Numbered from the stretch's first letter, positions 1 through 64,000 are shown. The stretch: 64,000 bases of DNA from Candidatus Kapaibacterium sp. (GCA_017882165.1 JADGPZ010000003.1:878-64877); one strand, 5' to 3'. Program-made: numbers and translations. The notes: a model not told the origin generated them from the letters alone.

Positions 1-240
1 CGAGGTCGCCGTCCACGTCAACCCGAGATCAGTAGACTTTTTCACATCGCCTGCTCCCGCCCATACGATACCGTCCTTATAGGTCATCGCCCCACCGGAT
101 ATAGCATTAGACATCCAGAAGATTGGCTTCGTCGTCACCCGTTGCCATTGTTGGGCGCGAAGCGACTGGACGCAGAGCGGCAAGGCGCTCAGGAGCGCGA
201 CTACCGCAAAACACATGAAAGCAGAACGGCGCAGATTCAT
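1..240 (-). CDS. Partial CDS (N-terminal ~80 aa; gene continues beyond the window start) of a secreted protein with a signal peptide and a BNR/Asp-box-like motif (STDLGLTWT)
   Basis: Reverse-strand translation from ATG (plus-strand 'cat' at 238-240): MNLRRSAFMCFAVVALLSALPLCVQS... Truncated by the window edge, so absent from the ORF track. Confidence 0.35.
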   Translation of the reverse strand, partial: MNLRRSAFMCFAVVALLSALPLCVQSLRAQQWQRVTTKPIFWMSNAISGGAMTYKDGIVWAGAGDVKKSTDLGLTWTATS

Positions 241-405
241 CAGTAGAAGAGCGACACCTGAGACCTCTTGAATGTTACCACCCTTCTAATAACCTGAAAG
301 CTGGCGTTTTGTTACAGCCCAATCGCGGCATCTCGTCCGATATCGTATTTGTACGGCAACTTTGCTGCCCAAATCGCGTAGAAGCGGTCGATCTCCCGCA
401 ATTCG

Positions 406-413
406 TAACTTTG
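406..413 (+). promoter_or_regulatory. TAACTTTG: candidate Bacteroidetes-type sigmaA -7 element (TAnnTTTG) upstream of aconitase
   Basis: Exact TAnnTTTG match 24 nt upstream of ATG 437. The same motif at similar spacing recurs upstream of eno and the 58790 gene. Confidence 0.25.
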
Positions 414-436
414 CATCTCAAAAAACTGATATAACT

Positions 437-2893
437 ATGGCTCAATCATCGAACGGAGTAAACTTGCCAGTCGTAACTGCATCGCCCACGATGCAACCAT
501 TCCAGATCGCGGCGGAATCCGTTCCTATGGCCGAAATTCGCGCCAACAAGCGCGCGATGGCCGTCGAGACCACGCGAGAGTTGGTCGAGCGGGTTTATCA
601 GTGTTCGGAGAAGAACCTCGCCATCGTCCGCAAGCGGCTTGGCAGGCCACTGACGCTCGGCGAGAAGATCGTCTTCGGACATCTTGCTGAGGCTGAGACG
701 CAACCGCTCGAACGCGGCAAGAGCTTCCTGCGACTGATGGTAGACCGCGTCATCATGCAGGACGCAACGGCGCAAATGGCGATCCTACAGTTCATGCAGG
801 CTGGTAAGTTCGAGTCCGCAGTGCCGGCGAGCGTCCACTGCGATCACTTGATTCAGGCTTATGAAGGTTCCTCGACCGATCTGGGGCGCGCGCTTGATAC
901 GAACGCCGAGGTCTACAACTTTTTGAAATCCGCCTGCTCGAAGTATGGCATCGGTTTCTGGGGACCCGGCTCGGGCATTATCCATCAGGTCGTGCTGGAG
1001 AACTATGCCTTCCCCGGTGGTCTGATCATCGGCTCAGATTCGCATACGCCAAACATGGGCGGGCTTTCGATGGTCGCCATTGGCGTGGGCGGAGCGGATA
1101 CAGTGGATGCAATGGCCGGTTTTGCATGGGAGGTGCTGAATCCGAAACTCGTCGGCGTCAAGCTTACGGGCGAACTCAGCGGATGGGCAGCGCCGAAGGA
1201 CATTATCCTCCACGTCGCTGGCAAGCTAACGGTCAAAGGCGGCACGAACCGCATCATCGAATATTTCGGACCGGGCTGCGCGACGCTCTCGACCACTGGC
1301 AAAGCTACGGTCACCAATATGGGCGCGGAGATCGGCGCGACGACATCAGTCTTCCCGTTCGACCAGAACGCCGTCCGCTACATGAATGCAACCGAACGCG
1401 CAGAGCTGGGAAAACTTGCGGAGCAGTACAATCATCTGCTCACTGCCGATCCGGAAGTCGAGCAAAACCCGGAGAAGTACTTCGACGAAATTCTTGAGAT
1501 TGATCTTTCGAAATTGGAGCCGCTTATCAACGGCCCGTTTACGCCCGACCTGGCCCGGCCTGTTTCCGAAATGGCGAAGGATGCTTTGGCGAACGACTAT
1601 CCCGAGAAGGTCTCCGTGACGCTCGTTGGCTCCTGCACGAATTCGAGCTACGAGGACCTTTCCCGCGCTGCGAAGATTGCCGAGCAAGCGCGCGCCGTCG
1701 GTGCCCGCGTGAAGATGCCATTCTTCATCAATCCCGGCTCCGCACAAATTCGCGAGACGATCGAGCGCGATGGACAGCTCGCCTCGCTCGAAGCAATCGG
1801 CGGCGAGATGATGGCAAATGCCTGCGGTCCGTGCATCGGACAGTGGAAGCGCGATGACATCAAGAAGGGCGAGCGCAACACAATCATCAGTTCATACAAC
1901 CGGAATTTCCCAGGACGCAACGACGCGAATCCGGCTACGCTGGCATTCGTCGCAAGCCCGGAAGTCGTTATTGCCTACGCACTTGCTGGCGATCTCTCAA
2001 TTAATCCTTTATGTGATGAATTGACCGCCGAGGGCGGGAAGAAGTACCGCCTCACTCCCCCACCGAAAGTCGATGCCCTGCCGGCCAACGGCTACGCGGG
2101 TCGCCGCAAGGGATACATGCCGCCCGCGCCAAACGCAAGCAGCGTTGCAGTAGTCGTGGGGAGTGGCGACCCCGCCACTCCCAGCGAGCGATTGCAGATT
2201 CTCGATCCCTTCCAGCCAATGGTGAAAGATGAGATGACCGACCTGCCGGTGCTCATTAAGACCAAAGGCAAAACGACCACCGATCACATCTCGCCAGCCG
2301 GCACGTGGCTCCGGTATCGCGGACATCTCGATAAGATTTCGGATAACATGCTGACCGGCGCGATCAACGCGTGGTCCGGCGAGGCGGGCACGACGACGAA
2401 TATCTATACTCACGAAAAGAGCGTGCCGGTGCCACAGGTTGCGCGCGATTACAAGGCTCGCGGCAAGCGATGGGTCATCATTGGCGATGAGAACTATGGC
2501 GAAGGCTCGAGCCGCGAGCACGCCGCGATGTCGCCGCGATATTTGGGATGCCTCGCGGTTGTCGTGCGGAGCTTTGCCAGGATACACGAGTCCAACCTGA
2601 AGAAGCAGGGAATTCTGCCGCTCACGTTTGTCAACTCGGCGGACTATGACAAGATCAAGGAAGGGGATACCGTGTCGTTCGAGTATTTGCAGGAGCTTGA
2701 TCCTGTCCGCACGGTCAACATGAAAGTGAACCACCCCGATGGGACTTCTGAAATCATCGCGCTGGCGCATACGATGAACATGGAGCACATCGCCTGGTTC
2801 GAAGCCGGAAGCGCGCTCAATCTGATCCGTCTGCACGCGGGCGAGGCCTCGCTCACGGCCGGGATGCAGGAAGCGCCGCCGGTCGCGGCGTAA
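437..2893 (+). CDS. Aconitate hydratase (aconitase family)
   Basis: 843-aa ORF from TTG 362; probable ATG at 437 (MAQSSNG...). Aconitase hallmark motifs: IGSDSHT, GSCTNSS, CGPCIGQW, SYNRNFPGRN and SREHAA. Confidence 0.9.
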   Translation: MAQSSNGVNLPVVTASPTMQPFQIAAESVPMAEIRANKRAMAVETTRELVERVYQCSEKNLAIVRKRLGRPLTLGEKIVFGHLAEAETQPLERGKSFLRLMVDRVIMQDATAQMAILQFMQAGKFESAVPASVHCDHLIQAYEGSSTDLGRALDTNAEVYNFLKSACSKYGIGFWGPGSGIIHQVVLENYAFPGGLIIGSDSHTPNMGGLSMVAIGVGGADTVDAMAGFAWEVLNPKLVGVKLTGELSGWAAPKDIILHVAGKLTVKGGTNRIIEYFGPGCATLSTTGKATVTNMGAEIGATTSVFPFDQNAVRYMNATERAELGKLAEQYNHLLTADPEVEQNPEKYFDEILEIDLSKLEPLINGPFTPDLARPVSEMAKDALANDYPEKVSVTLVGSCTNSSYEDLSRAAKIAEQARAVGARVKMPFFINPGSAQIRETIERDGQLASLEAIGGEMMANACGPCIGQWKRDDIKKGERNTIISSYNRNFPGRNDANPATLAFVASPEVVIAYALAGDLSINPLCDELTAEGGKKYRLTPPPKVDALPANGYAGRRKGYMPPAPNASSVAVVVGSGDPATPSERLQILDPFQPMVKDEMTDLPVLIKTKGKTTTDHISPAGTWLRYRGHLDKISDNMLTGAINAWSGEAGTTTNIYTHEKSVPVPQVARDYKARGKRWVIIGDENYGEGSSREHAAMSPRYLGCLAVVVRSFARIHESNLKKQGILPLTFVNSADYDKIKEGDTVSFEYLQELDPVRTVNMKVNHPDGTSEIIALAHTMNMEHIAWFEAGSALNLIRLHAGEASLTAGMQEAPPVAA

Positions 2894-2925
2894 CTACCTG
2901 TAGCGACGTTTCGATCTTTGTCAAT

Positions 2926-3147
2926 TCAGAGCTTTTCCCACTCTTCGCGGGAGATATGCGCTTGGCGTAAGACCTTTTTCAACAGGTCAATCGCAATATC
3001 TCCGCGATGCGGATTAGGAATTTTGACTCTGCGAGAAACACCGATGTTCATGTAATCGTGATCACCTCCAGCACGAGGGCCATCAAACCCGGCGCGCCGG
3101 AGTGACGCGATCAAATCACGACGGCTAATGGGTCCGAAATGCGGCAT
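2926..3147 (-). CDS. hicA: HicA-family mRNA interferase toxin
   Basis: 73 aa. By my recollection the sequence resembles YcfA/HicA toxins. It overlaps the upstream hicB by 1 nt (TGATG). Confidence 0.6.
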   Translation of the reverse strand: MPHFGPISRRDLIASLRRAGFDGPRAGGDHDYMNIGVSRRVKIPNPHRGDIAIDLLKKVLRQAHISREEWEKL

Positions 3148-3386
3148 CAGGCTGGGACGTGCTCGTTGATGTCAATGCTATCGATAACCGGAATCTCAGC
3201 CCCATCGCGAAGACCGAGGATAAGCCACCCCTCGAGCGTACCTCGAAGGTCCTTCTCCGTATCCGCTAACGTCAACTCGTTCGCCCAGACTCCGTTGCAC
3301 TCAGGGATCTCTCCGTAAAATGACTTATCTTCTAAAATCTCGTATCTCGCGTGCCGCATCGCGGCGTCGATATATTCGGTCAGCAT
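3147..3386 (-). CDS. hicB: HicB-family antitoxin (UPF0150)
   Basis: 79 aa, ATG start, acidic. Translationally coupled to hicA, a typical type II TA organisation. Confidence 0.55.
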   Translation of the reverse strand: MLTEYIDAAMRHARYEILEDKSFYGEIPECNGVWANELTLADTEKDLRGTLEGWLILGLRDGAEIPVIDSIDINEHVPA

Positions 3387-3647
3387 GATTTTTTAACCGC
3401 GTCCGTAGCGAGGAAGTTCAGCCGTAGGGAGCCTCACCGCAGCAACATAACCGGCAGCGTGTGGACGCGGCCGTGCAGCGGATGATGCACTCGTACGCAC
3501 CCGACGCGGCGCAGGCATTCTCGGCTGCACCCTGGCGAGGCATCGCTCTCGGCCGGCATGCAGCAAGCGCCGCCGGAACCGGTGGCCGCGCAACATTTGC
3601 AGTGGGAATCGTTAGATTACCTTTCCCACACACGTTATCGAGATGCA

Positions 3648-4412
3648 ATGCTGAAGTTCACGGCCGTTTTTCTGCTTGGCGTAGCACTTCCGCATTTGAT
3701 TCATGCGCAGCAGCATCCGTTTAGGTCGGTTAGCTCTCAAGCCATAACCCTTTCCGAGCCTGAACTCGCAAGCATGGAGACAAAACAGGATCCGGGTACG
3801 GTTTTGGATAGCGGGCGATCTCTTGTGTTCTCAGCACGCACGGTCACCATTGTGATTCGCACCGGGCCGAGCGATGATATGCTCTCATATCGGATTCAGG
3901 GTCTACGAAATCCTACGCTCGACTTCCGACCTGGCGTCGAAGTGCACCTCCTCTTAGCAAACATGGACGATGACATGCACCACGATTTGCGTTTCGGCCG
4001 CAAGATGCACGCGTACATGCCCAATCCGGATACGGCTGGAACCGTTGGAACACACCGTCTTGCTCCTTCTCAGAGCGAGAAGTTCTCCGCTGAAGAAATC
4101 GTGTTCCGTTCGGTGGATACCGGGACGTTCAGCTACTTTTGCAGCGTCAAGGGGCATGCGGCTGGTGGCATGTCAGGGCATATTGTCATCGGAAGTAATC
4201 CTGCCTCTCTGGCGGCGATGCTAATTGGCCAATCTCCGATGAAGATGAGGACCACCGATGCTGGCTCACCGATGGACATGAAGCAAAGTGGCATGGAGAT
4301 GAAGTCTGGGACGATGATGGACTCAAGCAGGACGATGAAGCCGGGCATGAACATGGAACACTCCATGAACGGCCCGGCAAGTGGGGTCCTCCTCACGGAG
4401 CCGATGTCATAG
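3648..4412 (+). CDS. Secreted rusticyanin-like type-1 copper protein (cupredoxin) with a Met-rich C-terminal tail
   Basis: Signal peptide MLKFTAVFLLGVALPHLIHAQQ from ATG 3648. Cu-site motif YFCSVKGHAAGGMSGHIVIG (C-x4-H-x4-M; Cys codon 4140-4142) matches my recollection of rusticyanin (CQIPGHAATGMFGKIVV). Tail MKMRTTDAGSPMDMKQSGMEMKSGTMMDSSRTMKPGMNMEHSMNG resembles CopB/PcoB Cu(I)-binding Met motifs. The ORF ends at TAG 4410-4412, in frame with the next ORF. Confidence 0.7.
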   Translation: MLKFTAVFLLGVALPHLIHAQQHPFRSVSSQAITLSEPELASMETKQDPGTVLDSGRSLVFSARTVTIVIRTGPSDDMLSYRIQGLRNPTLDFRPGVEVHLLLANMDDDMHHDLRFGRKMHAYMPNPDTAGTVGTHRLAPSQSEKFSAEEIVFRSVDTGTFSYFCSVKGHAAGGMSGHIVIGSNPASLAAMLIGQSPMKMRTTDAGSPMDMKQSGMEMKSGTMMDSSRTMKPGMNMEHSMNGPASGVLLTEPMS

Positions 4413-4463
4413 GAGGGCTCTGGGACAAGTTGGCTTCCCGCATCCTCGCCGGTCTATGCGTCA

Positions 4464-5543
4464 ATGTACGAGAGTAATGGCTGGATGTCCATGCTGCACG
4501 GATCGATAATGCCGCGATTCGATCATCAGGGCGGGCCACGCGGCGGAGGTAAGTTTGATGCGCCGAATTGGATCATGGGGATGCTGAGCCATGACATCGG
4601 GAGTGACGGTCGCCTCACCTTCCGAGGAATGTTCAGTCTTGAGCCGTTAACCGAGGGCAGTTGTTATCCGATGCTGTTTCAAACGGGAGATACCTGGCAG
4701 GGTCAGCCCCTGATTGATTACAAAGATCCTCACAATCTCTTTAGCGAACTATCGGCAACGTACAGCCAACGATTGGCCGACCACTCATCGGCCTTCCTTT
4801 ACATCGGCTACCCGGGCGAACCAGCGCTTGGCCCCTCGGTCTTCATGCACCGACCGAGCGCGATGTCGAATCCCGATGCGCCGATCAGCCATGATTGGAT
4901 GGCCGGGACGCACATTACATTCGGAGTCGCGACTGTTGGCGTCAGCCTCGGTAATTGGAAATTGGAAGGGAGTGCGTTCAACGGAAGTGCGCCCCAGAGT
5001 CTGTATGGCTTCGATAAGCCGACGATCAATTCCTACAGTGGCCGGCTGTCGTTCAATCCGACTAACGAACTTTCCTTTCAGATATCCAGTGGACACATCA
5101 CAAATCCCGGAGGCGATAGCGTCGATCTCATCCGCTCCACCGCGTCGGCCATGTACACAAAGAATTTTGGTGACGGTTCGTGGTGGGCAACGACACTCTG
5201 TTGGGGTGAAAATCATGAGATACATTTCGCGAAGGAAGAAGCTCTCCTTCTCGAGTCGCAATACACGATTGAGGACTACAGTTTCTTTGGCCGAACCGTT
5301 TACGTTCAAAAGTCGGATGTTGAACTGGCATTCTCAGATAGCAGAACGCAACTCCATGATCTATCTGATGCAGCCATCGGGTTAACCCGGACCCTCTTCG
5401 ATCTTGCTGGAATGGAAGCTGGGATTGGCGCCCAGATTTCATATCATTTTGTACCAGAGTCCTTGCGTCCCCTCTACTCTGCTCATCCGGTTTCCTTTGA
5501 GCTATTCTTTGAAGTTCACTCTACCATCATGTCCGGAATGTGA
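4464..5543 (+). CDS. Putative outer-membrane beta-barrel protein (CopB-like?) without its own signal peptide; likely the C-terminal continuation of the upstream cupredoxin through an in-frame TAG
   Basis: 359 aa with an alternating amphipathic beta-strand pattern. N-terminus MYESNGWMSMLHG has no signal peptide. Same reading frame as 3648..4412, separated only by TAG 4410-4412. Confidence 0.45.
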   Translation: MYESNGWMSMLHGSIMPRFDHQGGPRGGGKFDAPNWIMGMLSHDIGSDGRLTFRGMFSLEPLTEGSCYPMLFQTGDTWQGQPLIDYKDPHNLFSELSATYSQRLADHSSAFLYIGYPGEPALGPSVFMHRPSAMSNPDAPISHDWMAGTHITFGVATVGVSLGNWKLEGSAFNGSAPQSLYGFDKPTINSYSGRLSFNPTNELSFQISSGHITNPGGDSVDLIRSTASAMYTKNFGDGSWWATTLCWGENHEIHFAKEEALLLESQYTIEDYSFFGRTVYVQKSDVELAFSDSRTQLHDLSDAAIGLTRTLFDLAGMEAGIGAQISYHFVPESLRPLYSAHPVSFELFFEVHSTIMSGM

Positions 5544-5799
5544 GTGGACTCCTTTGGGAAGTGTTTTGCCCGATAGCAGCTTCGGACAGCCAAGCTGGGA
5601 TTGCGGTCAACGCCACAGTGGTGTAGCGAGGTCAACCGGCGCGCAGATTACGAAGCCGCATAGGATCAGAGCAAGCGCCTTGACCCCCGAACGCCAGCGG
5701 TTGTTCGGGATGTTCAGATTCAACATATTAGTCGTGGCCTCTGGCCCGACCGAATTGTCACGGACGTTCTGGTTATCTCCGCGCGTGGCTTCCGTCAAA

Positions 5800-5930
5800 C
5801 CCCTCGCTTTTTCGGTCGGGCCAGAGTCACCGACCTACGCGTCTCGCTGGGCCGGGAAACCCGGCCACTACAGTTTGGCATTTCGTGTGCTGTGTTATGG
5901 TGTGGTTAGGGGCACCAATTAGCTCATTGA
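5800..5930. repeat. Hairpin-rich intergenic repeat element (includes ggccgggaaacccggcc 5849-5873)
   Basis: Shares gggccgggaaacccgg.ctaca with 11990-12014, followed by a similar gtgtt..ggttaggggcacc tract. Confidence 0.4.
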
Positions 5931-6255
5931 CAATGGATTCTGGGCGATTCATGAAAGAGACCGGCTCAATTGGCGAAATCCGTTCGTTTTGGGATATGAA
6001 AAGAACAAACACACGAAGCCGGATTTTCTTCCGGATGTGAAGATGCGGTGCCGTTAACTTTTCTTACGTTATCGTAAAGATAGCTAACGGTCGAAGCATG
6101 ACGCTCGCTGACTAAAGCGCGGAAGGCTTGCTCGGCAGCGCAGCCTTTCTCATACAACGGGATTGGCACAGAGACTGCTACTGTTCTTCCGGTTCGTCAA
6201 TCGGTTGAGTTGAGACACTCTCCCGCTAATCCGAAAAACGATAATAAAAGGAGCC

Positions 6256-7557
6256 GTGCGCATCAGCATGATTCGGAATAATTTTATCTTCGCCGCAGCA
6301 ATCGCGGTCACAGTCCTCGCCACAAACGGACAGTCCGCTCGGGCAAATCCGCTCTTTGCGCGGCAGTACAACACGTCGTGCTTCACGTGCCACACCTCTC
6401 CCCCGCTGCTCAATGAGTACGGCCGCCGGTTTCAGGCGAACGGCTACCAATTGCCGACGACGAGTGATAACATGGCGCAGGCAGCGCGGTCGGTGTTTCC
6501 GCTCGGACTTGTGGTGACGCCCATGGTGATGCACTCGCAGGTCCATGACAATCTCGCGGACAGCGCGATTTCGAGTTCGACCACGATTACCGGAATCATG
6601 ATGCGGTTCTTTACATCGGCATCGCTCGGGCAGCACTTCTCGTATTATGCCGGCATCCCGGTGACGGTCGCGAATGGCGAGACGAGCGTCGAGATCGAGA
6701 CGATCCATCTGCTCTACACCGATGTGCTCGGCGATGGACGCGGCGCGCTCAATTTCCAGATGGGCAAATTCCTGCTCTTCGCTCCGTTCACGCCGATGTT
6801 CTTGCTTTCCGGCGACGACCCGATCGTGTACAACGCCATGCACTACAAACCCATCGGCGAGAAGTTCGCTGCGAACGATATGAGCCTGACGAACCCGATG
6901 TTCGGCGCGAGCGCCTTCGGAACGCTCTATGGCATCGGACAGGGACTCCGCTGGCAAGTTGGAATGGTCGGCGGCAACAACAGCGACGTCGATCTCTCGA
7001 CCGCGCGCGCATTCTTCGGCTCGCTCGATCAAACCGTATTCTTCCACAATGCCCCTGCCCGATTTGGTGGCTTTTACTTCACAGGTTATCAGGATCTTTC
7101 GAGTTCGGAACCGGGGACATCAACCGCGATGGCAGGTATGCCTGGCATGGGAGGCAGTTCCGGCACGGGGCTTCTCAACCCGTGGCACAACAACGTAACG
7201 CGATTCGGCGGCGACTTGGAAATATACGACCCGTGGACCAAGCGGTTTGACTTCTTTGCGCAGTACATGGCGTGCGTGGACGACAACGTCGATAGCCTCG
7301 GGACGTCTTACAAAATGAGAGGCGGGTTCTTCGGCGTCAATGTGATTCTCATGCCGGAGAAACTCTACGCCTACGCCAGATACGATTGGATGCAGCGACT
7401 CACATATAAGAACGACCTTAGCGCCATTGATGTGGGCGTGCGATACCACGTCCTTCCGAACGTCGTCGTGACCGGCGGCGCGACGATCGCCAAAGAGGTA
7501 TCACTCATCGACCAGACGACGACATCCATTCGCGGCGGATTTCTTTTCGGATTCTAA
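6256..7557 (+). CDS. Cyc2-like fused monoheme cytochrome c / outer-membrane porin (candidate Fe(II) oxidase or extracellular electron-transfer protein)
   Basis: Signal peptide, then a single CxxCH (NPLFARQYNTSCFTCHTSPP) within ~25 aa of the mature N-terminus. The remaining ~380 aa are beta-strand-rich and end in GGFLFGF (C-terminal Phe of OM barrels). GTG 6256 or ATG 6268 start. Confidence 0.6.
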   Translation: MRISMIRNNFIFAAAIAVTVLATNGQSARANPLFARQYNTSCFTCHTSPPLLNEYGRRFQANGYQLPTTSDNMAQAARSVFPLGLVVTPMVMHSQVHDNLADSAISSSTTITGIMMRFFTSASLGQHFSYYAGIPVTVANGETSVEIETIHLLYTDVLGDGRGALNFQMGKFLLFAPFTPMFLLSGDDPIVYNAMHYKPIGEKFAANDMSLTNPMFGASAFGTLYGIGQGLRWQVGMVGGNNSDVDLSTARAFFGSLDQTVFFHNAPARFGGFYFTGYQDLSSSEPGTSTAMAGMPGMGGSSGTGLLNPWHNNVTRFGGDLEIYDPWTKRFDFFAQYMACVDDNVDSLGTSYKMRGGFFGVNVILMPEKLYAYARYDWMQRLTYKNDLSAIDVGVRYHVLPNVVVTGGATIAKEVSLIDQTTTSIRGGFLFGF

Positions 7558-7569
7558 CCAACGCAGATC

Positions 7570-8349
7570 ATGATTCTCCAATCCATTACCACCATCTGCG
7601 CGATCGGCGTCATTGCCGGTAGTTCGCTTACACTCGATCGGCCCAGCGCCGGATCGGATACGCCGGGCGCAGCTTCCGTCCCATCCGAGATGATCGCACG
7701 CGGCAAGACGGTCTTTGACATCGGCTGCTCGCCGTGCCATGGACTCGAAGGAGCGGGCGATGGCCCGCTCTCCGCCAATTTCCGGACACGCCCGCGCGAT
7801 CTCACGAAGGGTGTATACAAGAGCAGGTCCACGGCAAGCGGCCAGCTCCCCACCGATGATGACATCGACCGCGCAATCAGCGCAGGTATTCACACCAGCA
7901 CGATGCCGCCGTATCTCAAGATGTCGCCGGATGACCGCGCCGCAGTGGTGCAATACCTCAAGACGCTCGCCGTGCGCTTTACGGATTCGACCGAGTACCC
8001 GCTGGAAGTCCTCACGTTCAACCAACCGATTCCGGCAACTCCGCAGAGTATTGCGCTGGGTCGCGCAGCCTATATAAAGATGCAGTGCGATAACTGCCAC
8101 GGTGCATTTGGCAAAGGCGATGGCGTGTCATCAGAACTTCAGCACGATGATTTCGGCAACTACGTCCACACCACGGATCTCACGAACGCTTCCGATTTCA
8201 AATTCGCCCAGTCGGCGCAAGATGTCTATCGCATCTTCTCGACCGGCATGAACGGCTCACCGATGCCCTCCTATGCCGGGACGCTTCAGGACTCCGACCG
8301 CTGGCATCTCGCGAACTACGTGTGGGGTTTGCACGGTGGCGAGCGGTGA
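7570..8349 (+). CDS. Diheme c-type cytochrome (class I, c4/Cyc1-like), periplasmic
   Basis: Two CxxCH motifs (GCSPCHG and CDNCHGAFG) with Met candidates as sixth ligands, N-terminal signal/TM. Lies 12 nt downstream of the Cyc2-like gene. Confidence 0.7.
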   Translation: MILQSITTICAIGVIAGSSLTLDRPSAGSDTPGAASVPSEMIARGKTVFDIGCSPCHGLEGAGDGPLSANFRTRPRDLTKGVYKSRSTASGQLPTDDDIDRAISAGIHTSTMPPYLKMSPDDRAAVVQYLKTLAVRFTDSTEYPLEVLTFNQPIPATPQSIALGRAAYIKMQCDNCHGAFGKGDGVSSELQHDDFGNYVHTTDLTNASDFKFAQSAQDVYRIFSTGMNGSPMPSYAGTLQDSDRWHLANYVWGLHGGER

Positions 8350-8419
8350 GTAGCGACCGGTCACCCACAAGGATCATACATCGAATTGCATTGATGTTAG
8401 AACAACCTACTCTGGTGCT

Positions 8420-8680
8420 ATGGCAATCTATTTTACTCGTCACGCTCGGCAACGGCTGAAACTCTATCGGATCGACAGGAAAGCAGTTGAAGACGTTCTG
8501 ACCGACATCCGAGCCGATGAGGAGCCTATTGGCGAGAACCGGGAATTTGTCGCGGAGGCCTTTGTTCAAACCATCGGGTATCCGCTCAAGATCGCCTACA
8601 TTCGCGAAGTCGCTCGGGTGGTCGTCAAAACGCTGTATCCACTCGATAGAAAGACGAAATATGAAGATATCGTACGATAA
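8420..8680 (+). CDS. DUF4258-family protein (putative toxin of a TA-like pair)
   Basis: 86 aa. Overlaps the DUF2283 gene by 20 nt. DUF4258/DUF2283 pairing is recurrent by my recollection. Confidence 0.5.
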   Translation: MAIYFTRHARQRLKLYRIDRKAVEDVLTDIRADEEPIGENREFVAEAFVQTIGYPLKIAYIREVARVVVKTLYPLDRKTKYEDIVR

Positions 8681-8876
8681 AGAAGCAGACGCCGCTTATA
8701 TCCAGCTTTCGGATGAACAACCCGTGGCCGCCATCGAGGCCGGTGACGGCATAAACATTGACCTCACGGCCGACAAACGAATCGTCGGAATTGAAATTCT
8801 TGACGCTTCCAAAAAACTCTCGATCGACACACTCTACAAGTACGAGGTCGAGCAGGATGAGTTTGTAGGAGTGTAA
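8661..8876 (+). CDS. DUF2283-family protein (putative antitoxin partner)
   Basis: N-terminus MKISYDKEADAAYIQLSDE matches the DUF2283 signature (MKI.YD.EADA.YI.L). ATG at 8661. Confidence 0.55.
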   Translation: MKISYDKEADAAYIQLSDEQPVAAIEAGDGINIDLTADKRIVGIEILDASKKLSIDTLYKYEVEQDEFVGV

Positions 8877-8905
8877 AGCCGCGCAGGCACGTCGCCCTTT
8901 CATCC

Positions 8906-9547
8906 CTACTTCGGATACCCGACTGACTGAGCGAACAGCACTCGCTGTTCCGGTCGCAATCCGAGCTGCTGCGCGAGACCGGCCTTGTCGCAGTTGTGGA
9001 ACCAGGCCCCAAGTCCATGCGCCGCGGCGAACAGATACACGTTCGCGGCAATCATGCCGGTACTCACATAGTCGTACGACTTCTGCACGTCCGGATCGAG
9101 CAGCCCCGGCTCCTGAAATCCCGCCGTGTGAGTCAGACGATGAGTGTCAGCAACGTAGATTAGCTGCACGGGCGCGCTCGCCTCAACGCCCCGCTGACCG
9201 GGCGTCATCGCACCGGCTCGCAAGTCGCCTTCGACGACTGGCTCAAGCAAGTTATGTATCGCGTCATAGAGATACACACCATCCTCGAATGCCACATACA
9301 AATCGACCGCCTGCGAATTACTGGCAGAGGCTGCCGTCCGGCCGTAAATTCCGAGCGGACCAGTGCTGCGGTTCACGCCACAGGCAGCCCAAAGGAGATT
9401 TGAAGTCATCTGCCAAGGCAGAGGCGATGGGCTAATTCCCCGCGTTGTTTCTCGGCGCCAAAGTGATTCGAAGACCGAGAGCCCTCCTTCGTCAGCCGGT
9501 TTGGGAAGCTGAATCGCAGTTAGGGTTTGTGTTAATACGTTGTTCAT
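8906..9547 (-). CDS. Nitroreductase-family / SagB-type dehydrogenase domain protein
   Basis: 213 aa from ATG 9547 (MNNVLTQ...). Nitroreductase-like sequence by my recollection. Confidence 0.55.
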   Translation of the reverse strand: MNNVLTQTLTAIQLPKPADEGGLSVFESLWRRETTRGISPSPLPWQMTSNLLWAACGVNRSTGPLGIYGRTAASASNSQAVDLYVAFEDGVYLYDAIHNLLEPVVEGDLRAGAMTPGQRGVEASAPVQLIYVADTHRLTHTAGFQEPGLLDPDVQKSYDYVSTGMIAANVYLFAAAHGLGAWFHNCDKAGLAQQLGLRPEQRVLFAQSVGYPK

Positions 9548-9776
9548 GGCTAATCGGAACTGGAAAAAATGTGCCACAGCAAGGATGCGACGAATGCACT
9601 GCTTATTCGCTCATCCGCACCTGCCCTCGCAGCACATTGGAAGAAATCTTGATGCCACCCGGCAAATGCCGAGTGCAAGGCAGGTGTGTCAGGGTTTCCA
9701 GTAGACGCAAGCAGGGTGCCGTAGTGACGTGCTGCGCGCGTCCTCGGGCCGCTCCGTTAGGAGCGCGATATTTGTA

Positions 9777-9960
9777 GCCCCGGGTTTTAACCCGGGGTTA
9801 ACGAAGACCAAAGATTTTTTTAGCTCCGTCCAGCGCCCACGCTGGGGAGCGAAATAGTCCCGCCCGTATTATATGTCGCTCCGATGGAGCTTGCCGCACA
9901 TTTGTGATTCGCAACCGCCGGTTGAAACCGGCGGCTACAAATATTGCGCCCCTACGGAGC
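9777..9960. repeat. Cluster of GC-rich hairpins (ccccgggttttaacccgggg; ccgccggttgaaaccggcgg) in an intergenic region
   Basis: Perfect palindromes are visible. Similar hairpin clusters sit near 5800 and 11900. Confidence 0.35.
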
Positions 9961-10183
9961 GGGAGCCGCAGCACGCATCCCACTCATCCCTCACATCCCA
10001 ATAATCCCAGTTCAGCCTCCCCGCGCCGGTTTCTTCGTAAATTGCAGCATGAACAAGGGGCGCCGTATCCTCCGAAGCCCGCGCTACCCGGATTTATCGC
10101 TCGGACGCTCGACGTTTGAGCGTGCGCACGCGGAGGATCGACAAATCTTAGGACTCTTCGCTCCCAGTGGTAGTTACTATTGG

Positions 10184-11842
10184 ATGCGAAGAATGCTCGC
10201 CATCTGCTCTGTTATGATGATCAGTGCCCTCGGCTGCGCTGAGAATAGTCCGTTTACCCAGTCCTCAACGAAGTGGATGGCTGCATACATCAAGGCGTGG
10301 GGCTTCCTGAAGTATTACCACCCGGATGTAACGCAAGGTAAGGTCAACTGGGATTCGACTTTTTTGGCTCAATACCAGAAGGCATGCTCATGTAATGATG
10401 CAAAGGATTTCTCAATCATCGCATCGGATCTGATACACACCGCTGGTGGGGTAAAGTCTTATGGCTATCGGAGTCCCGATGAGTTGAAGGTACTTGATGA
10501 GTCTGATACTAATCTCCTTGACCTTAGATGGTTGAAAGACAGATCTTTGGTCACGCCGGATATTCAGAGGTCGTTGGACTCCATCCGCAGTAATGTCGTA
10601 CCTGAGTGGACTTCGTATGTTGTGCATGGGGAATCCGGTACATCCGATGTTGGAAGCGACGTTGCTCATGATTCTGACGTGACAACAACGATGCCCGTTC
10701 GGATGTTGGCGCTTGCACGATATTGGAATGTAATCGAGTACTTCGCTCCTGACAAAGATGTGATTGGCGAATCGTGGGACTCCATTCTTTATCGATTTAT
10801 CCCACGAATCGCTGCGTCGACGACCGAGAGCGAGTATCAACTTGCAATGGCAGAATGCTGTAATAGTATCCACGATACACATTCTTATACGTCCAGCGCC
10901 ACTATCGACTCGATTTTGGGGCAATATGTGTTGCCAATTCGATTGTCTCGTATCGAAGGTAAAGTTATTGTTCGTCGTCCATGTCTCGGGATTTCGACTT
11001 CATTGAAACCAGGCGACGAGATCTTGGCCATTAACGGCATGCGTTTGTCCGATCGGCGCAAGACCTTGGCCAAGCTTGCTTCCGCTTCAAACGATGCGGC
11101 ACTCGAACGAAATATTTGTTGGTGGATGACACGTTGTGCATACAAGGATTCGGTTCTCATTGAATATCGATCGGTCAATGGGATTCAATCCTGCAAAGTG
11201 AAACCGCTTACCATCGAGGAATTTAAGAAGATTGTTGAAATTGATTCGTCAAAGCACTGGAAGATTCTGGATGGTAATATTGGATTCGTTAATATGGGGG
11301 AGCTTACCGTCGCGGAAGTGAAACAGGCGATGTCGGATTTAGCTCGAACGAAGGCGATCATTTTCGATGTCCGCAATTACCCGAAAGGGACGCTATGGAG
11401 TTTGGCGACTTATCTAAGGGTGAATGCGCCTTGGGTCTCGTGGCGACGCCCAGATTTCCATTCTCCCGGCTCATTCATTCGTGAATCATCGCAAACGAAT
11501 AGCTATTTAAGTTCGACCAAGGGCTATAGAGGCCGAGTGATCGTTCTGGTTAATGAAAATACGCAGTCTCATGCTGAGTATACGGCAATGATGCTCCGAA
11601 GGGCTGAACGTTCAGTCGTGATTGGTAGTCAAACGGCCGGGGCGGATGGGAATGTTGTTCGAATGACGTTGCCCGGTGGTATCCATACGATTTTTAGCGG
11701 TCTCGGCGTCTTTTATCCCGATGGTAAACCGACTCAGCGAGTCGGAATCGTCCCAGACATCCATGTCGAGCCGACCATCGCAGGTCTTCGCGCTGGCAGA
11801 GACGAAGTCCTTGAGCGGGCGATCGAGGTTGCCAAGGAATAG
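10184..11842 (+). CDS. S41-family peptidase (C-terminal processing protease-like) lipoprotein
   Basis: Probable start MRRMLAICSVMMISALGCAEN (lipobox LGC). S41 catalytic region VIVLVNENTQSHAEYTAMMLR ... GSQTAGADGN ... GIVPDIHVEP. Confidence 0.7.
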   Translation: MRRMLAICSVMMISALGCAENSPFTQSSTKWMAAYIKAWGFLKYYHPDVTQGKVNWDSTFLAQYQKACSCNDAKDFSIIASDLIHTAGGVKSYGYRSPDELKVLDESDTNLLDLRWLKDRSLVTPDIQRSLDSIRSNVVPEWTSYVVHGESGTSDVGSDVAHDSDVTTTMPVRMLALARYWNVIEYFAPDKDVIGESWDSILYRFIPRIAASTTESEYQLAMAECCNSIHDTHSYTSSATIDSILGQYVLPIRLSRIEGKVIVRRPCLGISTSLKPGDEILAINGMRLSDRRKTLAKLASASNDAALERNICWWMTRCAYKDSVLIEYRSVNGIQSCKVKPLTIEEFKKIVEIDSSKHWKILDGNIGFVNMGELTVAEVKQAMSDLARTKAIIFDVRNYPKGTLWSLATYLRVNAPWVSWRRPDFHSPGSFIRESSQTNSYLSSTKGYRGRVIVLVNENTQSHAEYTAMMLRRAERSVVIGSQTAGADGNVVRMTLPGGIHTIFSGLGVFYPDGKPTQRVGIVPDIHVEPTIAGLRAGRDEVLERAIEVAKE

Positions 11843-11889
11843 TCTACTCCGTGCATTCTGCACTTTGTCGTTGCCGCGTCGGGCGGGTT

Positions 11890-12100
11890 AGCGTGCAACC
11901 AAAACCACACACGACCTGAGCGGCCGGTGTGCAGGTGCCGGGCAACCAGGACCTGGATCCCCGCTTCTGCGGGGATGACAATGTGGTGCGGGCCGGGAAA
12001 CCCGGACGCTACAATTTTTGACTATTTTTGGAAAGCTCTTGCGTGGCGGTTTTTCATGTGTTATATTGCTCGTGAGGTTATGGGCACCTATTCTAAAAGA
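11890..12100. repeat. Hairpin-rich intergenic repeat element (ggatccccgcttctgcggggatgaca 11955-11980; gggccgggaaacccgg 11990-12005)
   Basis: Shares motifs with 5849-5873 and with the inverted pair at 29351-29435. Confidence 0.4.
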
Positions 12101-12363
12101 ACGTGTGTCTTGTCTAACAGCAGTTTATTCATGAACTCCAATCAAAAAAGAGAAATCAAAAAAATTTGATGTGTGGCGTTTTTGGAACGGAGTGGGCATT
12201 GTTCATGAAGCACAAACGCTCGCGCGCAATAGAGCATGCGAAAAGTACATTGCCGTGTGGAAGCGGCATTGCTATCCTCAAGCGATTCTTCGCTGCGCTC
12301 AGAATGACGGACATTGAAACTGACCTTCTACCATTTTCTCGGAACAAGCCCCTCCCTGTTCCG

Positions 12364-12371
12364 TAAATTTG
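12364..12371 (+). promoter_or_regulatory. TAAATTTG: candidate -7 element (TAnnTTTG) upstream of eno
   Basis: Exact motif 26 nt upstream of ATG 12397. Confidence 0.25.
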
Positions 12372-12384
12372 CACTTCACATTAA

Positions 12385-13704
<1,320 letters not shown>

Positions 13705-13724
13705 GGGGCGAGAGCAAAAAGCAG

Positions 13725-14390
13725 ATGAAACGCGCAGCGCGTATTGGTATTACGGGAAAGCTCGGAAGCGGCAAGTCCACGCTTATGGACGTGCTTGCCT
13801 CATGCGGAATTCCGGTGATCAAGACGGATGATCTTGCGCGAGATCTCATGGTCCGGGACGCGGCGGTCCGTTCTGCCATTGAGCGGCTCGCTGGTAGCGA
13901 AGTCTATTCGGATGGTTTACTCGACCGCTCGCGGCTTGCAGCGAAGTTGTTTCACGACCCGGTACTGCGGGAGCACATCGAAGGGATCGTACACCCCGCT
14001 GTGATGCGGGAGGTCGATCTCGCATTTCGCACAGCGGAACCGAGTACACCCGTTGCCGTGGAGTCGGCACTACTGCTATCGCAGGACCTTCGGCAGCATT
14101 TCGATTATATCGTGCTGGTCGATTCCCCCGACGACGCGGTGCTGAACCGCATCCGCAACTTGAGTCATCTCAGCGATGAAGATGCTCGCGCCCGGCTGGC
14201 TGCACAGGATTACGATCACGCGAATTTCGACGAGGTCGATATTACCGTAGAAAATACCGGCGACCGCGAGGAATTCGAAGAACGCGCCCGGACGCTGGCG
14301 CAGATGCTCAAAGCACTCGCACTGCGAGACTTACCAGAGCAGCCGCTGCACAAGCGCGAGCACGATTCTGAGTCCGATGAGGAAGGCTGA
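13725..14390 (+). CDS. coaE: Dephospho-CoA kinase with an acidic C-terminal extension
   Basis: P-loop IGITGKLGSGKST, typical CoaE length plus ~30 acidic C-terminal residues. Confidence 0.75.
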   Translation: MKRAARIGITGKLGSGKSTLMDVLASCGIPVIKTDDLARDLMVRDAAVRSAIERLAGSEVYSDGLLDRSRLAAKLFHDPVLREHIEGIVHPAVMREVDLAFRTAEPSTPVAVESALLLSQDLRQHFDYIVLVDSPDDAVLNRIRNLSHLSDEDARARLAAQDYDHANFDEVDITVENTGDREEFEERARTLAQMLKALALRDLPEQPLHKREHDSESDEEG

Positions 14391-14406
14391 AGAGCATCCG
14401 CAGACC

Positions 14407-15384
14407 CTACGCGAAAGTCGTGGGATTCGCTTCGAGGTATCGCTCGGCATCAATAGCGGCCATGCAGCCGGAACCGGCAGCCGTGACGGCTTGACGATAG
14501 ACGTGATCCTGGCAATCGCCGCAAGCAAAGACGCCGGGGATATTGGTGTACGACGATTTGCCCTTTGTTTCGATGTAGCCGACCTCGTTCATGTCAATCA
14601 GGCCTCGGAATAACTCAGTGTTCGGCGAGTGGCCGATGGCAACGAAGATGCCGTTGGTCGCGACTTGTTCGGTCTTGCCTGTGACTGTATCTTCTATGAT
14701 TGCACCGGTGACGAGCTTCCTGCCCTTTTCGTCGGTGTGACCGAGGACTTCCGTGATCGCCTGATTCGTGCGCCAGTGGATTTTCGGATTCTCTTTCGCC
14801 CGGTCAAACATGATCTTCGAAGCACGGAATTCATCACGCCGGTGAACAATCGTAACGGAGTTGCAAAAGCGCGTCAGATAATTCGCTTCCTCCATTGCTG
14901 TGTCACCACCGCCAACAATGAGCACGTCCTGATTCCGGTAGAAGAAGCCATCACACGTTGCACAGGCGCTGACACCGTACCCCATGTAAATTTCCTCGCT
15001 CGGGATATTGAGCAATTTCGCCTTTGCGCCCGTCGAAATGACAACCGCTTCGGCATAGTACGTCTTGCTTCCAGCCGTAACAGCGAATGGCCGCTTCGAA
15101 AAATCAACCGCCGTGATGGTCTCGAACTTTGTGACCGTCCCGAATCGGGATACCTGCCTCCGCAGAATATCCATCATTTCCGGTCCTTGAATGCCGTGCT
15201 CGAATCCTGGGAAGTTCTCGACTTCGGTCGTGATCGTGAGTTGACCACCGGGTTGCTCGCCTTCAAACACAATCGGCGAAAGATTCGCGCGGGCCGCGTA
15301 AAGTGCAGCCGTAAACCCGGCTGGCCCGGAGCCGATGATGATAACGGGATTGACTTCTTCGCGTTTGAGGTGCGTATGGCTCAT
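14407..15384 (-). CDS. trxB: Thioredoxin-disulfide reductase
   Basis: IIIGSGPAGFTAALYAAR FAD motif, redox-active CATCDG, 325 aa. Confidence 0.9.
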   Translation of the reverse strand: MSHTHLKREEVNPVIIIGSGPAGFTAALYAARANLSPIVFEGEQPGGQLTITTEVENFPGFEHGIQGPEMMDILRRQVSRFGTVTKFETITAVDFSKRPFAVTAGSKTYYAEAVVISTGAKAKLLNIPSEEIYMGYGVSACATCDGFFYRNQDVLIVGGGDTAMEEANYLTRFCNSVTIVHRRDEFRASKIMFDRAKENPKIHWRTNQAITEVLGHTDEKGRKLVTGAIIEDTVTGKTEQVATNGIFVAIGHSPNTELFRGLIDMNEVGYIETKGKSSYTNIPGVFACGDCQDHVYRQAVTAAGSGCMAAIDAERYLEANPTTFA

Positions 15385-15386
15385 CG

Positions 15387-16322
15387 TTAATTGTTCGTTC
15401 GAGTGGCGCGGATGTTACGCTTTAGCCCAGCGAGTTTTGCGCGCTTCATGGGAGACTTGCGAAAACGAATGGAGAACTCCTCTTGCTCCATCGTTTCGAT
15501 GGTCTCACAGTCAAGCGAAAGAACTTCTTCGCGCGGGGCGAATGCTGGTATAGCAGTCGGCGTTGCAAAGCGGTTCCACGGACAGACATCCTGACAAATA
15601 TCGCAGCCGTAGATCCAACCGTTCAACTTGGAAGCAAGCTCCGGCGGAATGTCGTGCTCCGGTTTCAGCTCGATCGTGAGATACGCGATGCAGCGCCGCG
15701 CATCGATCTCGTACGGCGACGTGATCGCATCCGTTGGGCAGGCATCGATGCAGCGCGTGCAGATACCGCACATGTCCTCGGCGGGCGGATCGGATTCGAG
15801 ATCGATGTTCAGGATGATCTCGGCCAAGAAGATCCACGATCCCGCTTCGCGCGTAATGACGCTGGTATGCTTGCCGATCCAGCCAATGCCCGCGCGCTCG
15901 GCAATCTCGCGTTCGAGAAGCGGGCCCGTGTCCGTGTAGTAGCGTCCTTGCGCTTCGGGCACGATCGCTTGGATCTCTTCAAGCAACCGCGCTAACATCG
16001 ACGGGACGACCTCGTGATAATCAGTGCCCCAGGCATAGCGCGAAATCTTGTGATCGGACTCGGGAGCGATCTCGTGCGGATGATAGTAATTAATCGCCAG
16101 CGAGAGGACGCTCTTCGCATCCGGCATGATCTTCCGGACATCGCGCCGCTCCTCGTGCCGCCGCTCCATCCACTGCATGACGCCATGCGTGCCATCGGCA
16201 ATCCACGCTTGGAACCGGTCGGCAGCCTCGTCTAGCGGCTCGGCGCTCGTCACACCGGCCTTCGCAAAGCCGATTTCGAGTGCAAGTGCCTTGATGCGCG
16301 CTGTGATTTCTTGCCGGTTCAT
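15387..16322 (-). CDS. queG: tRNA epoxyqueuosine(34) reductase QueG (start uncertain; the ORF extends to 16463)
   Basis: Two 4Fe-4S ferredoxin motifs (CGICTRCIDACP, CDICQDVCPWN). QueG-like N-terminus from MNRQEITARIKALALEIGF (ATG 16322). Confidence 0.8.
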   Translation of the reverse strand: MNRQEITARIKALALEIGFAKAGVTSAEPLDEAADRFQAWIADGTHGVMQWMERRHEERRDVRKIMPDAKSVLSLAINYYHPHEIAPESDHKISRYAWGTDYHEVVPSMLARLLEEIQAIVPEAQGRYYTDTGPLLEREIAERAGIGWIGKHTSVITREAGSWIFLAEIILNIDLESDPPAEDMCGICTRCIDACPTDAITSPYEIDARRCIAYLTIELKPEHDIPPELASKLNGWIYGCDICQDVCPWNRFATPTAIPAFAPREEVLSLDCETIETMEQEEFSIRFRKSPMKRAKLAGLKRNIRATRTNN

Positions 16323-16382
16323 GGTGTTCCTTAACTTCGAAGGAGTATCAGAAGGCTCCATCAACGATAAGAATTTGTAATT

Positions 16383-18200
16383 ATGATGACCGTACACAGA
16401 AGACTTGTCCTCGCCATCATCCTTGCCTTTGCATATTGGATGCCCCACTCGGCATTTGCCCAAATCTCCATGACGTCAGCGGTGCAAGTCAGTACGGCTT
16501 TAGGCGCTCACTCCCCTGCCATGCACGTGGGCCGCGATGGCGCTGTATACGTGAGTTGGTTTCAGGCGAACGCCGATATTTATTTCAGTCGCTCGACCGA
16601 TCAGGGGCAAACGTTTGCGACGCCGGTTCGCGTCTGCAGACAGGTCACGACAAACCAGTACACCTCTCTCTTGCAGCGGGCACCGGAGTTTGCGATCGAC
16701 ACCAAAGGCGTTATTCATCTTGTCTGGACGGAAGCGCGCGTGACGAGTGCGAGTGACGTGTGGTATGTGCATTCGACCGATAGCGGCAAGACCTGGACGC
16801 CGCCACTCTCCATCATGGACCCCGGCGATTCCGCAAACTATTCGCAGGACTTCTCGGCCATTGCGTGCGACTCCTCGGACAATCTTTACGTCTCCTTTCT
16901 CGACAATCGGTACATCATGGCCAAAACGGGCAAGCATTACCGGATGCACATCGAGCGCTCGACGAATGGCGGCCAAACGTGGTCGTTACCGGTCATCGCG
17001 GATAAGCTGCCGGCTGACACCAGCGGCACATGCGAGTGCTGCCGGCAGGATATTGCCGCATCTCCAGAGGGCCACGTCTATATTGCGTTTCGCACAAATA
17101 TGACCACGCCAACCGGCGATAAGCGCGACATCTTCATCTGCCGCTCGTGGGATGGGGGCCGGACTTTCGACAGCTCCATTCGCTGCCAACTCGGCGGTTG
17201 GACGCTCGACGCGTGCCCGACGAAAGGACCGCACATTTCTCTCGACTTGAGCGAGAATCTCTTCATCGCCTGGAATGACGCTCGCGACGATATGGGAAAG
17301 CTCGTGGCATACTTCGACATGCTTCCGAAAGGCTGGAACTCAGTGTTGCCTAACTACTCTATCTCCAATAGCAACTCGCAGACAGGTCACTGGCCATACG
17401 TAGCCGTTAGTCCGACCGGACTCATCGCATACGCCTACATGCCAGGCGAGAGCCTCGGCGGACCCATCCAATTCACCTACTCATCCGACGGCGGGAACAC
17501 CTGGAACCAGTCGCGCGCGCTGCCCGGGTCGGCCGGAGACAATCAGTCGCTTCCGGAGCTTGCCTTCGACGCACGCGGCCATGTCTATGCCGTTTGGCAG
17601 GATGGCGCTGCGAATGGGATCATGTGCTCGGCAATCACTGGTCTAAATATTGCGGTTGCACCTACGAAGGTCGGACTCCCACCATTATTTTACAACATTG
17701 GTCCGATTGTGCAGCTATACTGGCTCGGCCAGTCCAAACTTCGCCTATTCACTTGGTACAGAGTGATTGTCAGCAGTGGCGGCGCTGTTGTATTCGACAG
17801 CACTGTCCGGGATACCTCTGTGACGCTTCTGACGCTTAGTCCTGGCAACTACAATTACACGATTATAGCCCATACCGTTGTCGACTCAAGCGTCGCCTCT
17901 TCGTCATTTCGTGTCGGAGCGCTCGGCGTGAATCCCGGCGAACAATACCATCCGGTCTCGATTGCCTATCCAAATCCAGCACGTTCGGGAATGGTAACCG
18001 TGTCGCTGCCGGACGCTAAGAACATTGACGTTAGTGTCGCTATCTCCGACGGCTCGGGTAGGATCGTTCGCAATATTACTTCAGCAATTTCTGATGGCGA
18101 ACTTGTACTCAATTTGCAGAGCCTTGCGAGCGGGACTTACCAGATCCAGATTACCCAGGGTGCGAATCGCTGGAATGTACCAATCATTCTCAATAACTAA
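16383..18200 (+). CDS. Secreted BNR/Asp-box repeat (sialidase-like beta-propeller) protein with a T9SS C-terminal sorting domain
   Basis: Signal peptide. Five S-x-D-x-G-x-T-W/F Asp boxes (STDQGQTF, STDSGKTW, STNGGQTW, SWDGGRTF, SSDGGNTW). C-terminal ~80 aa begins YPNPA..., typical of Por/T9SS CTDs. Confidence 0.7.
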   Translation: MMTVHRRLVLAIILAFAYWMPHSAFAQISMTSAVQVSTALGAHSPAMHVGRDGAVYVSWFQANADIYFSRSTDQGQTFATPVRVCRQVTTNQYTSLLQRAPEFAIDTKGVIHLVWTEARVTSASDVWYVHSTDSGKTWTPPLSIMDPGDSANYSQDFSAIACDSSDNLYVSFLDNRYIMAKTGKHYRMHIERSTNGGQTWSLPVIADKLPADTSGTCECCRQDIAASPEGHVYIAFRTNMTTPTGDKRDIFICRSWDGGRTFDSSIRCQLGGWTLDACPTKGPHISLDLSENLFIAWNDARDDMGKLVAYFDMLPKGWNSVLPNYSISNSNSQTGHWPYVAVSPTGLIAYAYMPGESLGGPIQFTYSSDGGNTWNQSRALPGSAGDNQSLPELAFDARGHVYAVWQDGAANGIMCSAITGLNIAVAPTKVGLPPLFYNIGPIVQLYWLGQSKLRLFTWYRVIVSSGGAVVFDSTVRDTSVTLLTLSPGNYNYTIIAHTVVDSSVASSSFRVGALGVNPGEQYHPVSIAYPNPARSGMVTVSLPDAKNIDVSVAISDGSGRIVRNITSAISDGELVLNLQSLASGTYQIQITQGANRWNVPIILNN

Positions 18201-18203
18201 ACT

Positions 18204-18611
18204 TCATCGTACCCAAACCTCTTCCCCGTCGAGCTTGACTTCATAGACTCGAATGCTCCCTGCCGCACCAATTTGCTGGCCGGTGTGCATGTCGAATATC
18301 CAGCCGTGCAAGGGGCAGGCAACCTGGCAGGTGTCGCAATCGACAAAGCCGGTTGCCATTACCGGCGAAGTCTCGTGCGGGCAGATATTCGAAATAGCGA
18401 GGATTTGTCCGTCGATATTGAAGATCGCGACCTCATCACCATCGCTATAGACGACCTTGCCTCGCTTCCCGATTGGTGGGATTTCCGAGATTTGGCAGGC
18501 ATAGAAGAATGTGCGCGGCTCTTTGCCGTTGGCATCCGCGTTCAACTCTTGCCTTGCCGCTTCGAGGGCTTCGTCGTCGATCTCGCTCACGCGTGTTCTA
18601 TCACGCTTCAA
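18204..18611 (-). CDS. Rieske [2Fe-2S] domain protein (NirD-like small ferredoxin); N-terminus uncertain
   Basis: CPHE...CPLHGW Rieske ligands. The track ORF begins with TTG and overlaps the pgk end; the true start may be later. Confidence 0.6.
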   Translation of the reverse strand: MKRDRTRVSEIDDEALEAARQELNADANGKEPRTFFYACQISEIPPIGKRGKVVYSDGDEVAIFNIDGQILAISNICPHETSPVMATGFVDCDTCQVACPLHGWIFDMHTGQQIGAAGSIRVYEVKLDGEEVWVR

Positions 18612-19791
18612 GTGCCTTCACTCCCGGCAATACTTTGCCTTCGAGAAATTCGAGGCTCGCGCCGCCACCTGTGGAGACGTGCGACATTTTGTCTGCAAGT
18701 CCGGATTGTTCGAGCGCGGCGACGCTATCGCCGCCACCCACAACGGTTGTCGCACCCGCAGCAGTCGCGTCCGCCAATGCGCGCGCGACTTCGAGCGTAC
18801 CCGTGGCGAAGTTCGGCATTTCGAAGACGCCCATCGGGCCGTTCCAGACAATCGTCTTAGCGCGCGCAATCTCCGCGCGAAACTGACTGATGGCCTCACG
18901 ACCAATATCCACACCGATCCAGTCGGCAGGAATTGCATCGACGCTTACCGTTTTGTACTCTGCCTCGTTCTTGAATTCACTGGCAATCACTGTATCGACC
19001 GGTAACACGAGTCGATCGCCGGCCTTCGCAAGGAGTGCCTTCGCCATCTCGATCTTATCTGCTTCGACGAGCGACTTGCCGATTTCCTTGCCCTGCGCCT
19101 TCAGGAACGTGTACATCATGCCACCGCCGATCAGCACTTTGTCAGTGCGCTGGAGCAGGCTTTCGATCACGTCAATCTTCCCGGAAATCTTCGCGCCTCC
19201 AATGATGGCGACGAATGGCTTTGCAGGACTTGAGAGCACGCCACCCAGATACTTCAACTCCTTGTCCATCAAGTATCCAGCGGCCTTGACACTGACGAAA
19301 TGTGTAATGCCCTCGATCGAGGCATGGGCACGGTGGGCGGCACCGAAGGCATCATCGACATAGACCTCGCAGAGTTTCGCGAGCGACTGAGCGAATGCCG
19401 GATCGTTCTTCTCTTCTTCGGGATGGAAGCGAAGATTCTCAAGCAGAAGTACTTCGCCGGGCTTAATCAGGTTTGCAAGGGCCTCGACTTCAGCGCCCAC
19501 GCAATCACCTGCGAATCTGATCTGCGCCGTCAGCAGCTCCTGCAAGTGTTTGAAGACCGGAAGTAACGAGTATTTCTCAGTCGGCACACCTTTTGGACGG
19601 CCAAGATGGCTTGCAATGATGAGCCTGGCTCCGCGATCGAGCAAGGCCTTCACCGTCGGCAAAGTAGCTCGAATCCGCGTGTCATCGGTGATGGTGTATG
19701 GTGCCTCCTTAGTGAGCGGTACGTTGAAATCAACGCGGAGAAACACCCGCTTGCCGCTTACATCAATGTCGTCAATCGTCTTGTAGGTCAT
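18601..19791 (-). CDS. pgk: Phosphoglycerate kinase
   Basis: 396 aa, MTYKTIDDIDVSGKRVFLRVDFNVP canonical PGK N-terminus. Confidence 0.97.
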   Translation of the reverse strand: MTYKTIDDIDVSGKRVFLRVDFNVPLTKEAPYTITDDTRIRATLPTVKALLDRGARLIIASHLGRPKGVPTEKYSLLPVFKHLQELLTAQIRFAGDCVGAEVEALANLIKPGEVLLLENLRFHPEEEKNDPAFAQSLAKLCEVYVDDAFGAAHRAHASIEGITHFVSVKAAGYLMDKELKYLGGVLSSPAKPFVAIIGGAKISGKIDVIESLLQRTDKVLIGGGMMYTFLKAQGKEIGKSLVEADKIEMAKALLAKAGDRLVLPVDTVIASEFKNEAEYKTVSVDAIPADWIGVDIGREAISQFRAEIARAKTIVWNGPMGVFEMPNFATGTLEVARALADATAAGATTVVGGGDSVAALEQSGLADKMSHVSTGGGASLEFLEGKVLPGVKALEA

Positions 19792-19798
19792 ACGAGTT

Positions 19799-20974
19799 TT
19801 ATGGGAGGTGATTTAACAAGCTTTCAAACTGGCTGTTCCACACACGCTCGCTGAATTCGCGTTCGATTTTGTCTCTGGCCGCAACGCCCATCCGCTCGCG
19901 AACTCCGGATTTCGTCGCAAGCGTGTACATCGCCTCAGCGATTTTGCGTGGATCGTCAGTAACAAAAAAGCCGGTAATATTATCCTCAATGAATGTTTCC
20001 GGCCCGCCGCATCGAGTCGAGATAACCGGTAGCCCACAAGCCATTGCCTCCATCGCTGCAATGCCGAGTCCTTCCTGTTCGCTTGTTAGAACCAGAGCCG
20101 TCGAAGATCCGTAGAGATCGATCAACTCCGCATCCGATATTCCCGAAAGGGTCTCAAATGTCACTCCGCCTTGCCTGGGATAGTCAGGCATTACACTTGA
20201 AACGACGGTCGCAACAAAGTCCAGACCCGGCGACACTCGGTGCAGTTCCGCACAGGCTGCAATGAAGAGATCAACGCGCTTTCGCGGATCGTTCGCACGG
20301 CCGACGAAGAGAAATCGCGGTCGCCCGTTGTGAGGTGCCGATGACCGAAAGAGATCTGTATCAATCGGGAATGGCCAGACTTCGATAGGATTCGCAGTCA
20401 AACGCCGAATATGGTTGCGCGCATCGTTGCTCACAGCAAGTATTTGACTTGCTTGAGAGAGCACGCGCGCCTCCGCTTTCAGGACTGGGAGCATCCCGAG
20501 TCGTTCGACAAGCGCCGTGATACTCCGAGAGCTTCGCAGACGCTCCCCTCGATCCGAAGTCACGGTCGAGGAAACCCAAGCCGCGTACTTCTTGCCAAGG
20601 GAGGCGAGGGGCAAACCAGTATGCGCGGAGCCTGTGACGAGAAAGAAGTTGTCGAACGCCGCAAGTTCTCGACTCCACAAGCGATTCGCACGAATACGGT
20701 TCGGCTCCCACTCGGGCAGGCGTGCACCAATAGCAATCGCTCGCATTCCTCGGAACTCGTAATGCTTTGATTTAGCCGAGATATTCAATTCACCACGCAA
20801 GATATTAACAACGGAAGAGCTAAGCTCAGGATGCTCCGCGAAACGAGCGTAGTGAACGATCGTTGGTTCGAGACCCGCTGCCTCAGCCCGCCGGTAGAGA
20901 TACTCGACCAACCGGAGGACGCCGCCAAAATTCGCTGGGTCCTGCGTGACGATCGCGAGTCTTCGCGTCATCAC
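19799..20974 (-). CDS. Glycosyltransferase family 4 (GT-B)
   Basis: EGLGIAAMEAMACGLPVISTRCGGPETFI, the E-x7-E-like GT4 C-terminal domain. Confidence 0.75.
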   Translation of the reverse strand: MMTRRLAIVTQDPANFGGVLRLVEYLYRRAEAAGLEPTIVHYARFAEHPELSSSVVNILRGELNISAKSKHYEFRGMRAIAIGARLPEWEPNRIRANRLWSRELAAFDNFFLVTGSAHTGLPLASLGKKYAAWVSSTVTSDRGERLRSSRSITALVERLGMLPVLKAEARVLSQASQILAVSNDARNHIRRLTANPIEVWPFPIDTDLFRSSAPHNGRPRFLFVGRANDPRKRVDLFIAACAELHRVSPGLDFVATVVSSVMPDYPRQGGVTFETLSGISDAELIDLYGSSTALVLTSEQEGLGIAAMEAMACGLPVISTRCGGPETFIEDNITGFFVTDDPRKIAEAMYTLATKSGVRERMGVAARDKIEREFSERVWNSQFESLLNHLP

Positions 20975-23665
20975 TTAGACCGTCGTTTCTCGCTCCGGCT
21001 CTGGCTGGGGTAGCCGCTTAGGCCGGAACGGAAGAAATTGTTCGAGGAAGCTCCGCTTCGGAGTGCCCGGTGTCGAGGAGTAATAATGGTAGTACTGATA
21101 GTATTTGTAGTATGAACCGTAAGCATTCGCCACGTTGAAATTATTCAGTACCACGCCAAGCATATTCGCACCGGATCGCTCGATCGAGTCCACCGCGCGG
21201 AGCAGTGCATCGATGCGGGTCACATCCGCGCGGGCAATGAGGATCGTCGCGTCTGCGGAATGGCTGAGCAAAAGGGCGTCAGTCACCGCCACAACCGGCG
21301 GCGTGTCCAGCAGGACCATGTCGAACTCTTCTCGCAAACGTTCGATTAGTTGGCCCATTCGATGCGATCCGAGGAGTTCTGCCGGATTCGGCGGAATAAT
21401 GCCGCATGGAAGAATGTAGAGATTTTCTACGTCCGTTGGCCGGATCGCCTCTTCGAATGTTGCCCGTTCAAAGAGAAGATTGGTGAGACCCGGCTCGCGC
21501 GGAAGTCCAAATACGGAATGCAAGACGGGGCGGCGAAGATCGGCATCGACGAGAAGCGTCTTCTTCCCCGATTGCGCCATCACAATCCCGATATTTGAGG
21601 ACGTTGTGGACTTGCCTTCCTGCGGGGCCGAACTCGTGATAGCGAGGACTTGTATCTCGCGATCGAGTCCACTGAAGAGAACCGTTGTTCGGAGCGAGCG
21701 ATAGGCCTCGGCAACGGAAGAATGCGGATCGAGATGAGAAGCGCGATGCGGCGTGAACTTCGGGCGTTCGGCGCTTGCCACGTCGGGTGAAATTGAAAGC
21801 GGCTGCGACGGATGATTGATCACCGGGATTGTGGCAAGCAGCGGCAGGTTCTCCGCCTCGATCTGGTCCGGCGTCCGGATGGTCGAGTCGAGGAATGAAA
21901 GCAAAATGACGATACCAATACCAATCGCAAGTCCGAGCAGTGCGCCGGTGACAACAGCCGATTGGCGATTTGGCCGAATCGGTGTGGCAACCAGCGCCGC
22001 AGGGTCCTCGGCCTTCACGTTGCCGAAGACAGATTCTTCGGTCATCCATGCTTCGAGATAGCGGTCCTCCAACTGCCCATACATTTTCTCGGCCACGCCT
22101 TGCGATCGCCTGAGCGCGGAAGTCTGCACGATCTTTTCCGGCATTCCCATGGCCTCATTATGCAATTCGGCGAGTTTCAGATCATATTCGGCAAGCACAG
22201 TGGAATCCTGCCCGATCCGCAGCTTCGCGCTGAGGATGTTTTGCCGAAGTGACGAAATGGTACCGAGCGAACTCGATTCCGTCGCATATCTCATGTCGCC
22301 ATTCTTCTGGTCCGTTGGATTCGCAACAATCACCTGAGAGTGGAGAAACTTCTGGCTCGACTGACGAAGCTTCGCTTCGAGCACGGCCTTCCGCTCCTTC
22401 TTCGAATCGATATCGTCTTTGAGAAACTTCTTGGTGCGCGGGTCCATGATGCTGTTGGACATCTCCATGCTCTGAATCTCGAACTGCGCCTCGGTCAACT
22501 CCTTCTGGAGCATGTTGATATACGGCTCGAGCGTCAGATTGTCGTAATAGTTTTTTTCGACCGTATCCAGATTCGTTGTGAGATCGGCGTAGACCCTCCG
22601 GTTCAGATTGAGATCGATCTCCACGCCCTGTCTCTTTTGCTTGAGGTCTTCATACTGATTTGTAATACTCTTGGCAATATCTTCAGCAGTCATGCCGCTG
22701 GTTGTCCCAAGATAATCGCGAAGCTTATTCTCGACCCGGCGCAACGAGTCGAAGCTGCGCTGCTTCTGGTCGAAGAGATATTGCTTGAGGGATTCGGAAT
22801 TTGCGCGCACGCGTGCTTGGTTGTCCTTGACGAACACGGCAACGTAGAGATTGGCAAGGAAGGCCGCATCGAGTGGCGTGTATGCCTCGGATGTGATAAC
22901 CAAGTAATCGTTCGTAGCCTCCGGCGCAATGTTAACGGCTGCCGATGCGCGTGCCTCGAGCGTTCCGGTCTCCGCAATGCCACGCAGGAGCGGCATCTTC
23001 GGATTATCGTTGATACGGATAACCGCAAGTTGCCGTGGGTCCGGTGGTACATTCTTCGCCGAGCCAAAGGCATCCACGAATAGCGAGTCGATCTCGGTAC
23101 GATCTCCGATCGCATAAGAATGCAGGAGCCGCCCAACATGCTGGCTTACGAGATGCGACTTGAAAAACTGCATCTCGTTACCGATGCTGTGGTCCTCCGG
23201 CGCTGGTCCGAGCATTTGTTGGACTTGCGTCGGACCCGGCGGATGGTCGATGAAGAGCCGTGCCGAGGCGCCATAGATATATGGCTTCGAGTAAGTCGAG
23301 TATACCGCGTAGGCAAACACGATGATGAACGTGGAGAGGATGATCCACCTCCCCCGGTACATCACCTTGATGAGCTCGGAGAGATTGAGCTTGCGCTCGA
23401 CCGGCTTCCGTCGGCGGGCCGTTCCACCCCCAGCGCCCATGCCGGATGAAGTTTGCGATCCGCTACGTCCGAAGTTCGGGTTTTCGCCTGGCGTCAGCTT
23501 GGCAAAACCCATCGCTGTGGGCTCGAAGCCGCTTTTTGACGCACCGCTTGCCGAAGGGCTTTCCGGAGCGGTGCGCGTTGCGAATCTGCCACGCGAAGTC
23601 CGACGGCGCGAGGCGCCATCGTTCGGCAGACCGTTCTTAGGTAGGTCAGATTTTGAAGCAGGCAT
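20975..23665 (-). CDS. Polysaccharide biosynthesis tyrosine autokinase (Wzc/EpsB-like BY-kinase) with a ~100-aa disordered N-terminal extension
   Basis: Wzz/GumC-like periplasmic domain, then Walker A ITSSAPQEGKSTTSSNIG, VDADLRRP and a C-terminal Tyr cluster YGSYYKYYQYYHYY. ATG at 23665. Confidence 0.8.
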   Translation of the reverse strand: MPASKSDLPKNGLPNDGASRRRTSRGRFATRTAPESPSASGASKSGFEPTAMGFAKLTPGENPNFGRSGSQTSSGMGAGGGTARRRKPVERKLNLSELIKVMYRGRWIILSTFIIVFAYAVYSTYSKPYIYGASARLFIDHPPGPTQVQQMLGPAPEDHSIGNEMQFFKSHLVSQHVGRLLHSYAIGDRTEIDSLFVDAFGSAKNVPPDPRQLAVIRINDNPKMPLLRGIAETGTLEARASAAVNIAPEATNDYLVITSEAYTPLDAAFLANLYVAVFVKDNQARVRANSESLKQYLFDQKQRSFDSLRRVENKLRDYLGTTSGMTAEDIAKSITNQYEDLKQKRQGVEIDLNLNRRVYADLTTNLDTVEKNYYDNLTLEPYINMLQKELTEAQFEIQSMEMSNSIMDPRTKKFLKDDIDSKKERKAVLEAKLRQSSQKFLHSQVIVANPTDQKNGDMRYATESSSLGTISSLRQNILSAKLRIGQDSTVLAEYDLKLAELHNEAMGMPEKIVQTSALRRSQGVAEKMYGQLEDRYLEAWMTEESVFGNVKAEDPAALVATPIRPNRQSAVVTGALLGLAIGIGIVILLSFLDSTIRTPDQIEAENLPLLATIPVINHPSQPLSISPDVASAERPKFTPHRASHLDPHSSVAEAYRSLRTTVLFSGLDREIQVLAITSSAPQEGKSTTSSNIGIVMAQSGKKTLLVDADLRRPVLHSVFGLPREPGLTNLLFERATFEEAIRPTDVENLYILPCGIIPPNPAELLGSHRMGQLIERLREEFDMVLLDTPPVVAVTDALLLSHSADATILIARADVTRIDALLRAVDSIERSGANMLGVVLNNFNVANAYGSYYKYYQYYHYYSSTPGTPKRSFLEQFLPFRPKRLPQPEPERETTV

Positions 23666-23781
23666 AACTTACGTTCGCTCTTCGAGTCGCTGTGTGGCAA
23701 GCCGCTCTCCGATCACGGCAAACTTGGACGGATCGCGGTAAAAGATGGACGAAATCAGATATGATATTAGTTCCGCCAGTA

Positions 23782-24615
23782 CTACATACCGAAGAACCTC
23801 TTTCGTTTCGCAGGCGAGGGCTTGCCGGTTCTGGAAAGCCGTTTCCGGATGGCCGTGAGATTGGCCTCGTCCAATTCAATCGCTGGAATTGGTCTGCCTT
23901 CGCAAACAGCAAGCGGGTTCTCGGTGACCATTCTGTCCGCAACGATGGGACGCGCAAAGTTTCTGGTCCGCTCTTCCATCTCCTTCAGAAGTTCATACGC
24001 CCCCGGCCAGCTTGTGAAGGGTCGCGTTTTGACATTGTGGGCATCGCTGGCCACGATCGAGACAAGCCCCGACTCGACAAGCGCCAGCGCACACGCCTCG
24101 AACGACTCGCCCAGTTCGCCAAGAAGGCACCCCGTCGTCACCTGCAAGTGCGCGCCCTGCCGCACAAACTCGAGCGCAAGCTCCGGATTTCGAAGCACAC
24201 CCATATTCCGCTCCGGATGCGCAATGATGGGAATGATTCCGGCCAGACGGTAGTCAAAGAGAAGTTGACTAAAGTACGGTGGCACCTGATCGAAGTCCAT
24301 TTCGAGCAAGATGTACTTCGACTGCTCTGACGCTGTAAACTCCTTCCGTGTTACGACCTCGCGCGTCTCGGAGGTAGCTCGCACTTCTCCACCGAGATAG
24401 AGGTCCATCGCGGGCCGCCGATCCAGAACAAGTTGGAATTTCTCCTTGTGGTGCGCGTGCCGCGGCAGCTCGTCCAACCGGCCACGGATATGGGGCGTCG
24501 TCAGGATCGCGGTCACACCGCACGCGCGCGCCTGCTCGATCATCGCGAGCGCAGCCTCCACGGACTCCGCGCCATCATCGACGCCTGGCACCAAATGGCA
24601 ATGGATATCAACCAC
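23782..24615 (-). CDS. CpsB/CapC-family PHP-domain protein-tyrosine phosphatase
   Basis: MVDIHCHLVPGVDDGA PHP motif (GTG start), 277 aa. Adjacent to the BY-kinase. Confidence 0.75.
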   Translation of the reverse strand: MVDIHCHLVPGVDDGAESVEAALAMIEQARACGVTAILTTPHIRGRLDELPRHAHHKEKFQLVLDRRPAMDLYLGGEVRATSETREVVTRKEFTASEQSKYILLEMDFDQVPPYFSQLLFDYRLAGIIPIIAHPERNMGVLRNPELALEFVRQGAHLQVTTGCLLGELGESFEACALALVESGLVSIVASDAHNVKTRPFTSWPGAYELLKEMEERTRNFARPIVADRMVTENPLAVCEGRPIPAIELDEANLTAIRKRLSRTGKPSPAKRKRFFGM

Positions 24616-25627
24616 TCTCTGCCTCCTTCAATTTGCTCGCCGATCCAATCGAAACACCTTCTCCAATGAGCACACCGAGTCCTGCAAGCGTGACGCTGAT
24701 GTAGCTCAACGCATGCGTGGCAATTGCATAAGCAAGCGCAACGGCTGCTGGAACGCCAAAGATCATCGCCAGCCCTGTCTTGATCAAAGCATGATACGAT
24801 CCGGTCGCGCCGGGTGTCGGAATCGTATACGCAATGCCCGAGAGCGTAAGCAGCAGACACGCATCCCCAAACGTCAGCGACATCGTAGCATCAAAGCCTT
24901 GCATCGATACCCACATCGAAACGCCATAGAGCAGCCAAATACCAGCGGTACCAATAACCAGCGGTAGAATCGCAGAGCGATCCAAACCGCGAAGCCCAAG
25001 CGAAAACTCAAGCGCGATCTTCTCCACTCGTTTCGCAAATCGCTCTGGCAATCGCTTGACAAAGATATTGACGAATTGCAGTGTCCTCCGCTCACTAAAA
25101 AACATGAGGATGAAGAGGATCAACACGGCGAGCATTGCTGCTAAGATCGCAACCCCAGTGCCAGAAAACATGGAGGAGACTTTCGTCAACTTCGAACCAT
25201 ACGCCCATAGCGAGTAGATCATCAGTGCCGCCAACGCCAGAACATCCGCAAGCCGCTCGACAACGACGCTCGCAAGAGCGCCGGCCATCGGAATCTGCTC
25301 GCCGCGTGACATCAGGTACGGACGCACCAACTCGCCTGAGCGCGGGATGAGATTGTTCATCCCGTAACCTGCGATGGTAGCCCGAAACGCTCGCCAGAAG
25401 CTCGTCTGCCGCTTGAGAGGCCTGAGCACGATCTGCCACCGAAACGCGCGCACGGCATGAGAAAGAAACATCAGCACGATGCCGCCAAGCAGCGGCAGAA
25501 TGTGCGCGTCCTCGATCGAACGAATGGCCTCCGACAAATCCTGCCCGCGAAAGGCGAGATACAGAAGCCCTATGGTAACAAGGGCAATGGCGAGGTACTG
25601 AAGGGCGCGACGGTTCAAGCTTGGCAA
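24608..25627 (-). CDS. UPF0104 / lysylphosphatidylglycerol-synthase-TM-like (flippase-like) membrane protein
   Basis: Multi-TM. HAVRAFRWQIVLRPL matches the family signature by my recollection. TTG start in the track. Confidence 0.5.
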   Translation of the reverse strand: MPSLNRRALQYLAIALVTIGLLYLAFRGQDLSEAIRSIEDAHILPLLGGIVLMFLSHAVRAFRWQIVLRPLKRQTSFWRAFRATIAGYGMNNLIPRSGELVRPYLMSRGEQIPMAGALASVVVERLADVLALAALMIYSLWAYGSKLTKVSSMFSGTGVAILAAMLAVLILFILMFFSERRTLQFVNIFVKRLPERFAKRVEKIALEFSLGLRGLDRSAILPLVIGTAGIWLLYGVSMWVSMQGFDATMSLTFGDACLLLTLSGIAYTIPTPGATGSYHALIKTGLAMIFGVPAAVALAYAIATHALSYISVTLAGLGVLIGEGVSIGSASKLKEAESG

Positions 25628-26172
25628 ATTGATTGGCCATTACAACGCACCAAAACGCCTTTCATTCCGCAGCCCGCGATATTCCCCCTCGTCGGCATTG
25701 CGAGAAGGCCGAAGGCCGGTCCCGAGGAAACGAGGGAAGCAATCCCGTCTCGTTAGCCTGAACTCCACGGACGACTACGACTGACCTGACTTAAGCCCTA
25801 CCTGCCACAAGGCAAATAGCTTTCATCTGCTTGTTTGTTCTTTCAAAGTTCATGAACCCGCTGTGGCGGGCCGCAAATGCGCTGATTTCGCGATCTTGCC
25901 TTTCACAGAGCAGTCAATTTCTCTCTTTTGAATTGTCATTTAATGAACGCCCTCTCCTTACCCATGAGCCGCGATGAATCAATTGTCAATGAGCAAATTG
26001 CCGGCACCTCTTGTCATCCTTCATCCATCAGCCTTCATCCTTTTCCCCAGAAATGGTGCCTATGACCATCACAACCAATATACGACACGAAAAACCCCGA
26101 TGCAAGCACTTTCGCAAAAATTCGTAAAATTGTTGCGACCGTGGATCATCACAGTGCCGGAGGCACGCAATG

Positions 26173-26355
26173 TTAGTAGCCGGTGACGCAAGTCACCGGG
26201 TGGCGAGCGGTATGAGATTCAGAGTCCCGAAAGGGACGGCATGTGTCGCTGGCAGAAGATTGCATGTCGTCACTCCGTGACTTTCCGGATCGCGCGGGCA
26301 TCGTTTCCGGTGACTCACGTCACCGGCTACCAACATTCCGTCCCGTTGGGACTCG
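26173..26355. repeat. Two tandem ~127-bp-spaced modules, each a perfect palindrome CCGGTGAC-N4-GTCACCGG (26180-26199; 26307-26326) followed by a GTCCC-N4-GGGAC hairpin (26224-26237; 26340-26352)
   Basis: Read directly; lies in a 0.9-kb non-coding stretch at the edge of the low-GC island. Confidence 0.5.
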
Positions 26356-26563
26356 GAGCCGCGACGCATCCCACCCATCCCAGTTCAGACATCCCCGCAC
26401 TCCACCCGCTCAGGCCGCGTGTGGTTTTGGTTGCACGCGAACCCACTTGGGCGCGGCAGCGACAAAGTGCCGGAGCCACGAAGTACCCGCAGCCAGGGGT
26501 GGAGCGAGCTGCACCTATTGTGCGGCGAAGCGGAACCCCGTGATGTTTGTTCAAAAAAAATCA

Positions 26564-27535
26564 TCAACGTTTTGGACGCAAAGATTCGCTCAGTTGTGTA
26601 ATTGTATCTAATAACTTAATGCAGGCTGGGCGAGCTATATCAAGCGCATTCGACTCATATTGCCAGGCTTTCGGCTGGAATCTTGGTCGACGAACCACAT
26701 AAGGTTTAACGAAAACTTTAATCCCGTCTGGATCATTTTCCATAAAAACATAAAAGGAAATCATTCTTTGAATTTCCTGCTCACCGAAAGGCTTACCGCA
26801 ATCAGGATCTCTGCAAAGATGTGAATCAGTCATATAGCCTAATGGCGGAAAAAACAGTAACGAACCCTCACCATAATCCCCCCAATCCATCCAAGCACCA
26901 GCAGCTATCCCGATTCTTTGCAAGAGGTCATTTACCGACTCTAAAAATCTCTTCTGCAATACAAAATAGATTGGCGTGAAAACGAATTCAGAATCCGGCC
27001 GTGGTTTTGCAACACCGAAATTCAAGGTTTTGGAGGACAAAGCGCCTTGCAAGAAATCAGGCGGTAGAAACTTTTGGTATTCAACATGCCCTCCTCCGCT
27101 CGACCGGCGTCCTCCGAACATAGACTCCCCAGAGGCACCAGTGTCGCTATTGAGATGCCTGTGTCCGATCCAATGACGAAGGCAATGATTTTCAAGAGTT
27201 CGAACAATTGTGTCATGTAAAATCACAAAACTAAAATCGACGGTATCGCAGCTGTTAGAATTACCACTAAACAGCACGGTGGTCGCCGAGTCGGACCACC
27301 AAGTGAGTTTATGGCATTCGTGATCGTCCTCACCGAGGATGGTCACCGAATCAAACAATTGGAAATAAATTGGATACAGTGGATTGAGTGGGTCGCGTAG
27401 GGATGCCAGAAGCAACTTTCCCGGCTTTGCAGGTCCGCAATCCGCTTCTTGAGCGTAGACGCTACTTGAACTCCGCAAAGAAACTTGAACGATAAGTGTA
27501 ATGATCAAAAAGTGGTAGCAAGATTTTCGAGTCAT
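26564..27535 (-). CDS. Secreted hypothetical protein
   Basis: Signal peptide (MTRKSCYHFLIITLIVQVSLRSSSSVYAQ); low-GC (~45%) island; start overlaps the upstream membrane-protein gene (ATGA). Confidence 0.4.
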   Translation of the reverse strand: MTRKSCYHFLIITLIVQVSLRSSSSVYAQEADCGPAKPGKLLLASLRDPLNPLYPIYFQLFDSVTILGEDDHECHKLTWWSDSATTVLFSGNSNSCDTVDFSFVILHDTIVRTLENHCLRHWIGHRHLNSDTGASGESMFGGRRSSGGGHVEYQKFLPPDFLQGALSSKTLNFGVAKPRPDSEFVFTPIYFVLQKRFLESVNDLLQRIGIAAGAWMDWGDYGEGSLLFFPPLGYMTDSHLCRDPDCGKPFGEQEIQRMISFYVFMENDPDGIKVFVKPYVVRRPRFQPKAWQYESNALDIARPACIKLLDTITQLSESLRPKR

Positions 27536-27942
27536 TGAACTTCTCCTCCTGGTTGTAGGTCATTCCCTTGAAGAAAATAAAATGCGAGCATCCCCGTGAT
27601 TAGGAATGAAGAACGTGAACGAATATCCTGGATCATGCCGACAGTCTCGGTCGCGTCACTCATTGTATAAATTAAGAATACGAAGCAACCGGCGTAGATT
27701 ATCGAGACAACAATAGCCACAGTGTCTAAGCCCACACTTACAACCTCTTTGCGCTTATGACGATACTTCTCGAACAAGAAGACGAGCATCGTCGTTAGAG
27801 GTGGAGCAAATGTGTCGAACACTTGGGTCTCCAGTCTCGAAAACTCACCGCCTAATCCGGTGGCATGCACTAACGCAAAGGACAGGCAGAGCGCAAAGCA
27901 ACCTAACCAAAACAGCACCAGAGTAATGTGAATTTTCCTCAT
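27532..27942 (-). CDS. Small integral membrane protein (4 predicted TM)
   Basis: Hydrophobic segments; co-oriented and overlapping with 26564..27535. Confidence 0.4.
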   Translation of the reverse strand: MRKIHITLVLFWLGCFALCLSFALVHATGLGGEFSRLETQVFDTFAPPLTTMLVFLFEKYRHKRKEVVSVGLDTVAIVVSIIYAGCFVFLIYTMSDATETVGMIQDIRSRSSFLITGMLAFYFLQGNDLQPGGEVQ

Positions 27943-28142
27943 TATGACGAGTGAGCAATGACAATTACTTTCATTAGACCTACAAACATACGCAATTCAG
28001 ATGATTTTGTCAAGCTCAATGTCATAACAACCTCCCTGCTCCCCGCTCGCATCCTCCACCTGCGCGCGTTTGAAGGTCGAGCGGCCCAGCGAAGACTCAG
28101 GATGAGAAAGTCTTAAGTGTCAGTCATCAATCGTTTGGATGT

Positions 28143-28799
28143 CTACTCGTCCATCACCTCATCCTCCGATACCTTCGGGTACAAGAGGTCGAAGAAGTTA
28201 CTCCAGAGTGGGCGCAACGATTCATAAGTCTCAAAACCACGTCTGTTTTGGGATTTAAATCGTCTCTCCCATTCTCCACTAGAGTGTATATTGATTAGAC
28301 GCCACATGGTATCGATGGTCATCATTCCAAAATCGATGAAGTCGCGCAGCAATACACTACCGATGGGGGATGTACCAGGGTAAGCGCCTACACGGAAGGC
28401 GCTCTTCCCCTCAAACTCTGTGTGGCGATACTTAGCCAGTGTTTTCGCGTCAGGATGCACAAACTCGGAATAAAAATCAACGACTCGGTTTCTTGACTCT
28501 GTTCTGAATCCATCCAAGAGGATTGATGCGGTCAGCAAGCCCTTAGCATGGTCTCCATCATAGACTGCAATGAGACGGTCATGCACCGCTTTTGGATGTA
28601 GCGTCTTATACCAGCGAGCCCGTTGGGTCTGATCATCTCCTCCTAAGTCTGCAAAAGAGTCAAAGAAATCAAAGTCAACGAGACTTAGCGCGAGCGCCTC
28701 CGCCACTTCTGCGAATACCCTGAAGACGCCCGCCGCTTGGGTATAGTACTTTCGTACTAAAAGTAGCCTTGCCGCACGCAGCTGGTTAAGTAGTTCCAT
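28143..28799 (-). CDS. Hypothetical protein (218 aa), no recognisable family
   Basis: Clean ORF in the low-GC island, downstream of an acidic 97-aa ORF. Confidence 0.4.
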   Translation of the reverse strand: MELLNQLRAARLLLVRKYYTQAAGVFRVFAEVAEALALSLVDFDFFDSFADLGGDDQTQRARWYKTLHPKAVHDRLIAVYDGDHAKGLLTASILLDGFRTESRNRVVDFYSEFVHPDAKTLAKYRHTEFEGKSAFRVGAYPGTSPIGSVLLRDFIDFGMMTIDTMWRLINIHSSGEWERRFKSQNRRGFETYESLRPLWSNFFDLLYPKVSEDEVMDE

Positions 28800-28850
28800 A
28801 AAGTGCAGAGTGAAGACAAGGAAGGCGGGCGACCTTACCGGGCGATGCGA

Positions 28851-29144
28851 TCAAATGAAGTCCTTCTCCTCTCCCATTGAGACTTGCGCGGCGTAGCGGG
28901 ACACTTCCTCAGCTTGAAGTTGAAAACAGAACAAAGTGAAGTCAAGCAGACTTAAGGTGGGTTCTATATCTGCTAAATCCTCATCGCTCGGACAATCGAT
29001 TTTCAGGAAATCTCTGTACCCGACGAAATATGCCAACACCTCTTCGCTGGAGTATTCGAACTTCAGGCACCACTTGGTTGCGCACTCCTCACTCCAAACA
29101 AGCGATAGCCGTTCTCTGAAGAGCTCTTTAGTATGTTCATTCAT
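28851..29144 (-). CDS. Hypothetical small acidic protein (97 aa)
   Basis: ORF in the island, upstream partner of the 218-aa ORF. Overlaps the methyltransferase-remnant ORF end. Confidence 0.35.
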   Translation of the reverse strand: MNEHTKELFRERLSLVWSEECATKWCLKFEYSSEEVLAYFVGYRDFLKIDCPSDEDLADIEPTLSLLDFTLFCFQLQAEEVSRYAAQVSMGEEKDFI

Positions 29145-29382
29145 AGGGGTTGTCAGTCGGAGCCTTTGCCTGGTCGACGTTCACTTTGCGAGTCCTGCCG
29201 AACTCTGAGTAATCGCGCTTCGAATTAAACGGCGGATCGAGATAAATCAGATCGACCGTCTCATCCTTGATGTGCTCTCGCGGAGGATGTGGAGGTTGTC
29301 GCCGAAATAGAGTTTGTTCATTCCTCACATTGAACGCAGTTTCCCGTATGTCATTCCCGCGAACGCGGGAATCCAGGCCCAC
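29137..29382 (-). pseudogene. Remnant of an N4/N6 DNA methyltransferase (N-terminal DPPF motif region only)
   Basis: ORF residues ...REHIKDETVDLIYLDPPFNSKRDYSEF match the N-terminal motif of N6_N4 methylases. The sequence breaks off after ~30 aa. Its upstream part is built from the hairpin repeat at 29351-29375. Confidence 0.5.
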
Positions 29383-29435
29383 CCGAACGTGGTCCTATCC
29401 CGAGAACATGGATCCCCGCGTTCGCGGGGATGACA
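29351..29435. repeat. Inverted-repeat (MITE/REP-like) element: gtcattcccgcgaacgcgggaatcc (29351-29375) and its near reverse complement ggatccccgcgttcgcggggatgaca (29410-29435)
   Basis: The two arms are ~90% reverse-complementary and each is itself a hairpin. One arm recurs at 11955-11980. Confidence 0.55.
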
Positions 29436-29579
29436 TACGGGCGGGATGGTGCCTGTCATCAGGCGTGCAATTTACGAAGAAATTGGCCCGAGGCACGCCG
29501 TCCGTTCAGAAAACTGAAACTCTCTCTGGCGCACACTGTTTACGGTGCGCACGATTAACCCAATTTTTTTCAGAGACTC

Positions 29580-29675
29580 ATGCCAAGCGGAAAGAAGCGT
29601 AAGCGCCATAAAATGGCCACCCACAAACGAAAGAAACGTCTTCGTAAGAATCGTCATAAGAAGCGTATTCGTTAG
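29580..29675 (+). CDS. Small basic protein, probable ribosomal protein bS22-like (31 aa)
   Basis: ATG 29580, TAG 29673-29675. MPSGKKRKRHKMATHKRKKRLRKNRHKKRIR resembles the bS22 pattern (MGSVIKKRRKRMxKKKHRKLLxxTRxQRR) by my recollection. Below the ORF-track size cutoff. Confidence 0.45.
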   Translation: MPSGKKRKRHKMATHKRKKRLRKNRHKKRIR

Positions 29676-29756
29676 TCGGCGATAACCACCCCCCATCGTA
29701 GGCGATGGCCCCCGCCTTGAAAAGGCGGGGGAGTTAGTGCCGGGGTAAACAAGTTA

Positions 29757-29794
29757 AGCCTCATGCAGCCATGCGCTGCGTGAGGCTTTCGTTT
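29757..29794 (+). terminator. Candidate intrinsic terminator downstream of the bS22-like gene
   Basis: 12-bp stem gcctcatgcagc / gctgcgtgaggc (one G-U pair), loop catgc, then tttcgttttgc. Confidence 0.4.
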
Positions 29795-29853
29795 TGCTTA
29801 GAGGAAGCTTTAGTGTCTGCCCGTAAGTCATTGCAGGAATGACTTTAAACAGC

Positions 29854-29886
29854 CGAAGCAATCTCCTTTGAAAGAGATTGCTTCGC
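29854..29886. terminator. Hairpin gaagcaatctc-ctttgaaag-agattgcttc between convergent genes; possible bidirectional terminator
   Basis: 11-bp perfect stem; weak T-runs on both sides. Confidence 0.3.
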
Positions 29887-29928
29887 TTTGCTCACAATGA
29901 AAGAGTCGATTGACGACTCGCCTGGAGT

Positions 29929-32037
29929 CTACCGGTTGCCCATGTTATCATCCTCGAACGGACGCCTCGGGCTGCGACGCGCGGGACCTTGTGTAGGCCG
30001 CACGTTGGTCGAATAAACGACTTGTCCCCGGACACCCTTCTGCGGCACTCCGCTTGTCGGTGGCTGGCGATCCTCCCTCGGCGGACCTTGCTCACCGCCC
30101 TGCGGTCGTCCTCTTGACGGTCCACCTTGCGGTCTGCCGCCTCCGCCACCGTATGATCTGCCACCACCGTAGCCTCCTCCTTGCTGGCCGCCGCCATAGC
30201 CACCGCCTTGACCGCCACGCTGCGGCGGACGTCCTCCTCCACGGCCATACCCGCCTCCCGATGGACGCGGCGCGTAGCCACCACCAACCGGACGGTCATA
30301 ATTGCCACCGCCTTCTGGCGGCTTCTGATAGCTGCCGCCTGGCGTCGGACGCTCATAGCTGCCCCCTGAAGGACGCGGAGCATAGCCACCGCCTGCCGGT
30401 CGCCCATAGCCTCCACCACCCGCCGGTCGATCGTAGCCTCCACCTGCTGGACGACCGTAACCTCCCTGACGCGGCGGTCTGCCCTGTCCGGGACCGCCTT
30501 GCGGCTGCCATCCACCTGCGGCTTGGCGTCCGCGCTGAGGCGGGCCGCCTCTGTAGCCACCCTGCCGTTGACCAGATTGCCCACCTTGTCTCGGGCCGCG
30601 CGGTGCTGGCCCGCTCCCCGGTTCGCGCCGGCGAATGCCGCCCGGCCCTGCTTCTCCGATAAATTTCCGCTCCTGTGGTTTCCCACCACGCTTGAACGGT
30701 TTGCGCTCGCCCTTCGGAATCATGACGCGCTTGCCTTTGGCGGCATCGAAACGCTTGCTGTTTCCTTTGCGCTGCGGCTTCTGACGTGGCTTGCGCGCCT
30801 TCCGTGCCGGAGGCACGGTTGCGCCCCATGCTTCTTCTTCCAATCGAGCCTGCTCGCGTACGGGCGCGGCGATGAACTGAAACGTATCCGCGCCGATAAT
30901 CTTGTCGGCGATAGCTTTGCCACTCCAGAATGCGGAGGCGATCGAACTTTGTCCGGCGACGAAATCACCTGCGAGATACAGCGGCGATTTGAACTCGTCC
31001 TGCTTGATCGTATCGACCGTGAATGGCGAGGACGAAAGGAATGCGGCCGGCCAACGCTGGATCTCGCCATAGACCACGTCCGGCAGCGCCACGTCGAGGA
31101 CGTCCTCAAAGACGCGCTCGATTGCGGCGAAGGTCTCCTTGTCGGACTTCAGCACATACTCGCGGCTGATGTCGGCGCCAAGTTGCAGCACAAACGCCAT
31201 CTCATTCTTGCGCTGTCCAAGCTTGCGGCGCTCGCCTTCCTGCGAGAGCCAGAAGACCGGCGCCGTAACATCGTCGGTGAAAAGCGCCGAGAAGTGATCT
31301 TTGAATTTGATCTTCGTCGTTCCAAACATCGCGCCGATCATCGGCTCGTAGTTCACCTCGTTGAGGAGGTCGCAAATGCGCTTGACTTTCTTGTTCTTGT
31401 CTGCATGTGGCAGCAATAACGCAAGCACATAAGGCGCGGGCATTGCGATGACCACGCCATCCGATGGCATGGCCTCGCCGCGCTGATTGCGGAGCGTATA
31501 ACCTTTGTCCTCGAAGACGAGATCGCTGATGCGCGTGTGTGTCCGCACGGGGATGTCCTTGACGAGGGCATCGGCCAGGACCTTGAAGCCGCCATCGAGA
31601 TAATTCCAATTCGGCACCTCGACCTGCTGCGCGGATGCGATGGACCGGCCATCGAAGCGATAGACTGGACCGGGAAATGGCAGTAAGTGTTCGAGCACGC
31701 CGCGCTCTTCGCAGACGGCACGGAGCAACGCGCGGGCGTCGGTCTCGAGTTGGTTCACGCTGAGCGGCGAAAGGTCAAGCCGTTGCGTGCCGGAGTCCAT
31801 TGTCCGGTATCCGACATTGCGTGTGGACGCACGCCCGCCAAGTCCGCGCGACCACTCGAGGACGGTCACGTCCTTGCCGGCGCGGTGGAGAAAATATGCG
31901 GCGGACAGACCGGCAAAGCCTCCGCCAATAACGGTAATCATAATCTGGTGATGCTTCGTGTGTGGCTCGTTTCTTAGGCGAGCTGTGAGTTTCTGAATCA
32001 AAAAAAGGGACCACCCCAAAGCGAGGTGCGGGTCCAC
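29929..32037 (-). CDS. FAD-dependent oxidoreductase (amine-oxidase/Rossmann fold, ~400 aa) fused to a ~280-aa Lys/Arg-rich then Gly/Pro/Arg/Gln-rich repeat tail
   Basis: N-terminus MITVIGGGFAGLSAAYFLHRAGKDVTVLEWSRGLGGRAS (GxGxxG FAD motif). Tail has a KPRQKPQRKGNSKR... basic stretch, then degenerate repeats GGGY(G/D/A)RP(A/S)GG. Confidence 0.65.
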   Translation of the reverse strand: MDPHLALGWSLFLIQKLTARLRNEPHTKHHQIMITVIGGGFAGLSAAYFLHRAGKDVTVLEWSRGLGGRASTRNVGYRTMDSGTQRLDLSPLSVNQLETDARALLRAVCEERGVLEHLLPFPGPVYRFDGRSIASAQQVEVPNWNYLDGGFKVLADALVKDIPVRTHTRISDLVFEDKGYTLRNQRGEAMPSDGVVIAMPAPYVLALLLPHADKNKKVKRICDLLNEVNYEPMIGAMFGTTKIKFKDHFSALFTDDVTAPVFWLSQEGERRKLGQRKNEMAFVLQLGADISREYVLKSDKETFAAIERVFEDVLDVALPDVVYGEIQRWPAAFLSSSPFTVDTIKQDEFKSPLYLAGDFVAGQSSIASAFWSGKAIADKIIGADTFQFIAAPVREQARLEEEAWGATVPPARKARKPRQKPQRKGNSKRFDAAKGKRVMIPKGERKPFKRGGKPQERKFIGEAGPGGIRRREPGSGPAPRGPRQGGQSGQRQGGYRGGPPQRGRQAAGGWQPQGGPGQGRPPRQGGYGRPAGGGYDRPAGGGGYGRPAGGGYAPRPSGGSYERPTPGGSYQKPPEGGGNYDRPVGGGYAPRPSGGGYGRGGGRPPQRGGQGGGYGGGQQGGGYGGGRSYGGGGGRPQGGPSRGRPQGGEQGPPREDRQPPTSGVPQKGVRGQVVYSTNVRPTQGPARRSPRRPFEDDNMGNR
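30117..30450 (-). repeat. Degenerate in-frame tandem repeats (~27-30 nt units, ccaccgcc-rich) encoding GGGYGRPAGG-like units of the oxidoreductase tail
   Basis: Visible periodicity in both protein and DNA. Confidence 0.45.
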
Positions 32038-32334
32038 AAGAACAAATTTATTGCGCGCAGCGCTGAGCCGCCACGACCGTTCCAGTATGTATTGTCAGTT
32101 GAACTTTCTCCCGTGGGAGAAAAAAGAGCACGCGGGAAGCCAATCCGGTTCAGTGAGAGTCTTCCACTTTTTCAAACCAACCAGCCCGCCTAAACCATGC
32201 TCGTGGCGCGACCGGCAAAACTTCCTTCTACAATCCTCTCCGAGAGGACTTTCAACTGTTATGGAATCGCATCCTCCTGTGAGGAGTTCCAGCCGAGTGG
32301 TACGAAGACAGCGAAAGAATGATGAATTCCGAGG

Positions 32335-32526
32335 CTACTTGGCCTCTTCCACGACCACCAGATGCTGGACGGCCCGGATCATGCCTCGAATGGCAGGCGT
32401 GTCGTTGTGAACGGCAACGTAGTGAGGACGTCCGAGACCGAGCGCCTTGATCGTGCGCTTATGCTGCTCGAGCGTGTCGCACGTGGAGCGCGTTTGCCGG
32501 ATGAGAATCTTCTTTGTCGGTGCCAT
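32335..32526 (-). CDS. rpmD: 50S ribosomal protein L30
   Basis: 63 aa; ...TLEQHKRTIKALGLGRP...DTPAIRGMIRAVQHLVVVEE matches L30 by my recollection. Confidence 0.85.
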   Translation of the reverse strand: MAPTKKILIRQTRSTCDTLEQHKRTIKALGLGRPHYVAVHNDTPAIRGMIRAVQHLVVVEEAK

Positions 32527-32576
32527 GATTAACCACCCCCTGCCCCCTCCTTCGAAAGGAGGGGGTAATGATAATA

Positions 32577-33080
32577 TTACCCGTTAAAAACTTTTGTCAG
32601 CGAAACGCCGCGTCGTTCGGAAACCATCGACGCATCGTTCAGCGATTCCAATGCCGCCATCGTCGCTTTCACAAGGTTGTGCGGATTCGATGAACCTTGC
32701 GATTTTGTCAGAATGTCCTGGACGCCTGCGAGTTCGAGTACTGCTCGAACACCACCGCCGGCAATCAGCCCCGTTCCGGGCGAAGCCGGCTTCAGCATAA
32801 CCTTGCCGGCGCCAAATTTGCCTAACGTCATGTGCGGGATCGTACCCCGGCGAAGTGGCACGGAGCGAACATTGCGCTTCGCGTCTTCCGTCGCCTTGGA
32901 CACAGCATCGGCTACTTCGTTCGACTTGCCAAGACCAATACCGACATGCCCCTGACCATCGCCAACGGCGACGATCGCATTGAAGCTAAACCGGCGTCCA
33001 CCTTTGACAACCTTCGCAACGCGATTGACCGCGACGAGCTTGTCCTTGAGATTGAGTTCCGCTGAGCGAATTTTTGACAC
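32577..33080 (-). CDS. rpsE: 30S ribosomal protein S5
   Basis: Position in the spc cluster; [10 protein letters not shown] and GAGLIAGG S5 motifs. Confidence 0.9.
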
Positions 33081-33096
33081 GCTGTATTCCTACAAA

Positions 33097-33453
33097 TTAA
33101 AACACCAGTCCGCCTTCACGCGCGCCATCGGCGAGCGCTTTGACGCGACCATGATAGAGATACCCATTGCGGTCGAACACCGCCGACGTAATGCCCTTTT
33201 CCACTGCGGCCTGCGCGAGGACCTTACCGGTCTGCTTCGCAAGCTCCGTTTTGGGACCCTTGAGTCCCTTGCTGCTTGCGGCCGCAACCGTGAATCCCTG
33301 CGCATCATCAATGAGTTGCGCGTAGACGCCGGTGTTGCTCCGGAAGATGACCAGACGCGGCCGCTCGGCCGTACCCTGGATCTTGTTGTGGATCGTGTGC
33401 CTGCGCCGCTCGCGTCGGCGAGCCTTGGCCTGCAAATGAAGTTTCGATGCCAT
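33097..33453 (-). CDS. rplR: 50S ribosomal protein L18
   Basis: 118 aa, [12 protein letters not shown]...[10 protein letters not shown], cluster position. Confidence 0.9.
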
Positions 33454-33478
33454 TGCTGTTCCTGCTTAGCTTCTTATC

Positions 33479-34018
33479 TTACTTTCCTGCGGTCTTACCG
33501 GCCTTGCGAATGATCTTCTCGCCCGCATACTTCACGCCCTTGCCCTTGTAGGGTTCTGGCGGACGCATCGAGCGGATCTTCGCGGCCACGGCTCCGACCA
33601 ATTGCTTGTCGATACCCGAAACGGTAATCTGAGTCGGCGCGGGAACATCGACCGTGATCTCATCCGGGACCACAAGCACGATGGGGTGCGAATACCCGAG
33701 CGCGAACTGCACCCATTTTCCCTTCTTCTCAGCCTTGTAACCAACGCCGACAAGTTCAAGCTTCTTTTGGAAGCCCGTCGTCACGCCTTCGACCATGTTG
33801 TTCGCAAGCGCGCGCGAAAGCCCATGCAGCGCGCGAACGCGGCGATCCTCGCTCGATCGCGTGAACGTAAGCTGGTCCTGCTCGATATGCGCGGTCACGA
33901 CTTCCGGCAGCCGCTGCGATAGCTGGCCCTTCGGTCCCTTGACCTGAAGCTCGCCTTTGACATCGACCACGGTTACACCTTTCGGGATCGTGATTACTTT
34001 TCTTCCTATTCTCGACAT
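33479..34018 (-). CDS. rplF: 50S ribosomal protein L6
   Basis: MSRIGRKVITIPKGVTV..., 179 aa. Confidence 0.92.
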   Translation of the reverse strand: MSRIGRKVITIPKGVTVVDVKGELQVKGPKGQLSQRLPEVVTAHIEQDQLTFTRSSEDRRVRALHGLSRALANNMVEGVTTGFQKKLELVGVGYKAEKKGKWVQFALGYSHPIVLVVPDEITVDVPAPTQITVSGIDKQLVGAVAAKIRSMRPPEPYKGKGVKYAGEKIIRKAGKTAGK

Positions 34019-34116
34019 AATCTTCTTTTTTCGCTTACGCTAATCCGAAATCGGACGCTGCAGCATTTTTTTAGATTTCATAAATTCTATAGAATCTATA
34101 GAATAATCAAAACCTT

Positions 34117-34506
34117 TTACCAAACGTAACAAAGCACTTCGCCGCCGACATTCGCCTGACGGGCTTGCTTATCGGTCATGAGGCCTTTCGGCGTCGAAAG
34201 GATCGCGATCCCAAGCCCGGAGAGCACACGCGGTGTCTCCGTTGCTTTCGTATACCGTCGAAGTCCCGGCGTCGAAATACGCTTGAGACCCATGATCGCC
34301 GGCTGCCCGTTCGTGTACTTCAGCGTCACGCGGAGCATCCCCTGTTTCGTATCCTCGATCCGCTCGATCGAGTCGATATAGCCTTGCTCGCGCATGATCT
34401 CGGCCATCGCAAATTTCAGGTTCGAAGCCGGCACATCGACATACTTATGCCGCGCGCCCAGCGCGTTGCGCACTCGGGTCAAAAAATCGCCAATCGTATC
34501 CATCAA
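34117..34506 (-). CDS. rpsH: 30S ribosomal protein S8
   Basis: [15 protein letters not shown]..., 129 aa. Confidence 0.92.
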
Positions 34507-34551
34507 GAATTCAAAATAATCAAAATGTCCAGCTCCGCTCGTGCGACGCTA

Positions 34552-34737
34552 TTACCAGCTCGACTTCCGTACGCCGGGTATCTTTCCCTCTAATGCCAGC
34601 TCCCGAAAACAGAGCCGACAGATCCCGAACTTCCGGTAGTACGCGCGTGACCGCCCACAGCGGTTGCATCGGTTGTGCACGCGTGTCGCAAACTTCGGTT
34701 TGCGCTTCGCTTTGACTCTCAGGGCTAATCGTGCCAT
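34552..34737 (-). CDS. rpsN: 30S ribosomal protein S14 type Z (zinc-binding)
   Basis: 61 aa, [25 protein letters not shown] zinc-ribbon form. Confidence 0.9.
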
Positions 34738-34782
34738 CTCTGAAGTGCTAAAGTGCTATTCTTAGTACGAAACTGCTGGTGT

Positions 34783-35505
34783 TTAGGCCGTTTCCGTTTC
34801 GCGCTTGCGGAACGGCAGACCAAACGCTTTCAAAAGTTCGAGCGCTTCCTCGTCCGTGCGGGCGCTGGTCGCGAACGTAATGTCCATTCCCGTGATCTTC
34901 GAAACCTTATCGACATCGATTTCCGGGAAGATAATCTGCTCGCGAATGCCGAGCGTGTAGTTGCCACGGCCGTCGAACGACTTATCCGGAATACCGCGGA
35001 AATCGCGGATACGCGGGATGGCCGTCGTCATGAGCCGATCCAAAAACTCGTACATGCGCGCCCGGCGCAGTGTGACGCGGCATCCAATCGCCTGGTTCTC
35101 GCGAAGCTTGAAGTTCGAAATCGACTTTTTCGACTTGGTGATCGCGGGCTTCTGACCTGTGACGGCTTCAAGATCGCGGACGGCTGCCTCGAGCAACTTC
35201 GGATCGCTCGCAGCGGCGCCGACGCCGATATTGATTGCGATCTTATCGATGCGTGGTACTTGATTCACATTTTCGTAACCGAATCGCTTCATCAGCGACG
35301 GTACGACATCGCTGCGATATTTCAGCAGTAACCGTGCGGGCGGAATGGGGCGATCCTTCGCCTGGAACGCCTCGGCATGTGGTTCGCCGCGGCCACCAGA
35401 CTTTTTGTCGCCCTTCCCCTTACCCTCGCCCTTCGGCGTCTTGGGTTTTCCTTCACCGGCTGCCGGAGCGGCCTTCGGTTGTTTCTTTGCTTTCTCTTCT
35501 GCCAT
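34783..35505 (-). CDS. rplE: 50S ribosomal protein L5 with a ~55-aa Lys/Gly-rich N-terminal extension
   Basis: Core [39 protein letters not shown] at 35505 with no internal ATG before the core, so the extension appears real. Confidence 0.88.
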
Positions 35506-35552
35506 TTTTTCTTGTCCTAAGCAACGATATTGGCCGTTGCTCCTAAGCTTAG

Positions 35553-35882
35553 TTATGCGAGCACGTCCCCGGAGCGCTTCGAGAAGCGCTCGAACCGGAC
35601 CTTGCCCTCTGTGCCGATGAGTTCGCGCTTGCCGATGCGCGTCCGAAGATTCGTCTTCGGATCGACGAGCATCACGTTCGATGCATCGATCGGAGCTTCG
35701 CGGACGGTGATGCCGCCCTTCTGGTTCTTCTGCGACGGACGCTCGTGCTTGTGCTGCGTGTTCACACCCTCGACGAGCACTTTGTTCGTCTCGGGGTAAA
35801 CCCGAAGTACCTTACCATGCTTGCCACGGCTCTTGCCCGTGATCACTTCGACGATATCGTTCTTCTTGACTCTCATGTTCAA
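35553..35882 (-). CDS. rplX: 50S ribosomal protein L24
   Basis: [25 protein letters not shown] (KOW motif). Confidence 0.9.
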
Positions 35883-36247
35883 ATTACCTCCGGCGCCAGC
35901 GAAACGATTTTCATATATTGCCGCTCGCGAAGCTCGCGGGCGACCGGTCCGAAGATGCGCGTGCCACGCGGCTCGCCCTGGGCGTTGAGCAATACGACCG
36001 CGTTCTCGTCGAACCGGATGAAACTGCCGTCTTTCCGGCCGTACTCCTTTTTCGTCCGCACGATGACCGCCTTCGAAACTTCGCCCTTCTTCACCTGCCC
36101 ATTCGGAATCGCCGACTTGACGCTGACGACGACCACGTCGCCCAGACCGGCATAGCGCCGGTCATGCCCGCCCAGAATGCGGATGCAACGCACCTTCTTG
36201 GCGCCCGAATTATCGGCTACGATTAAGTTCGTTTCTTCCTGTACCAT
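35879..36247 (-). CDS. rplN: 50S ribosomal protein L14
   Basis: [23 protein letters not shown], 122 aa. Confidence 0.95.
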
Positions 36248-36285
36248 AACTACTCCAGTATCTCTCCCAAACAGAGAGGGATGTG

Positions 36286-36576
36286 CTACTTCGCTCGTTC
36301 CAAAACTTCTACAACGCGCCAGCGCTTCGTCTTCGAGAGCGGGCGAGTCTCCATGATGCGGACCGTGTCACCGGTCTTGGCATCGCTATTCTCGTCGTGC
36401 GCGACAAATGTCGTCGTCTTCTTAAAGTACTTCTTGTACAGCGGATGCGGCACCTGACGCACAAGGCTCACGATGACGGTCTTCTGCATTTTATCGCTGA
36501 CGACCTTCCCGACGCGCTCCTTGCGATGTCCGCGCACCACTGCGCTCACTTGTTCGCTCGTTTGATTCTCTGGCAT
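36286..36576 (-). CDS. rpsQ: 30S ribosomal protein S17
   Basis: Cluster position; [14 protein letters not shown]...HDEN S17 pattern. Confidence 0.88.
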
Positions 36577-36584
36577 GATAAAAA

Positions 36585-36791
36585 TTATTTCGCCAATGGC
36601 TTGCGATCCCGGAGCGACGTTTCCATCCGCGCGATGTCGCGGCGAAGCGTGCGGAACTGCGCGTGATTGTCAAGCTGTCCGATCGTCTTCTGGAATGTAA
36701 GCGAGGTCATTCGCGAGCGTGTATCCGCGATTTGCTTCAACACCTCTGCTTCGCTCAAATTCGCAAGCTCTGCGTATTTCGTACCCTTCAT
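36585..36791 (-). CDS. rpmC: 50S ribosomal protein L29
   Basis: 68 aa, [20 protein letters not shown].... Confidence 0.85.
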
Positions 36792-36801
36792 TGCTTCCCC
36801 T

Positions 36802-37221
36802 TTACTCTACGTAATCCGGCCGAACGACGACCTTTGTCTTCACCGGAAGCTTGTGCCCCGCAAGTCGAAATGCTTCCTCGGCAAGCTCTTTTGTAATGCC
36901 GCCGATCTCGAACATGATGCGCCCCGGCCGGATGACCGCGACCCAAAATTCAGGAGATCCCTTGCCAGATCCCATACGGGTCTCTGCGGGCTTCTTCGTC
37001 ACCGGCTTGTCCGGAAAGATCCGAATCCAAATTTTTCCGTCGCGCTTCATCGTACGCGAAAGCGTGACGCGAACAGCTTCGATCTGGCGGCTCGTGATCC
37101 AGCCTGACTCCAACGCCTTGAGGCCGAAGGAGCCGAATGCGAACTGCGTACCGCGAGTCTCGTTACCCGAGACTTTGCCGCGCATCGCTTTGCGATATTT
37201 TACTCTCTTTGGAAGAAGCAT
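36802..37221 (-). CDS. rplP: 50S ribosomal protein L16
   Basis: [16 protein letters not shown]..., 139 aa. Confidence 0.95.
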
Positions 37222-37245
37222 CTTCTTCTATTGCTACTCTTCTAA

Positions 37246-38157
37246 TTATTCAGCCGCTGTTTGTGTCCGGGTCCGAAGCGTCGGCTTTGGGCCATCGCTT
37301 CCCGATGCGCTACGCCCGGCTCCATCGTGTGATCCGCCGCGAGCACCGCCGCGCGTCCTTGGACCCCGATCTCCCGTGCCGCGATCGCCTCCACCTTCGC
37401 CCGAATCATCGCCGCGTCCACGTCCACCGCGACGGCGGCGTTCGCCACCGGCTGCGGAAACGATCGGACGTTTGTCCTTCTGCTCGACACCGTTTACGGC
37501 GGTTTCGGCGGCGATCTGGAGTGGCGTCTGACCGATGATGTCACCGTGGCAAACCCAAACCTTCACGCCAATCGAACCATACACCGTATGCGCTGTCGAA
37601 CGTGCAAAATCTATGTCGGCGCGGAGCGTGTGCAGCGGGATACGTCCCTCTTTATACTGCTCGCTTCTCGCGATTTCCGCACCACCAAGTCGTCCGCCGC
37701 ACATGACGCGAATGCCCTCGGCACCGGCGCGCATCGCAGCCGAAATGGAGCCCTTCATGGCGCGGCGGAAGGAAATGCGCCCCTCAAGTTGCTGCGCGAT
37801 CTGATCGGCAACAAGTTGAGCATCCGTCTCCGGCCGTTTCACTTCGTTGATAAGGATCTTCACTTCCTTACCACCCGTAATATTCTTTAGCTCCTCTTCA
37901 AGCTGCGCGATCTCTTTGCCGCTCTTGCCGATCACGACACCCGGTCGTGAGGTATGGATGGTCAGCACGACGCGCTTCGTCGTGCGGTCGAGCGTAAGCT
38001 TCGAAATTCCGGCGCGTTTCAGACGGTTCTTTACGTAAGATCGAATGAGGTTATCCTCTTCGAGCTTCTGCGCGAAATTCTTGTCGTCGTACCAGCGCGC
38101 GTCCCACGGTCTGGTTACCGCGACTCTGAAGCCAATGGGGTGTGTTTTTTGTCCCAA
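37246..38157 (-). CDS. rpsC: 30S ribosomal protein S3 with a Gly/Arg/Asp-rich C-terminal extension (~70 aa)
   Basis: MGQKTHPIGFRV..., KH domain; tail GGERRRRGGRGRGDDSGEGGGDRGTGDRGPR.... Confidence 0.92.
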   Translation of the reverse strand: MGQKTHPIGFRVAVTRPWDARWYDDKNFAQKLEEDNLIRSYVKNRLKRAGISKLTLDRTTKRVVLTIHTSRPGVVIGKSGKEIAQLEEELKNITGGKEVKILINEVKRPETDAQLVADQIAQQLEGRISFRRAMKGSISAAMRAGAEGIRVMCGGRLGGAEIARSEQYKEGRIPLHTLRADIDFARSTAHTVYGSIGVKVWVCHGDIIGQTPLQIAAETAVNGVEQKDKRPIVSAAGGERRRRGGRGRGDDSGEGGGDRGTGDRGPRTRGGARGGSHDGAGRSASGSDGPKPTLRTRTQTAAE

Positions 38158-38175
38158 ATTATCTTCCTATCGTCT

Positions 38176-38628
38176 TTAACTTGCCGTAGTTGGTGTTGCT
38201 GCCGCCGGAGTCGCAATGGCTTTCGGCGTCGCAGCTCCTTCTTTCTTACTTCCTCGCACAGGCTTGCGCGATGCCCGCAGCCCAAGTTCATCGCTGACGA
38301 CGATCCTGAGATGATTCGAGCGCTTTCGCACCCGGAAGGCACGACCCATCGGCGCCGGAAGCACACGCTTGAGCATCGCTCCGCCATCGGCGGAACACTC
38401 GCGCACATACAATTCCTCGACATCGAACCGCGAATTCTCGGGGTCCATCTGAAAATTCGAGATCGCGCTGCGAAGCGTCTTCTCGGCCACGACCGATGCG
38501 TGGTTCGGCGTGAAGTGGAGGATCGAAAGAGCCTCCGGCACCCGCTTGCCTCGGATCTGATCGAGCACGATCCGCATCTTCCGCGGTGAGCTCTGAATGT
38601 TACGCTTAATTGCGTGCGCTTGCTTCAT
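38176..38628 (-). CDS. rplV: 50S ribosomal protein L22 (with a C-terminal extension)
   Basis: MKQAHAIKRNIQSSPRKMRIV..., cluster position. Confidence 0.9.
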   Translation of the reverse strand: MKQAHAIKRNIQSSPRKMRIVLDQIRGKRVPEALSILHFTPNHASVVAEKTLRSAISNFQMDPENSRFDVEELYVRECSADGGAMLKRVLPAPMGRAFRVRKRSNHLRIVVSDELGLRASRKPVRGSKKEGAATPKAIATPAAATPTTAS

Positions 38629-38633
38629 TATAC

Positions 38634-38915
38634 TTATTTCGTCGCTACTTCGGTCTTCGTTCCTGAGTGTCCACGGAAGGTCCGCGTTGGCGAAAACTCG
38701 CCGAGCTTGTGTCCCACCATGTTCTCCGTCACATAGACCGGAATGAACTTGTTACCATTGTGGACCGTGAAGGTGTGACCGACAAAATCCGGCGAGATCG
38801 TTGAGGATCGCGACCAGGTCTTCACCACTTTCTTCTGACGAGCAGCATTGAGCGTCTCCACTTTTCGGAGCAGCTTCTCGTCAATGAACGGTCCTTTTTT
38901 CAGCGAACGTGACAT
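38634..38915 (-). CDS. rpsS: 30S ribosomal protein S19
   Basis: [16 protein letters not shown]...[12 protein letters not shown]. Confidence 0.95.
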
Positions 38916-38921
38916 ACTTTT

Positions 38922-39758
38922 TTATTTCGTGCGGCGCTTAACGATGTACTTATTCGATGCGTTCTTACGCTTCCGGGTCTTGAGGCCCTTTGAAAGCTGT
39001 CCCCACGGCGACTTCGGATGTTTGCGTCCTCCGCCCGACTTCGACTTACCTTCGCCACCACCCATCGGGTGATCGACCGGGTTCATCGCCATACCGCGCG
39101 TCTGCGGACGAATACCGAGCCAGCGTGAACGTCCGGCCTTGCCCCAGCTAATATTGAAGAAGTCAGAGTTTCCGACCTGTCCGATCGTCGCGAAGCATTC
39201 AAGGCGAATCTTGCGCGTCTCGCCGGATGGGAGACGAATCGTTGCGAACTCACCCTCCTTGGCCATCACCTGGCACGCATTGCCGGCGGAGCGAGCGATC
39301 TGCCCGCCGCGGCCCGCGCGCAGCTCCACATTGTGGACGAACGTGCCGAGCGGCATATTCTTCAGCGGCAAAGTATTGCCAACGTTAATTTCGCTTTCCG
39401 CTCCGGACGTGATCGTCGCACCGACATCCAGTCCACCGGGAGCGAGGATGTAACGCTTCTCGCCATCCGCATACTGGATGAGTGCGATGCGGCAGCTCCG
39501 GTTCGGATCGTATTCGATCGCGGTGACCTTGCCGGGCACCATGATTTTGTCCCGCTTGAAGTCGATTACGCGGTACATCCGCTTGTGGCCACCGCCACGA
39601 TGCCGTGACGTGATGCGTCCCGTGTTGCCGCGGCCACCCGACTTGCGGAGTGGCTCGAGCAGCGCCTTCTCCGGCGTGGTCTTCGTGACCTCGTCGAATG
39701 TCGAGATCGAATAGTACCGCGTCGCCGGCGTTCTTGGTTTTAGATTCCTAATAGCCAT
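38922..39758 (-). CDS. rplB: 50S ribosomal protein L2
   Basis: 278 aa, [14 protein letters not shown]...GGGHK. Confidence 0.96.
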
Positions 39759-39763
39759 TGCTC

Positions 39764-40081
39764 TTACAACGCTCCTTTATCTTTCGCCTCGACCGGCGCG
39801 AAAATATCGATCGTCTGACCGGCTTCAAGGTGTACGATTGCCTTCTTGTAGCCCTGCTTAATGCCACGCCGCACGCCCTTGCGCGTATTCTGCGTCTTGT
39901 GCTTCGGCTTGCGCCACGAGGTCTGAACGCTCTTGACCGCGACACCGAACTTGCGCGCAACCGCCTGAGCGATCTCGATCTTGTTCGTATCCGGCAGAAC
40001 TTCGAAGTGATAGATCCCCTTCTCGGCCTGCAAGGTCGCTTTCTCGGTCAGCAGCGGACGTTTTAAAACTTCTCGTACCAT
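39764..40081 (-). CDS. rplW: 50S ribosomal protein L23
   Basis: [15 protein letters not shown]... Confidence 0.9.
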
Positions 40082-40101
40082 GATTCTTCCCTGATGTCCC
40101 G

Positions 40102-40776
40102 TTACGCCGGTATAGAAATGTGCTCGACTTCCGGCAATTCGTTCGCCATGCCGTTAAACGTATTTTCGATCATCTTCACGGCGGATTCCTCGGCGATCAC
40201 GGCGCGCGATTTCCAAATCTCGTACATCGAAACCTTATCGGCCGCGAGCACCGTCAGGGTCGGGATGTTCCGTCCGCTGAGAAACAGCGTGCCGTTGTCA
40301 CCAGCCGTAAGCAAGAGCGCCTGCTTCTTATCGAGTTGCAGTGCGTTAAGCACCTCTTGCACCTGCTTCGTGCGCGCACCGCTAAAATTCAAATCTTCAA
40401 CAACGACGAACGCGTTCTTCTGAACTTTTTCCGAAAGAGCGCTCTTCCGCGCGAGCTGCTTCACCTTGCGTGAGAGCTTCTGCGTGTACTTATGCGGCTT
40501 CGGTCCGAACATCGTGCCACCACCCGGATGCAGCGGGCTCTTGATGTCACCCTGGCGCGCCCGGCCGGTGCCCTTTTGGCGAAACAGCTTCCTCGTCGAG
40601 CCGGCAACTTCGCTGCGACCCTTGGTCTTGGCCGTTCCCTGGCGCTGCGCCGCGAGATAGGCATTAATCGAGAGCCACATCGCATGCTCGTGCGGCTCGA
40701 TCGCGAAAATGTCGTCCGGCAGGTCGATCATTCGACCCGTGCCCGTACCGCTCTTGCTTAAAACTTCGAGTTCCAT
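40102..40776 (-). CDS. rplD: 50S ribosomal protein L4
   Basis: 224 aa, ...QKGTGRARQGDIKSPLHPGGG.... Confidence 0.92.
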   Translation of the reverse strand: MELEVLSKSGTGTGRMIDLPDDIFAIEPHEHAMWLSINAYLAAQRQGTAKTKGRSEVAGSTRKLFRQKGTGRARQGDIKSPLHPGGGTMFGPKPHKYTQKLSRKVKQLARKSALSEKVQKNAFVVVEDLNFSGARTKQVQEVLNALQLDKKQALLLTAGDNGTLFLSGRNIPTLTVLAADKVSMYEIWKSRAVIAEESAVKMIENTFNGMANELPEVEHISIPA

Positions 40777-40825
40777 GTGTTTTCGATAGATTCTATGGAT
40801 TCGATAGATTCTATAAAATCTACTC

Positions 40826-41461
40826 TTACGCTTTTACTATCTCGACCACCTGATTCTTCGCACCGGCAAACGAGCCGCTGACTAAAATCAGATTTTGATC
40901 GGCCACGATCCGCACGACGCGAAGATTCCGAGTGGTAATCCTCTTGCCGCCCATGCGACCACCCATGCGCTGCCCCTTGAACACGCGCGAAGGATAGCTC
41001 GAAGAGCCGATCGAACCGGGATGGCGCTGGCGATCCGACTGACCGTGCGTGGACTGTCCAATACCACCAAAATGGTGGCGCTTGACGACGCCCTGAAATC
41101 CGCGGCCTTTCGATGTCCCGACGACGTGTACGACGTCGCCTTCGGCGAAAATATCCGGCACCTTAATCTCGGCTCCCAGCGCGAACGAAGCGATCTTCTC
41201 ATCCGAAAAGGACCGCACTTCCTTCACGTAACGCTTCGCCGATGTTCCCGCCTTGTCGAAGTGCCCCTTCTCGGGCTTGTTCAACTTGCGCTCCGCCATG
41301 TCCTCAAAAGCAAGCTGCACGGCGGCGTAGCCGTCGCGCGCCTTCGTCTTGACTTGCGTGACGTAGCACGGGCCGACTTCCAAAACGGTCACGGGCACAT
41401 ATTGCCCCTGATCGTCGAAGACCCCCGTCATGCCAACTTTTTTTCCAAATAGTGCGCTCAT
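40826..41461 (-). CDS. rplC: 50S ribosomal protein L3
   Basis: MSALFGKKVGMTGVFDD... Confidence 0.95.
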   Translation of the reverse strand: MSALFGKKVGMTGVFDDQGQYVPVTVLEVGPCYVTQVKTKARDGYAAVQLAFEDMAERKLNKPEKGHFDKAGTSAKRYVKEVRSFSDEKIASFALGAEIKVPDIFAEGDVVHVVGTSKGRGFQGVVKRHHFGGIGQSTHGQSDRQRHPGSIGSSSYPSRVFKGQRMGGRMGGKRITTRNLRVVRIVADQNLILVSGSFAGAKNQVVEIVKA

Positions 41462-41566
41462 TGTGTCAATTGCGAATTACGAATTACGAATCACGAATGC
41501 GCCATGTGGCTTCTGTCCGAATTACGACCCATTCGTAATCCGTCATTCGCAATCAATAATTAAGCG

Positions 41567-41869
41567 TCACACCTTGATCTCTACTTCTACTCCCGCCGGC
41601 AACTCGAGCTTCATCAGCGAATCGACGGTGCGGCTGTTCGAATTCAAAATGTCGATGAGCCGCTTGTGGGCGCGGATCTCGAACTGCTCGCGGCTCTTCT
41701 TATCCACGTGCGGCGAGCGGTTGACCGTATAGATCGACTTCTTCGTCGGAAGAGGGATCGGTCCAGAGACCACGCAGCCTGTCGGCTTGACGGTCCGGAT
41801 GATCTTCTCCGCGCTCTTGTCGATCAGGTTATGATCGTACGACTTTAATTTGATTCGAATCTTCTGCAT
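41567..41869 (-). CDS. rpsJ: 30S ribosomal protein S10
   Basis: [24 protein letters not shown]..., 100 aa. Confidence 0.96.
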
Positions 41870-41898
41870 TATTCTTTTTGATGCCCTCTCTCGTCCGG

Positions 41899-41937
41899 GG
41901 AGGGAAAAAGAAAGCGCGCATCCAAAAAGATGCGCGC
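41899..41937 (-). terminator. Intrinsic terminator / attenuator between tuf and rpsJ
   Basis: Minus-strand hairpin gcgcgcatc-ttttt-ggatgcgcgc followed by tttctttttccc. Confidence 0.5.
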
Positions 41938-41945
41938 TTCAAGAA

Positions 41946-43154
41946 TTACTTCGTGATCTTATCGACGACTCCGGCTCCGACCGTGCGTCCGCCTTCGCGG
42001 ATAGCAAAGCGAAGTCCTTCTTCCATGGCGATCGGGCTAATTAGCTCGATCTTCATTTGGACGGAATCGCCCGGCATCACCATCTCGACGCCTTCTGGCA
42101 GCGTCGCAACGCCAGTCACATCCGTCGTGCGGAAGTAAAACTGGGGGCGATAGCCATTGAAAAACGGCGTATGACGTCCACCCTCTTCCTTCGAAAGCAC
42201 GTACACCTTCGCTTCGAAGTTCGTGTGTGGCGTGATCGAGCCGGGCTTCGCGATGACCTGACCACGCTCGAGATCGTTCTTCTCGACGCCGCGGAGCAGC
42301 AGACCGCAATTATCGCCAGCCGTACCTTCATCAAGCTCCTTACGGAACATCTCGACGCCCGTGACGACCGTCTTCTTGTGCTGGCCGAGACCGATGATCT
42401 CGACTTCCTCGCCAACGCGAACCTTACCGCGCTCGATGCGGCCCGTGCCAACCGTACCGCGACCGGTGATTGAGAACACGTCCTCGATCGACATCAGGAA
42501 CGGCTTATCGACATCGCGAACCGGAGTCGGGATGTAACTATCGACCGCATCCATAAGGTCGTAGATGCACTTGAGGCGAGGATCATCCGGCGTTGTGCTC
42601 GGATCGGAGCCGGCGTTCAGCGCGTTCAACGCGGAACCCGGAATGATCGGGATCTCGTCTCCCGGAAATTCATACTTGCTGAGCAGCTCGCGAACCTCGA
42701 GTTCAACGAGTTCGAGCAGCTCCGGATCGGCCGCATCGACCTTGTTCATAAATACAACGATACGGGGCACGCCAACCTGACGAGCGAGCAGGATGTGCTC
42801 GCGGGTCTGCGGCATCGGGCCATCCGTCGCGGCAACGACCAGAATGGCACCGTCCATCTGCGCGGCACCCGTGATCATGTTCTTGACATAATCGGCATGG
42901 CCGGGACAGTCCACGTGCGCGTAGTGACGGGCAGCCGTCTCATACTCGACGTGGGCCGTGGCGATTGTGATTCCACGGGCGCGCTCTTCGGGCGCGTTAT
43001 CGATGGAATCGAACGTGCGCACCTGGGTGCCCGGCAATTTTTTCGCGAGCGCCATCGTGATCGCGGCGGTCAGCGTGGTCTTGCCGTGATCGACGTGGCC
43101 AATGGTGCCTACGTTGACGTGCGGCTTGGAGCGGTCAAATTTTGCTTTTGCCAT
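41946..43154 (-). CDS. tuf: Elongation factor Tu
   Basis: 402 aa, [33 protein letters not shown]. Confidence 0.98.
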
Positions 43155-43628
43155 TGCAGTGATTAATTAGACGTCTCGATTGTCTGAAAAAACCTGTTCG
43201 GAGCACGCACACCACACCCATACGAGTGTGATCTCATACTCCTAAAAAACGTTGTTCGTTACATTGAAAGCGTGAACGCGATCCGTCTCGACGCTTTGCG
43301 TCACGCTTTACGAGAGGCCGGCCGAAAAACTCGGGGCCACTTTCCAGATCCGCATGCGGAACGCTCGGAATGCCTTTCCCTTGATGGGAAGCCCCTGACG
43401 GGGCAAGGCAGAACACGTCCTCCGGTAGAACCAAAGTCGTCTATTCTTAGCGCTCTGATGGATACAGAGGCGGATCGTTTCAATGAACCCTCGAACGAAG
43501 AAGCAAAAAAATCGCGATTGAAAGCGTGATTCTGGCGTTCTTCCTTACGAGGCGCGCTAATAACTGGCCCTCGACGTGAAGAGTTTCGAATTTCTTGCTC
43601 ATTCCTAAGCTATTTTTAAGGCATCCTC

Positions 43629-46073
43629 ATGCGCCTATTCGCTATTCGAGAGACTATGAAGCAGCACACCCTCTCGATCTTTCTCCTATTGGTGGTACTG
43701 CTTTTAGCCTTTTTTCCGATTCTTTTTCAGGGAAAGCTCCTGCTTCCGACGGATTTGGGCGACTCCATGACTTTGCCGTTTTCACAGAGCTACGGCCCGC
43801 AGCAGGCACAAAATGCATACGTATCGGACGGCCTCTTTCAATTCTACCCGTACAAGCTCCTTCTTCGCGATGCGTGGCAACATGGTCGATTCGCGTTTTG
43901 GAATCCACTCAATCTCTGCGGCTATCCGGCCTATGCCGAAACGATGTCGACGAATTTCGATGTCCTGAACATTGTACTGCTTCTGTTTTCGATGCCGTTT
44001 GCTTTTCACCTCTATCTGATCTTGCCTCTCCTCATTGCCGGTAGTGGCTTCTATTGCTTCCTCACAAGTTACAACGTGAATATTTGGATCGCACGAATAT
44101 TCGCGACGAGCTACATGCTCTGCGGCCTCTTCATCACGCATCTGCTCCCGCATTTTATGCCCGGCTCGATGTGCTGGGCGCCGGTCGTTTGTTTATTTCT
44201 CAAACGATATTTCGATCGAGGCAGCAACGGTCAGATTTTGCTTGCCGGCGCATTCCTTTGTCTCGGCTTCCTTGGCGGGAATATGCAGACCGCAATGTTC
44301 CTGGCCATCCTCATGGCATTCTATTCGTTGACCTACTGGTCGAAGACCGGGCCAATTCCCTTCACGACGCGCGTCATTGCTTTTGCGAGCGTGCTCACCA
44401 TCGGAGTGTTCTTGAGCGCGATTATGTGGCTGCCGACGCTCGAGCTTTTTTGGAATGTGATGCGCGATGGCTTGGTCTCTTCGACAAGCCTCACCCGAGG
44501 CTATTCCCCGCTTCAACGTTTGCTCAGTATCCCGATGCTCTTGACATTTTTCATTCCATCCATTGCCGGAAGCGCATCGGGCATGAGCATCTACAAAAGC
44601 ATCGGTGTTTTTACGATTGATTTTAACGCCGCAATCGGTTACATCCCTCTGCTCATCGGATTTTGGGCCGCGATCAAATACTGGAGGGACCGAACGATCC
44701 TTCCATTTGCCCTGATGGTGTTTTGTGGTTTCCTCTTTCCGATCGCGACACCGCTCTTTCGCTTTCTCTACCACCGCTTTTTCATCGTCGCCATTTTCGG
44801 ATTATGCGGAGCGGGAGCCATTGGATTTCAGCGTGTGCTCGATGACGACGATGCGCGTGAGTCCGCACGGCGATTGCTCCGATATTCTTTCTATGCTTTT
44901 GCAGTAGTCGCCGGACTGATCGTAACCGTCGGGCTGCTCATTCTTACGAACCACGAGCGGGCATGGGCGATGGGTGTGAAATACCTGCTGCCTCGGTTCG
45001 AACACATCTCGTTCGCCGAAGGCAATCATGCCTGGGTTGTCGATTATATGCGCGCAACGATCGATAGCTATTCGCTTGATTCGCCGGTCATGCTTCTTTC
45101 GCTCCTCTCGATTGCGATTGGATACTACTTGCTCCATACGCTCCTCCGCGCTCCGAACCGGAATCAGAACGTGAAGCTGGCTGGCATTTGGGCCATCGGC
45201 GCGTTCCAGGTGGCGATGTTCGCTTACACGTGGCTCCCGCACGTCGACTCCAAATCATTTCCTCTGCTTCCGCGCACGCACCTCACGGATCTTCTCAGCC
45301 ATGACAGCTCCGCGCGCGTGTTTGTGGACCGCCGGTCGCATCCGAACGAGCAATATCTTTTGATCGACAACGAGAATGCAGCGTATGGGATTGCAGTCAT
45401 CAGCGGCTTTGAGAGCCTCCTGCCACGGAGCTTCTATCTGCATGTTCCACGGCTCACGAACGACTCAACGATGCCCGCGAAGTTACTTGGACTCCTGAAC
45501 GTAAGATACATTCTCACCGGGAACAGCAGTCATCTTTCGAGCAGCGAATTTGAACTATTGGGCTCAGGCAAATGGCGTCTGTGGAAGAATCGTGCGCCCG
45601 TCCGTCGCGCCTGGTTCTCCGATCGTGTGATAATTTCGCCGAACGATTCGACAACGCTTGCAATGCTGGATGACACTGCGTTCGATCCTCGCGTCGTCGC
45701 GTTCACAGGAGAAAGTGTCGAATCACTGGCATCTCCGCTTCCATCGCTAACAGCAACCGCGAATATCATTGTAGACAAGCCCGAGTCGGTCATGATCGAG
45801 ACCTCTAATGACTATCCGGGATACTTGGTATTATCGGACACCTATTATCCCGGCTGGGAGTGCTTTGTCGATGGACACAAGCGGGAAATCCACCGGGCAA
45901 ATTACGCGATGCGCGCGGTCTATCTGGAAGCAGGCAAGCACCGCGTCGCATTTGTGTTTGACCCAATGAGCTATCAGATCGGCAAGTGGATCTCGATACT
46001 CGCGCTCGCTGGCATCCTCGGGTTCGGTGCGCTCGGGCTTGTTCGGCGTTCGTCATTCGCGAAATCTGAATGA
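43629..46073 (+). CDS. YfhO-family integral membrane protein (putative membrane glycosyltransferase/glycan-modifying protein), paralog 1
   Basis: 814 aa. N-terminal ~450 aa polytopic, then an extracytoplasmic domain. ~35-40% identical to the next ORF. Motifs FWNP..L.GYP, IARIFAT.YML and LLP.ATPLF..YHRFF. 4-nt ATGA overlap with paralog 2. Confidence 0.55.
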   Translation: MRLFAIRETMKQHTLSIFLLLVVLLLAFFPILFQGKLLLPTDLGDSMTLPFSQSYGPQQAQNAYVSDGLFQFYPYKLLLRDAWQHGRFAFWNPLNLCGYPAYAETMSTNFDVLNIVLLLFSMPFAFHLYLILPLLIAGSGFYCFLTSYNVNIWIARIFATSYMLCGLFITHLLPHFMPGSMCWAPVVCLFLKRYFDRGSNGQILLAGAFLCLGFLGGNMQTAMFLAILMAFYSLTYWSKTGPIPFTTRVIAFASVLTIGVFLSAIMWLPTLELFWNVMRDGLVSSTSLTRGYSPLQRLLSIPMLLTFFIPSIAGSASGMSIYKSIGVFTIDFNAAIGYIPLLIGFWAAIKYWRDRTILPFALMVFCGFLFPIATPLFRFLYHRFFIVAIFGLCGAGAIGFQRVLDDDDARESARRLLRYSFYAFAVVAGLIVTVGLLILTNHERAWAMGVKYLLPRFEHISFAEGNHAWVVDYMRATIDSYSLDSPVMLLSLLSIAIGYYLLHTLLRAPNRNQNVKLAGIWAIGAFQVAMFAYTWLPHVDSKSFPLLPRTHLTDLLSHDSSARVFVDRRSHPNEQYLLIDNENAAYGIAVISGFESLLPRSFYLHVPRLTNDSTMPAKLLGLLNVRYILTGNSSHLSSSEFELLGSGKWRLWKNRAPVRRAWFSDRVIISPNDSTTLAMLDDTAFDPRVVAFTGESVESLASPLPSLTATANIIVDKPESVMIETSNDYPGYLVLSDTYYPGWECFVDGHKREIHRANYAMRAVYLEAGKHRVAFVFDPMSYQIGKWISILALAGILGFGALGLVRRSSFAKSE

Positions 46074-48484
46074 GCCTGACTCGATCGCGCACGGAAATCC
46101 GGCAAGCGTTCGTAACGCTTGCTCTGCTCGCGCTTGCGCTTGGCGCAACATTCTTCCCGGTTCTCTTCGAAGGGAAGTCACTCTTGCCCAGCGATCTCAT
46201 CAATACGATGACGCTCCCGTTCTCCGAATCGTATCAGGCGCCGCACGCATACAATTCTCTCGTCACGGATGGCTACTTCCAATTTTACCCACTAAAATAT
46301 CTTACGTCTCAAGCGTTCGAGAGTGGTCATTTTGCATTTTGGAATCCCTTCATTCTTAATGGCTATCCGCAGTACGTCGAAGGAATGTGGACATACAATC
46401 CCATTCTTCTGTTGCCGCTGTCCTTCGCCGTTCGCCTCAATTTTCTTTTGATTTTTCCGCTCCTCGTCGCAGGCTTCGGGATGTACTTGCTGCTTCGTGA
46501 TTACGCCGTGCGTGTTGGTATCGCTCGCATATTCGCAACAGCATACATGCTGAACGCGCTCTTCCTCACCCATCTCCTGGCACATTTCATTCCCGCCGCA
46601 TTCAGCTTTGCGCCGTGGATATTGTTCTTTCTCCACCGGTATCATACCAATGCTCGGTTACCATCAATCGCTCTTGCCCGTATCACGCTCGGTCTCGGCA
46701 TCTTATCAGGCAATGTGCAAACGGCCGCTTTTCTCTTTTATATTGCTGCGTGCTATTGGCTTGCGTTAAAATGGAGCAGTGAGAGACGACTGAACGTGCG
46801 CCCGCTTGCATTGGCACTTCTCATCGGAATTGGGATCGGAATGGTGTATCTCCTTCCGGCCAGTGAAATGCTACATGAGGTCACGAACGGCGGCGTATCG
46901 TTCTCGACAAGTTTTCAGCGTGGGTACAGTTTCGCTTCTCGCCTGTTGAGCCTGCCGCTTCTCGTGACATTCTTCTTGCCTCAACTGGCCGGATCGATCC
47001 GTGGAGTAACACTTCCGGCCAGTATCGGAGTCTTTCCGATTGATTTCCAGGGCGCGATCAGCTTTGTGCCGCTTCTTCTCGCGATTTGGGGAAGCATGCA
47101 CCTGTGGAAGACTAAGCCAGAAATCCGGCCATTCGTTTTGCTTGGCATAACGGGATTGCTGCTCCCCATCGCGACTCCACTCTTTCACCTTGTTTACCAT
47201 CGCTTCTTCGTGGTCTTCGTGCTGGGGGCCTGTGGAGCCGGGGCCATCGCATTAGAAGAGATTTTGCAGAACGACAAATGGAAGCACAGCATCGTCCGAT
47301 GGCTCGCGTGGGCTTCGGTCCTGTTGGGAGTGCTAATCGTGCTACTGTCGGTCTCGTCGTGTATTTTGTATTTTGAGCATGAACGTGTTCTCTCAATGGC
47401 GAGAGAATATCTACTCCCTCGCTTTGCGCAAGCGGCGTTCGCCTCAGGCAACGAGAGCTGGATCGCATCGCGAATTCGAGAGGCGGTCGAGTACTGGAGT
47501 ATTCTCAGGCCGGAATGGATTGCGGCGATTGCAAGCAGCATGGTAGCCGTTGGCGTCGTGTACCTGGGGATCAGCAAGAGAATCCTCTCGCACCCTCGGA
47601 TACTTGCCGTCCTGTGGGTAATAACGACGTTCCAGCTTGTCCTCTTTGCGCGGTCCTGGCTGCCTGCCACCGATACGCAACGCTTCCCACTCTACCCCTC
47701 AACTTCCGAGACACGACTCTTACAATCGCTCAGCGTGAACTCGCGAGTTTGCTTCTTCCGCCAGATAGCCCCCGGCAAGCAAACGATGTTCATTGATAAT
47801 GAGAACATCATATACAGCATTCGCGAGGCTACGGGTTATGAGAGCCTTACTCCGCGCTGCCTCTTCAATGCGATCGGCGTGACCCCGGATGCTGCCACAC
47901 AACGTCTGCTCTCGCGTTTCAACGTCGGTACAATTTGCACGGCTCTTCCGATTGCTGACACCACGCAACTCACCACGTTGGTGCGCGGGCCAATATGGAT
48001 TTATCGCCTCAATTCCCCGACGCCAAGAGCATTCCTTACGTGCAGTACCGCAACGTTGCCAAACGACCGGTTGGTACTCGATTCGTTACGCTACAGTCTT
48101 TCGCCGTGGCCGGCGGCCCTGTTTACAGGAGACCAAAAGCCCGTTGCGATGAGCGCGACTATCGATCAACATGATTCGGTCTCACTCCTCGAAGATTCTG
48201 GCAGCAGAATTGTTTTTCGAACGCATTCGGATCAGTCGGAATACTTCGTCCTGACGGACACATATTATCCCGGCTGGATCTGCACGGTTGATGGCGTTGA
48301 AACGGAAACGCAGCGCTGCAATTATGCAATGCGGGCGGTGCTGCTTCATCCGGGATATCATACCGTTGAGTACCGATTCGAGCCTAAGTCATTTCGATTG
48401 GGACTCTGGCTCAGTATTGTCTCAGCTTGCCTGCTTGCGTTGGTTATTCCCTATGACTTCTTTCGGCGACGGCTGGCAAAATAA
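46070..48484 (+). CDS. YfhO-family integral membrane protein, paralog 2
   Basis: 804 aa, same architecture and conserved blocks as paralog 1. Confidence 0.55.
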   Translation: MSLTRSRTEIRQAFVTLALLALALGATFFPVLFEGKSLLPSDLINTMTLPFSESYQAPHAYNSLVTDGYFQFYPLKYLTSQAFESGHFAFWNPFILNGYPQYVEGMWTYNPILLLPLSFAVRLNFLLIFPLLVAGFGMYLLLRDYAVRVGIARIFATAYMLNALFLTHLLAHFIPAAFSFAPWILFFLHRYHTNARLPSIALARITLGLGILSGNVQTAAFLFYIAACYWLALKWSSERRLNVRPLALALLIGIGIGMVYLLPASEMLHEVTNGGVSFSTSFQRGYSFASRLLSLPLLVTFFLPQLAGSIRGVTLPASIGVFPIDFQGAISFVPLLLAIWGSMHLWKTKPEIRPFVLLGITGLLLPIATPLFHLVYHRFFVVFVLGACGAGAIALEEILQNDKWKHSIVRWLAWASVLLGVLIVLLSVSSCILYFEHERVLSMAREYLLPRFAQAAFASGNESWIASRIREAVEYWSILRPEWIAAIASSMVAVGVVYLGISKRILSHPRILAVLWVITTFQLVLFARSWLPATDTQRFPLYPSTSETRLLQSLSVNSRVCFFRQIAPGKQTMFIDNENIIYSIREATGYESLTPRCLFNAIGVTPDAATQRLLSRFNVGTICTALPIADTTQLTTLVRGPIWIYRLNSPTPRAFLTCSTATLPNDRLVLDSLRYSLSPWPAALFTGDQKPVAMSATIDQHDSVSLLEDSGSRIVFRTHSDQSEYFVLTDTYYPGWICTVDGVETETQRCNYAMRAVLLHPGYHTVEYRFEPKSFRLGLWLSIVSACLLALVIPYDFFRRRLAK

Positions 48485-50121
48485 ATGCCAATTGCCGACA
48501 GGCAGGTGAGCGCTATGGAGGCAAGAGTGACATTCGTACCGGCGATTTCTGCATCCGAAGTCTCCAACCGAATCGTAAGCACGGAGTGCCCTGCGGGGAG
48601 CCCTACGCGGGTCCGTCCGATAGAATCGGGTTCGGTATGCGATCGGATGCCATTCACGGTTGCAACCCACTCCGGCCAGTAATACAGATGGAGGGTGGCC
48701 GTTGAGGGGTGGGCTATGGTGATCTCATAGCTTCGCTCATTGGGGTGCTCATAGCGCGTCGTAACAGAGCCAGGAGAGTCCAGCATGAAGTGCGGCTCGT
48801 TCGCGCTGGCACTGTAGCGATGACCAACAGAATCCATCGGGATCGTTATTGTCCGCGAGTAGAACTCTCCGCGTGCTTCCATCGAGGAAACCACATGTGT
48901 TCCGATCCTCAAGTTTAGCATGGATGCTCCTTCGATGCCAGTCGTGACAATGAGCCAGGACAGGAGCATCAGAACTATTGCTCGCGGCAAAATCGGATTC
49001 CTCTCGGTGTCCTGAATCAGAAACACAATTGCCAGAAGCATCAAGATCATATCCATGCGCCAAGGGAATTGGATCATGTGAATCGGTAGGATCCATGATG
49101 AAAGAAAATTGAATACAAAGGGAAATTGGAAAACGAGACCAATCGTCCATGCGGCGAAAAAGAATCGGTATTGTGCCGCCTGTTGCCCGGCGCGTCGCTG
49201 ACCTCGTGCTTCTCTTTGGACAGCCCTGAACCAGATTGCGGCCAATGAAAGAAATATGAGCGGAATTACGATACGCGTTTGAAGATAACCGCCATTGACC
49301 GTCTCCAAGAGCGGCGAGTGCTCCCCCGTCGGAAACAAGTTGTCGAGACCGAGTCGGCCCAGGTGCAACACAGCCGGCAGTAAGCAGACCGATGCGATCC
49401 CACACGACAGCAGCAGTGACCATACTCCGAGCGCCGATCGTTCCCAATCTCTACCGAGTATCAGAAGCGCAGTCCCGAGAAGAAGAAGGAGACTGATGCC
49501 GGACGGGATACTACTCAGAAGAACCGCAGCGCAACCGAGCGTGGAGAGGAGGAAGCGCCACCAGGTCGAGCGGTCGTAAATACTCAATGCGCACACCAGG
49601 AAGACCAGTGGCATAAATGAGAAGGAGACGACTTCCGAGAGCGAACCACGAGTGAAGAGCGTAAAATAAACATAGGGATTGAAGGCATAGATGAGACTCC
49701 CGGCTAAAACTTGGCGACGGTCAAGTGCAAGCGAACGTAAAAGTATTCGCATGAAAAAGAAACTGCCAAGATAAGCAACGGCTGCAACAATCCGAAAGAG
49801 CATCTCGGATGAGAATGCCGGGCCAACCCACGCAATCACGGATGCCAACAGGTAGGTAATGGGAGGATAATAATAGAAGACGGGAGAGCCCAGTCCGTAA
49901 AATGAGAGGTGCGACCACCGCGGCCACCAACTAAAATAGGCGAAGATTTCACGGAAGGCTCCAATCCAAAAGATGTGTACACTCGCATCGTGACCGTCGA
50001 TCCGCAGAAAGACGAGCGATGTCACGTGAACTGCTGCAAGCACGAAACCAGCAAAGATGAGCAGTTGCGGACGTCGGACTTCCGCTGTGAAGCGCCGAAG
50101 CATGAGTGGAATATCGGTCAT
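48451..50121 (-). CDS. Polytopic membrane protein with an extracytoplasmic C-terminal domain (GT-C-like / glycan polymerase-like), unassigned family
   Basis: 556 aa, ~10 TM then a soluble domain. Its 3' end overlaps the 3' end of YfhO paralog 2 by 34 nt. Confidence 0.4.
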   Translation of the reverse strand: MTDIPLMLRRFTAEVRRPQLLIFAGFVLAAVHVTSLVFLRIDGHDASVHIFWIGAFREIFAYFSWWPRWSHLSFYGLGSPVFYYYPPITYLLASVIAWVGPAFSSEMLFRIVAAVAYLGSFFFMRILLRSLALDRRQVLAGSLIYAFNPYVYFTLFTRGSLSEVVSFSFMPLVFLVCALSIYDRSTWWRFLLSTLGCAAVLLSSIPSGISLLLLLGTALLILGRDWERSALGVWSLLLSCGIASVCLLPAVLHLGRLGLDNLFPTGEHSPLLETVNGGYLQTRIVIPLIFLSLAAIWFRAVQREARGQRRAGQQAAQYRFFFAAWTIGLVFQFPFVFNFLSSWILPIHMIQFPWRMDMILMLLAIVFLIQDTERNPILPRAIVLMLLSWLIVTTGIEGASMLNLRIGTHVVSSMEARGEFYSRTITIPMDSVGHRYSASANEPHFMLDSPGSVTTRYEHPNERSYEITIAHPSTATLHLYYWPEWVATVNGIRSHTEPDSIGRTRVGLPAGHSVLTIRLETSDAEIAGTNVTLASIALTCLSAIGIYFASRRRKKS

Positions 50122-50133
50122 CCGTTATAGATT

Positions 50134-51462
50134 CTACGCGGCAATCGGCTGCAAACGTCGAATTGCGCGGCGTGTAAACGTGATCTGCCCCGACCGAAGC
50201 GTCGCAATGAGCGCCACGTCACGATAACTCCAGCGCCCACTAATTTGTTTGGCGTGCAGTTGAATCATGACAAACAGAACCGCCATCATGCTCGACATGT
50301 AGTCCCCATACATAATCCCGAAGAAGCTTGCCGCACCATAGATAACTAAGCACTGAATAAGGAATTGACCATAGAAGAAGTCCTCCTCGGTTCGCCGCAG
50401 TCTGAAGCTGATGAGGACCGACTTCCACACGCATCCAAACAGCCACACAAAGGCCACCAGCCCGGTGATTCCAGCACGAAGCGGCCAGTAGAGATAGGCA
50501 TTATGCGTACCCAGAGTCGTGTACACGGCCGAAATTGGCATTCGATAGTATGTCTTCCATGGAATTCCTACGGGGACTCCTAATATCGGATGTTGCCAGA
50601 TATTCTGGAGTACGTTAGGAAGTTCCAACAACCGGATGTAGGCCGAACCTTCGCCCGCCGGAGCAACAATCCCTGAGAGACGAAGAAATACGTTGAGGGG
50701 ATTGATGATAATCGCCAATAAAACGAACGAAAGCAGAAACGCTCCCAGAGCCACCGCTTGGCGGCCCCTCCGTTGCTTCGGAAGCGTCACAAACATGCTC
50801 AGGATCGCGCCCAGCGTCGCAACCATCGCGGTTCTCCGATAGCCGAGAATCATCACGGCAACCATCAATGGAGTGGCAGCAATCACAACCCATTGTAGCT
50901 TCTTTAACGCTGTACCCCGATAGTGAAGGAACACCACGCCAGCCAGAATGCCGACGGAGATCAGGTAGGCATCCCGCCATAGTTGAATAACTCCCCAACT
51001 CTTCGATACGTCGTGCGAGAAAAACTGGACGCTAAGCCCATCGAGGCATTTTGCGATTGCGGCCCAGATGATGATCTTAATAAGGATGTCTCGATCTGAC
51101 TCGTCCCGAAATGTATTGCTAATCAAAAAGAAGAAAAATGGAAGAGCAAATGCTTCATGCGCCTCGAGGACACCGACATACCGCTGCGTGATGATCGATC
51201 CCCGGAACCAGGAGAAAAAGAGGACAAAGGCGACGAGCAGTAACGGTCCGGCAAAATACGAGCGCCGAACACGAAAGTCTCCTGTCATCGTCCGCTCAAG
51301 CAGAAGCACGACGGCCAGGAGAATTCCGATCTCCTCGACAATTGAAAGACCGCCCACCGTCGGAATCAACTCGTTCAGTTGGAGGAGAGAGCCACTGACC
51401 ATGTTTCCCTGCCAGAGGAGAAGCCAGCAAAGGAAATACTTCAGAGTCCGAAATGAGAGCAT
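50134..51462 (-). CDS. O-antigen ligase/polymerase-like (Wzy/WaaL family) membrane protein
   Basis: ~12 TM with a large periplasmic loop. Probable start MLSFRTLKYF (ATG 51462); the track's GTG start is 51510. Confidence 0.5.
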   Translation of the reverse strand: MLSFRTLKYFLCWLLLWQGNMVSGSLLQLNELIPTVGGLSIVEEIGILLAVVLLLERTMTGDFRVRRSYFAGPLLLVAFVLFFSWFRGSIITQRYVGVLEAHEAFALPFFFFLISNTFRDESDRDILIKIIIWAAIAKCLDGLSVQFFSHDVSKSWGVIQLWRDAYLISVGILAGVVFLHYRGTALKKLQWVVIAATPLMVAVMILGYRRTAMVATLGAILSMFVTLPKQRRGRQAVALGAFLLSFVLLAIIINPLNVFLRLSGIVAPAGEGSAYIRLLELPNVLQNIWQHPILGVPVGIPWKTYYRMPISAVYTTLGTHNAYLYWPLRAGITGLVAFVWLFGCVWKSVLISFRLRRTEEDFFYGQFLIQCLVIYGAASFFGIMYGDYMSSMMAVLFVMIQLHAKQISGRWSYRDVALIATLRSGQITFTRRAIRRLQPIAA

Positions 51463-51506
51463 GCTGGTCTCTTCCGTTCTACCGGCGCGATTGAGGAATG
51501 ATACAC

Positions 51507-52760
51507 TCACGAAGATAGATGACGATCGAAATAAATCGCTCCGCTGCGAGTTGGGGGTCTGGATGCGGCCGTTGAACGTACAGCCAAACCCATCATGGAG
51601 ATATATCCGAGATACAGGATTGTCAATGCAGCACCGGCTGTTAAACCCAGCAGTAGCATCGGCAGCCGTTTCGGGCTCGAACGGACATCCGGCGTGCGAG
51701 CAAGGTCGAGGATCGTGATGATCGACTTCTCACGCTCCTGATTGATCTTCTGCTGCTCAACTTCTCGATTCAAATAGGTTACGACCGGCTCAAGCGCAGC
51801 GCGGCGCAGAAGCAGATTCGCATAGACGCGGTTGACTTCCGGCATTTCATTGAATGCAGGACCGATCTCTGAACTCCGTTGATACTGTTGCAGAACAGCG
51901 CTCGCCGCACTCGCGCGAGCTGTTGCTTTCGCACGCGCGCTTCCACGCTCCGTAAATTCGCGAGATAAGGCGTTGGCTTCGATTGCCGCCTCGTCCTGAT
52001 CGGCTCTCAACTGAGCTATCTGCTCGATGGCAGCAATGGTTTGCGTCTTCAATTGAACGATTCCATGCTCCTGCTCGAATCGCTCCTGCACCATGCTGAA
52101 AGAATCAAGATCCGCTTTCCGGCTTGCATATTCTGATTCCGCGTAGAGCAGTTGGATGTGCGCGTCGTTCTTGATCTCGCGCAGGAATAAGCTATCCATC
52201 GCGTGAATCGCGAGATTGGCGAGCCGCGCTGACAACTGGCGCGCTTCTTCCTTCTCCTGTGCCGTGGAAAACCACGGCGTCGAAACCGACGCCTTGACAT
52301 CAACTTTTGAAAAATTTGGTAAGACCACAAGCGCCTGTTCGATTGCCGAGATCACGTCATCGTGCGAACCGGAATCATCATGATAATGGCGGGCGATCAG
52401 GGAATCCTGTGCGAGGCACTCGGCCACCGCGCGAGACTCAAGGATATTCTGCAGGAGATCGACAGAGGGGTTCTCAACTTCCTTCAATATCTTCAGCGCA
52501 TAGCCCGCATTCAAACCCGAGAGCAAACCTGACGAAGAGAGGCGATCCGGAGGGAGAATCCGTGTTTCCGCCTCGAACGTGTAGGGCATGACATATGTCG
52601 CCGCAAGAAACACTCCGCCCGAAATAAGGACAAGCGCAATCGCCACCCACTTGTGGCGTGCGACGAGCGCGAGGTAGTCCAGGATGTGGACATCCGGTTT
52701 CAAATCAGGAACAACAGGCTCGGGAATTACCGACTCTGTTGTGTGAGGCAGTTGCTGCAT
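51507..52760 (-). CDS. Polysaccharide chain-length determinant (Wzz/GumC-like, PCP family) protein
   Basis: N- and C-terminal TM helices flanking a coiled-coil periplasmic domain; N-terminus LDYLALVARHKWVAIALVLISG typical of Wzz. Confidence 0.55.
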   Translation of the reverse strand: MQQLPHTTESVIPEPVVPDLKPDVHILDYLALVARHKWVAIALVLISGGVFLAATYVMPYTFEAETRILPPDRLSSSGLLSGLNAGYALKILKEVENPSVDLLQNILESRAVAECLAQDSLIARHYHDDSGSHDDVISAIEQALVVLPNFSKVDVKASVSTPWFSTAQEKEEARQLSARLANLAIHAMDSLFLREIKNDAHIQLLYAESEYASRKADLDSFSMVQERFEQEHGIVQLKTQTIAAIEQIAQLRADQDEAAIEANALSREFTERGSARAKATARASAASAVLQQYQRSSEIGPAFNEMPEVNRVYANLLLRRAALEPVVTYLNREVEQQKINQEREKSIITILDLARTPDVRSSPKRLPMLLLGLTAGAALTILYLGYISMMGLAVRSTAASRPPTRSGAIYFDRHLSS

Positions 52761-52868
52761 TGCTCCAGTAGGCAGTGGTTCAGGCCATCAACGTTAAGCC
52801 GCTGACTCCGTTTCCCTGCGGGAGGGTAAATATGAATGCCTATCGGTAATCGCCAGAGCGGTCGCGGC

Positions 52869-54965
52869 CTATGCCGCGACCCCCGTCTTGCCCTTTGCAG
52901 CCTCGATGATCTGTTCCTGGATCGAGCGCGGCGCTTCTTCGTAGCGGGAGAATTGCATGGTGTAAATCGCGCGCCCCTGCGACATCGAACGCATCACCGT
53001 CGCGTACCCAAACATTTCCGAAAGCGGAACGGAAGCTTTGATCACCTGCGCGTCAGACCGAGCAGTCATACTCTCGATCTTCCCGCGGCGCTTTGTCAAA
53101 TCACCGATCACATCGCCCATGTAATCTTCGGGTGTGACAACTTCGACATCCATGATTGGCTCGAGGATTACCGGGTGTGCCTTCCGAGCGCCTTCCTTGA
53201 ACGCCATCGAGCCTGCGATCTTAAACGCCATTTCGCTCGAATCGACTTCGTGGAAGGAGCCTTCGAAGAGCTTCACCTTGATATCTTCGACCGGATAGCC
53301 GGCGATGATCCCGTTCTTCATCGCTTCGACAATGCCAGCCGAGACCGGCGCGATATACTCCTTCGGGATCGAGCCGCCGACGATGGCATTCACGAATTCG
53401 TAGCCCTTGCCTGGCTCGTTTGGCTCGAGTTCGATCCAAACGTGACCGAACTGACCGCGGCCACCCGATTGACGCACAAACTTCCCTTCCTGCGTGACTT
53501 TCTTCCGAATGGTCTCTTTGTATGCGACTTGTGGCTTGCCAACATTCGCCTCAACGCGAAACTCGCGTTTCATGCGATCGACGAGAATCTCCAGATGCAA
53601 CTCGCCCATTCCGGAAAGAATGGTTTGCCCCGTCTCTTCATCGGTCTTGACTCTGAACGTCGGATCTTCGTCCGCAAGCTTCTGCAATGCCTCACCCATC
53701 TTCTCCGAGTCTGCTTTCGTCTTCGGCTCGACCGCGAGCGAGATGACAGGCTCCGGAAAGATCATGCGCTCGAGCACGATTGGATCGTCCTCATCACAGA
53801 GGGTATCTCCGGTGCGCGTTTGCTTCAGACCTACCGCCGCACAGATGTCTCCCGTATATGCTTCCTCGATGTCCTCGCGATGATTCGCGTGCATTCGAAG
53901 GATGCGCCCGATCCGCTCCTTGCGGCCACTGATGGAGTTCAGCACATACGAACCGGCCTTCAGCGTACCGGAATAAACGCGGAAGAACGTCAGCTTGCCG
54001 ACAAACGGGTCGGTCATGATCTTGAACGCAATCGCGGCGAACTTCTCGTTGTCGCGCGGCTCCCGGCTAATATGGTCCGTGAGGTTGAGATGGTGTCCTT
54101 CGACCGCGCCAACATCCAGCGGATTCGGCAGATAATCGACAACGGCATCCAACAGGTTCTGTACACCCTTGTTTTTGAACGCCGATCCGCACATCACCGG
54201 AATAATCTTCGACTGGATCACGGCTTCACGAAGTACGCGCATCACCTCCTCCGAAGTGATTTCTTGCCCTTCCAGATACTTCACAAGCAGCGTGTCGTCA
54301 ACCTCCGCAACGGATTCGAAGAGGCGCGTGCGCCACTCTTTCGCATGTTCTTTCAGATTCTCCGGAATCGGAACGTCTTCGAAGGTCGAGCCCAGCGTGT
54401 TCTCATTATACATGCGGGCCGTGTTCGTGACGAGATCGATCACACCGGCGAACAACTCCCCCTCGCCGATTGGAAGATTGATCGGAATCGGATTGGCTTT
54501 GAGCCGCTCCTTGATCATCTCTATGACATTGAAAAAGTTCGCACCGGTGCGGTCCATCTTATTGACGAACGCAATGCGTGGCACGCCGTACTTATTGGCC
54601 TGACGCCAGACCGTCTCCGATTGCGGTTCGACGCCACCAACTGCGCAAAAAAGCGCGACCGCACCATCGAGCACGCGGAGCGACCGCTCGACTTCGACGG
54701 TAAAATCGACGTGACCGGGCGTATCAATGATATTGATCTGGGTATCACGCCATACGCAGGCTGTCGCAGCAGACGTAATCGTGATGCCCCGCTCCTTCTC
54801 CTGCTCCATCCAGTCCATGGTTGCGCCGCCATCATGGACTTCACCCATCCGGTGGACGACGCCCGTATAGAACAGGATCCGCTCAGTCGTCGTCGTCTTT
54901 CCGGCGTCGATATGCGCCATGATCCCGATGTTCCGAGTGTGTGCGAGTGCGTATTTGCGTGGCAT
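52869..54965 (-). CDS. fusA: Elongation factor G
   Basis: 698 aa, [24 protein letters not shown].... No rpsL/rpsG adjacent. Confidence 0.95.
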
Positions 54966-55169
54966 AAAACTCTATGTGTGCTTTCTATCCGATAACAACG
55001 ATATGGCCCATTTCCTGCAATTTGAACCAGAGAGGGCCTCCAACATGGTATTCTGAGCGTTGGGGCGCGGCATTAACCGCACACAGGCTGGCTTAGTTCA
55101 GAAGTGGTGTCGGTGGGATGAAATCCTAATATTCGCGCGACAAACGCCCAAACTCCGTATTTTCGCCCC

Positions 55170-56750
55170 ATGTTCTCCCGTTGCTACTCCGCTACTACCC
55201 AAGGAATCGAAGCTTATACCGTCGAAATCGAGACGCACGTCGAGGCTCACGTGCCGAGTTATGCCATCGTCGGACTGCCGGACTCGGCCGTCCGCGAGAG
55301 TAAGGAGCGCGTGCTCAGCGCCATGAAGAATAGCGCCCTGCCGTTCGACACGAACCGCAAGATTACGATCAATCTTGCCCCGGCCGACATTCGCAAAGAG
55401 GGCAGCGCCTTCGATCTGCCGATTGCGCTCGGACTTCTTGCGACTGGTGGTGTCGTCGATACCGAACGCCTGCAAGAGTATGTCCTGCTCGGCGAACTTG
55501 CCCTCGACGGGACAGTGCGGCCCGTCCGCGGCTCGCTGAACGTTGCTCTGCATACTCGAAAGCTTCGAGAGAAACTGCCGAATCTCAAAGGCATGATCGT
55601 GCCTCTGGAGAATGCCAAGGAGGCCGGACTCGTGCAGGAGATCGATGTCTATGGCGTTCGCACGCTCCGCGAGGCTGTGGACATTCTGAACGGGCTGCTC
55701 ACGCCCGATCCGATTCGTATTGACATTGACAAAATCTTCCGCGAAGATACGCACGAAGGAATGCTCGACTTCTCCGACGTGAAGGGACAGGAGGCCGTCA
55801 AGCGCGCGTTGGAAGTCGCTGCAGCCGGTGGTCATAATATCATCATGGTCGGCGCGCCCGGATCGGGCAAGAGCATGTTGGCAAAGCGCTTTCCATCCAT
55901 CATGCCACCGCTCACGTTCGACGAAGCGCTCGAGACAACCAAGATTCATAGCGTGGCCGGTACGCTTGCGCCTAATACTCCCCTGCTCACTTCGCGTCCC
56001 TTCCGCTCGCCGCATCATACGATTTCGGATGCCGCACTCGTCGGCGGCGGGATGGCGAACATTCGGCCTGGCGAGATTTCGCTCGCGCACCACGGGGTGC
56101 TCTTTCTCGACGAGCTTCCGGAATTCCAGCGCAACGTGCTCGAAGTCCTGCGCCAGCCGCTCGAAGACGGCTCGATCAGGATCTCGCGTACGCGCATGAC
56201 CGTCGAGTATCCCGCGAGCTTCATGCTCATCTGCGCGATGAACCCCTGTCCGTGTGGACACTTCGGCTCGACGATCCACGCCTGCACCTGCGCCGAGGGA
56301 GCGATCCAACGGTACATGAGCAAAGTCTCGGGACCGTTGCTCGACCGCATCGACATTCACATTGAAGTCCCGAGCGTGAAGGTCGAAGATCTGTCGAAGA
56401 AATCAACTGGCGAACCATCGAAGAAGATTCGCGAGCGCGTCATAGCGGCACGCGAGCGGCAAACGCGCCGATACATGGACGCGACCATCCCTGGCAGCAA
56501 ACGGCGCATCTACAAGAATGCTGACTTGCCTCCAAAACTCGTCGAGCAATTTTGTGAGATCGGCGAAGAAGGCCGAAACGTCCTCAAGATGGCGATGAAC
56601 CGGATGGGTTACTCCGCGCGCGCATACGACCGTATCCTCAAAGTCGCTCGCACCATCGCCGATCTGGCCGGTGTAGAGAATATTACGACTGCTCATCTCA
56701 GCGAGGCAATCCAATACCGTAGTCTTGACCGGCAATTCTGGAATGCGTGA
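55170..56750 (+). CDS. YifB/ComM-family Mg-chelatase-like AAA+ ATPase
   Basis: N-terminus MFSRCYSATTQGIEAYTVEIETHV...IVGLPDSAVRESKERV; Walker A GAPGSGKSM; 526 aa. Confidence 0.85.
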   Translation: MFSRCYSATTQGIEAYTVEIETHVEAHVPSYAIVGLPDSAVRESKERVLSAMKNSALPFDTNRKITINLAPADIRKEGSAFDLPIALGLLATGGVVDTERLQEYVLLGELALDGTVRPVRGSLNVALHTRKLREKLPNLKGMIVPLENAKEAGLVQEIDVYGVRTLREAVDILNGLLTPDPIRIDIDKIFREDTHEGMLDFSDVKGQEAVKRALEVAAAGGHNIIMVGAPGSGKSMLAKRFPSIMPPLTFDEALETTKIHSVAGTLAPNTPLLTSRPFRSPHHTISDAALVGGGMANIRPGEISLAHHGVLFLDELPEFQRNVLEVLRQPLEDGSIRISRTRMTVEYPASFMLICAMNPCPCGHFGSTIHACTCAEGAIQRYMSKVSGPLLDRIDIHIEVPSVKVEDLSKKSTGEPSKKIRERVIAARERQTRRYMDATIPGSKRRIYKNADLPPKLVEQFCEIGEEGRNVLKMAMNRMGYSARAYDRILKVARTIADLAGVENITTAHLSEAIQYRSLDRQFWNA

Positions 56751-56829
56751 TGGCTTTGCGTGATGATGGAAACCCGTCGCACTTGCAAACGGTTATCGCG
56801 CCCGCAATATATATCAGCTTGCCCGGTGT

Positions 56830-56902
<73 letters not shown>

Positions 56903-56988
56903 CACAGGGCAAATATGAATAGAAAAATGGAATTAGGAGGGAGGAATGACCGTTAGCGGCAGCCCTCATTGCTAATGAGTGCGGTTCT

Positions 56989-57062
56989 GGAGTGGTAGTT
57001 CAGTTGGTTAGAACGCCTGCCTGTCACGTAGGAGGTCGCGGGTTCGAGTCCCGTCCGCTCCG
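56989..57062 (+). tRNA. tRNA-Asp (anticodon GUC)
   Basis: GGAGTGGTAGTTCAGTTGGTTAGAACGCCTGCCTGTCACGTAGGAGGTCGCGGGTTCGAGTCCCGTCCGCTCCG is near-identical in pattern to canonical bacterial tRNA-Asp; discriminator G73. Confidence 0.9.
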
Positions 57063-57226
57063 CATACTGTAGAGTAACGAGTGATGAGAAACGAGTATCG
57101 AGCACTCGGTCTTTCATCACTCGTTTCTCATTACTGACACATTTCTCACGCAACTTCTTACAGCCCGCCTCGTTCTAGTAGGCAAGAAGAATCATCCACA
57201 CACTCTTTCACACTTTGGAGGGTATC

Positions 57227-57859
57227 ATGAGACTATTCGGACGATCAGGTTTATTAGGAGCGGCAATTGCGCTTGTCATTGGCGCCGGAGTTCTCTCGGC
57301 GAGCCTGAACTCCTGTGCGGCGATCAACGCGCTGGCAAACCTCCAGCACATTCAGTTTAAGCTGAGTGATGTGCAGAGCGTTCGGCTTGCCGGTATCGAC
57401 GTGAGAAACAAGCACAGCGTCTCCGATTTTAGCGTGATGGACGGCCTCAGTCTGATGAACGCTTTCTCTTCCGGGCGATTCCCACTCACATTCACACTGA
57501 ACGTTGAAGCCAAAAATCCGAACGCTCCGAACGCGGCTTATGGCGCGCTGAAAGTAATCGATCTCCCTTGGCGGCTGTTGCTGAATGGGCATGAGACGAT
57601 CAGCGGCAATATTGGCGGCCCGGTTGGTGTGCCGCCCGGAGGACAGACTACAATCATTCCTCTGCAAGTGACCGTCGATCTCAAGCAGTTCTTTGCGAAT
57701 CAGGGTTACAATGACATGCTCCAGCTTGCTCTTGCGCTCTCCGGTCAGGGCGGCGTTTCGCAAGTCCAACTCAAAACGACGCCGACGATGTCCACGCCGC
57801 TCGGCAACGTCCGGTATCCCGGCGAGTTAACGGTTGTCAGCACGGAATTTCGATCATAG
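57227..57859 (+). CDS. Hypothetical lipoprotein (possibly LEA-2/WHy-like)
   Basis: ATG 57227, MRLFGRSGLLGAAIALVIGAGVLSASLNSC lipobox-like. Flanked by agtaacgagtgatgag direct repeats. Confidence 0.4.
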   Translation: MRLFGRSGLLGAAIALVIGAGVLSASLNSCAAINALANLQHIQFKLSDVQSVRLAGIDVRNKHSVSDFSVMDGLSLMNAFSSGRFPLTFTLNVEAKNPNAPNAAYGALKVIDLPWRLLLNGHETISGNIGGPVGVPPGGQTTIIPLQVTVDLKQFFANQGYNDMLQLALALSGQGGVSQVQLKTTPTMSTPLGNVRYPGELTVVSTEFRS

Positions 57860-57895
57860 TAACGAGTGATGAGTAACGAGTGAAGAAACGACTCG

Positions 57896-58606
57896 TTGCT
57901 TCTTACTCGTTATCCATTTACCTTGCGTAAGAACGGAATCATCATCGCGATCGACGGGCCGACAGCGTCCGGCAAGAGCACGACGGCGAAACAAGTCGCC
58001 GCTCGTTTGGGCTTTCTCCATTTGAATACTGGCGCGATGTACCGCGCGTTCGCGCTGCTGGTTCGCCGGCGCGATCATCATGGCCACGATCCCGCTCGCG
58101 TTCATACGCTCATCGAGCAGGCGGACATCCGCTTCTCCCCCGCTGGCGTGATTCAACTCGATGGCGCCGATGTCTCGCGCGAAATTCAGGAGCCGGACAT
58201 TGCCTTGCTCGCCAGCGAGCTTTCGACGAACCCGGAAGTCCGCGCCAAGCTGCTCCTGAAGCAGCGCGCTATCGGCAACGATGGCGGGGTTGTGCTCGAA
58301 GGCCGCGACATTGGAACGGTCGTCTTCCCCGATGCCGAGTTGAAGATCTTCCTCGTCGCCGACGCTTTGGTTCGTGCCCAGCGCCGCCAACTCGAGATGG
58401 AGCGTCTGGGCACGCACATTCCGCTCGAAGAGTTACGCCAACAGCTCGAAGAGCGCGACCGGCGCGACTCCGAGCGCCCCATCTCACCGCTCCGCAAAGC
58501 GCCAGATGCAATCGAAGTTGATACGACAAATTTGACGTTCGATGGGCAGGTGGAGCGCGTGTACGAAATGGCGCGAGACATCATGTCGCAAGAGGATCTT
58601 ACTTAG
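57896..58606 (+). CDS. cmk: Cytidylate kinase (true start probably TTG 57923, MRKNGIIIAIDGP)
   Basis: IIIAIDGPTASGKSTTAKQVAARLGFLHLNTGAMYRA, canonical Cmk. Confidence 0.85.
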   Translation: MLLTRYPFTLRKNGIIIAIDGPTASGKSTTAKQVAARLGFLHLNTGAMYRAFALLVRRRDHHGHDPARVHTLIEQADIRFSPAGVIQLDGADVSREIQEPDIALLASELSTNPEVRAKLLLKQRAIGNDGGVVLEGRDIGTVVFPDAELKIFLVADALVRAQRRQLEMERLGTHIPLEELRQQLEERDRRDSERPISPLRKAPDAIEVDTTNLTFDGQVERVYEMARDIMSQEDLT

Positions 58607-58632
58607 AACTCGCAATTAACACTTAGTACCTT

Positions 58633-58720
58633 GATTGTCACCGTCGATAAGAATTCCGGATTTTGCTGGGGCGTGGTTCGGGCCGTGAACATCGCCGAGG
58701 CGGAGCTTGCCGGGCAATAA
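58633..58720 (+). repeat. Duplicated copy (~92% identity) of the first ~80 nt of ispH (compare 59464-59550); encodes LIVTVDKNSGFCWGVVRAVNIAEAELAGQ*
   Basis: Direct alignment of ttgattgtcaccgtcgataagaattccggattttgctggggcgtggttcgggccgtgaacatcgccgaggcggagcttgccgggcaataa with the ispH 5' end. Confidence 0.6.
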
Positions 58721-58757
58721 GACGGGAACAAAGCTTGCATCTCTCACTGAGACTTCG

Positions 58758-58765
58758 TATATTTG
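58758..58765 (+). promoter_or_regulatory. TATATTTG: candidate -7 element (TAnnTTTG) upstream of the 58790 gene
   Basis: Exact motif 25 nt upstream of ATG 58790. Confidence 0.25.
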
Positions 58766-58789
58766 TGACCTTACAAACGATTGTTTCTT

Positions 58790-59419
58790 ATGTCAAAGCT
58801 GTGTTTCCTCCTTCTTCTTTTCCTTCTCGCCACATCGTTGCGAGCGCAAACAACGCGGAATGCCGAGCATCTCACGGCAGAGATCAAAACAAAGGGCGGC
58901 GAAGTGTTTCGAGGCCAGATTACGCGGGAGACGGCGGACACCGTCTTTATCATCAACGACCAAGGCAAGCAGGAGTTCGTGTTGCGATCGAGGATCGAAT
59001 CGATCTCCTACGCGGCACACCGGCTCGCCGATTTTGGTGAAGTTGGCATAACCATCGGGACCCCGTCCGGCTTAAACCTCGTCGCTGGCTATATGTGGCG
59101 ACATGTCGGAGTCCGACTGAGTGGTCTCTATCTCGGCAGCATTTCTGGAGTGCAGTTGGGCATCCCCATCAACATTGCGCGCTTCGAGAGCACCTCTCAC
59201 GACATTTCGCTCGTTGCCGCCACCAGCTCCATTACGACGCATCAAACGGATGTGTTTGGTGGGACAACGGAAGTGAATCACAACTTCACGGGTGTCGGCC
59301 CCGCGTACGAACTGAATGCTGGAGGATTCTATCTGGAACTGGGACTCCTCTTCGGGAGCGGGACCTATAGCAGTCCGCAGCTCGCCTTCCAAATCGGGTA
59401 CGTTCATGCGTTCCGCTGA
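58790..59419 (+). CDS. Secreted hypothetical protein (possible small outer-membrane beta-barrel)
   Basis: MSKLCFLLLLFLLATSLRAQ signal peptide; C-terminal ...FQIGYVHAFR; inserted between the two copies of the ispH 5' segment. Confidence 0.45.
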   Translation: MSKLCFLLLLFLLATSLRAQTTRNAEHLTAEIKTKGGEVFRGQITRETADTVFIINDQGKQEFVLRSRIESISYAAHRLADFGEVGITIGTPSGLNLVAGYMWRHVGVRLSGLYLGSISGVQLGIPINIARFESTSHDISLVAATSSITTHQTDVFGGTTEVNHNFTGVGPAYELNAGGFYLELGLLFGSGTYSSPQLAFQIGYVHAFR

Positions 59420-59460
59420 GGGACTTAACTTTTGATAGCAAGCTTGCGTTTGCTAAGTGG

Positions 59461-60420
59461 ATGCAAGTCACCGTTGATAAGAATTCAGGATTTTGCTGGG
59501 GTGTGGTTCGGGCAGTGAACATCGCAGAGGCGGAGCTTGCCGGACAATCCGGAAATGGCCGCGCACCTCGGCTCTACTCCCTCGGCGACATCATCCACAA
59601 TCCCGTCGAAGTCGATCGTCTTCGCTCCGAAGGCCTTGAGACGATTTCGCACGCCGATTTCGAGCGCATTGCCGAAGAGAACCGGACTTGCGGAATTGAA
59701 TCCAAAATACTCATCCGTGCTCACGGCGAGCCGCCATCGACATACGCCAAACTCGAAGAGCTTGGACTGGGAGTCGTGAATGCCACCTGCCCGGTGGTCG
59801 GCAAGGTGCAGGAACGCATCCGAAAGTTTTACGACAAGGGCTACCAGATGGTCATCTTCGGCAAGAAGGATCACGCCGAGGTCGTTGGATTGCGCGGTGT
59901 CGTCAACGACGAAGCAATCGTGGTGCTAACGGTCGAAGAAGCACTCGATAAAATAAAGTTCGATCGCCCGACGGTGCTCTTCTCGCAAACCACGATGGAC
60001 CGGCCAACCTTCCGCGAAATTCGCGACCGCTTGAAAGAGCGTATCGCCGATCTCGTTGTGGATACAATGGAAGAGACCGCAATCGAATTCCAGGCAAAGG
60101 ACACGATTTGCGGTCAGGTTTCGGGCCGCGAAGCGAAGCTCGCCGAGCTTGCACGTCAGCAGGATCTCGTGATTTTTGTCGCCGGACACAACAGCTCGAA
60201 TGGCAAAGTCCTCTTCAACGTAGCGAAGGACGCCAACCCGAACACCTACTTCATCGAGGACGAGCGAGAACTTCAGCCGGAGTGGTTTGCGAACTTGAAT
60301 AACGTCGCGGTCACCGGCGCCACGAGCACACCGCAATGGCTGATGCAGCGCGTTGGCGATGCGATCTACAAGATGTGTGGCGAGCCGGAAAAGGCGGAGT
60401 TGTTACCAATTCTCACATAG
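59461..60420 (+). CDS. ispH: 4-hydroxy-3-methylbut-2-enyl diphosphate reductase
   Basis: 319 aa, MQVTVDKNSGFCWGVVRAV..., IspH/LytB family Cys ligands. Confidence 0.85.
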   Translation: MQVTVDKNSGFCWGVVRAVNIAEAELAGQSGNGRAPRLYSLGDIIHNPVEVDRLRSEGLETISHADFERIAEENRTCGIESKILIRAHGEPPSTYAKLEELGLGVVNATCPVVGKVQERIRKFYDKGYQMVIFGKKDHAEVVGLRGVVNDEAIVVLTVEEALDKIKFDRPTVLFSQTTMDRPTFREIRDRLKERIADLVVDTMEETAIEFQAKDTICGQVSGREAKLAELARQQDLVIFVAGHNSSNGKVLFNVAKDANPNTYFIEDERELQPEWFANLNNVAVTGATSTPQWLMQRVGDAIYKMCGEPEKAELLPILT

Positions 60421-60441
60421 GGACACGCCGCTGGCGTGTCC

Positions 60442-61032
60442 CTACGCAGCCTCTTTCAACGCCGCTCTAATCAGCGCCTCCACGCTTTTCGCCGATTCCG
60501 GTTTATCCCGCACAACGCTTCGGATTGCCTTCTCCGCCACAACCCGCTGATATCCGAGCGCGACAAGCGCTTGCAGTGCATCGCTCCGAACCTTGGCAGC
60601 GCCGGTGGTTGGCGGCGCATACGTCTCTTCCTTCAGCAGTTTGTCACGGAGTTCCACGATGAGCCGTTCGGCAGTTTTACGACCAATGCCTGGAATCGCT
60701 GTCAATCGGCCTGTATCTGCCGAGCCGATGGCCTCGCGAAGATGCTCCGCGCCGAGTCCAGAAAGAATGCCGACCGCCGTCTTTGGTCCGATGCCGCTGA
60801 CACCAACGACCAGATCGAAGAGTGCGCGCTCCTCCATGGAAGCAAAGCCATAGAGCGTCATGGAATCTTCTCGAACGACCAGGCGTGTCCACACCTCACA
60901 CTCACCTCCGAGCTTGCCGGCCTGTTCGTAGGCTTCCTGCGTGCACAGGACTTCGTAGCCGACGCCTGCGGCCTCGATGACGATCGTAAAGGGTGCTTTG
61001 TGCCGGACTTTGCCTCGAAGGAGTGAGATCAC
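60442..61032 (-). CDS. ruvA: Holliday junction branch migration protein RuvA (probable GTG start at 61032)
   Basis: From GTG: (M)ISLLRGKVRHKAPFTIVIEAAGVGYEV..., ~197 aa, domain III at the C-terminus. Confidence 0.8.
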   Translation of the reverse strand: MISLLRGKVRHKAPFTIVIEAAGVGYEVLCTQEAYEQAGKLGGECEVWTRLVVREDSMTLYGFASMEERALFDLVVGVSGIGPKTAVGILSGLGAEHLREAIGSADTGRLTAIPGIGRKTAERLIVELRDKLLKEETYAPPTTGAAKVRSDALQALVALGYQRVVAEKAIRSVVRDKPESAKSVEALIRAALKEAA

Positions 61033-61194
61033 GAAGAGAACCTGGATTACGCGGATTGAGGGCGGCGCAACCATGGTTGCGCCAGATTACACGGATTGAT
61101 TTCGGGATTGACAAGCACTGACATGCGAAATCAGTTTCCGGGTTTGAGTAATATAGCGCCGGGCGTTTCCTCCCGGCGCTACAGGCATAATGGC

Positions 61195-61884
61195 TTAGCT
61201 GCCCACCGTCAACGTCAACTCGGGATGCTCTTGCCTCATGAAGCTCACCGCGACGCCGATATTGAAAAGGATCGCGAAGAGTGCTCCGACAAAAGTAACG
61301 TAGCTGAGTGCGGTCGAGACCGCTCCGAAAACAAAGCCAACGAGATAGAAAATGCCACTGGCAAAACCGCAGAGGTTGACCCATTTGGCAAACGTCTTTG
61401 TCCGCGCCGACGCCAATGCTGCTACGAATGTGACCAAAGCCATTGCTCCCACGCCTGCGGTCTCCGTGTAGAACCGCAATTGTTGCACGGCTTGCGATAA
61501 GCCGAGGGAGTTGGTGGATGCATAATCGAGCGCAGACATTCGAACGCCATACACTCCGATCGTCCCGGCTACAAAGAACAGAGCGGACGCGATGACGCCC
61601 CATCCACCGAGTATGATTCCGAGCCACGGCTGCTTCCGGGAGAACTTTTGGGTATATGCTGCGGCAAGGATAAAGGTTGTGAACGCAAAAACCCAATCGG
61701 AGAAGTAGGCCACGGTCCAACCACTTTTGTGATCGACCATACATTTGGCGGCCTTGGCCGTGCTTTCCCAATCCGACACCTGCATCCCCCATTGTGGTAG
61801 AGCGACCATGTAAATAGCCCCCACCACGATGAGAAACAACGACTGCACCAATGCCGCCTGCGCGGCAAGCTTACGAATACTCAT
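61195..61884 (-). CDS. Hypothetical integral membrane protein (6 TM)
   Basis: Hydrophobic periodicity; preferred over the overlapping Arg-rich frame 60902..61792. Confidence 0.45.
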   Translation of the reverse strand: MSIRKLAAQAALVQSLFLIVVGAIYMVALPQWGMQVSDWESTAKAAKCMVDHKSGWTVAYFSDWVFAFTTFILAAAYTQKFSRKQPWLGIILGGWGVIASALFFVAGTIGVYGVRMSALDYASTNSLGLSQAVQQLRFYTETAGVGAMALVTFVAALASARTKTFAKWVNLCGFASGIFYLVGFVFGAVSTALSYVTFVGALFAILFNIGVAVSFMRQEHPELTLTVGS

Positions 61885-61991
61885 AATCCCAATCTCCCGG
61901 TTAGTGAATGAAAAACGGATACGAAGGAAGTGCTACAATAATACGAAATCAGAGTGCAAAAAGCAAGCTCCTTCCTGCCGCGTCACAACAA

Positions 61992-63959
61992 TCATCCCAT
62001 TCTGCGCCAGGCAATCTCGTACTGAGTGCGTCCGGCGTGTCGCTTTGGCGCTGGTTTGGCAGCCGTCTTCGGCTTCACTGGTTGCGCGCTCACAGCCGGA
62101 GCTGCAGCCGTTTCAACGGCCTTCAGTGGTACCGGAGAAGACTTCCCGCCAAACTTCAAAAGCTTAAGCTCGCGGTACGCAGGCGTGTTCGGCACGATGG
62201 CCGGCGGGGGATCTTCGCGCGTGCCAGTGAGATAATAGTTGATAAGCTTCCGCGCGATTGGCGCGGAGACGACGCCACCAAATCCTGCATTCTCAACGAG
62301 CACGCAAATCGCGATCTTCGGTTGATCGTACGGCGCGAAGCAATCGAACCACGCGTGGTCCTTGCCGTGCGGATTTTGCGCCGTGCCGGTCTTGCCGGCG
62401 ATCATGATCTTCGAGCCTGGAATTGCGGCCTGATGCGCCGTGCCACCCGGTTCGTTGACGACGCCATACATCGCACGCCGGACGGTCTCGATCACCGAGT
62501 CCGGCACATGAATCTTTCGCGATTTGTAAGCCACGGTGTCCCACTTTCCTGTCGCCATGTTGCAAATCATTCTGGCCGCATGGGGCTGCACCCACACTCC
62601 GTGGTTCGCCCATGTCGCCATGTAGGCTGCCTGTTGCATTGGCGTCACGCCGATCTCGCCCTGGCCAATGCCCTGACTCACGACATATCCAAGCGTCCAT
62701 CCGCGCGGATAGAGCTTGTTCATCCGCTTGGTGTTCGGGATGTAGCCGCTGCCTTCGTGTCCGACATCGACGCCCGTCGGCTGATCGAAGCCGAACTCAC
62801 GCGCGTACTTGTACATCGAGTCGATCCCGAGCTTCAGCACCATTCGATAATAAAACACATCGCACGAGCGGACGATGGACTGGTGAATATCCACAGAGCC
62901 GTGAACGGCATCGTCGTTATACGTATGATTGCCAAACGTAAACGAACCCGGACAGGAGAGCTTGAAATCGAACGGGATCGTCTTGGTCGTGAGACATGCT
63001 GCTGCCATCATGAGCTTCCACGTCGAACCGGGCGGGTAGCGCGTTTGCGTTGCGCGATTGTAGAGTGGATGATCGGGATCGAGCATCACCGACTGATACT
63101 CTCGCTTCGAAGTCTTGCCGGAAAAGAGATCGAGATCGAAATCGGGTTTCGAGACAAGCGCGAGTATGTCACCATTTCGCGGATCGAGCGCGACGATCGC
63201 ACCGTGGTAAGCCCCAAGCAATTGCTCGGCGTATTCCTGCAAGTCGATATCCATGCCGAGTTGCACGTTGTCGCCATCGAGGCCGGGCACATCGGTGATG
63301 CCGTTGTTCAATCGTGACTGCGCTTGCCCGCGCGCATCGACGGCTTTGAACTCATAGCCCTTCGCGCCGCGCAACTCGCGCTCGCGGACCTGCTCCATGC
63401 CCGTCGTGCCGACGACATCGCCGGGATGATAGTAATCGCTATCGGCGGTGCTATCGAGGCGGTTCAGCATGGACTCCGAAATTTCCTTCGTGTAGCCGAG
63501 CAAATGCGAGGCACGCACCGGCGCAACATACTCGCGCTTCGACTCCGAGACGATGTCAACACCCGGTAACAGGTCCCGACGCTCCTCGATCGCCGCGATG
63601 ATCCGCGCATCGGCATCGCGCCAGACTTTGATGGGCTGGAACCGCGTATAAAATCCGCCCTGATTGATCCGCTCCAGAATGTAATTCGTATCGACGCCGA
63701 GAATGCGCGCGAGCAGTGGAAGCGTCTGCTTGCGAACGGGATCGAAATCCTGCCGTGTGACAGCAATACTGAATGAAGGCACACTCGCCGCCACGACGCG
63801 GCCCCGGCGGTCATAGATCGTGCCGCGCACGGGCACGCGCTCGATCTTTTTCAGACCCTGCTCGATCGCCGCGCCGCGCAGCGCGGGACCTTCGACGATC
63901 TGAAGCTGCACGAAGCGCACGAGGAATCCGAGGAACACGATAATAATCGCGCCCGCCAT
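61992..63959 (-). CDS. Penicillin-binding protein 2-type peptidoglycan D,D-transpeptidase (MrdA/FtsI family)
   Basis: N-terminal TM (MAGAIIIVFLGFLV from ATG 63959), dimerisation domain, transpeptidase SxxK (PPGSTWK), SxN/KTG motifs. Confidence 0.85.
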   Translation of the reverse strand: MAGAIIIVFLGFLVRFVQLQIVEGPALRGAAIEQGLKKIERVPVRGTIYDRRGRVVAASVPSFSIAVTRQDFDPVRKQTLPLLARILGVDTNYILERINQGGFYTRFQPIKVWRDADARIIAAIEERRDLLPGVDIVSESKREYVAPVRASHLLGYTKEISESMLNRLDSTADSDYYHPGDVVGTTGMEQVRERELRGAKGYEFKAVDARGQAQSRLNNGITDVPGLDGDNVQLGMDIDLQEYAEQLLGAYHGAIVALDPRNGDILALVSKPDFDLDLFSGKTSKREYQSVMLDPDHPLYNRATQTRYPPGSTWKLMMAAACLTTKTIPFDFKLSCPGSFTFGNHTYNDDAVHGSVDIHQSIVRSCDVFYYRMVLKLGIDSMYKYAREFGFDQPTGVDVGHEGSGYIPNTKRMNKLYPRGWTLGYVVSQGIGQGEIGVTPMQQAAYMATWANHGVWVQPHAARMICNMATGKWDTVAYKSRKIHVPDSVIETVRRAMYGVVNEPGGTAHQAAIPGSKIMIAGKTGTAQNPHGKDHAWFDCFAPYDQPKIAICVLVENAGFGGVVSAPIARKLINYYLTGTREDPPPAIVPNTPAYRELKLLKFGGKSSPVPLKAVETAAAPAVSAQPVKPKTAAKPAPKRHAGRTQYEIAWRRMG

Positions 63960-64000
63960 AATCCGCCCACGCAAGGGCGATGCAAACTCGTGTTCGTTCA

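Follow-up and report, generated by a model that had tools for sequence, protein, structure and literature searches.

Characterised renalases use O2 to oxidise 2- and 6-dihydro-NAD(P) to NAD(P)+. They include the Pseudomonas proteins of PDB entries 4zcc, 4zcd, 5krq and 3kkj and the human enzyme (3qj4), and correspond to COG3380, 'predicted NAD/FAD-dependent oxidoreductase'. Long disordered regions are uncommon in bacteria, and those studied in depth belong to proteins that handle RNA, for instance RNase E, DEAD-box helicases, Hfq, Rho and SSB. In SSB, an OB fold is followed by a Gly/Gln/Pro-rich disordered linker and by an acidic DDDIPF tip, which closes in Pro-Phe and whose terminal Phe binds partner pockets. 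In the Hfq of Acinetobacter, RNA binding is tuned by the number of GGFGGQ repeats, of which there are 12, and by an acidic C-terminal tip (PMC11617691); in E. coli Hfq, the acidic tip has an autoregulatory effect on RNA binding (PMC5606850). Gly/Tyr/Arg-rich domains are able to bind RNA and to favour condensation (PMC11239674, PMC12502372), and that of plant GRP7 causes phase separation and has long RNA as a ligand (PMC11239674); bacterial examples have been reviewed (PMC9312465).

The window analysed here is a stretch of 64,000 nucleotides from Candidatus Kapaibacterium sp. (GCA_017882165.1 JADGPZ010000003.1:878-64877). One of its genes encodes a flavoenzyme whose enzyme domain aligns over its full length with renalases and has the same fold, to which the Kapabacteria clade adds a conserved 30-aa extension and a disordered tail of 230-400 aa. 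As in Hfq, this tail is a bacterial disordered Gly-Gly-aromatic repeat region closing in a conserved acidic tip. The Acinetobacter Hfq tail, however, is attached to an Sm-fold RNA chaperone, measures about 100 aa and is not polycationic, whereas the present tail is carried by a redox enzyme, extends over about 290 aa with a charge of +41 and has N-x-G-N as the core of its tip. The G/R/Y/Q composition, even aromatics and predicted disorder are common to GRP7, to the RGG-YGG regions of FUS/hnRNP type and to bacterial DEAD-box helicase tails, from which it differs by the lack of tri-RGG, by its richness in Pro (13 RP) and by its location on a metabolic enzyme instead of an RRM protein or a helicase. 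The order of folded domain, long G/Q/P-rich disordered linker and acidic C-terminal peptide starting with DD[DN]I is that of SSB, but the tip finishes here in GNR or continues with PDEDE, and the linker is strongly basic. A whole bacterial class thus retains a polycationic disordered tail of 230-400 residues on a metabolic flavoenzyme, an architecture which annotations such as 'FAD-dependent oxidoreductase' can conceal.

Two sets of sequences were used for comparison. The homologue set comprises 42 proteins at 45-83% identity, of which 35 are full-length (633-789 aa) and were aligned, the remainder being partial or miscalled. The second set consists of 24 species-level MAGs with 21 intact genes, 20 tails of which were measured. 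The features of the locus, with the evidence for each, are as follows.

29929..31941, minus strand: whole predicted gene, renalase-like FAD oxidoreductase with disordered C-terminal tail (670 codons plus stop, 29929-29931)
30895..31941, minus strand: renalase-like FAD-binding catalytic domain, aa 1-349 (Pfam, phmmer, AlphaFold, Foldseek, invariant residues)
30808..30894, minus strand: family-specific conserved extension, aa 350-378 (35-homologue alignment, pLDDT)
30628..30807, minus strand: Lys/Arg-rich tail leader, aa 379-438, with Met407 (lysine distribution, alignment)
30034..30627, minus strand: Gly/Arg/Pro/Gln/Tyr repeat region, aa 439-636 (composition, motif counts, pLDDT below 50)
30386..30465, no strand: DNA tandem repeat of periods 27 and 24, about two copies each (Tandem Repeats Finder)
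29995..30033, minus strand: conserved tail island, aa 637-649 (homologue alignment)
29932..29979, minus strand: C-terminal tip RRSPRRPFEDDNMGNR, aa 655-670, basic RRPRRP followed by acidic [DE]D.N.GN[RQ] (homologues, MAG genes)
31942..32334, minus strand: spacer between rpmD and the gene (sequence, terminator-like scan, motif search)
29854..29885, minus strand: hairpin 3' of the stop codon (inverted repeat I2)
32335..32526, minus strand: rpmD (ribosomal protein L30), upstream neighbour (ORF; arrangement in L006 with Pfam Ribosomal_L30)

The initial annotation had reported an ORF at 29929..32037, which is indeed present on the minus strand and gives 702 aa when read from GTG. Translation almost certainly starts at ATG 31941, yielding a predicted protein of 670 aa, because MIT[IV][IV]GGG forms the N-terminus of all homologues, both of the 35/35 full-length sequences and of P0001, a database protein of 670 aa identical to this one; the 32-aa N-terminal extension read from GTG 32037 is without conservation in these homologues. 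The DNA encoding the tail has a G+C content of 68% and is open in several frames, so that ORF length by itself is weak evidence of coding. The coding status of the tail was therefore established from conservation tests.

The enzyme part scores above the gathering cut-off with Pfam Amino_oxidase (74.5 bits versus 19.8), as it likewise does with NAD_binding_8. A phmmer comparison with the bacterial renalase 4zcc_A (also 3kkj) gave an E-value of 4.2e-15 and a full-length alignment (query 2-345, chain 5-320), identity to renalases being only about 23-30%. The folded part (aa 1 to about 380) was modelled by AlphaFold with a pLDDT of about 90. Foldseek matched this model to 4zcc with an E-value of 1e-26 and a TM score of 0.84 (normalised to the target) and to human renalase 3qj4 with a TM score of 0.78-0.81, while the larger amine oxidases (PPO, MAO, LSD2) reached 0.3-0.6; the compact two-subdomain fold of renalases, smaller than that of MAO/PPO/LSD-type amine oxidases, is therefore the one predicted here. 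The Rossmann/FAD motifs consist of GxGxxG (G6/G8/G11), an acidic residue closing strand 2 (E29), SRGxGGR (aa 31-37) and GD (D326), and G6, G8, G11, E29, G35-G36-R37 and D326 are invariant in the 35 homologues. At the level of motifs, SRGxGGR, D.G.Q, PAP, RW and GD are common to renalase and to this family. The description of this domain as a standard Rossmann FAD oxidase was consequently right as to the FAD oxidoreductase (Pfam) and too broad as a label (phmmer, Foldseek): by sequence and by model, the enzyme part is a FAD-dependent oxidase of the renalase clade (COG3380). By analogy with the characterised members, its substrate is most likely a small molecule of dihydropyridine or amine type, which would be oxidised with O2.

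The family-specific extension (aa 350-378) lies outside the end of the renalase alignment and follows the pattern G.D...FI..P.R.Q......W.A.VPP, of which D352, P360, W372, P377 and P378 are invariant in the 35 homologues; the pLDDT decreases from 88 to 62 along it. No signal peptide can be accommodated since the Rossmann motif begins at residue 5, and no match to Por_Secre_tail (Pfam) was obtained for this protein. Secretion or T9SS sorting was rejected on these two grounds. Por_Secre_tail is found on other proteins in the window.

The tail is present on all of the 35 full-length homologues and on 21/21 intact MAG genes, with a length of about 230-400 aa, and the fusion, for which the initial annotation had proposed a check of homologues, is genuine. 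The carriers are labelled Kapaibacterium, Ignavibacteriota or Bacteroidota. The reading frame from the domain to the tip is kept in the 21 intact genes, which argues against a frameshift or an assembly artefact. With 670 aa including the 30-aa extension and the 290-aa tail, the protein is outside the size range of single-domain renalases (about 320-380 aa). Among the matches listed, the nearest tail-less relatives are proteins of 320-380 aa at 29-30% identity, some of them called renalase by their sources, and the best 150 matches outside the clade are almost all of 300-390 aa with nothing past the matched domain. Identity falls sharply from at least 45% inside the family to 29-30% for the next relatives.

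Selection on the tail was evaluated against the closest relative using uncorrected pN and pS, because synonymous sites are saturated (pS 0.69-0.75) and a distance-corrected dN/dS is unusable. The pN amounts to 0.036 for the domain and to 0.163 for the tail, with a tail pN/pS of 0.22, and all gap columns (52/52) are in frame and fall within the tail. These comparisons show that the tail is translated in this frame and that purifying selection acts on it there. It had also been suggested that the tail could be an independent protein starting at the internal MIPKGERKPF; Met407 occurs in this genome only, VPFAKGARKPF being the sequence of the closest relative, and this suggestion was abandoned. 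A genuine natural tail-less form was not encountered in the two sets, where three candidates are otherwise explained. P0021, with a stop at residue 400, has a single in-frame stop codon on a nanopore-derived contig, and its complete tail and tip continue behind this stop in the same frame. P0018 has an Ala/Val-rich tail whose composition would fit an off-frame reading of the same repeats, and the gene of L029 is frameshifted. A search of the protein database with the tail alone returned three composition-driven matches (a DNA polymerase III tau fragment, an S4/pseudouridine synthase protein and one unnamed protein) and did not recover the family itself.

The tail of the window protein (290 aa, aa 381-670) is composed of 30% G, 14% R, 14% P, 9% Q, 5% K and 5% Y and has a net charge of +41. 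The residues V/I/L/M/F/W/C account for 6% of it versus 32% of the enzyme domain. The degenerate GGGY(G/D/E)RP(A/S) repeats recorded initially were recovered by composition and by motif counts (9 GGY, 13 RP, 4 RGG). The DNA-level periodicity recorded with them exists only as two short overlapping arrays at 30386-30465 and is weak, with about two copies of each unit (Tandem Repeats Finder). The disorder prediction proposed as a check was in agreement, the AlphaFold pLDDT being below 50 across aa 410-670, and docking of the tip onto the enzyme domain is not seen in the AlphaFold model. The term 'RGG' suits a Gly/Arg/Tyr-rich tail only loosely, as the constant feature is GGY plus Arg. When canonical RGG/RG boxes (at least 2-3 units with spacers of 0-4) were sought in the window protein, no tri-RGG, di-RGG or tri-RG and one di-RG were obtained; across the family, tri-RGG is absent from the 21 sequences and di-RGG occurs in 5/21. 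A canonical RGG box was rejected on account of this lack of tri-RGG and near lack of di-RGG clusters. GGY is the most constant unit of the tail, with 2-25 copies per homologue and at least 9 copies in 16/21.

The family tails obey clear rules, namely a fixed charge band, a Lys-then-Arg order, an even spacing of Tyr and a conserved tip. Their net charge is about +27 to +45, the 20 MAG tails that were measured having 230-398 aa, a charge of +27 to +44 and a Gly content of 20-38%, and their anatomy is constant, leading from a Lys-rich leader through evenly spaced GGY/Arg repeats to the acidic tip [DE]D.N.GN[RQ]. In the window protein 12/14 tail lysines are located within the first 60 tail residues, a pattern found across the family, and Arg dominates elsewhere. 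Aromatic residues (Tyr) are more evenly spaced than in shuffled sequences in 17/21 homologues (CV of spacing 0.2-0.7 versus about 0.9), and the last 15 positions contain 3-6 acidic residues. An island V(R/K)G(Q/S)VVYSTNVRP (aa 637-649) is conserved in the closer half of the family, while the distant half has a related island, ..V.VYQT.., in the middle of the tail. Gly-rich disordered repeats, regular aromatics and a conserved acidic end peptide are thus present as in the Hfq-CTD/SSB type, with a flavoenzyme as the folded domain in place of a nucleic-acid-binding one.

The window protein ends in RRPFEDDNMGNR, the family consensus being RRPRRP.DDNIGNR, and it belongs to a set provisionally defined by [DE]D[DENS]N.GN[RQS] following an R/G-rich disordered region. 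Practically every complete homologue has the tip motif, as do most of the intact genes in the MAG set (21); a variant, DN.NRGNR.PDEDE, occurs short of the very C-terminus in about half of the family. A scan for DNA encoding DDNIGN[RS]-stop showed that the same heptapeptide also closes four R3H/Jag-EloR-like proteins, one RRM protein (source label Phycisphaerae), CsrA (three loci, two variants, the core having 75.5% DNA identity to E. coli csrA), one SpoVG and three PHP_C proteins. This comparison across families stems from one pattern scan in which the pattern itself imposed the DDNIGN[RS] identity, with a total of 61 matches that is near a rough, uncomputed chance estimate, and only exact C-termini of real proteins are meaningful in it. 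The tip is preceded by an R/G(/Y)-rich stretch in most of the non-family carriers, several of which have extra internal copies of DD.GNR or.NGNV. The R3H, RRM, CsrA and SpoVG carriers are metagenomic proteins from other phyla than the Kapabacteria family, and unlike this flavoenzyme their folded domains bind RNA. The PHP_C carriers are not called RNases here because they gave no PDB sequence match and a weak metallohydrolase match only. A profile of the tip alone, too short for the purpose, had no match in the protein database at E up to 10; no further Kapabacteria carrier appeared in a six-frame scan of the window and the homologue loci, a small sample, and the DDNIGNR motif was not found in the literature searched. 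The assignment of the tail to the type seen on RNA-binding proteins is borne out by the tip it has in common with R3H/Jag-like, RRM, CsrA and SpoVG proteins.

Since RNA-binding proteins of other bacteria have tails that end in the same tip, the enzyme may be tethered to an RNA or RNP hub. Our main reading, to which we assign a probability of roughly 0.5, is that of a cytoplasmic renalase-type oxidase held there by its disordered tail. The single cytoplasmic polypeptide would consist of the renalase-clade enzyme and of a disordered polycationic tail of about 290 residues, made of a Lys-rich leader, 'sticker-spacer' repeats of Gly-Gly-Tyr/Arg and a basic-then-acidic tip (RRPRRP-x-DDN-x-GNR). Through its net charge and its Arg/Tyr stickers the tail would bind RNA as a polyanion, be it in ribosomes, mRNA or an RNP condensate. 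The tip could either dock on a partner common to the RNA-binding proteins bearing it or mimic nucleic acid by folding back onto the basic tail, with an autoinhibitory effect, in the manner of the acidic tip of Hfq. The enzyme would as a result be concentrated on or near RNA. We know of no reason for a renalase-type reaction to occur on RNA. If the tail does target the enzyme to RNA or to a condensate, this would constitute a natural case of bacterial enzyme localisation by a disordered region, and the shared DDNIGNR tip offers a concrete, testable handle on a possible partner common to RNA-binding families across phyla. A bolder version, which we consider unlikely, treats the R/G/Y-rich region with its [DE]D.N.GN[RQS] tip as an undescribed targeting module found across phyla, which would recruit its carriers to a single conserved hub associated with RNA, for example the ribosome, an assembly of RNase/degradosome type or a condensate. 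Among those recruited would be Jag/KhpB-like, RRM, CsrA and SpoVG proteins and, in Kapabacteria, the renalase-type flavoenzyme, which could act on an RNA-linked nicotinamide or other nucleotide substrate and would represent the first case in bacteria of a redox or metabolite-repair enzyme located at the RNA machinery.

DNA, polyphosphate or anionic membranes would be equally plausible ligands of a polycationic tail. A rather unlikely reading, to be taken seriously nonetheless, is accordingly that of a general polyanion-binding or self-associating module without RNA specificity, the tip acting as an acidic cap for solubility; the enzyme would then be anchored to the nucleoid, to polyphosphate granules or to the inner face of the membrane, or would undergo homotypic condensation. 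Conservation of the net charge (+27 to +45) where the repeat sequence is not conserved speaks for such a module, as does the even spacing of the Tyr stickers, and nothing in the data separates RNA from other polyanions. The recurrence of a specific NIGN-type tip on RNA-binding folds (R3H, RRM, CsrA, SpoVG) counts against it, however, as a generic acidic cap needs no specific sequence. It is improbable that the tail has no targeting role and is either a low-complexity repeat that is tolerated while it expands by replication slippage in G+C-rich DNA, or an entropic bristle or solubility tag. The repeat units do vary by lineage (GGYGRP, QGRSYGQG, GGGGYRDRNQ, GGGYQQ), and indels are frequent in tails ranging from 230 to 400 aa; yet loss of the tail is seen in 0/21 intact genes and 0/35 full-length homologues, the net charge varies within narrow limits, conservation extends to the Lys-to-Arg order, to the VVYST island and to the tip, and the low tail pN/pS points the same way.

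A flavoenzyme acting on an RNA-linked substrate, as an RNA-modifying, RNA-repair or NAD-cap-directed oxidase recruited by its tail, appears quite improbable. Such a change of substrate would be compatible with the family's own conserved 30-aa extension; the jump in identity described above isolates the family from other renalase-like proteins, characterised renalases bind NAD(P)-type nucleotides (PDB titles of 4zcc, 4zcd and 5krq), and the tail module is common to RNA-binding proteins. The proposal is nevertheless purely inferential, and the renalase motifs SRGxGGR, D.G.Q, PAP, RW and GD are retained, which suggests similar chemistry. Neighbours devoted to tRNA or rRNA modification were likewise absent from the homologue loci compared. 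To our knowledge, no RNA-modifying enzyme has a renalase fold. Hardly to be entertained is the idea of two products arising through the internal start MIPKGERKPF, or of a fusion due to an assembly or frameshift artefact: it can invoke the in-frame ATG at residue 407 and the split appearance of database entries P0021 and P0018, but it is opposed by the restriction of Met407 to this genome, by the intact tail and tip of P0021, by the resemblance of the P0018 tail to an off-frame reading and by the frame kept as far as the tip in every intact gene.

With regard to its surroundings, the gene lies about 393-394 bp downstream of rpmD, the last gene of the S10/spc ribosomal cluster. The adjacency to this cluster pointed out initially is thus true as a location and carries little functional weight, the orthologous arrangement next to rpmD (Pfam Ribosomal_L30) being common only to L006, the closest relative at 83% identity, while the neighbours at four other homologue loci are unrelated. 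A functional link with the ribosomal cluster was rejected because the adjacency is confined to the window and L006, and the homologue loci compared did not display any conserved gene neighbourhood hinting at a pathway. The upstream spacer is long in all homologues compared (390-1170 bp). A conserved 5' leader or riboswitch was considered and dropped, as an alignment of five spacers is conserved only between the window and its closest relative; Rfam gave no match in the spacer at E up to 1, and a sigma-70 promoter scan of the upstream region of the gene returned nothing useful. A match to the Bacteroidota-type -7 box TAnnTTTG, TAAATTTG, is located at 32043-32050, about 100 nt upstream of the ATG. 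Its role as the promoter of the gene is only suggestive because the window contains this motif about as often as chance predicts (16 occurrences versus 15.2 expected). The spacer also contains a hairpin followed by a T-run at 32012-32028 (terminator-like scan). On the other side of the gene, the hairpin at 29854..29885, whose 15-bp stem is 93% complementary with a 2-nt loop and which is situated 44-75 nt past the stop codon, is likely to mark the end of the transcript. Elsewhere in the same genome, ribosomal protein S3 has an RG-rich C-terminal extension of about 80 aa, an observation that was counted in favour of the main reading.

The tailed gene had initially been annotated as an FAD oxidoreductase in the minus-strand ORF 29929..32037. 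This ORF is indeed present in the window (702 aa counted from GTG), but its start codon had to be moved. All full-length homologues, including an identical 670-aa protein of a public collection, begin with MIT[IV][IV]GGG, and a hairpin and T-run are found inside the putative N-terminal extension. The start is therefore assigned, on sequence grounds, to ATG 31941, which yields 670 aa. The original description of the ORF is essentially correct and needs amending on three points only: this codon, the label 'RGG' in its strict sense, and how strong the DNA periodicity is.

At its N-terminus the protein scores above threshold for the Pfam families Amino_oxidase and NAD_binding_8; the best sequence match of this part among solved structures is the bacterial renalase 4zcc/3kkj (E 4e-15, residues 2-345 onto 5-320). 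The AlphaFold model, built on a 35-sequence alignment, reaches a pLDDT of about 90 for residues 1-380. Upon comparison of this model to the PDB using Foldseek, the Pseudomonas renalase structures rank on top (E 1e-26, TM 0.84 normalised to target), followed by human renalase (TM 0.78-0.81), whereas the larger protoporphyrinogen, polyamine and monoamine oxidases and LSD2 only reach TM 0.3-0.6. The FAD motifs GxGxxG, E29, SRGxGGR and GD are invariant in the family and further motifs shared with renalase (D.G.Q, W112, PAP, RW) are retained. The predicted FAD oxidase is thus borne out and can be sharpened to renalase-like, a term that refers to sequence and modelled fold rather than to substrate. 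With respect to renalase/COG3380, the protein is a divergent member by sequence and fold, not by architecture. In an exhaustive HMMER search over 1.84 billion representatives, the tailed clade forms a handful of 50%-identity clusters whose full-length members, without exception, have a C-terminal stretch of some 250-350 aa. Beyond these, matches fall to 29-30% identity, measure 320-380 aa and are without tail; their sources call some of them 'renalase' or 'NAD(P)/FAD-dependent oxidoreductase [Longimonas]'. A conserved extension of 30 residues beyond the renalase core (aa 350-378, ending W..xVPP) is specific to the clade.

The last 290 residues contain 30% G, 14% R, 14% P, 9% Q, 5% K and 5% Y, only 6% V/I/L/M/F/W/C, and display a net charge of +41. 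Nine GGY, 13 RP and four RGG motifs were counted. The repeats reported initially exist mainly at the protein level; the accompanying DNA periodicity is weak, as Tandem Repeats Finder only detected about 80 bp of two-copy arrays (30386-30465). Since the tail region is 68% G+C and open in several frames, ORF length alone is weak proof of coding and conservation was therefore tested. In the comparison with the closest relative (L006, 83% identity), synonymous sites are saturated (pS 0.69-0.75), non-synonymous change amounts to 0.036 for the enzyme domain against 0.163 for the tail (tail pN/pS 0.22), and 52/52 gap columns, all within the tail, are in frame. Judging from these values, the tail is translated in the annotated frame and constrained, less tightly than the enzyme. 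A separate tail protein starting at MIPKGERKPF had also been envisaged but finds no support; the internal methionine (residue 407) is restricted to this genome, and the closest relative has VPFAKGARKPF at this place.

The fusion itself is widely conserved. Among 5.8 billion clustered proteins, 42 homologues were found at 45-83% identity, of which the 35 full-length ones (633-789 aa) constitute the family alignment; where a name is given, it reads Kapabacteria, Bacteroidota or 'predicted NAD/FAD-dependent oxidoreductase'. When one genome per GTDB species was scanned, the gene turned up in 24 species-level MAGs. Nearly all of these bear the labels Kapaibacterium, Ignavibacteriota/Ignavibacteriae or Bacteroidota/Bacteroidetes; the single 'Alphaproteobacteria' label is taken to be a binning or labelling error. 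The reading frame is continuous from enzyme domain to tail in 21/21 complete unbroken genes, most of which reach the conserved C-terminal motif in frame. The tails measured in 20 of these genes span 230-398 aa, with 20-38% Gly and net charges of +27 to +44. With the frame kept and tails present in the homologues, the fusion withstood the check for an artefact, and two products or an artefact are highly improbable explanations of this ORF. The tailed architecture is conserved across the Kapabacteria lineage and unusual.

Three apparently tail-less or broken forms were considered and rejected as natural variants. The homologue P0021 (400 aa) is ended by a single in-frame stop on a nanopore-derived contig, and the full tail and tip follow in the same frame. 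The tail of the homologue P0018 is Ala/Val-rich, a composition matching an off-frame reading of the same repeats. At the locus L029 the gene is frameshifted early. L029 and L034 (3001-5455) are the two long-read-derived assemblies in which the gene is broken; L034 carries one in-frame stop between domain and tail with the whole tail intact behind. This stop and the L029 frameshift are probably sequencing errors, although stop read-through or recent pseudogenisation may account for them.

Tail anatomy is constant across the family while the repeat units vary (GGYGRP, QGRSYGQG, GGGGYRDRNQ, GGGYQQ and others). Lysine is nearly confined to a leader (12/14, 11/11 and 13/13 within the first 60 tail residues in the examples counted), followed by a region of Arg/Gly/Tyr/Gln/Pro repeats. 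Aromatic residues are evenly spaced, with a CV of 0.2-0.7 versus about 0.9 in shuffled sequences; in 17/21 proteins at most 5/1000 shuffles are as even, an outcome to which tandem repetition itself trivially contributes. A conserved island (VVYSTNVRP) comes after the repeats in the closer half of the family; the distant half displays ..V.VYQT.. in mid-tail. The closer half ends on the basic-then-acidic tip RRPRRP-x-[DE]D[DES]N[IMV]GN[RQ], and the distant half on DN[DE]N[RFI]GN[RQ] followed by xP(D/E)3. Disorder of the tail is predicted by AlphaFold (pLDDT <50 for residues 410-670), in line with the early reading, and in the model the tip does not dock onto the enzyme domain. Set against the customary RGG/RG-box criteria, the tail does not qualify, as the window protein contains 0 tri-RGG, 0 di-RGG and 1 di-RG cluster; 'GGY/Arg-rich disordered tail' is thus the accurate label.

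The tip was also sought elsewhere by a single scan of a metagenome collection for DNA encoding DDNIGN[RS] and a stop-like codon. The resulting 61 loci, many in tiny ORFs, are near chance expectation by our rough, untooled estimate. Those matches that lie precisely at the C-terminus of real proteins fall into families.

Families of proteins ending in DDNIGN[RS]
Tailed renalase-like clade: 3 loci, by sequence
R3H proteins: 4 loci, Pfam R3H, one named 'spoIIIJ-associated protein'
RRM protein: 1 locus, Pfam RRM_1, named 'RNA-binding protein [Phycisphaerae bacterium]'
CsrA: 3 loci, two variants, Pfam CsrA
SpoVG: 1 locus, Pfam SpoVG
PHP_C proteins: 3 loci, Pfam PHP_C on two of three
Loci of the unrelated carriers (metagenomic): L040 6491-7228 (+); L065 951-1892 (-); L081 1309-2175 (-); L089 3886-4692 (-); L068 2-508 (+); L045 964-1209 (+); L047 6353-6643 (-); L082; L083 1278-1607 (+); L035 1110-2096 (-); L061 3942-5255 (+); L079

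The one R3H protein tested matched NCBIfam Jag/EloR below cut-off. The CsrA core is 75.5% DNA-identical to E. coli csrA; the tip-bearing extension is absent from E. coli. Each of the ten tip sequences looked up corresponds to a protein called in the public collection, and their cluster co-members keep the tip. In most tip proteins an R/G(/Y)-rich stretch precedes the tip, and most contain extra internal copies (DD.GNR or.NGNV; for example DDVGNR, DDIGNR, EDAGNR and E[VI]NGNV). Because heptapeptide identity was forced by the search pattern of this one uncontrolled scan, the tip shared with RNA-binding proteins is a strong lead and not an established common function. It may represent a short linear motif of RNA-associated proteins that has so far gone undescribed and, being cross-phylum, could prove new biology; neither the motif string nor the tailed architecture was found described in the literature searched, which is incomplete.

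A renalase-fold FAD enzyme and a selected, disordered, polycationic tail are thus joined in a single polypeptide. We consider it about an even bet (probability near 0.5) that the tail tethers the enzyme to an RNA or RNP assembly via charge and Arg/Tyr stickers. The tip would dock to a partner common to tip-bearing proteins or, alternatively, mimic nucleic acid by folding back on the basic tail, with an autoinhibitory effect. The initial RNA-related reading gains indirect support from the tip on R3H, RRM, CsrA and SpoVG proteins. By analogy, the tail resembles the disordered, Gly-aromatic tails known from RNA-binding proteins; its carrier, however, is an enzyme, and it fails the RGG-box definition. 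In Acinetobacter Hfq, RNA binding as well as fitness is influenced by the 12 GGFGGQ repeats and by an acidic C-tip (PMC11617691); in E. coli Hfq, the acidic tip is a competitor of RNA (PMC5606850); and in plant GRP7, the Gly/Tyr/Arg-rich domain both binds long RNAs and drives phase separation (PMC11239674). Within the window, ribosomal protein S3 (37246-38157, minus strand, 303 aa) is extended at its C-terminus by about 80 residues rich in Arg/Gly/Asp (GGERRRRGGRGRGDDSGEGGGDRG...), an extension also present in the L006 orthologue. The longest ORF of L5 (34783-35505, minus strand) includes a Lys/Gly/Pro-rich N-terminal extension of about 50 aa; the L006 gene call is shorter (192 aa) and the start of the window L5 is uncertain. 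The S3 and putative L5 extensions suggest that this lineage puts basic disordered extensions on RNA-bound proteins.

Non-specific polyanion binding or self-association, with which the high positive charge and the repeats are equally compatible, is a possible but doubtful role for the tail. That the tail is a largely neutral or solubilising repeat is unlikely; the variable repeat units are in its favor, the purifying constraint and constant anatomy are not. Action of the enzyme on an RNA-linked substrate appears distinctly unlikely.

The surroundings of the gene include the following features.

26564-29144, minus strand: run of four ORFs without Pfam match (323, 136, 218 and 97 aa)
29137-29441: fragment (81-aa ORF) resembling the N-terminus of a DNA methyltransferase (DLIYLDPPFNSKRDY), no Pfam match, together with an overlapping inverted repeat
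29343-29375 and 29409-29441: arms of a 33-nt inverted repeat overlapping this fragment, 94% complementary
32335-43154, minus strand: EF-Tu-S10-L30 cluster

The tailed gene follows rpmD (L30), the last gene of the ribosomal cluster, at a distance of 394 bp. The cluster halts at rpmD, in the window as in L006, and the usual L15, SecY and so on do not come next; the slot is occupied by the tailed gene. The adjacency noted initially does not hold up: it is common to the window and its closest relative only, and the genes next to four other homologues are unrelated. In the five loci examined, long spacers flank the gene, which looks monocistronic. A 15-bp-stem hairpin is located 44-75 nt past its stop, and upstream comparison and an Rfam search returned no conserved leader or Rfam family. 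Each arm of the downstream inverted repeat holds a GC-rich palindrome (TCCCGCGAACGCGGGA), REP/MITE-like. The four-ORF run has a G+C content of 43-51% versus 55-69% in the ribosomal cluster and tailed gene, and may be an inserted island immediately downstream of the latter. A match to TAAATTTG at 32043-32050, upstream of the gene, is only suggestive as a promoter, the motif being at chance frequency in the window. An identical box (12364-12371) stands 26 nt before the start of enolase (12397-13704, plus strand), and an enolase (L002, 6222-7544) is the divergent upstream neighbour of a distant tailed homologue; this association is probably a coincidence. At 43629-48484 on the plus strand, two large membrane proteins of 814 and 804 aa are encoded in tandem; they match the YfhO family at their C-terminal ends only.
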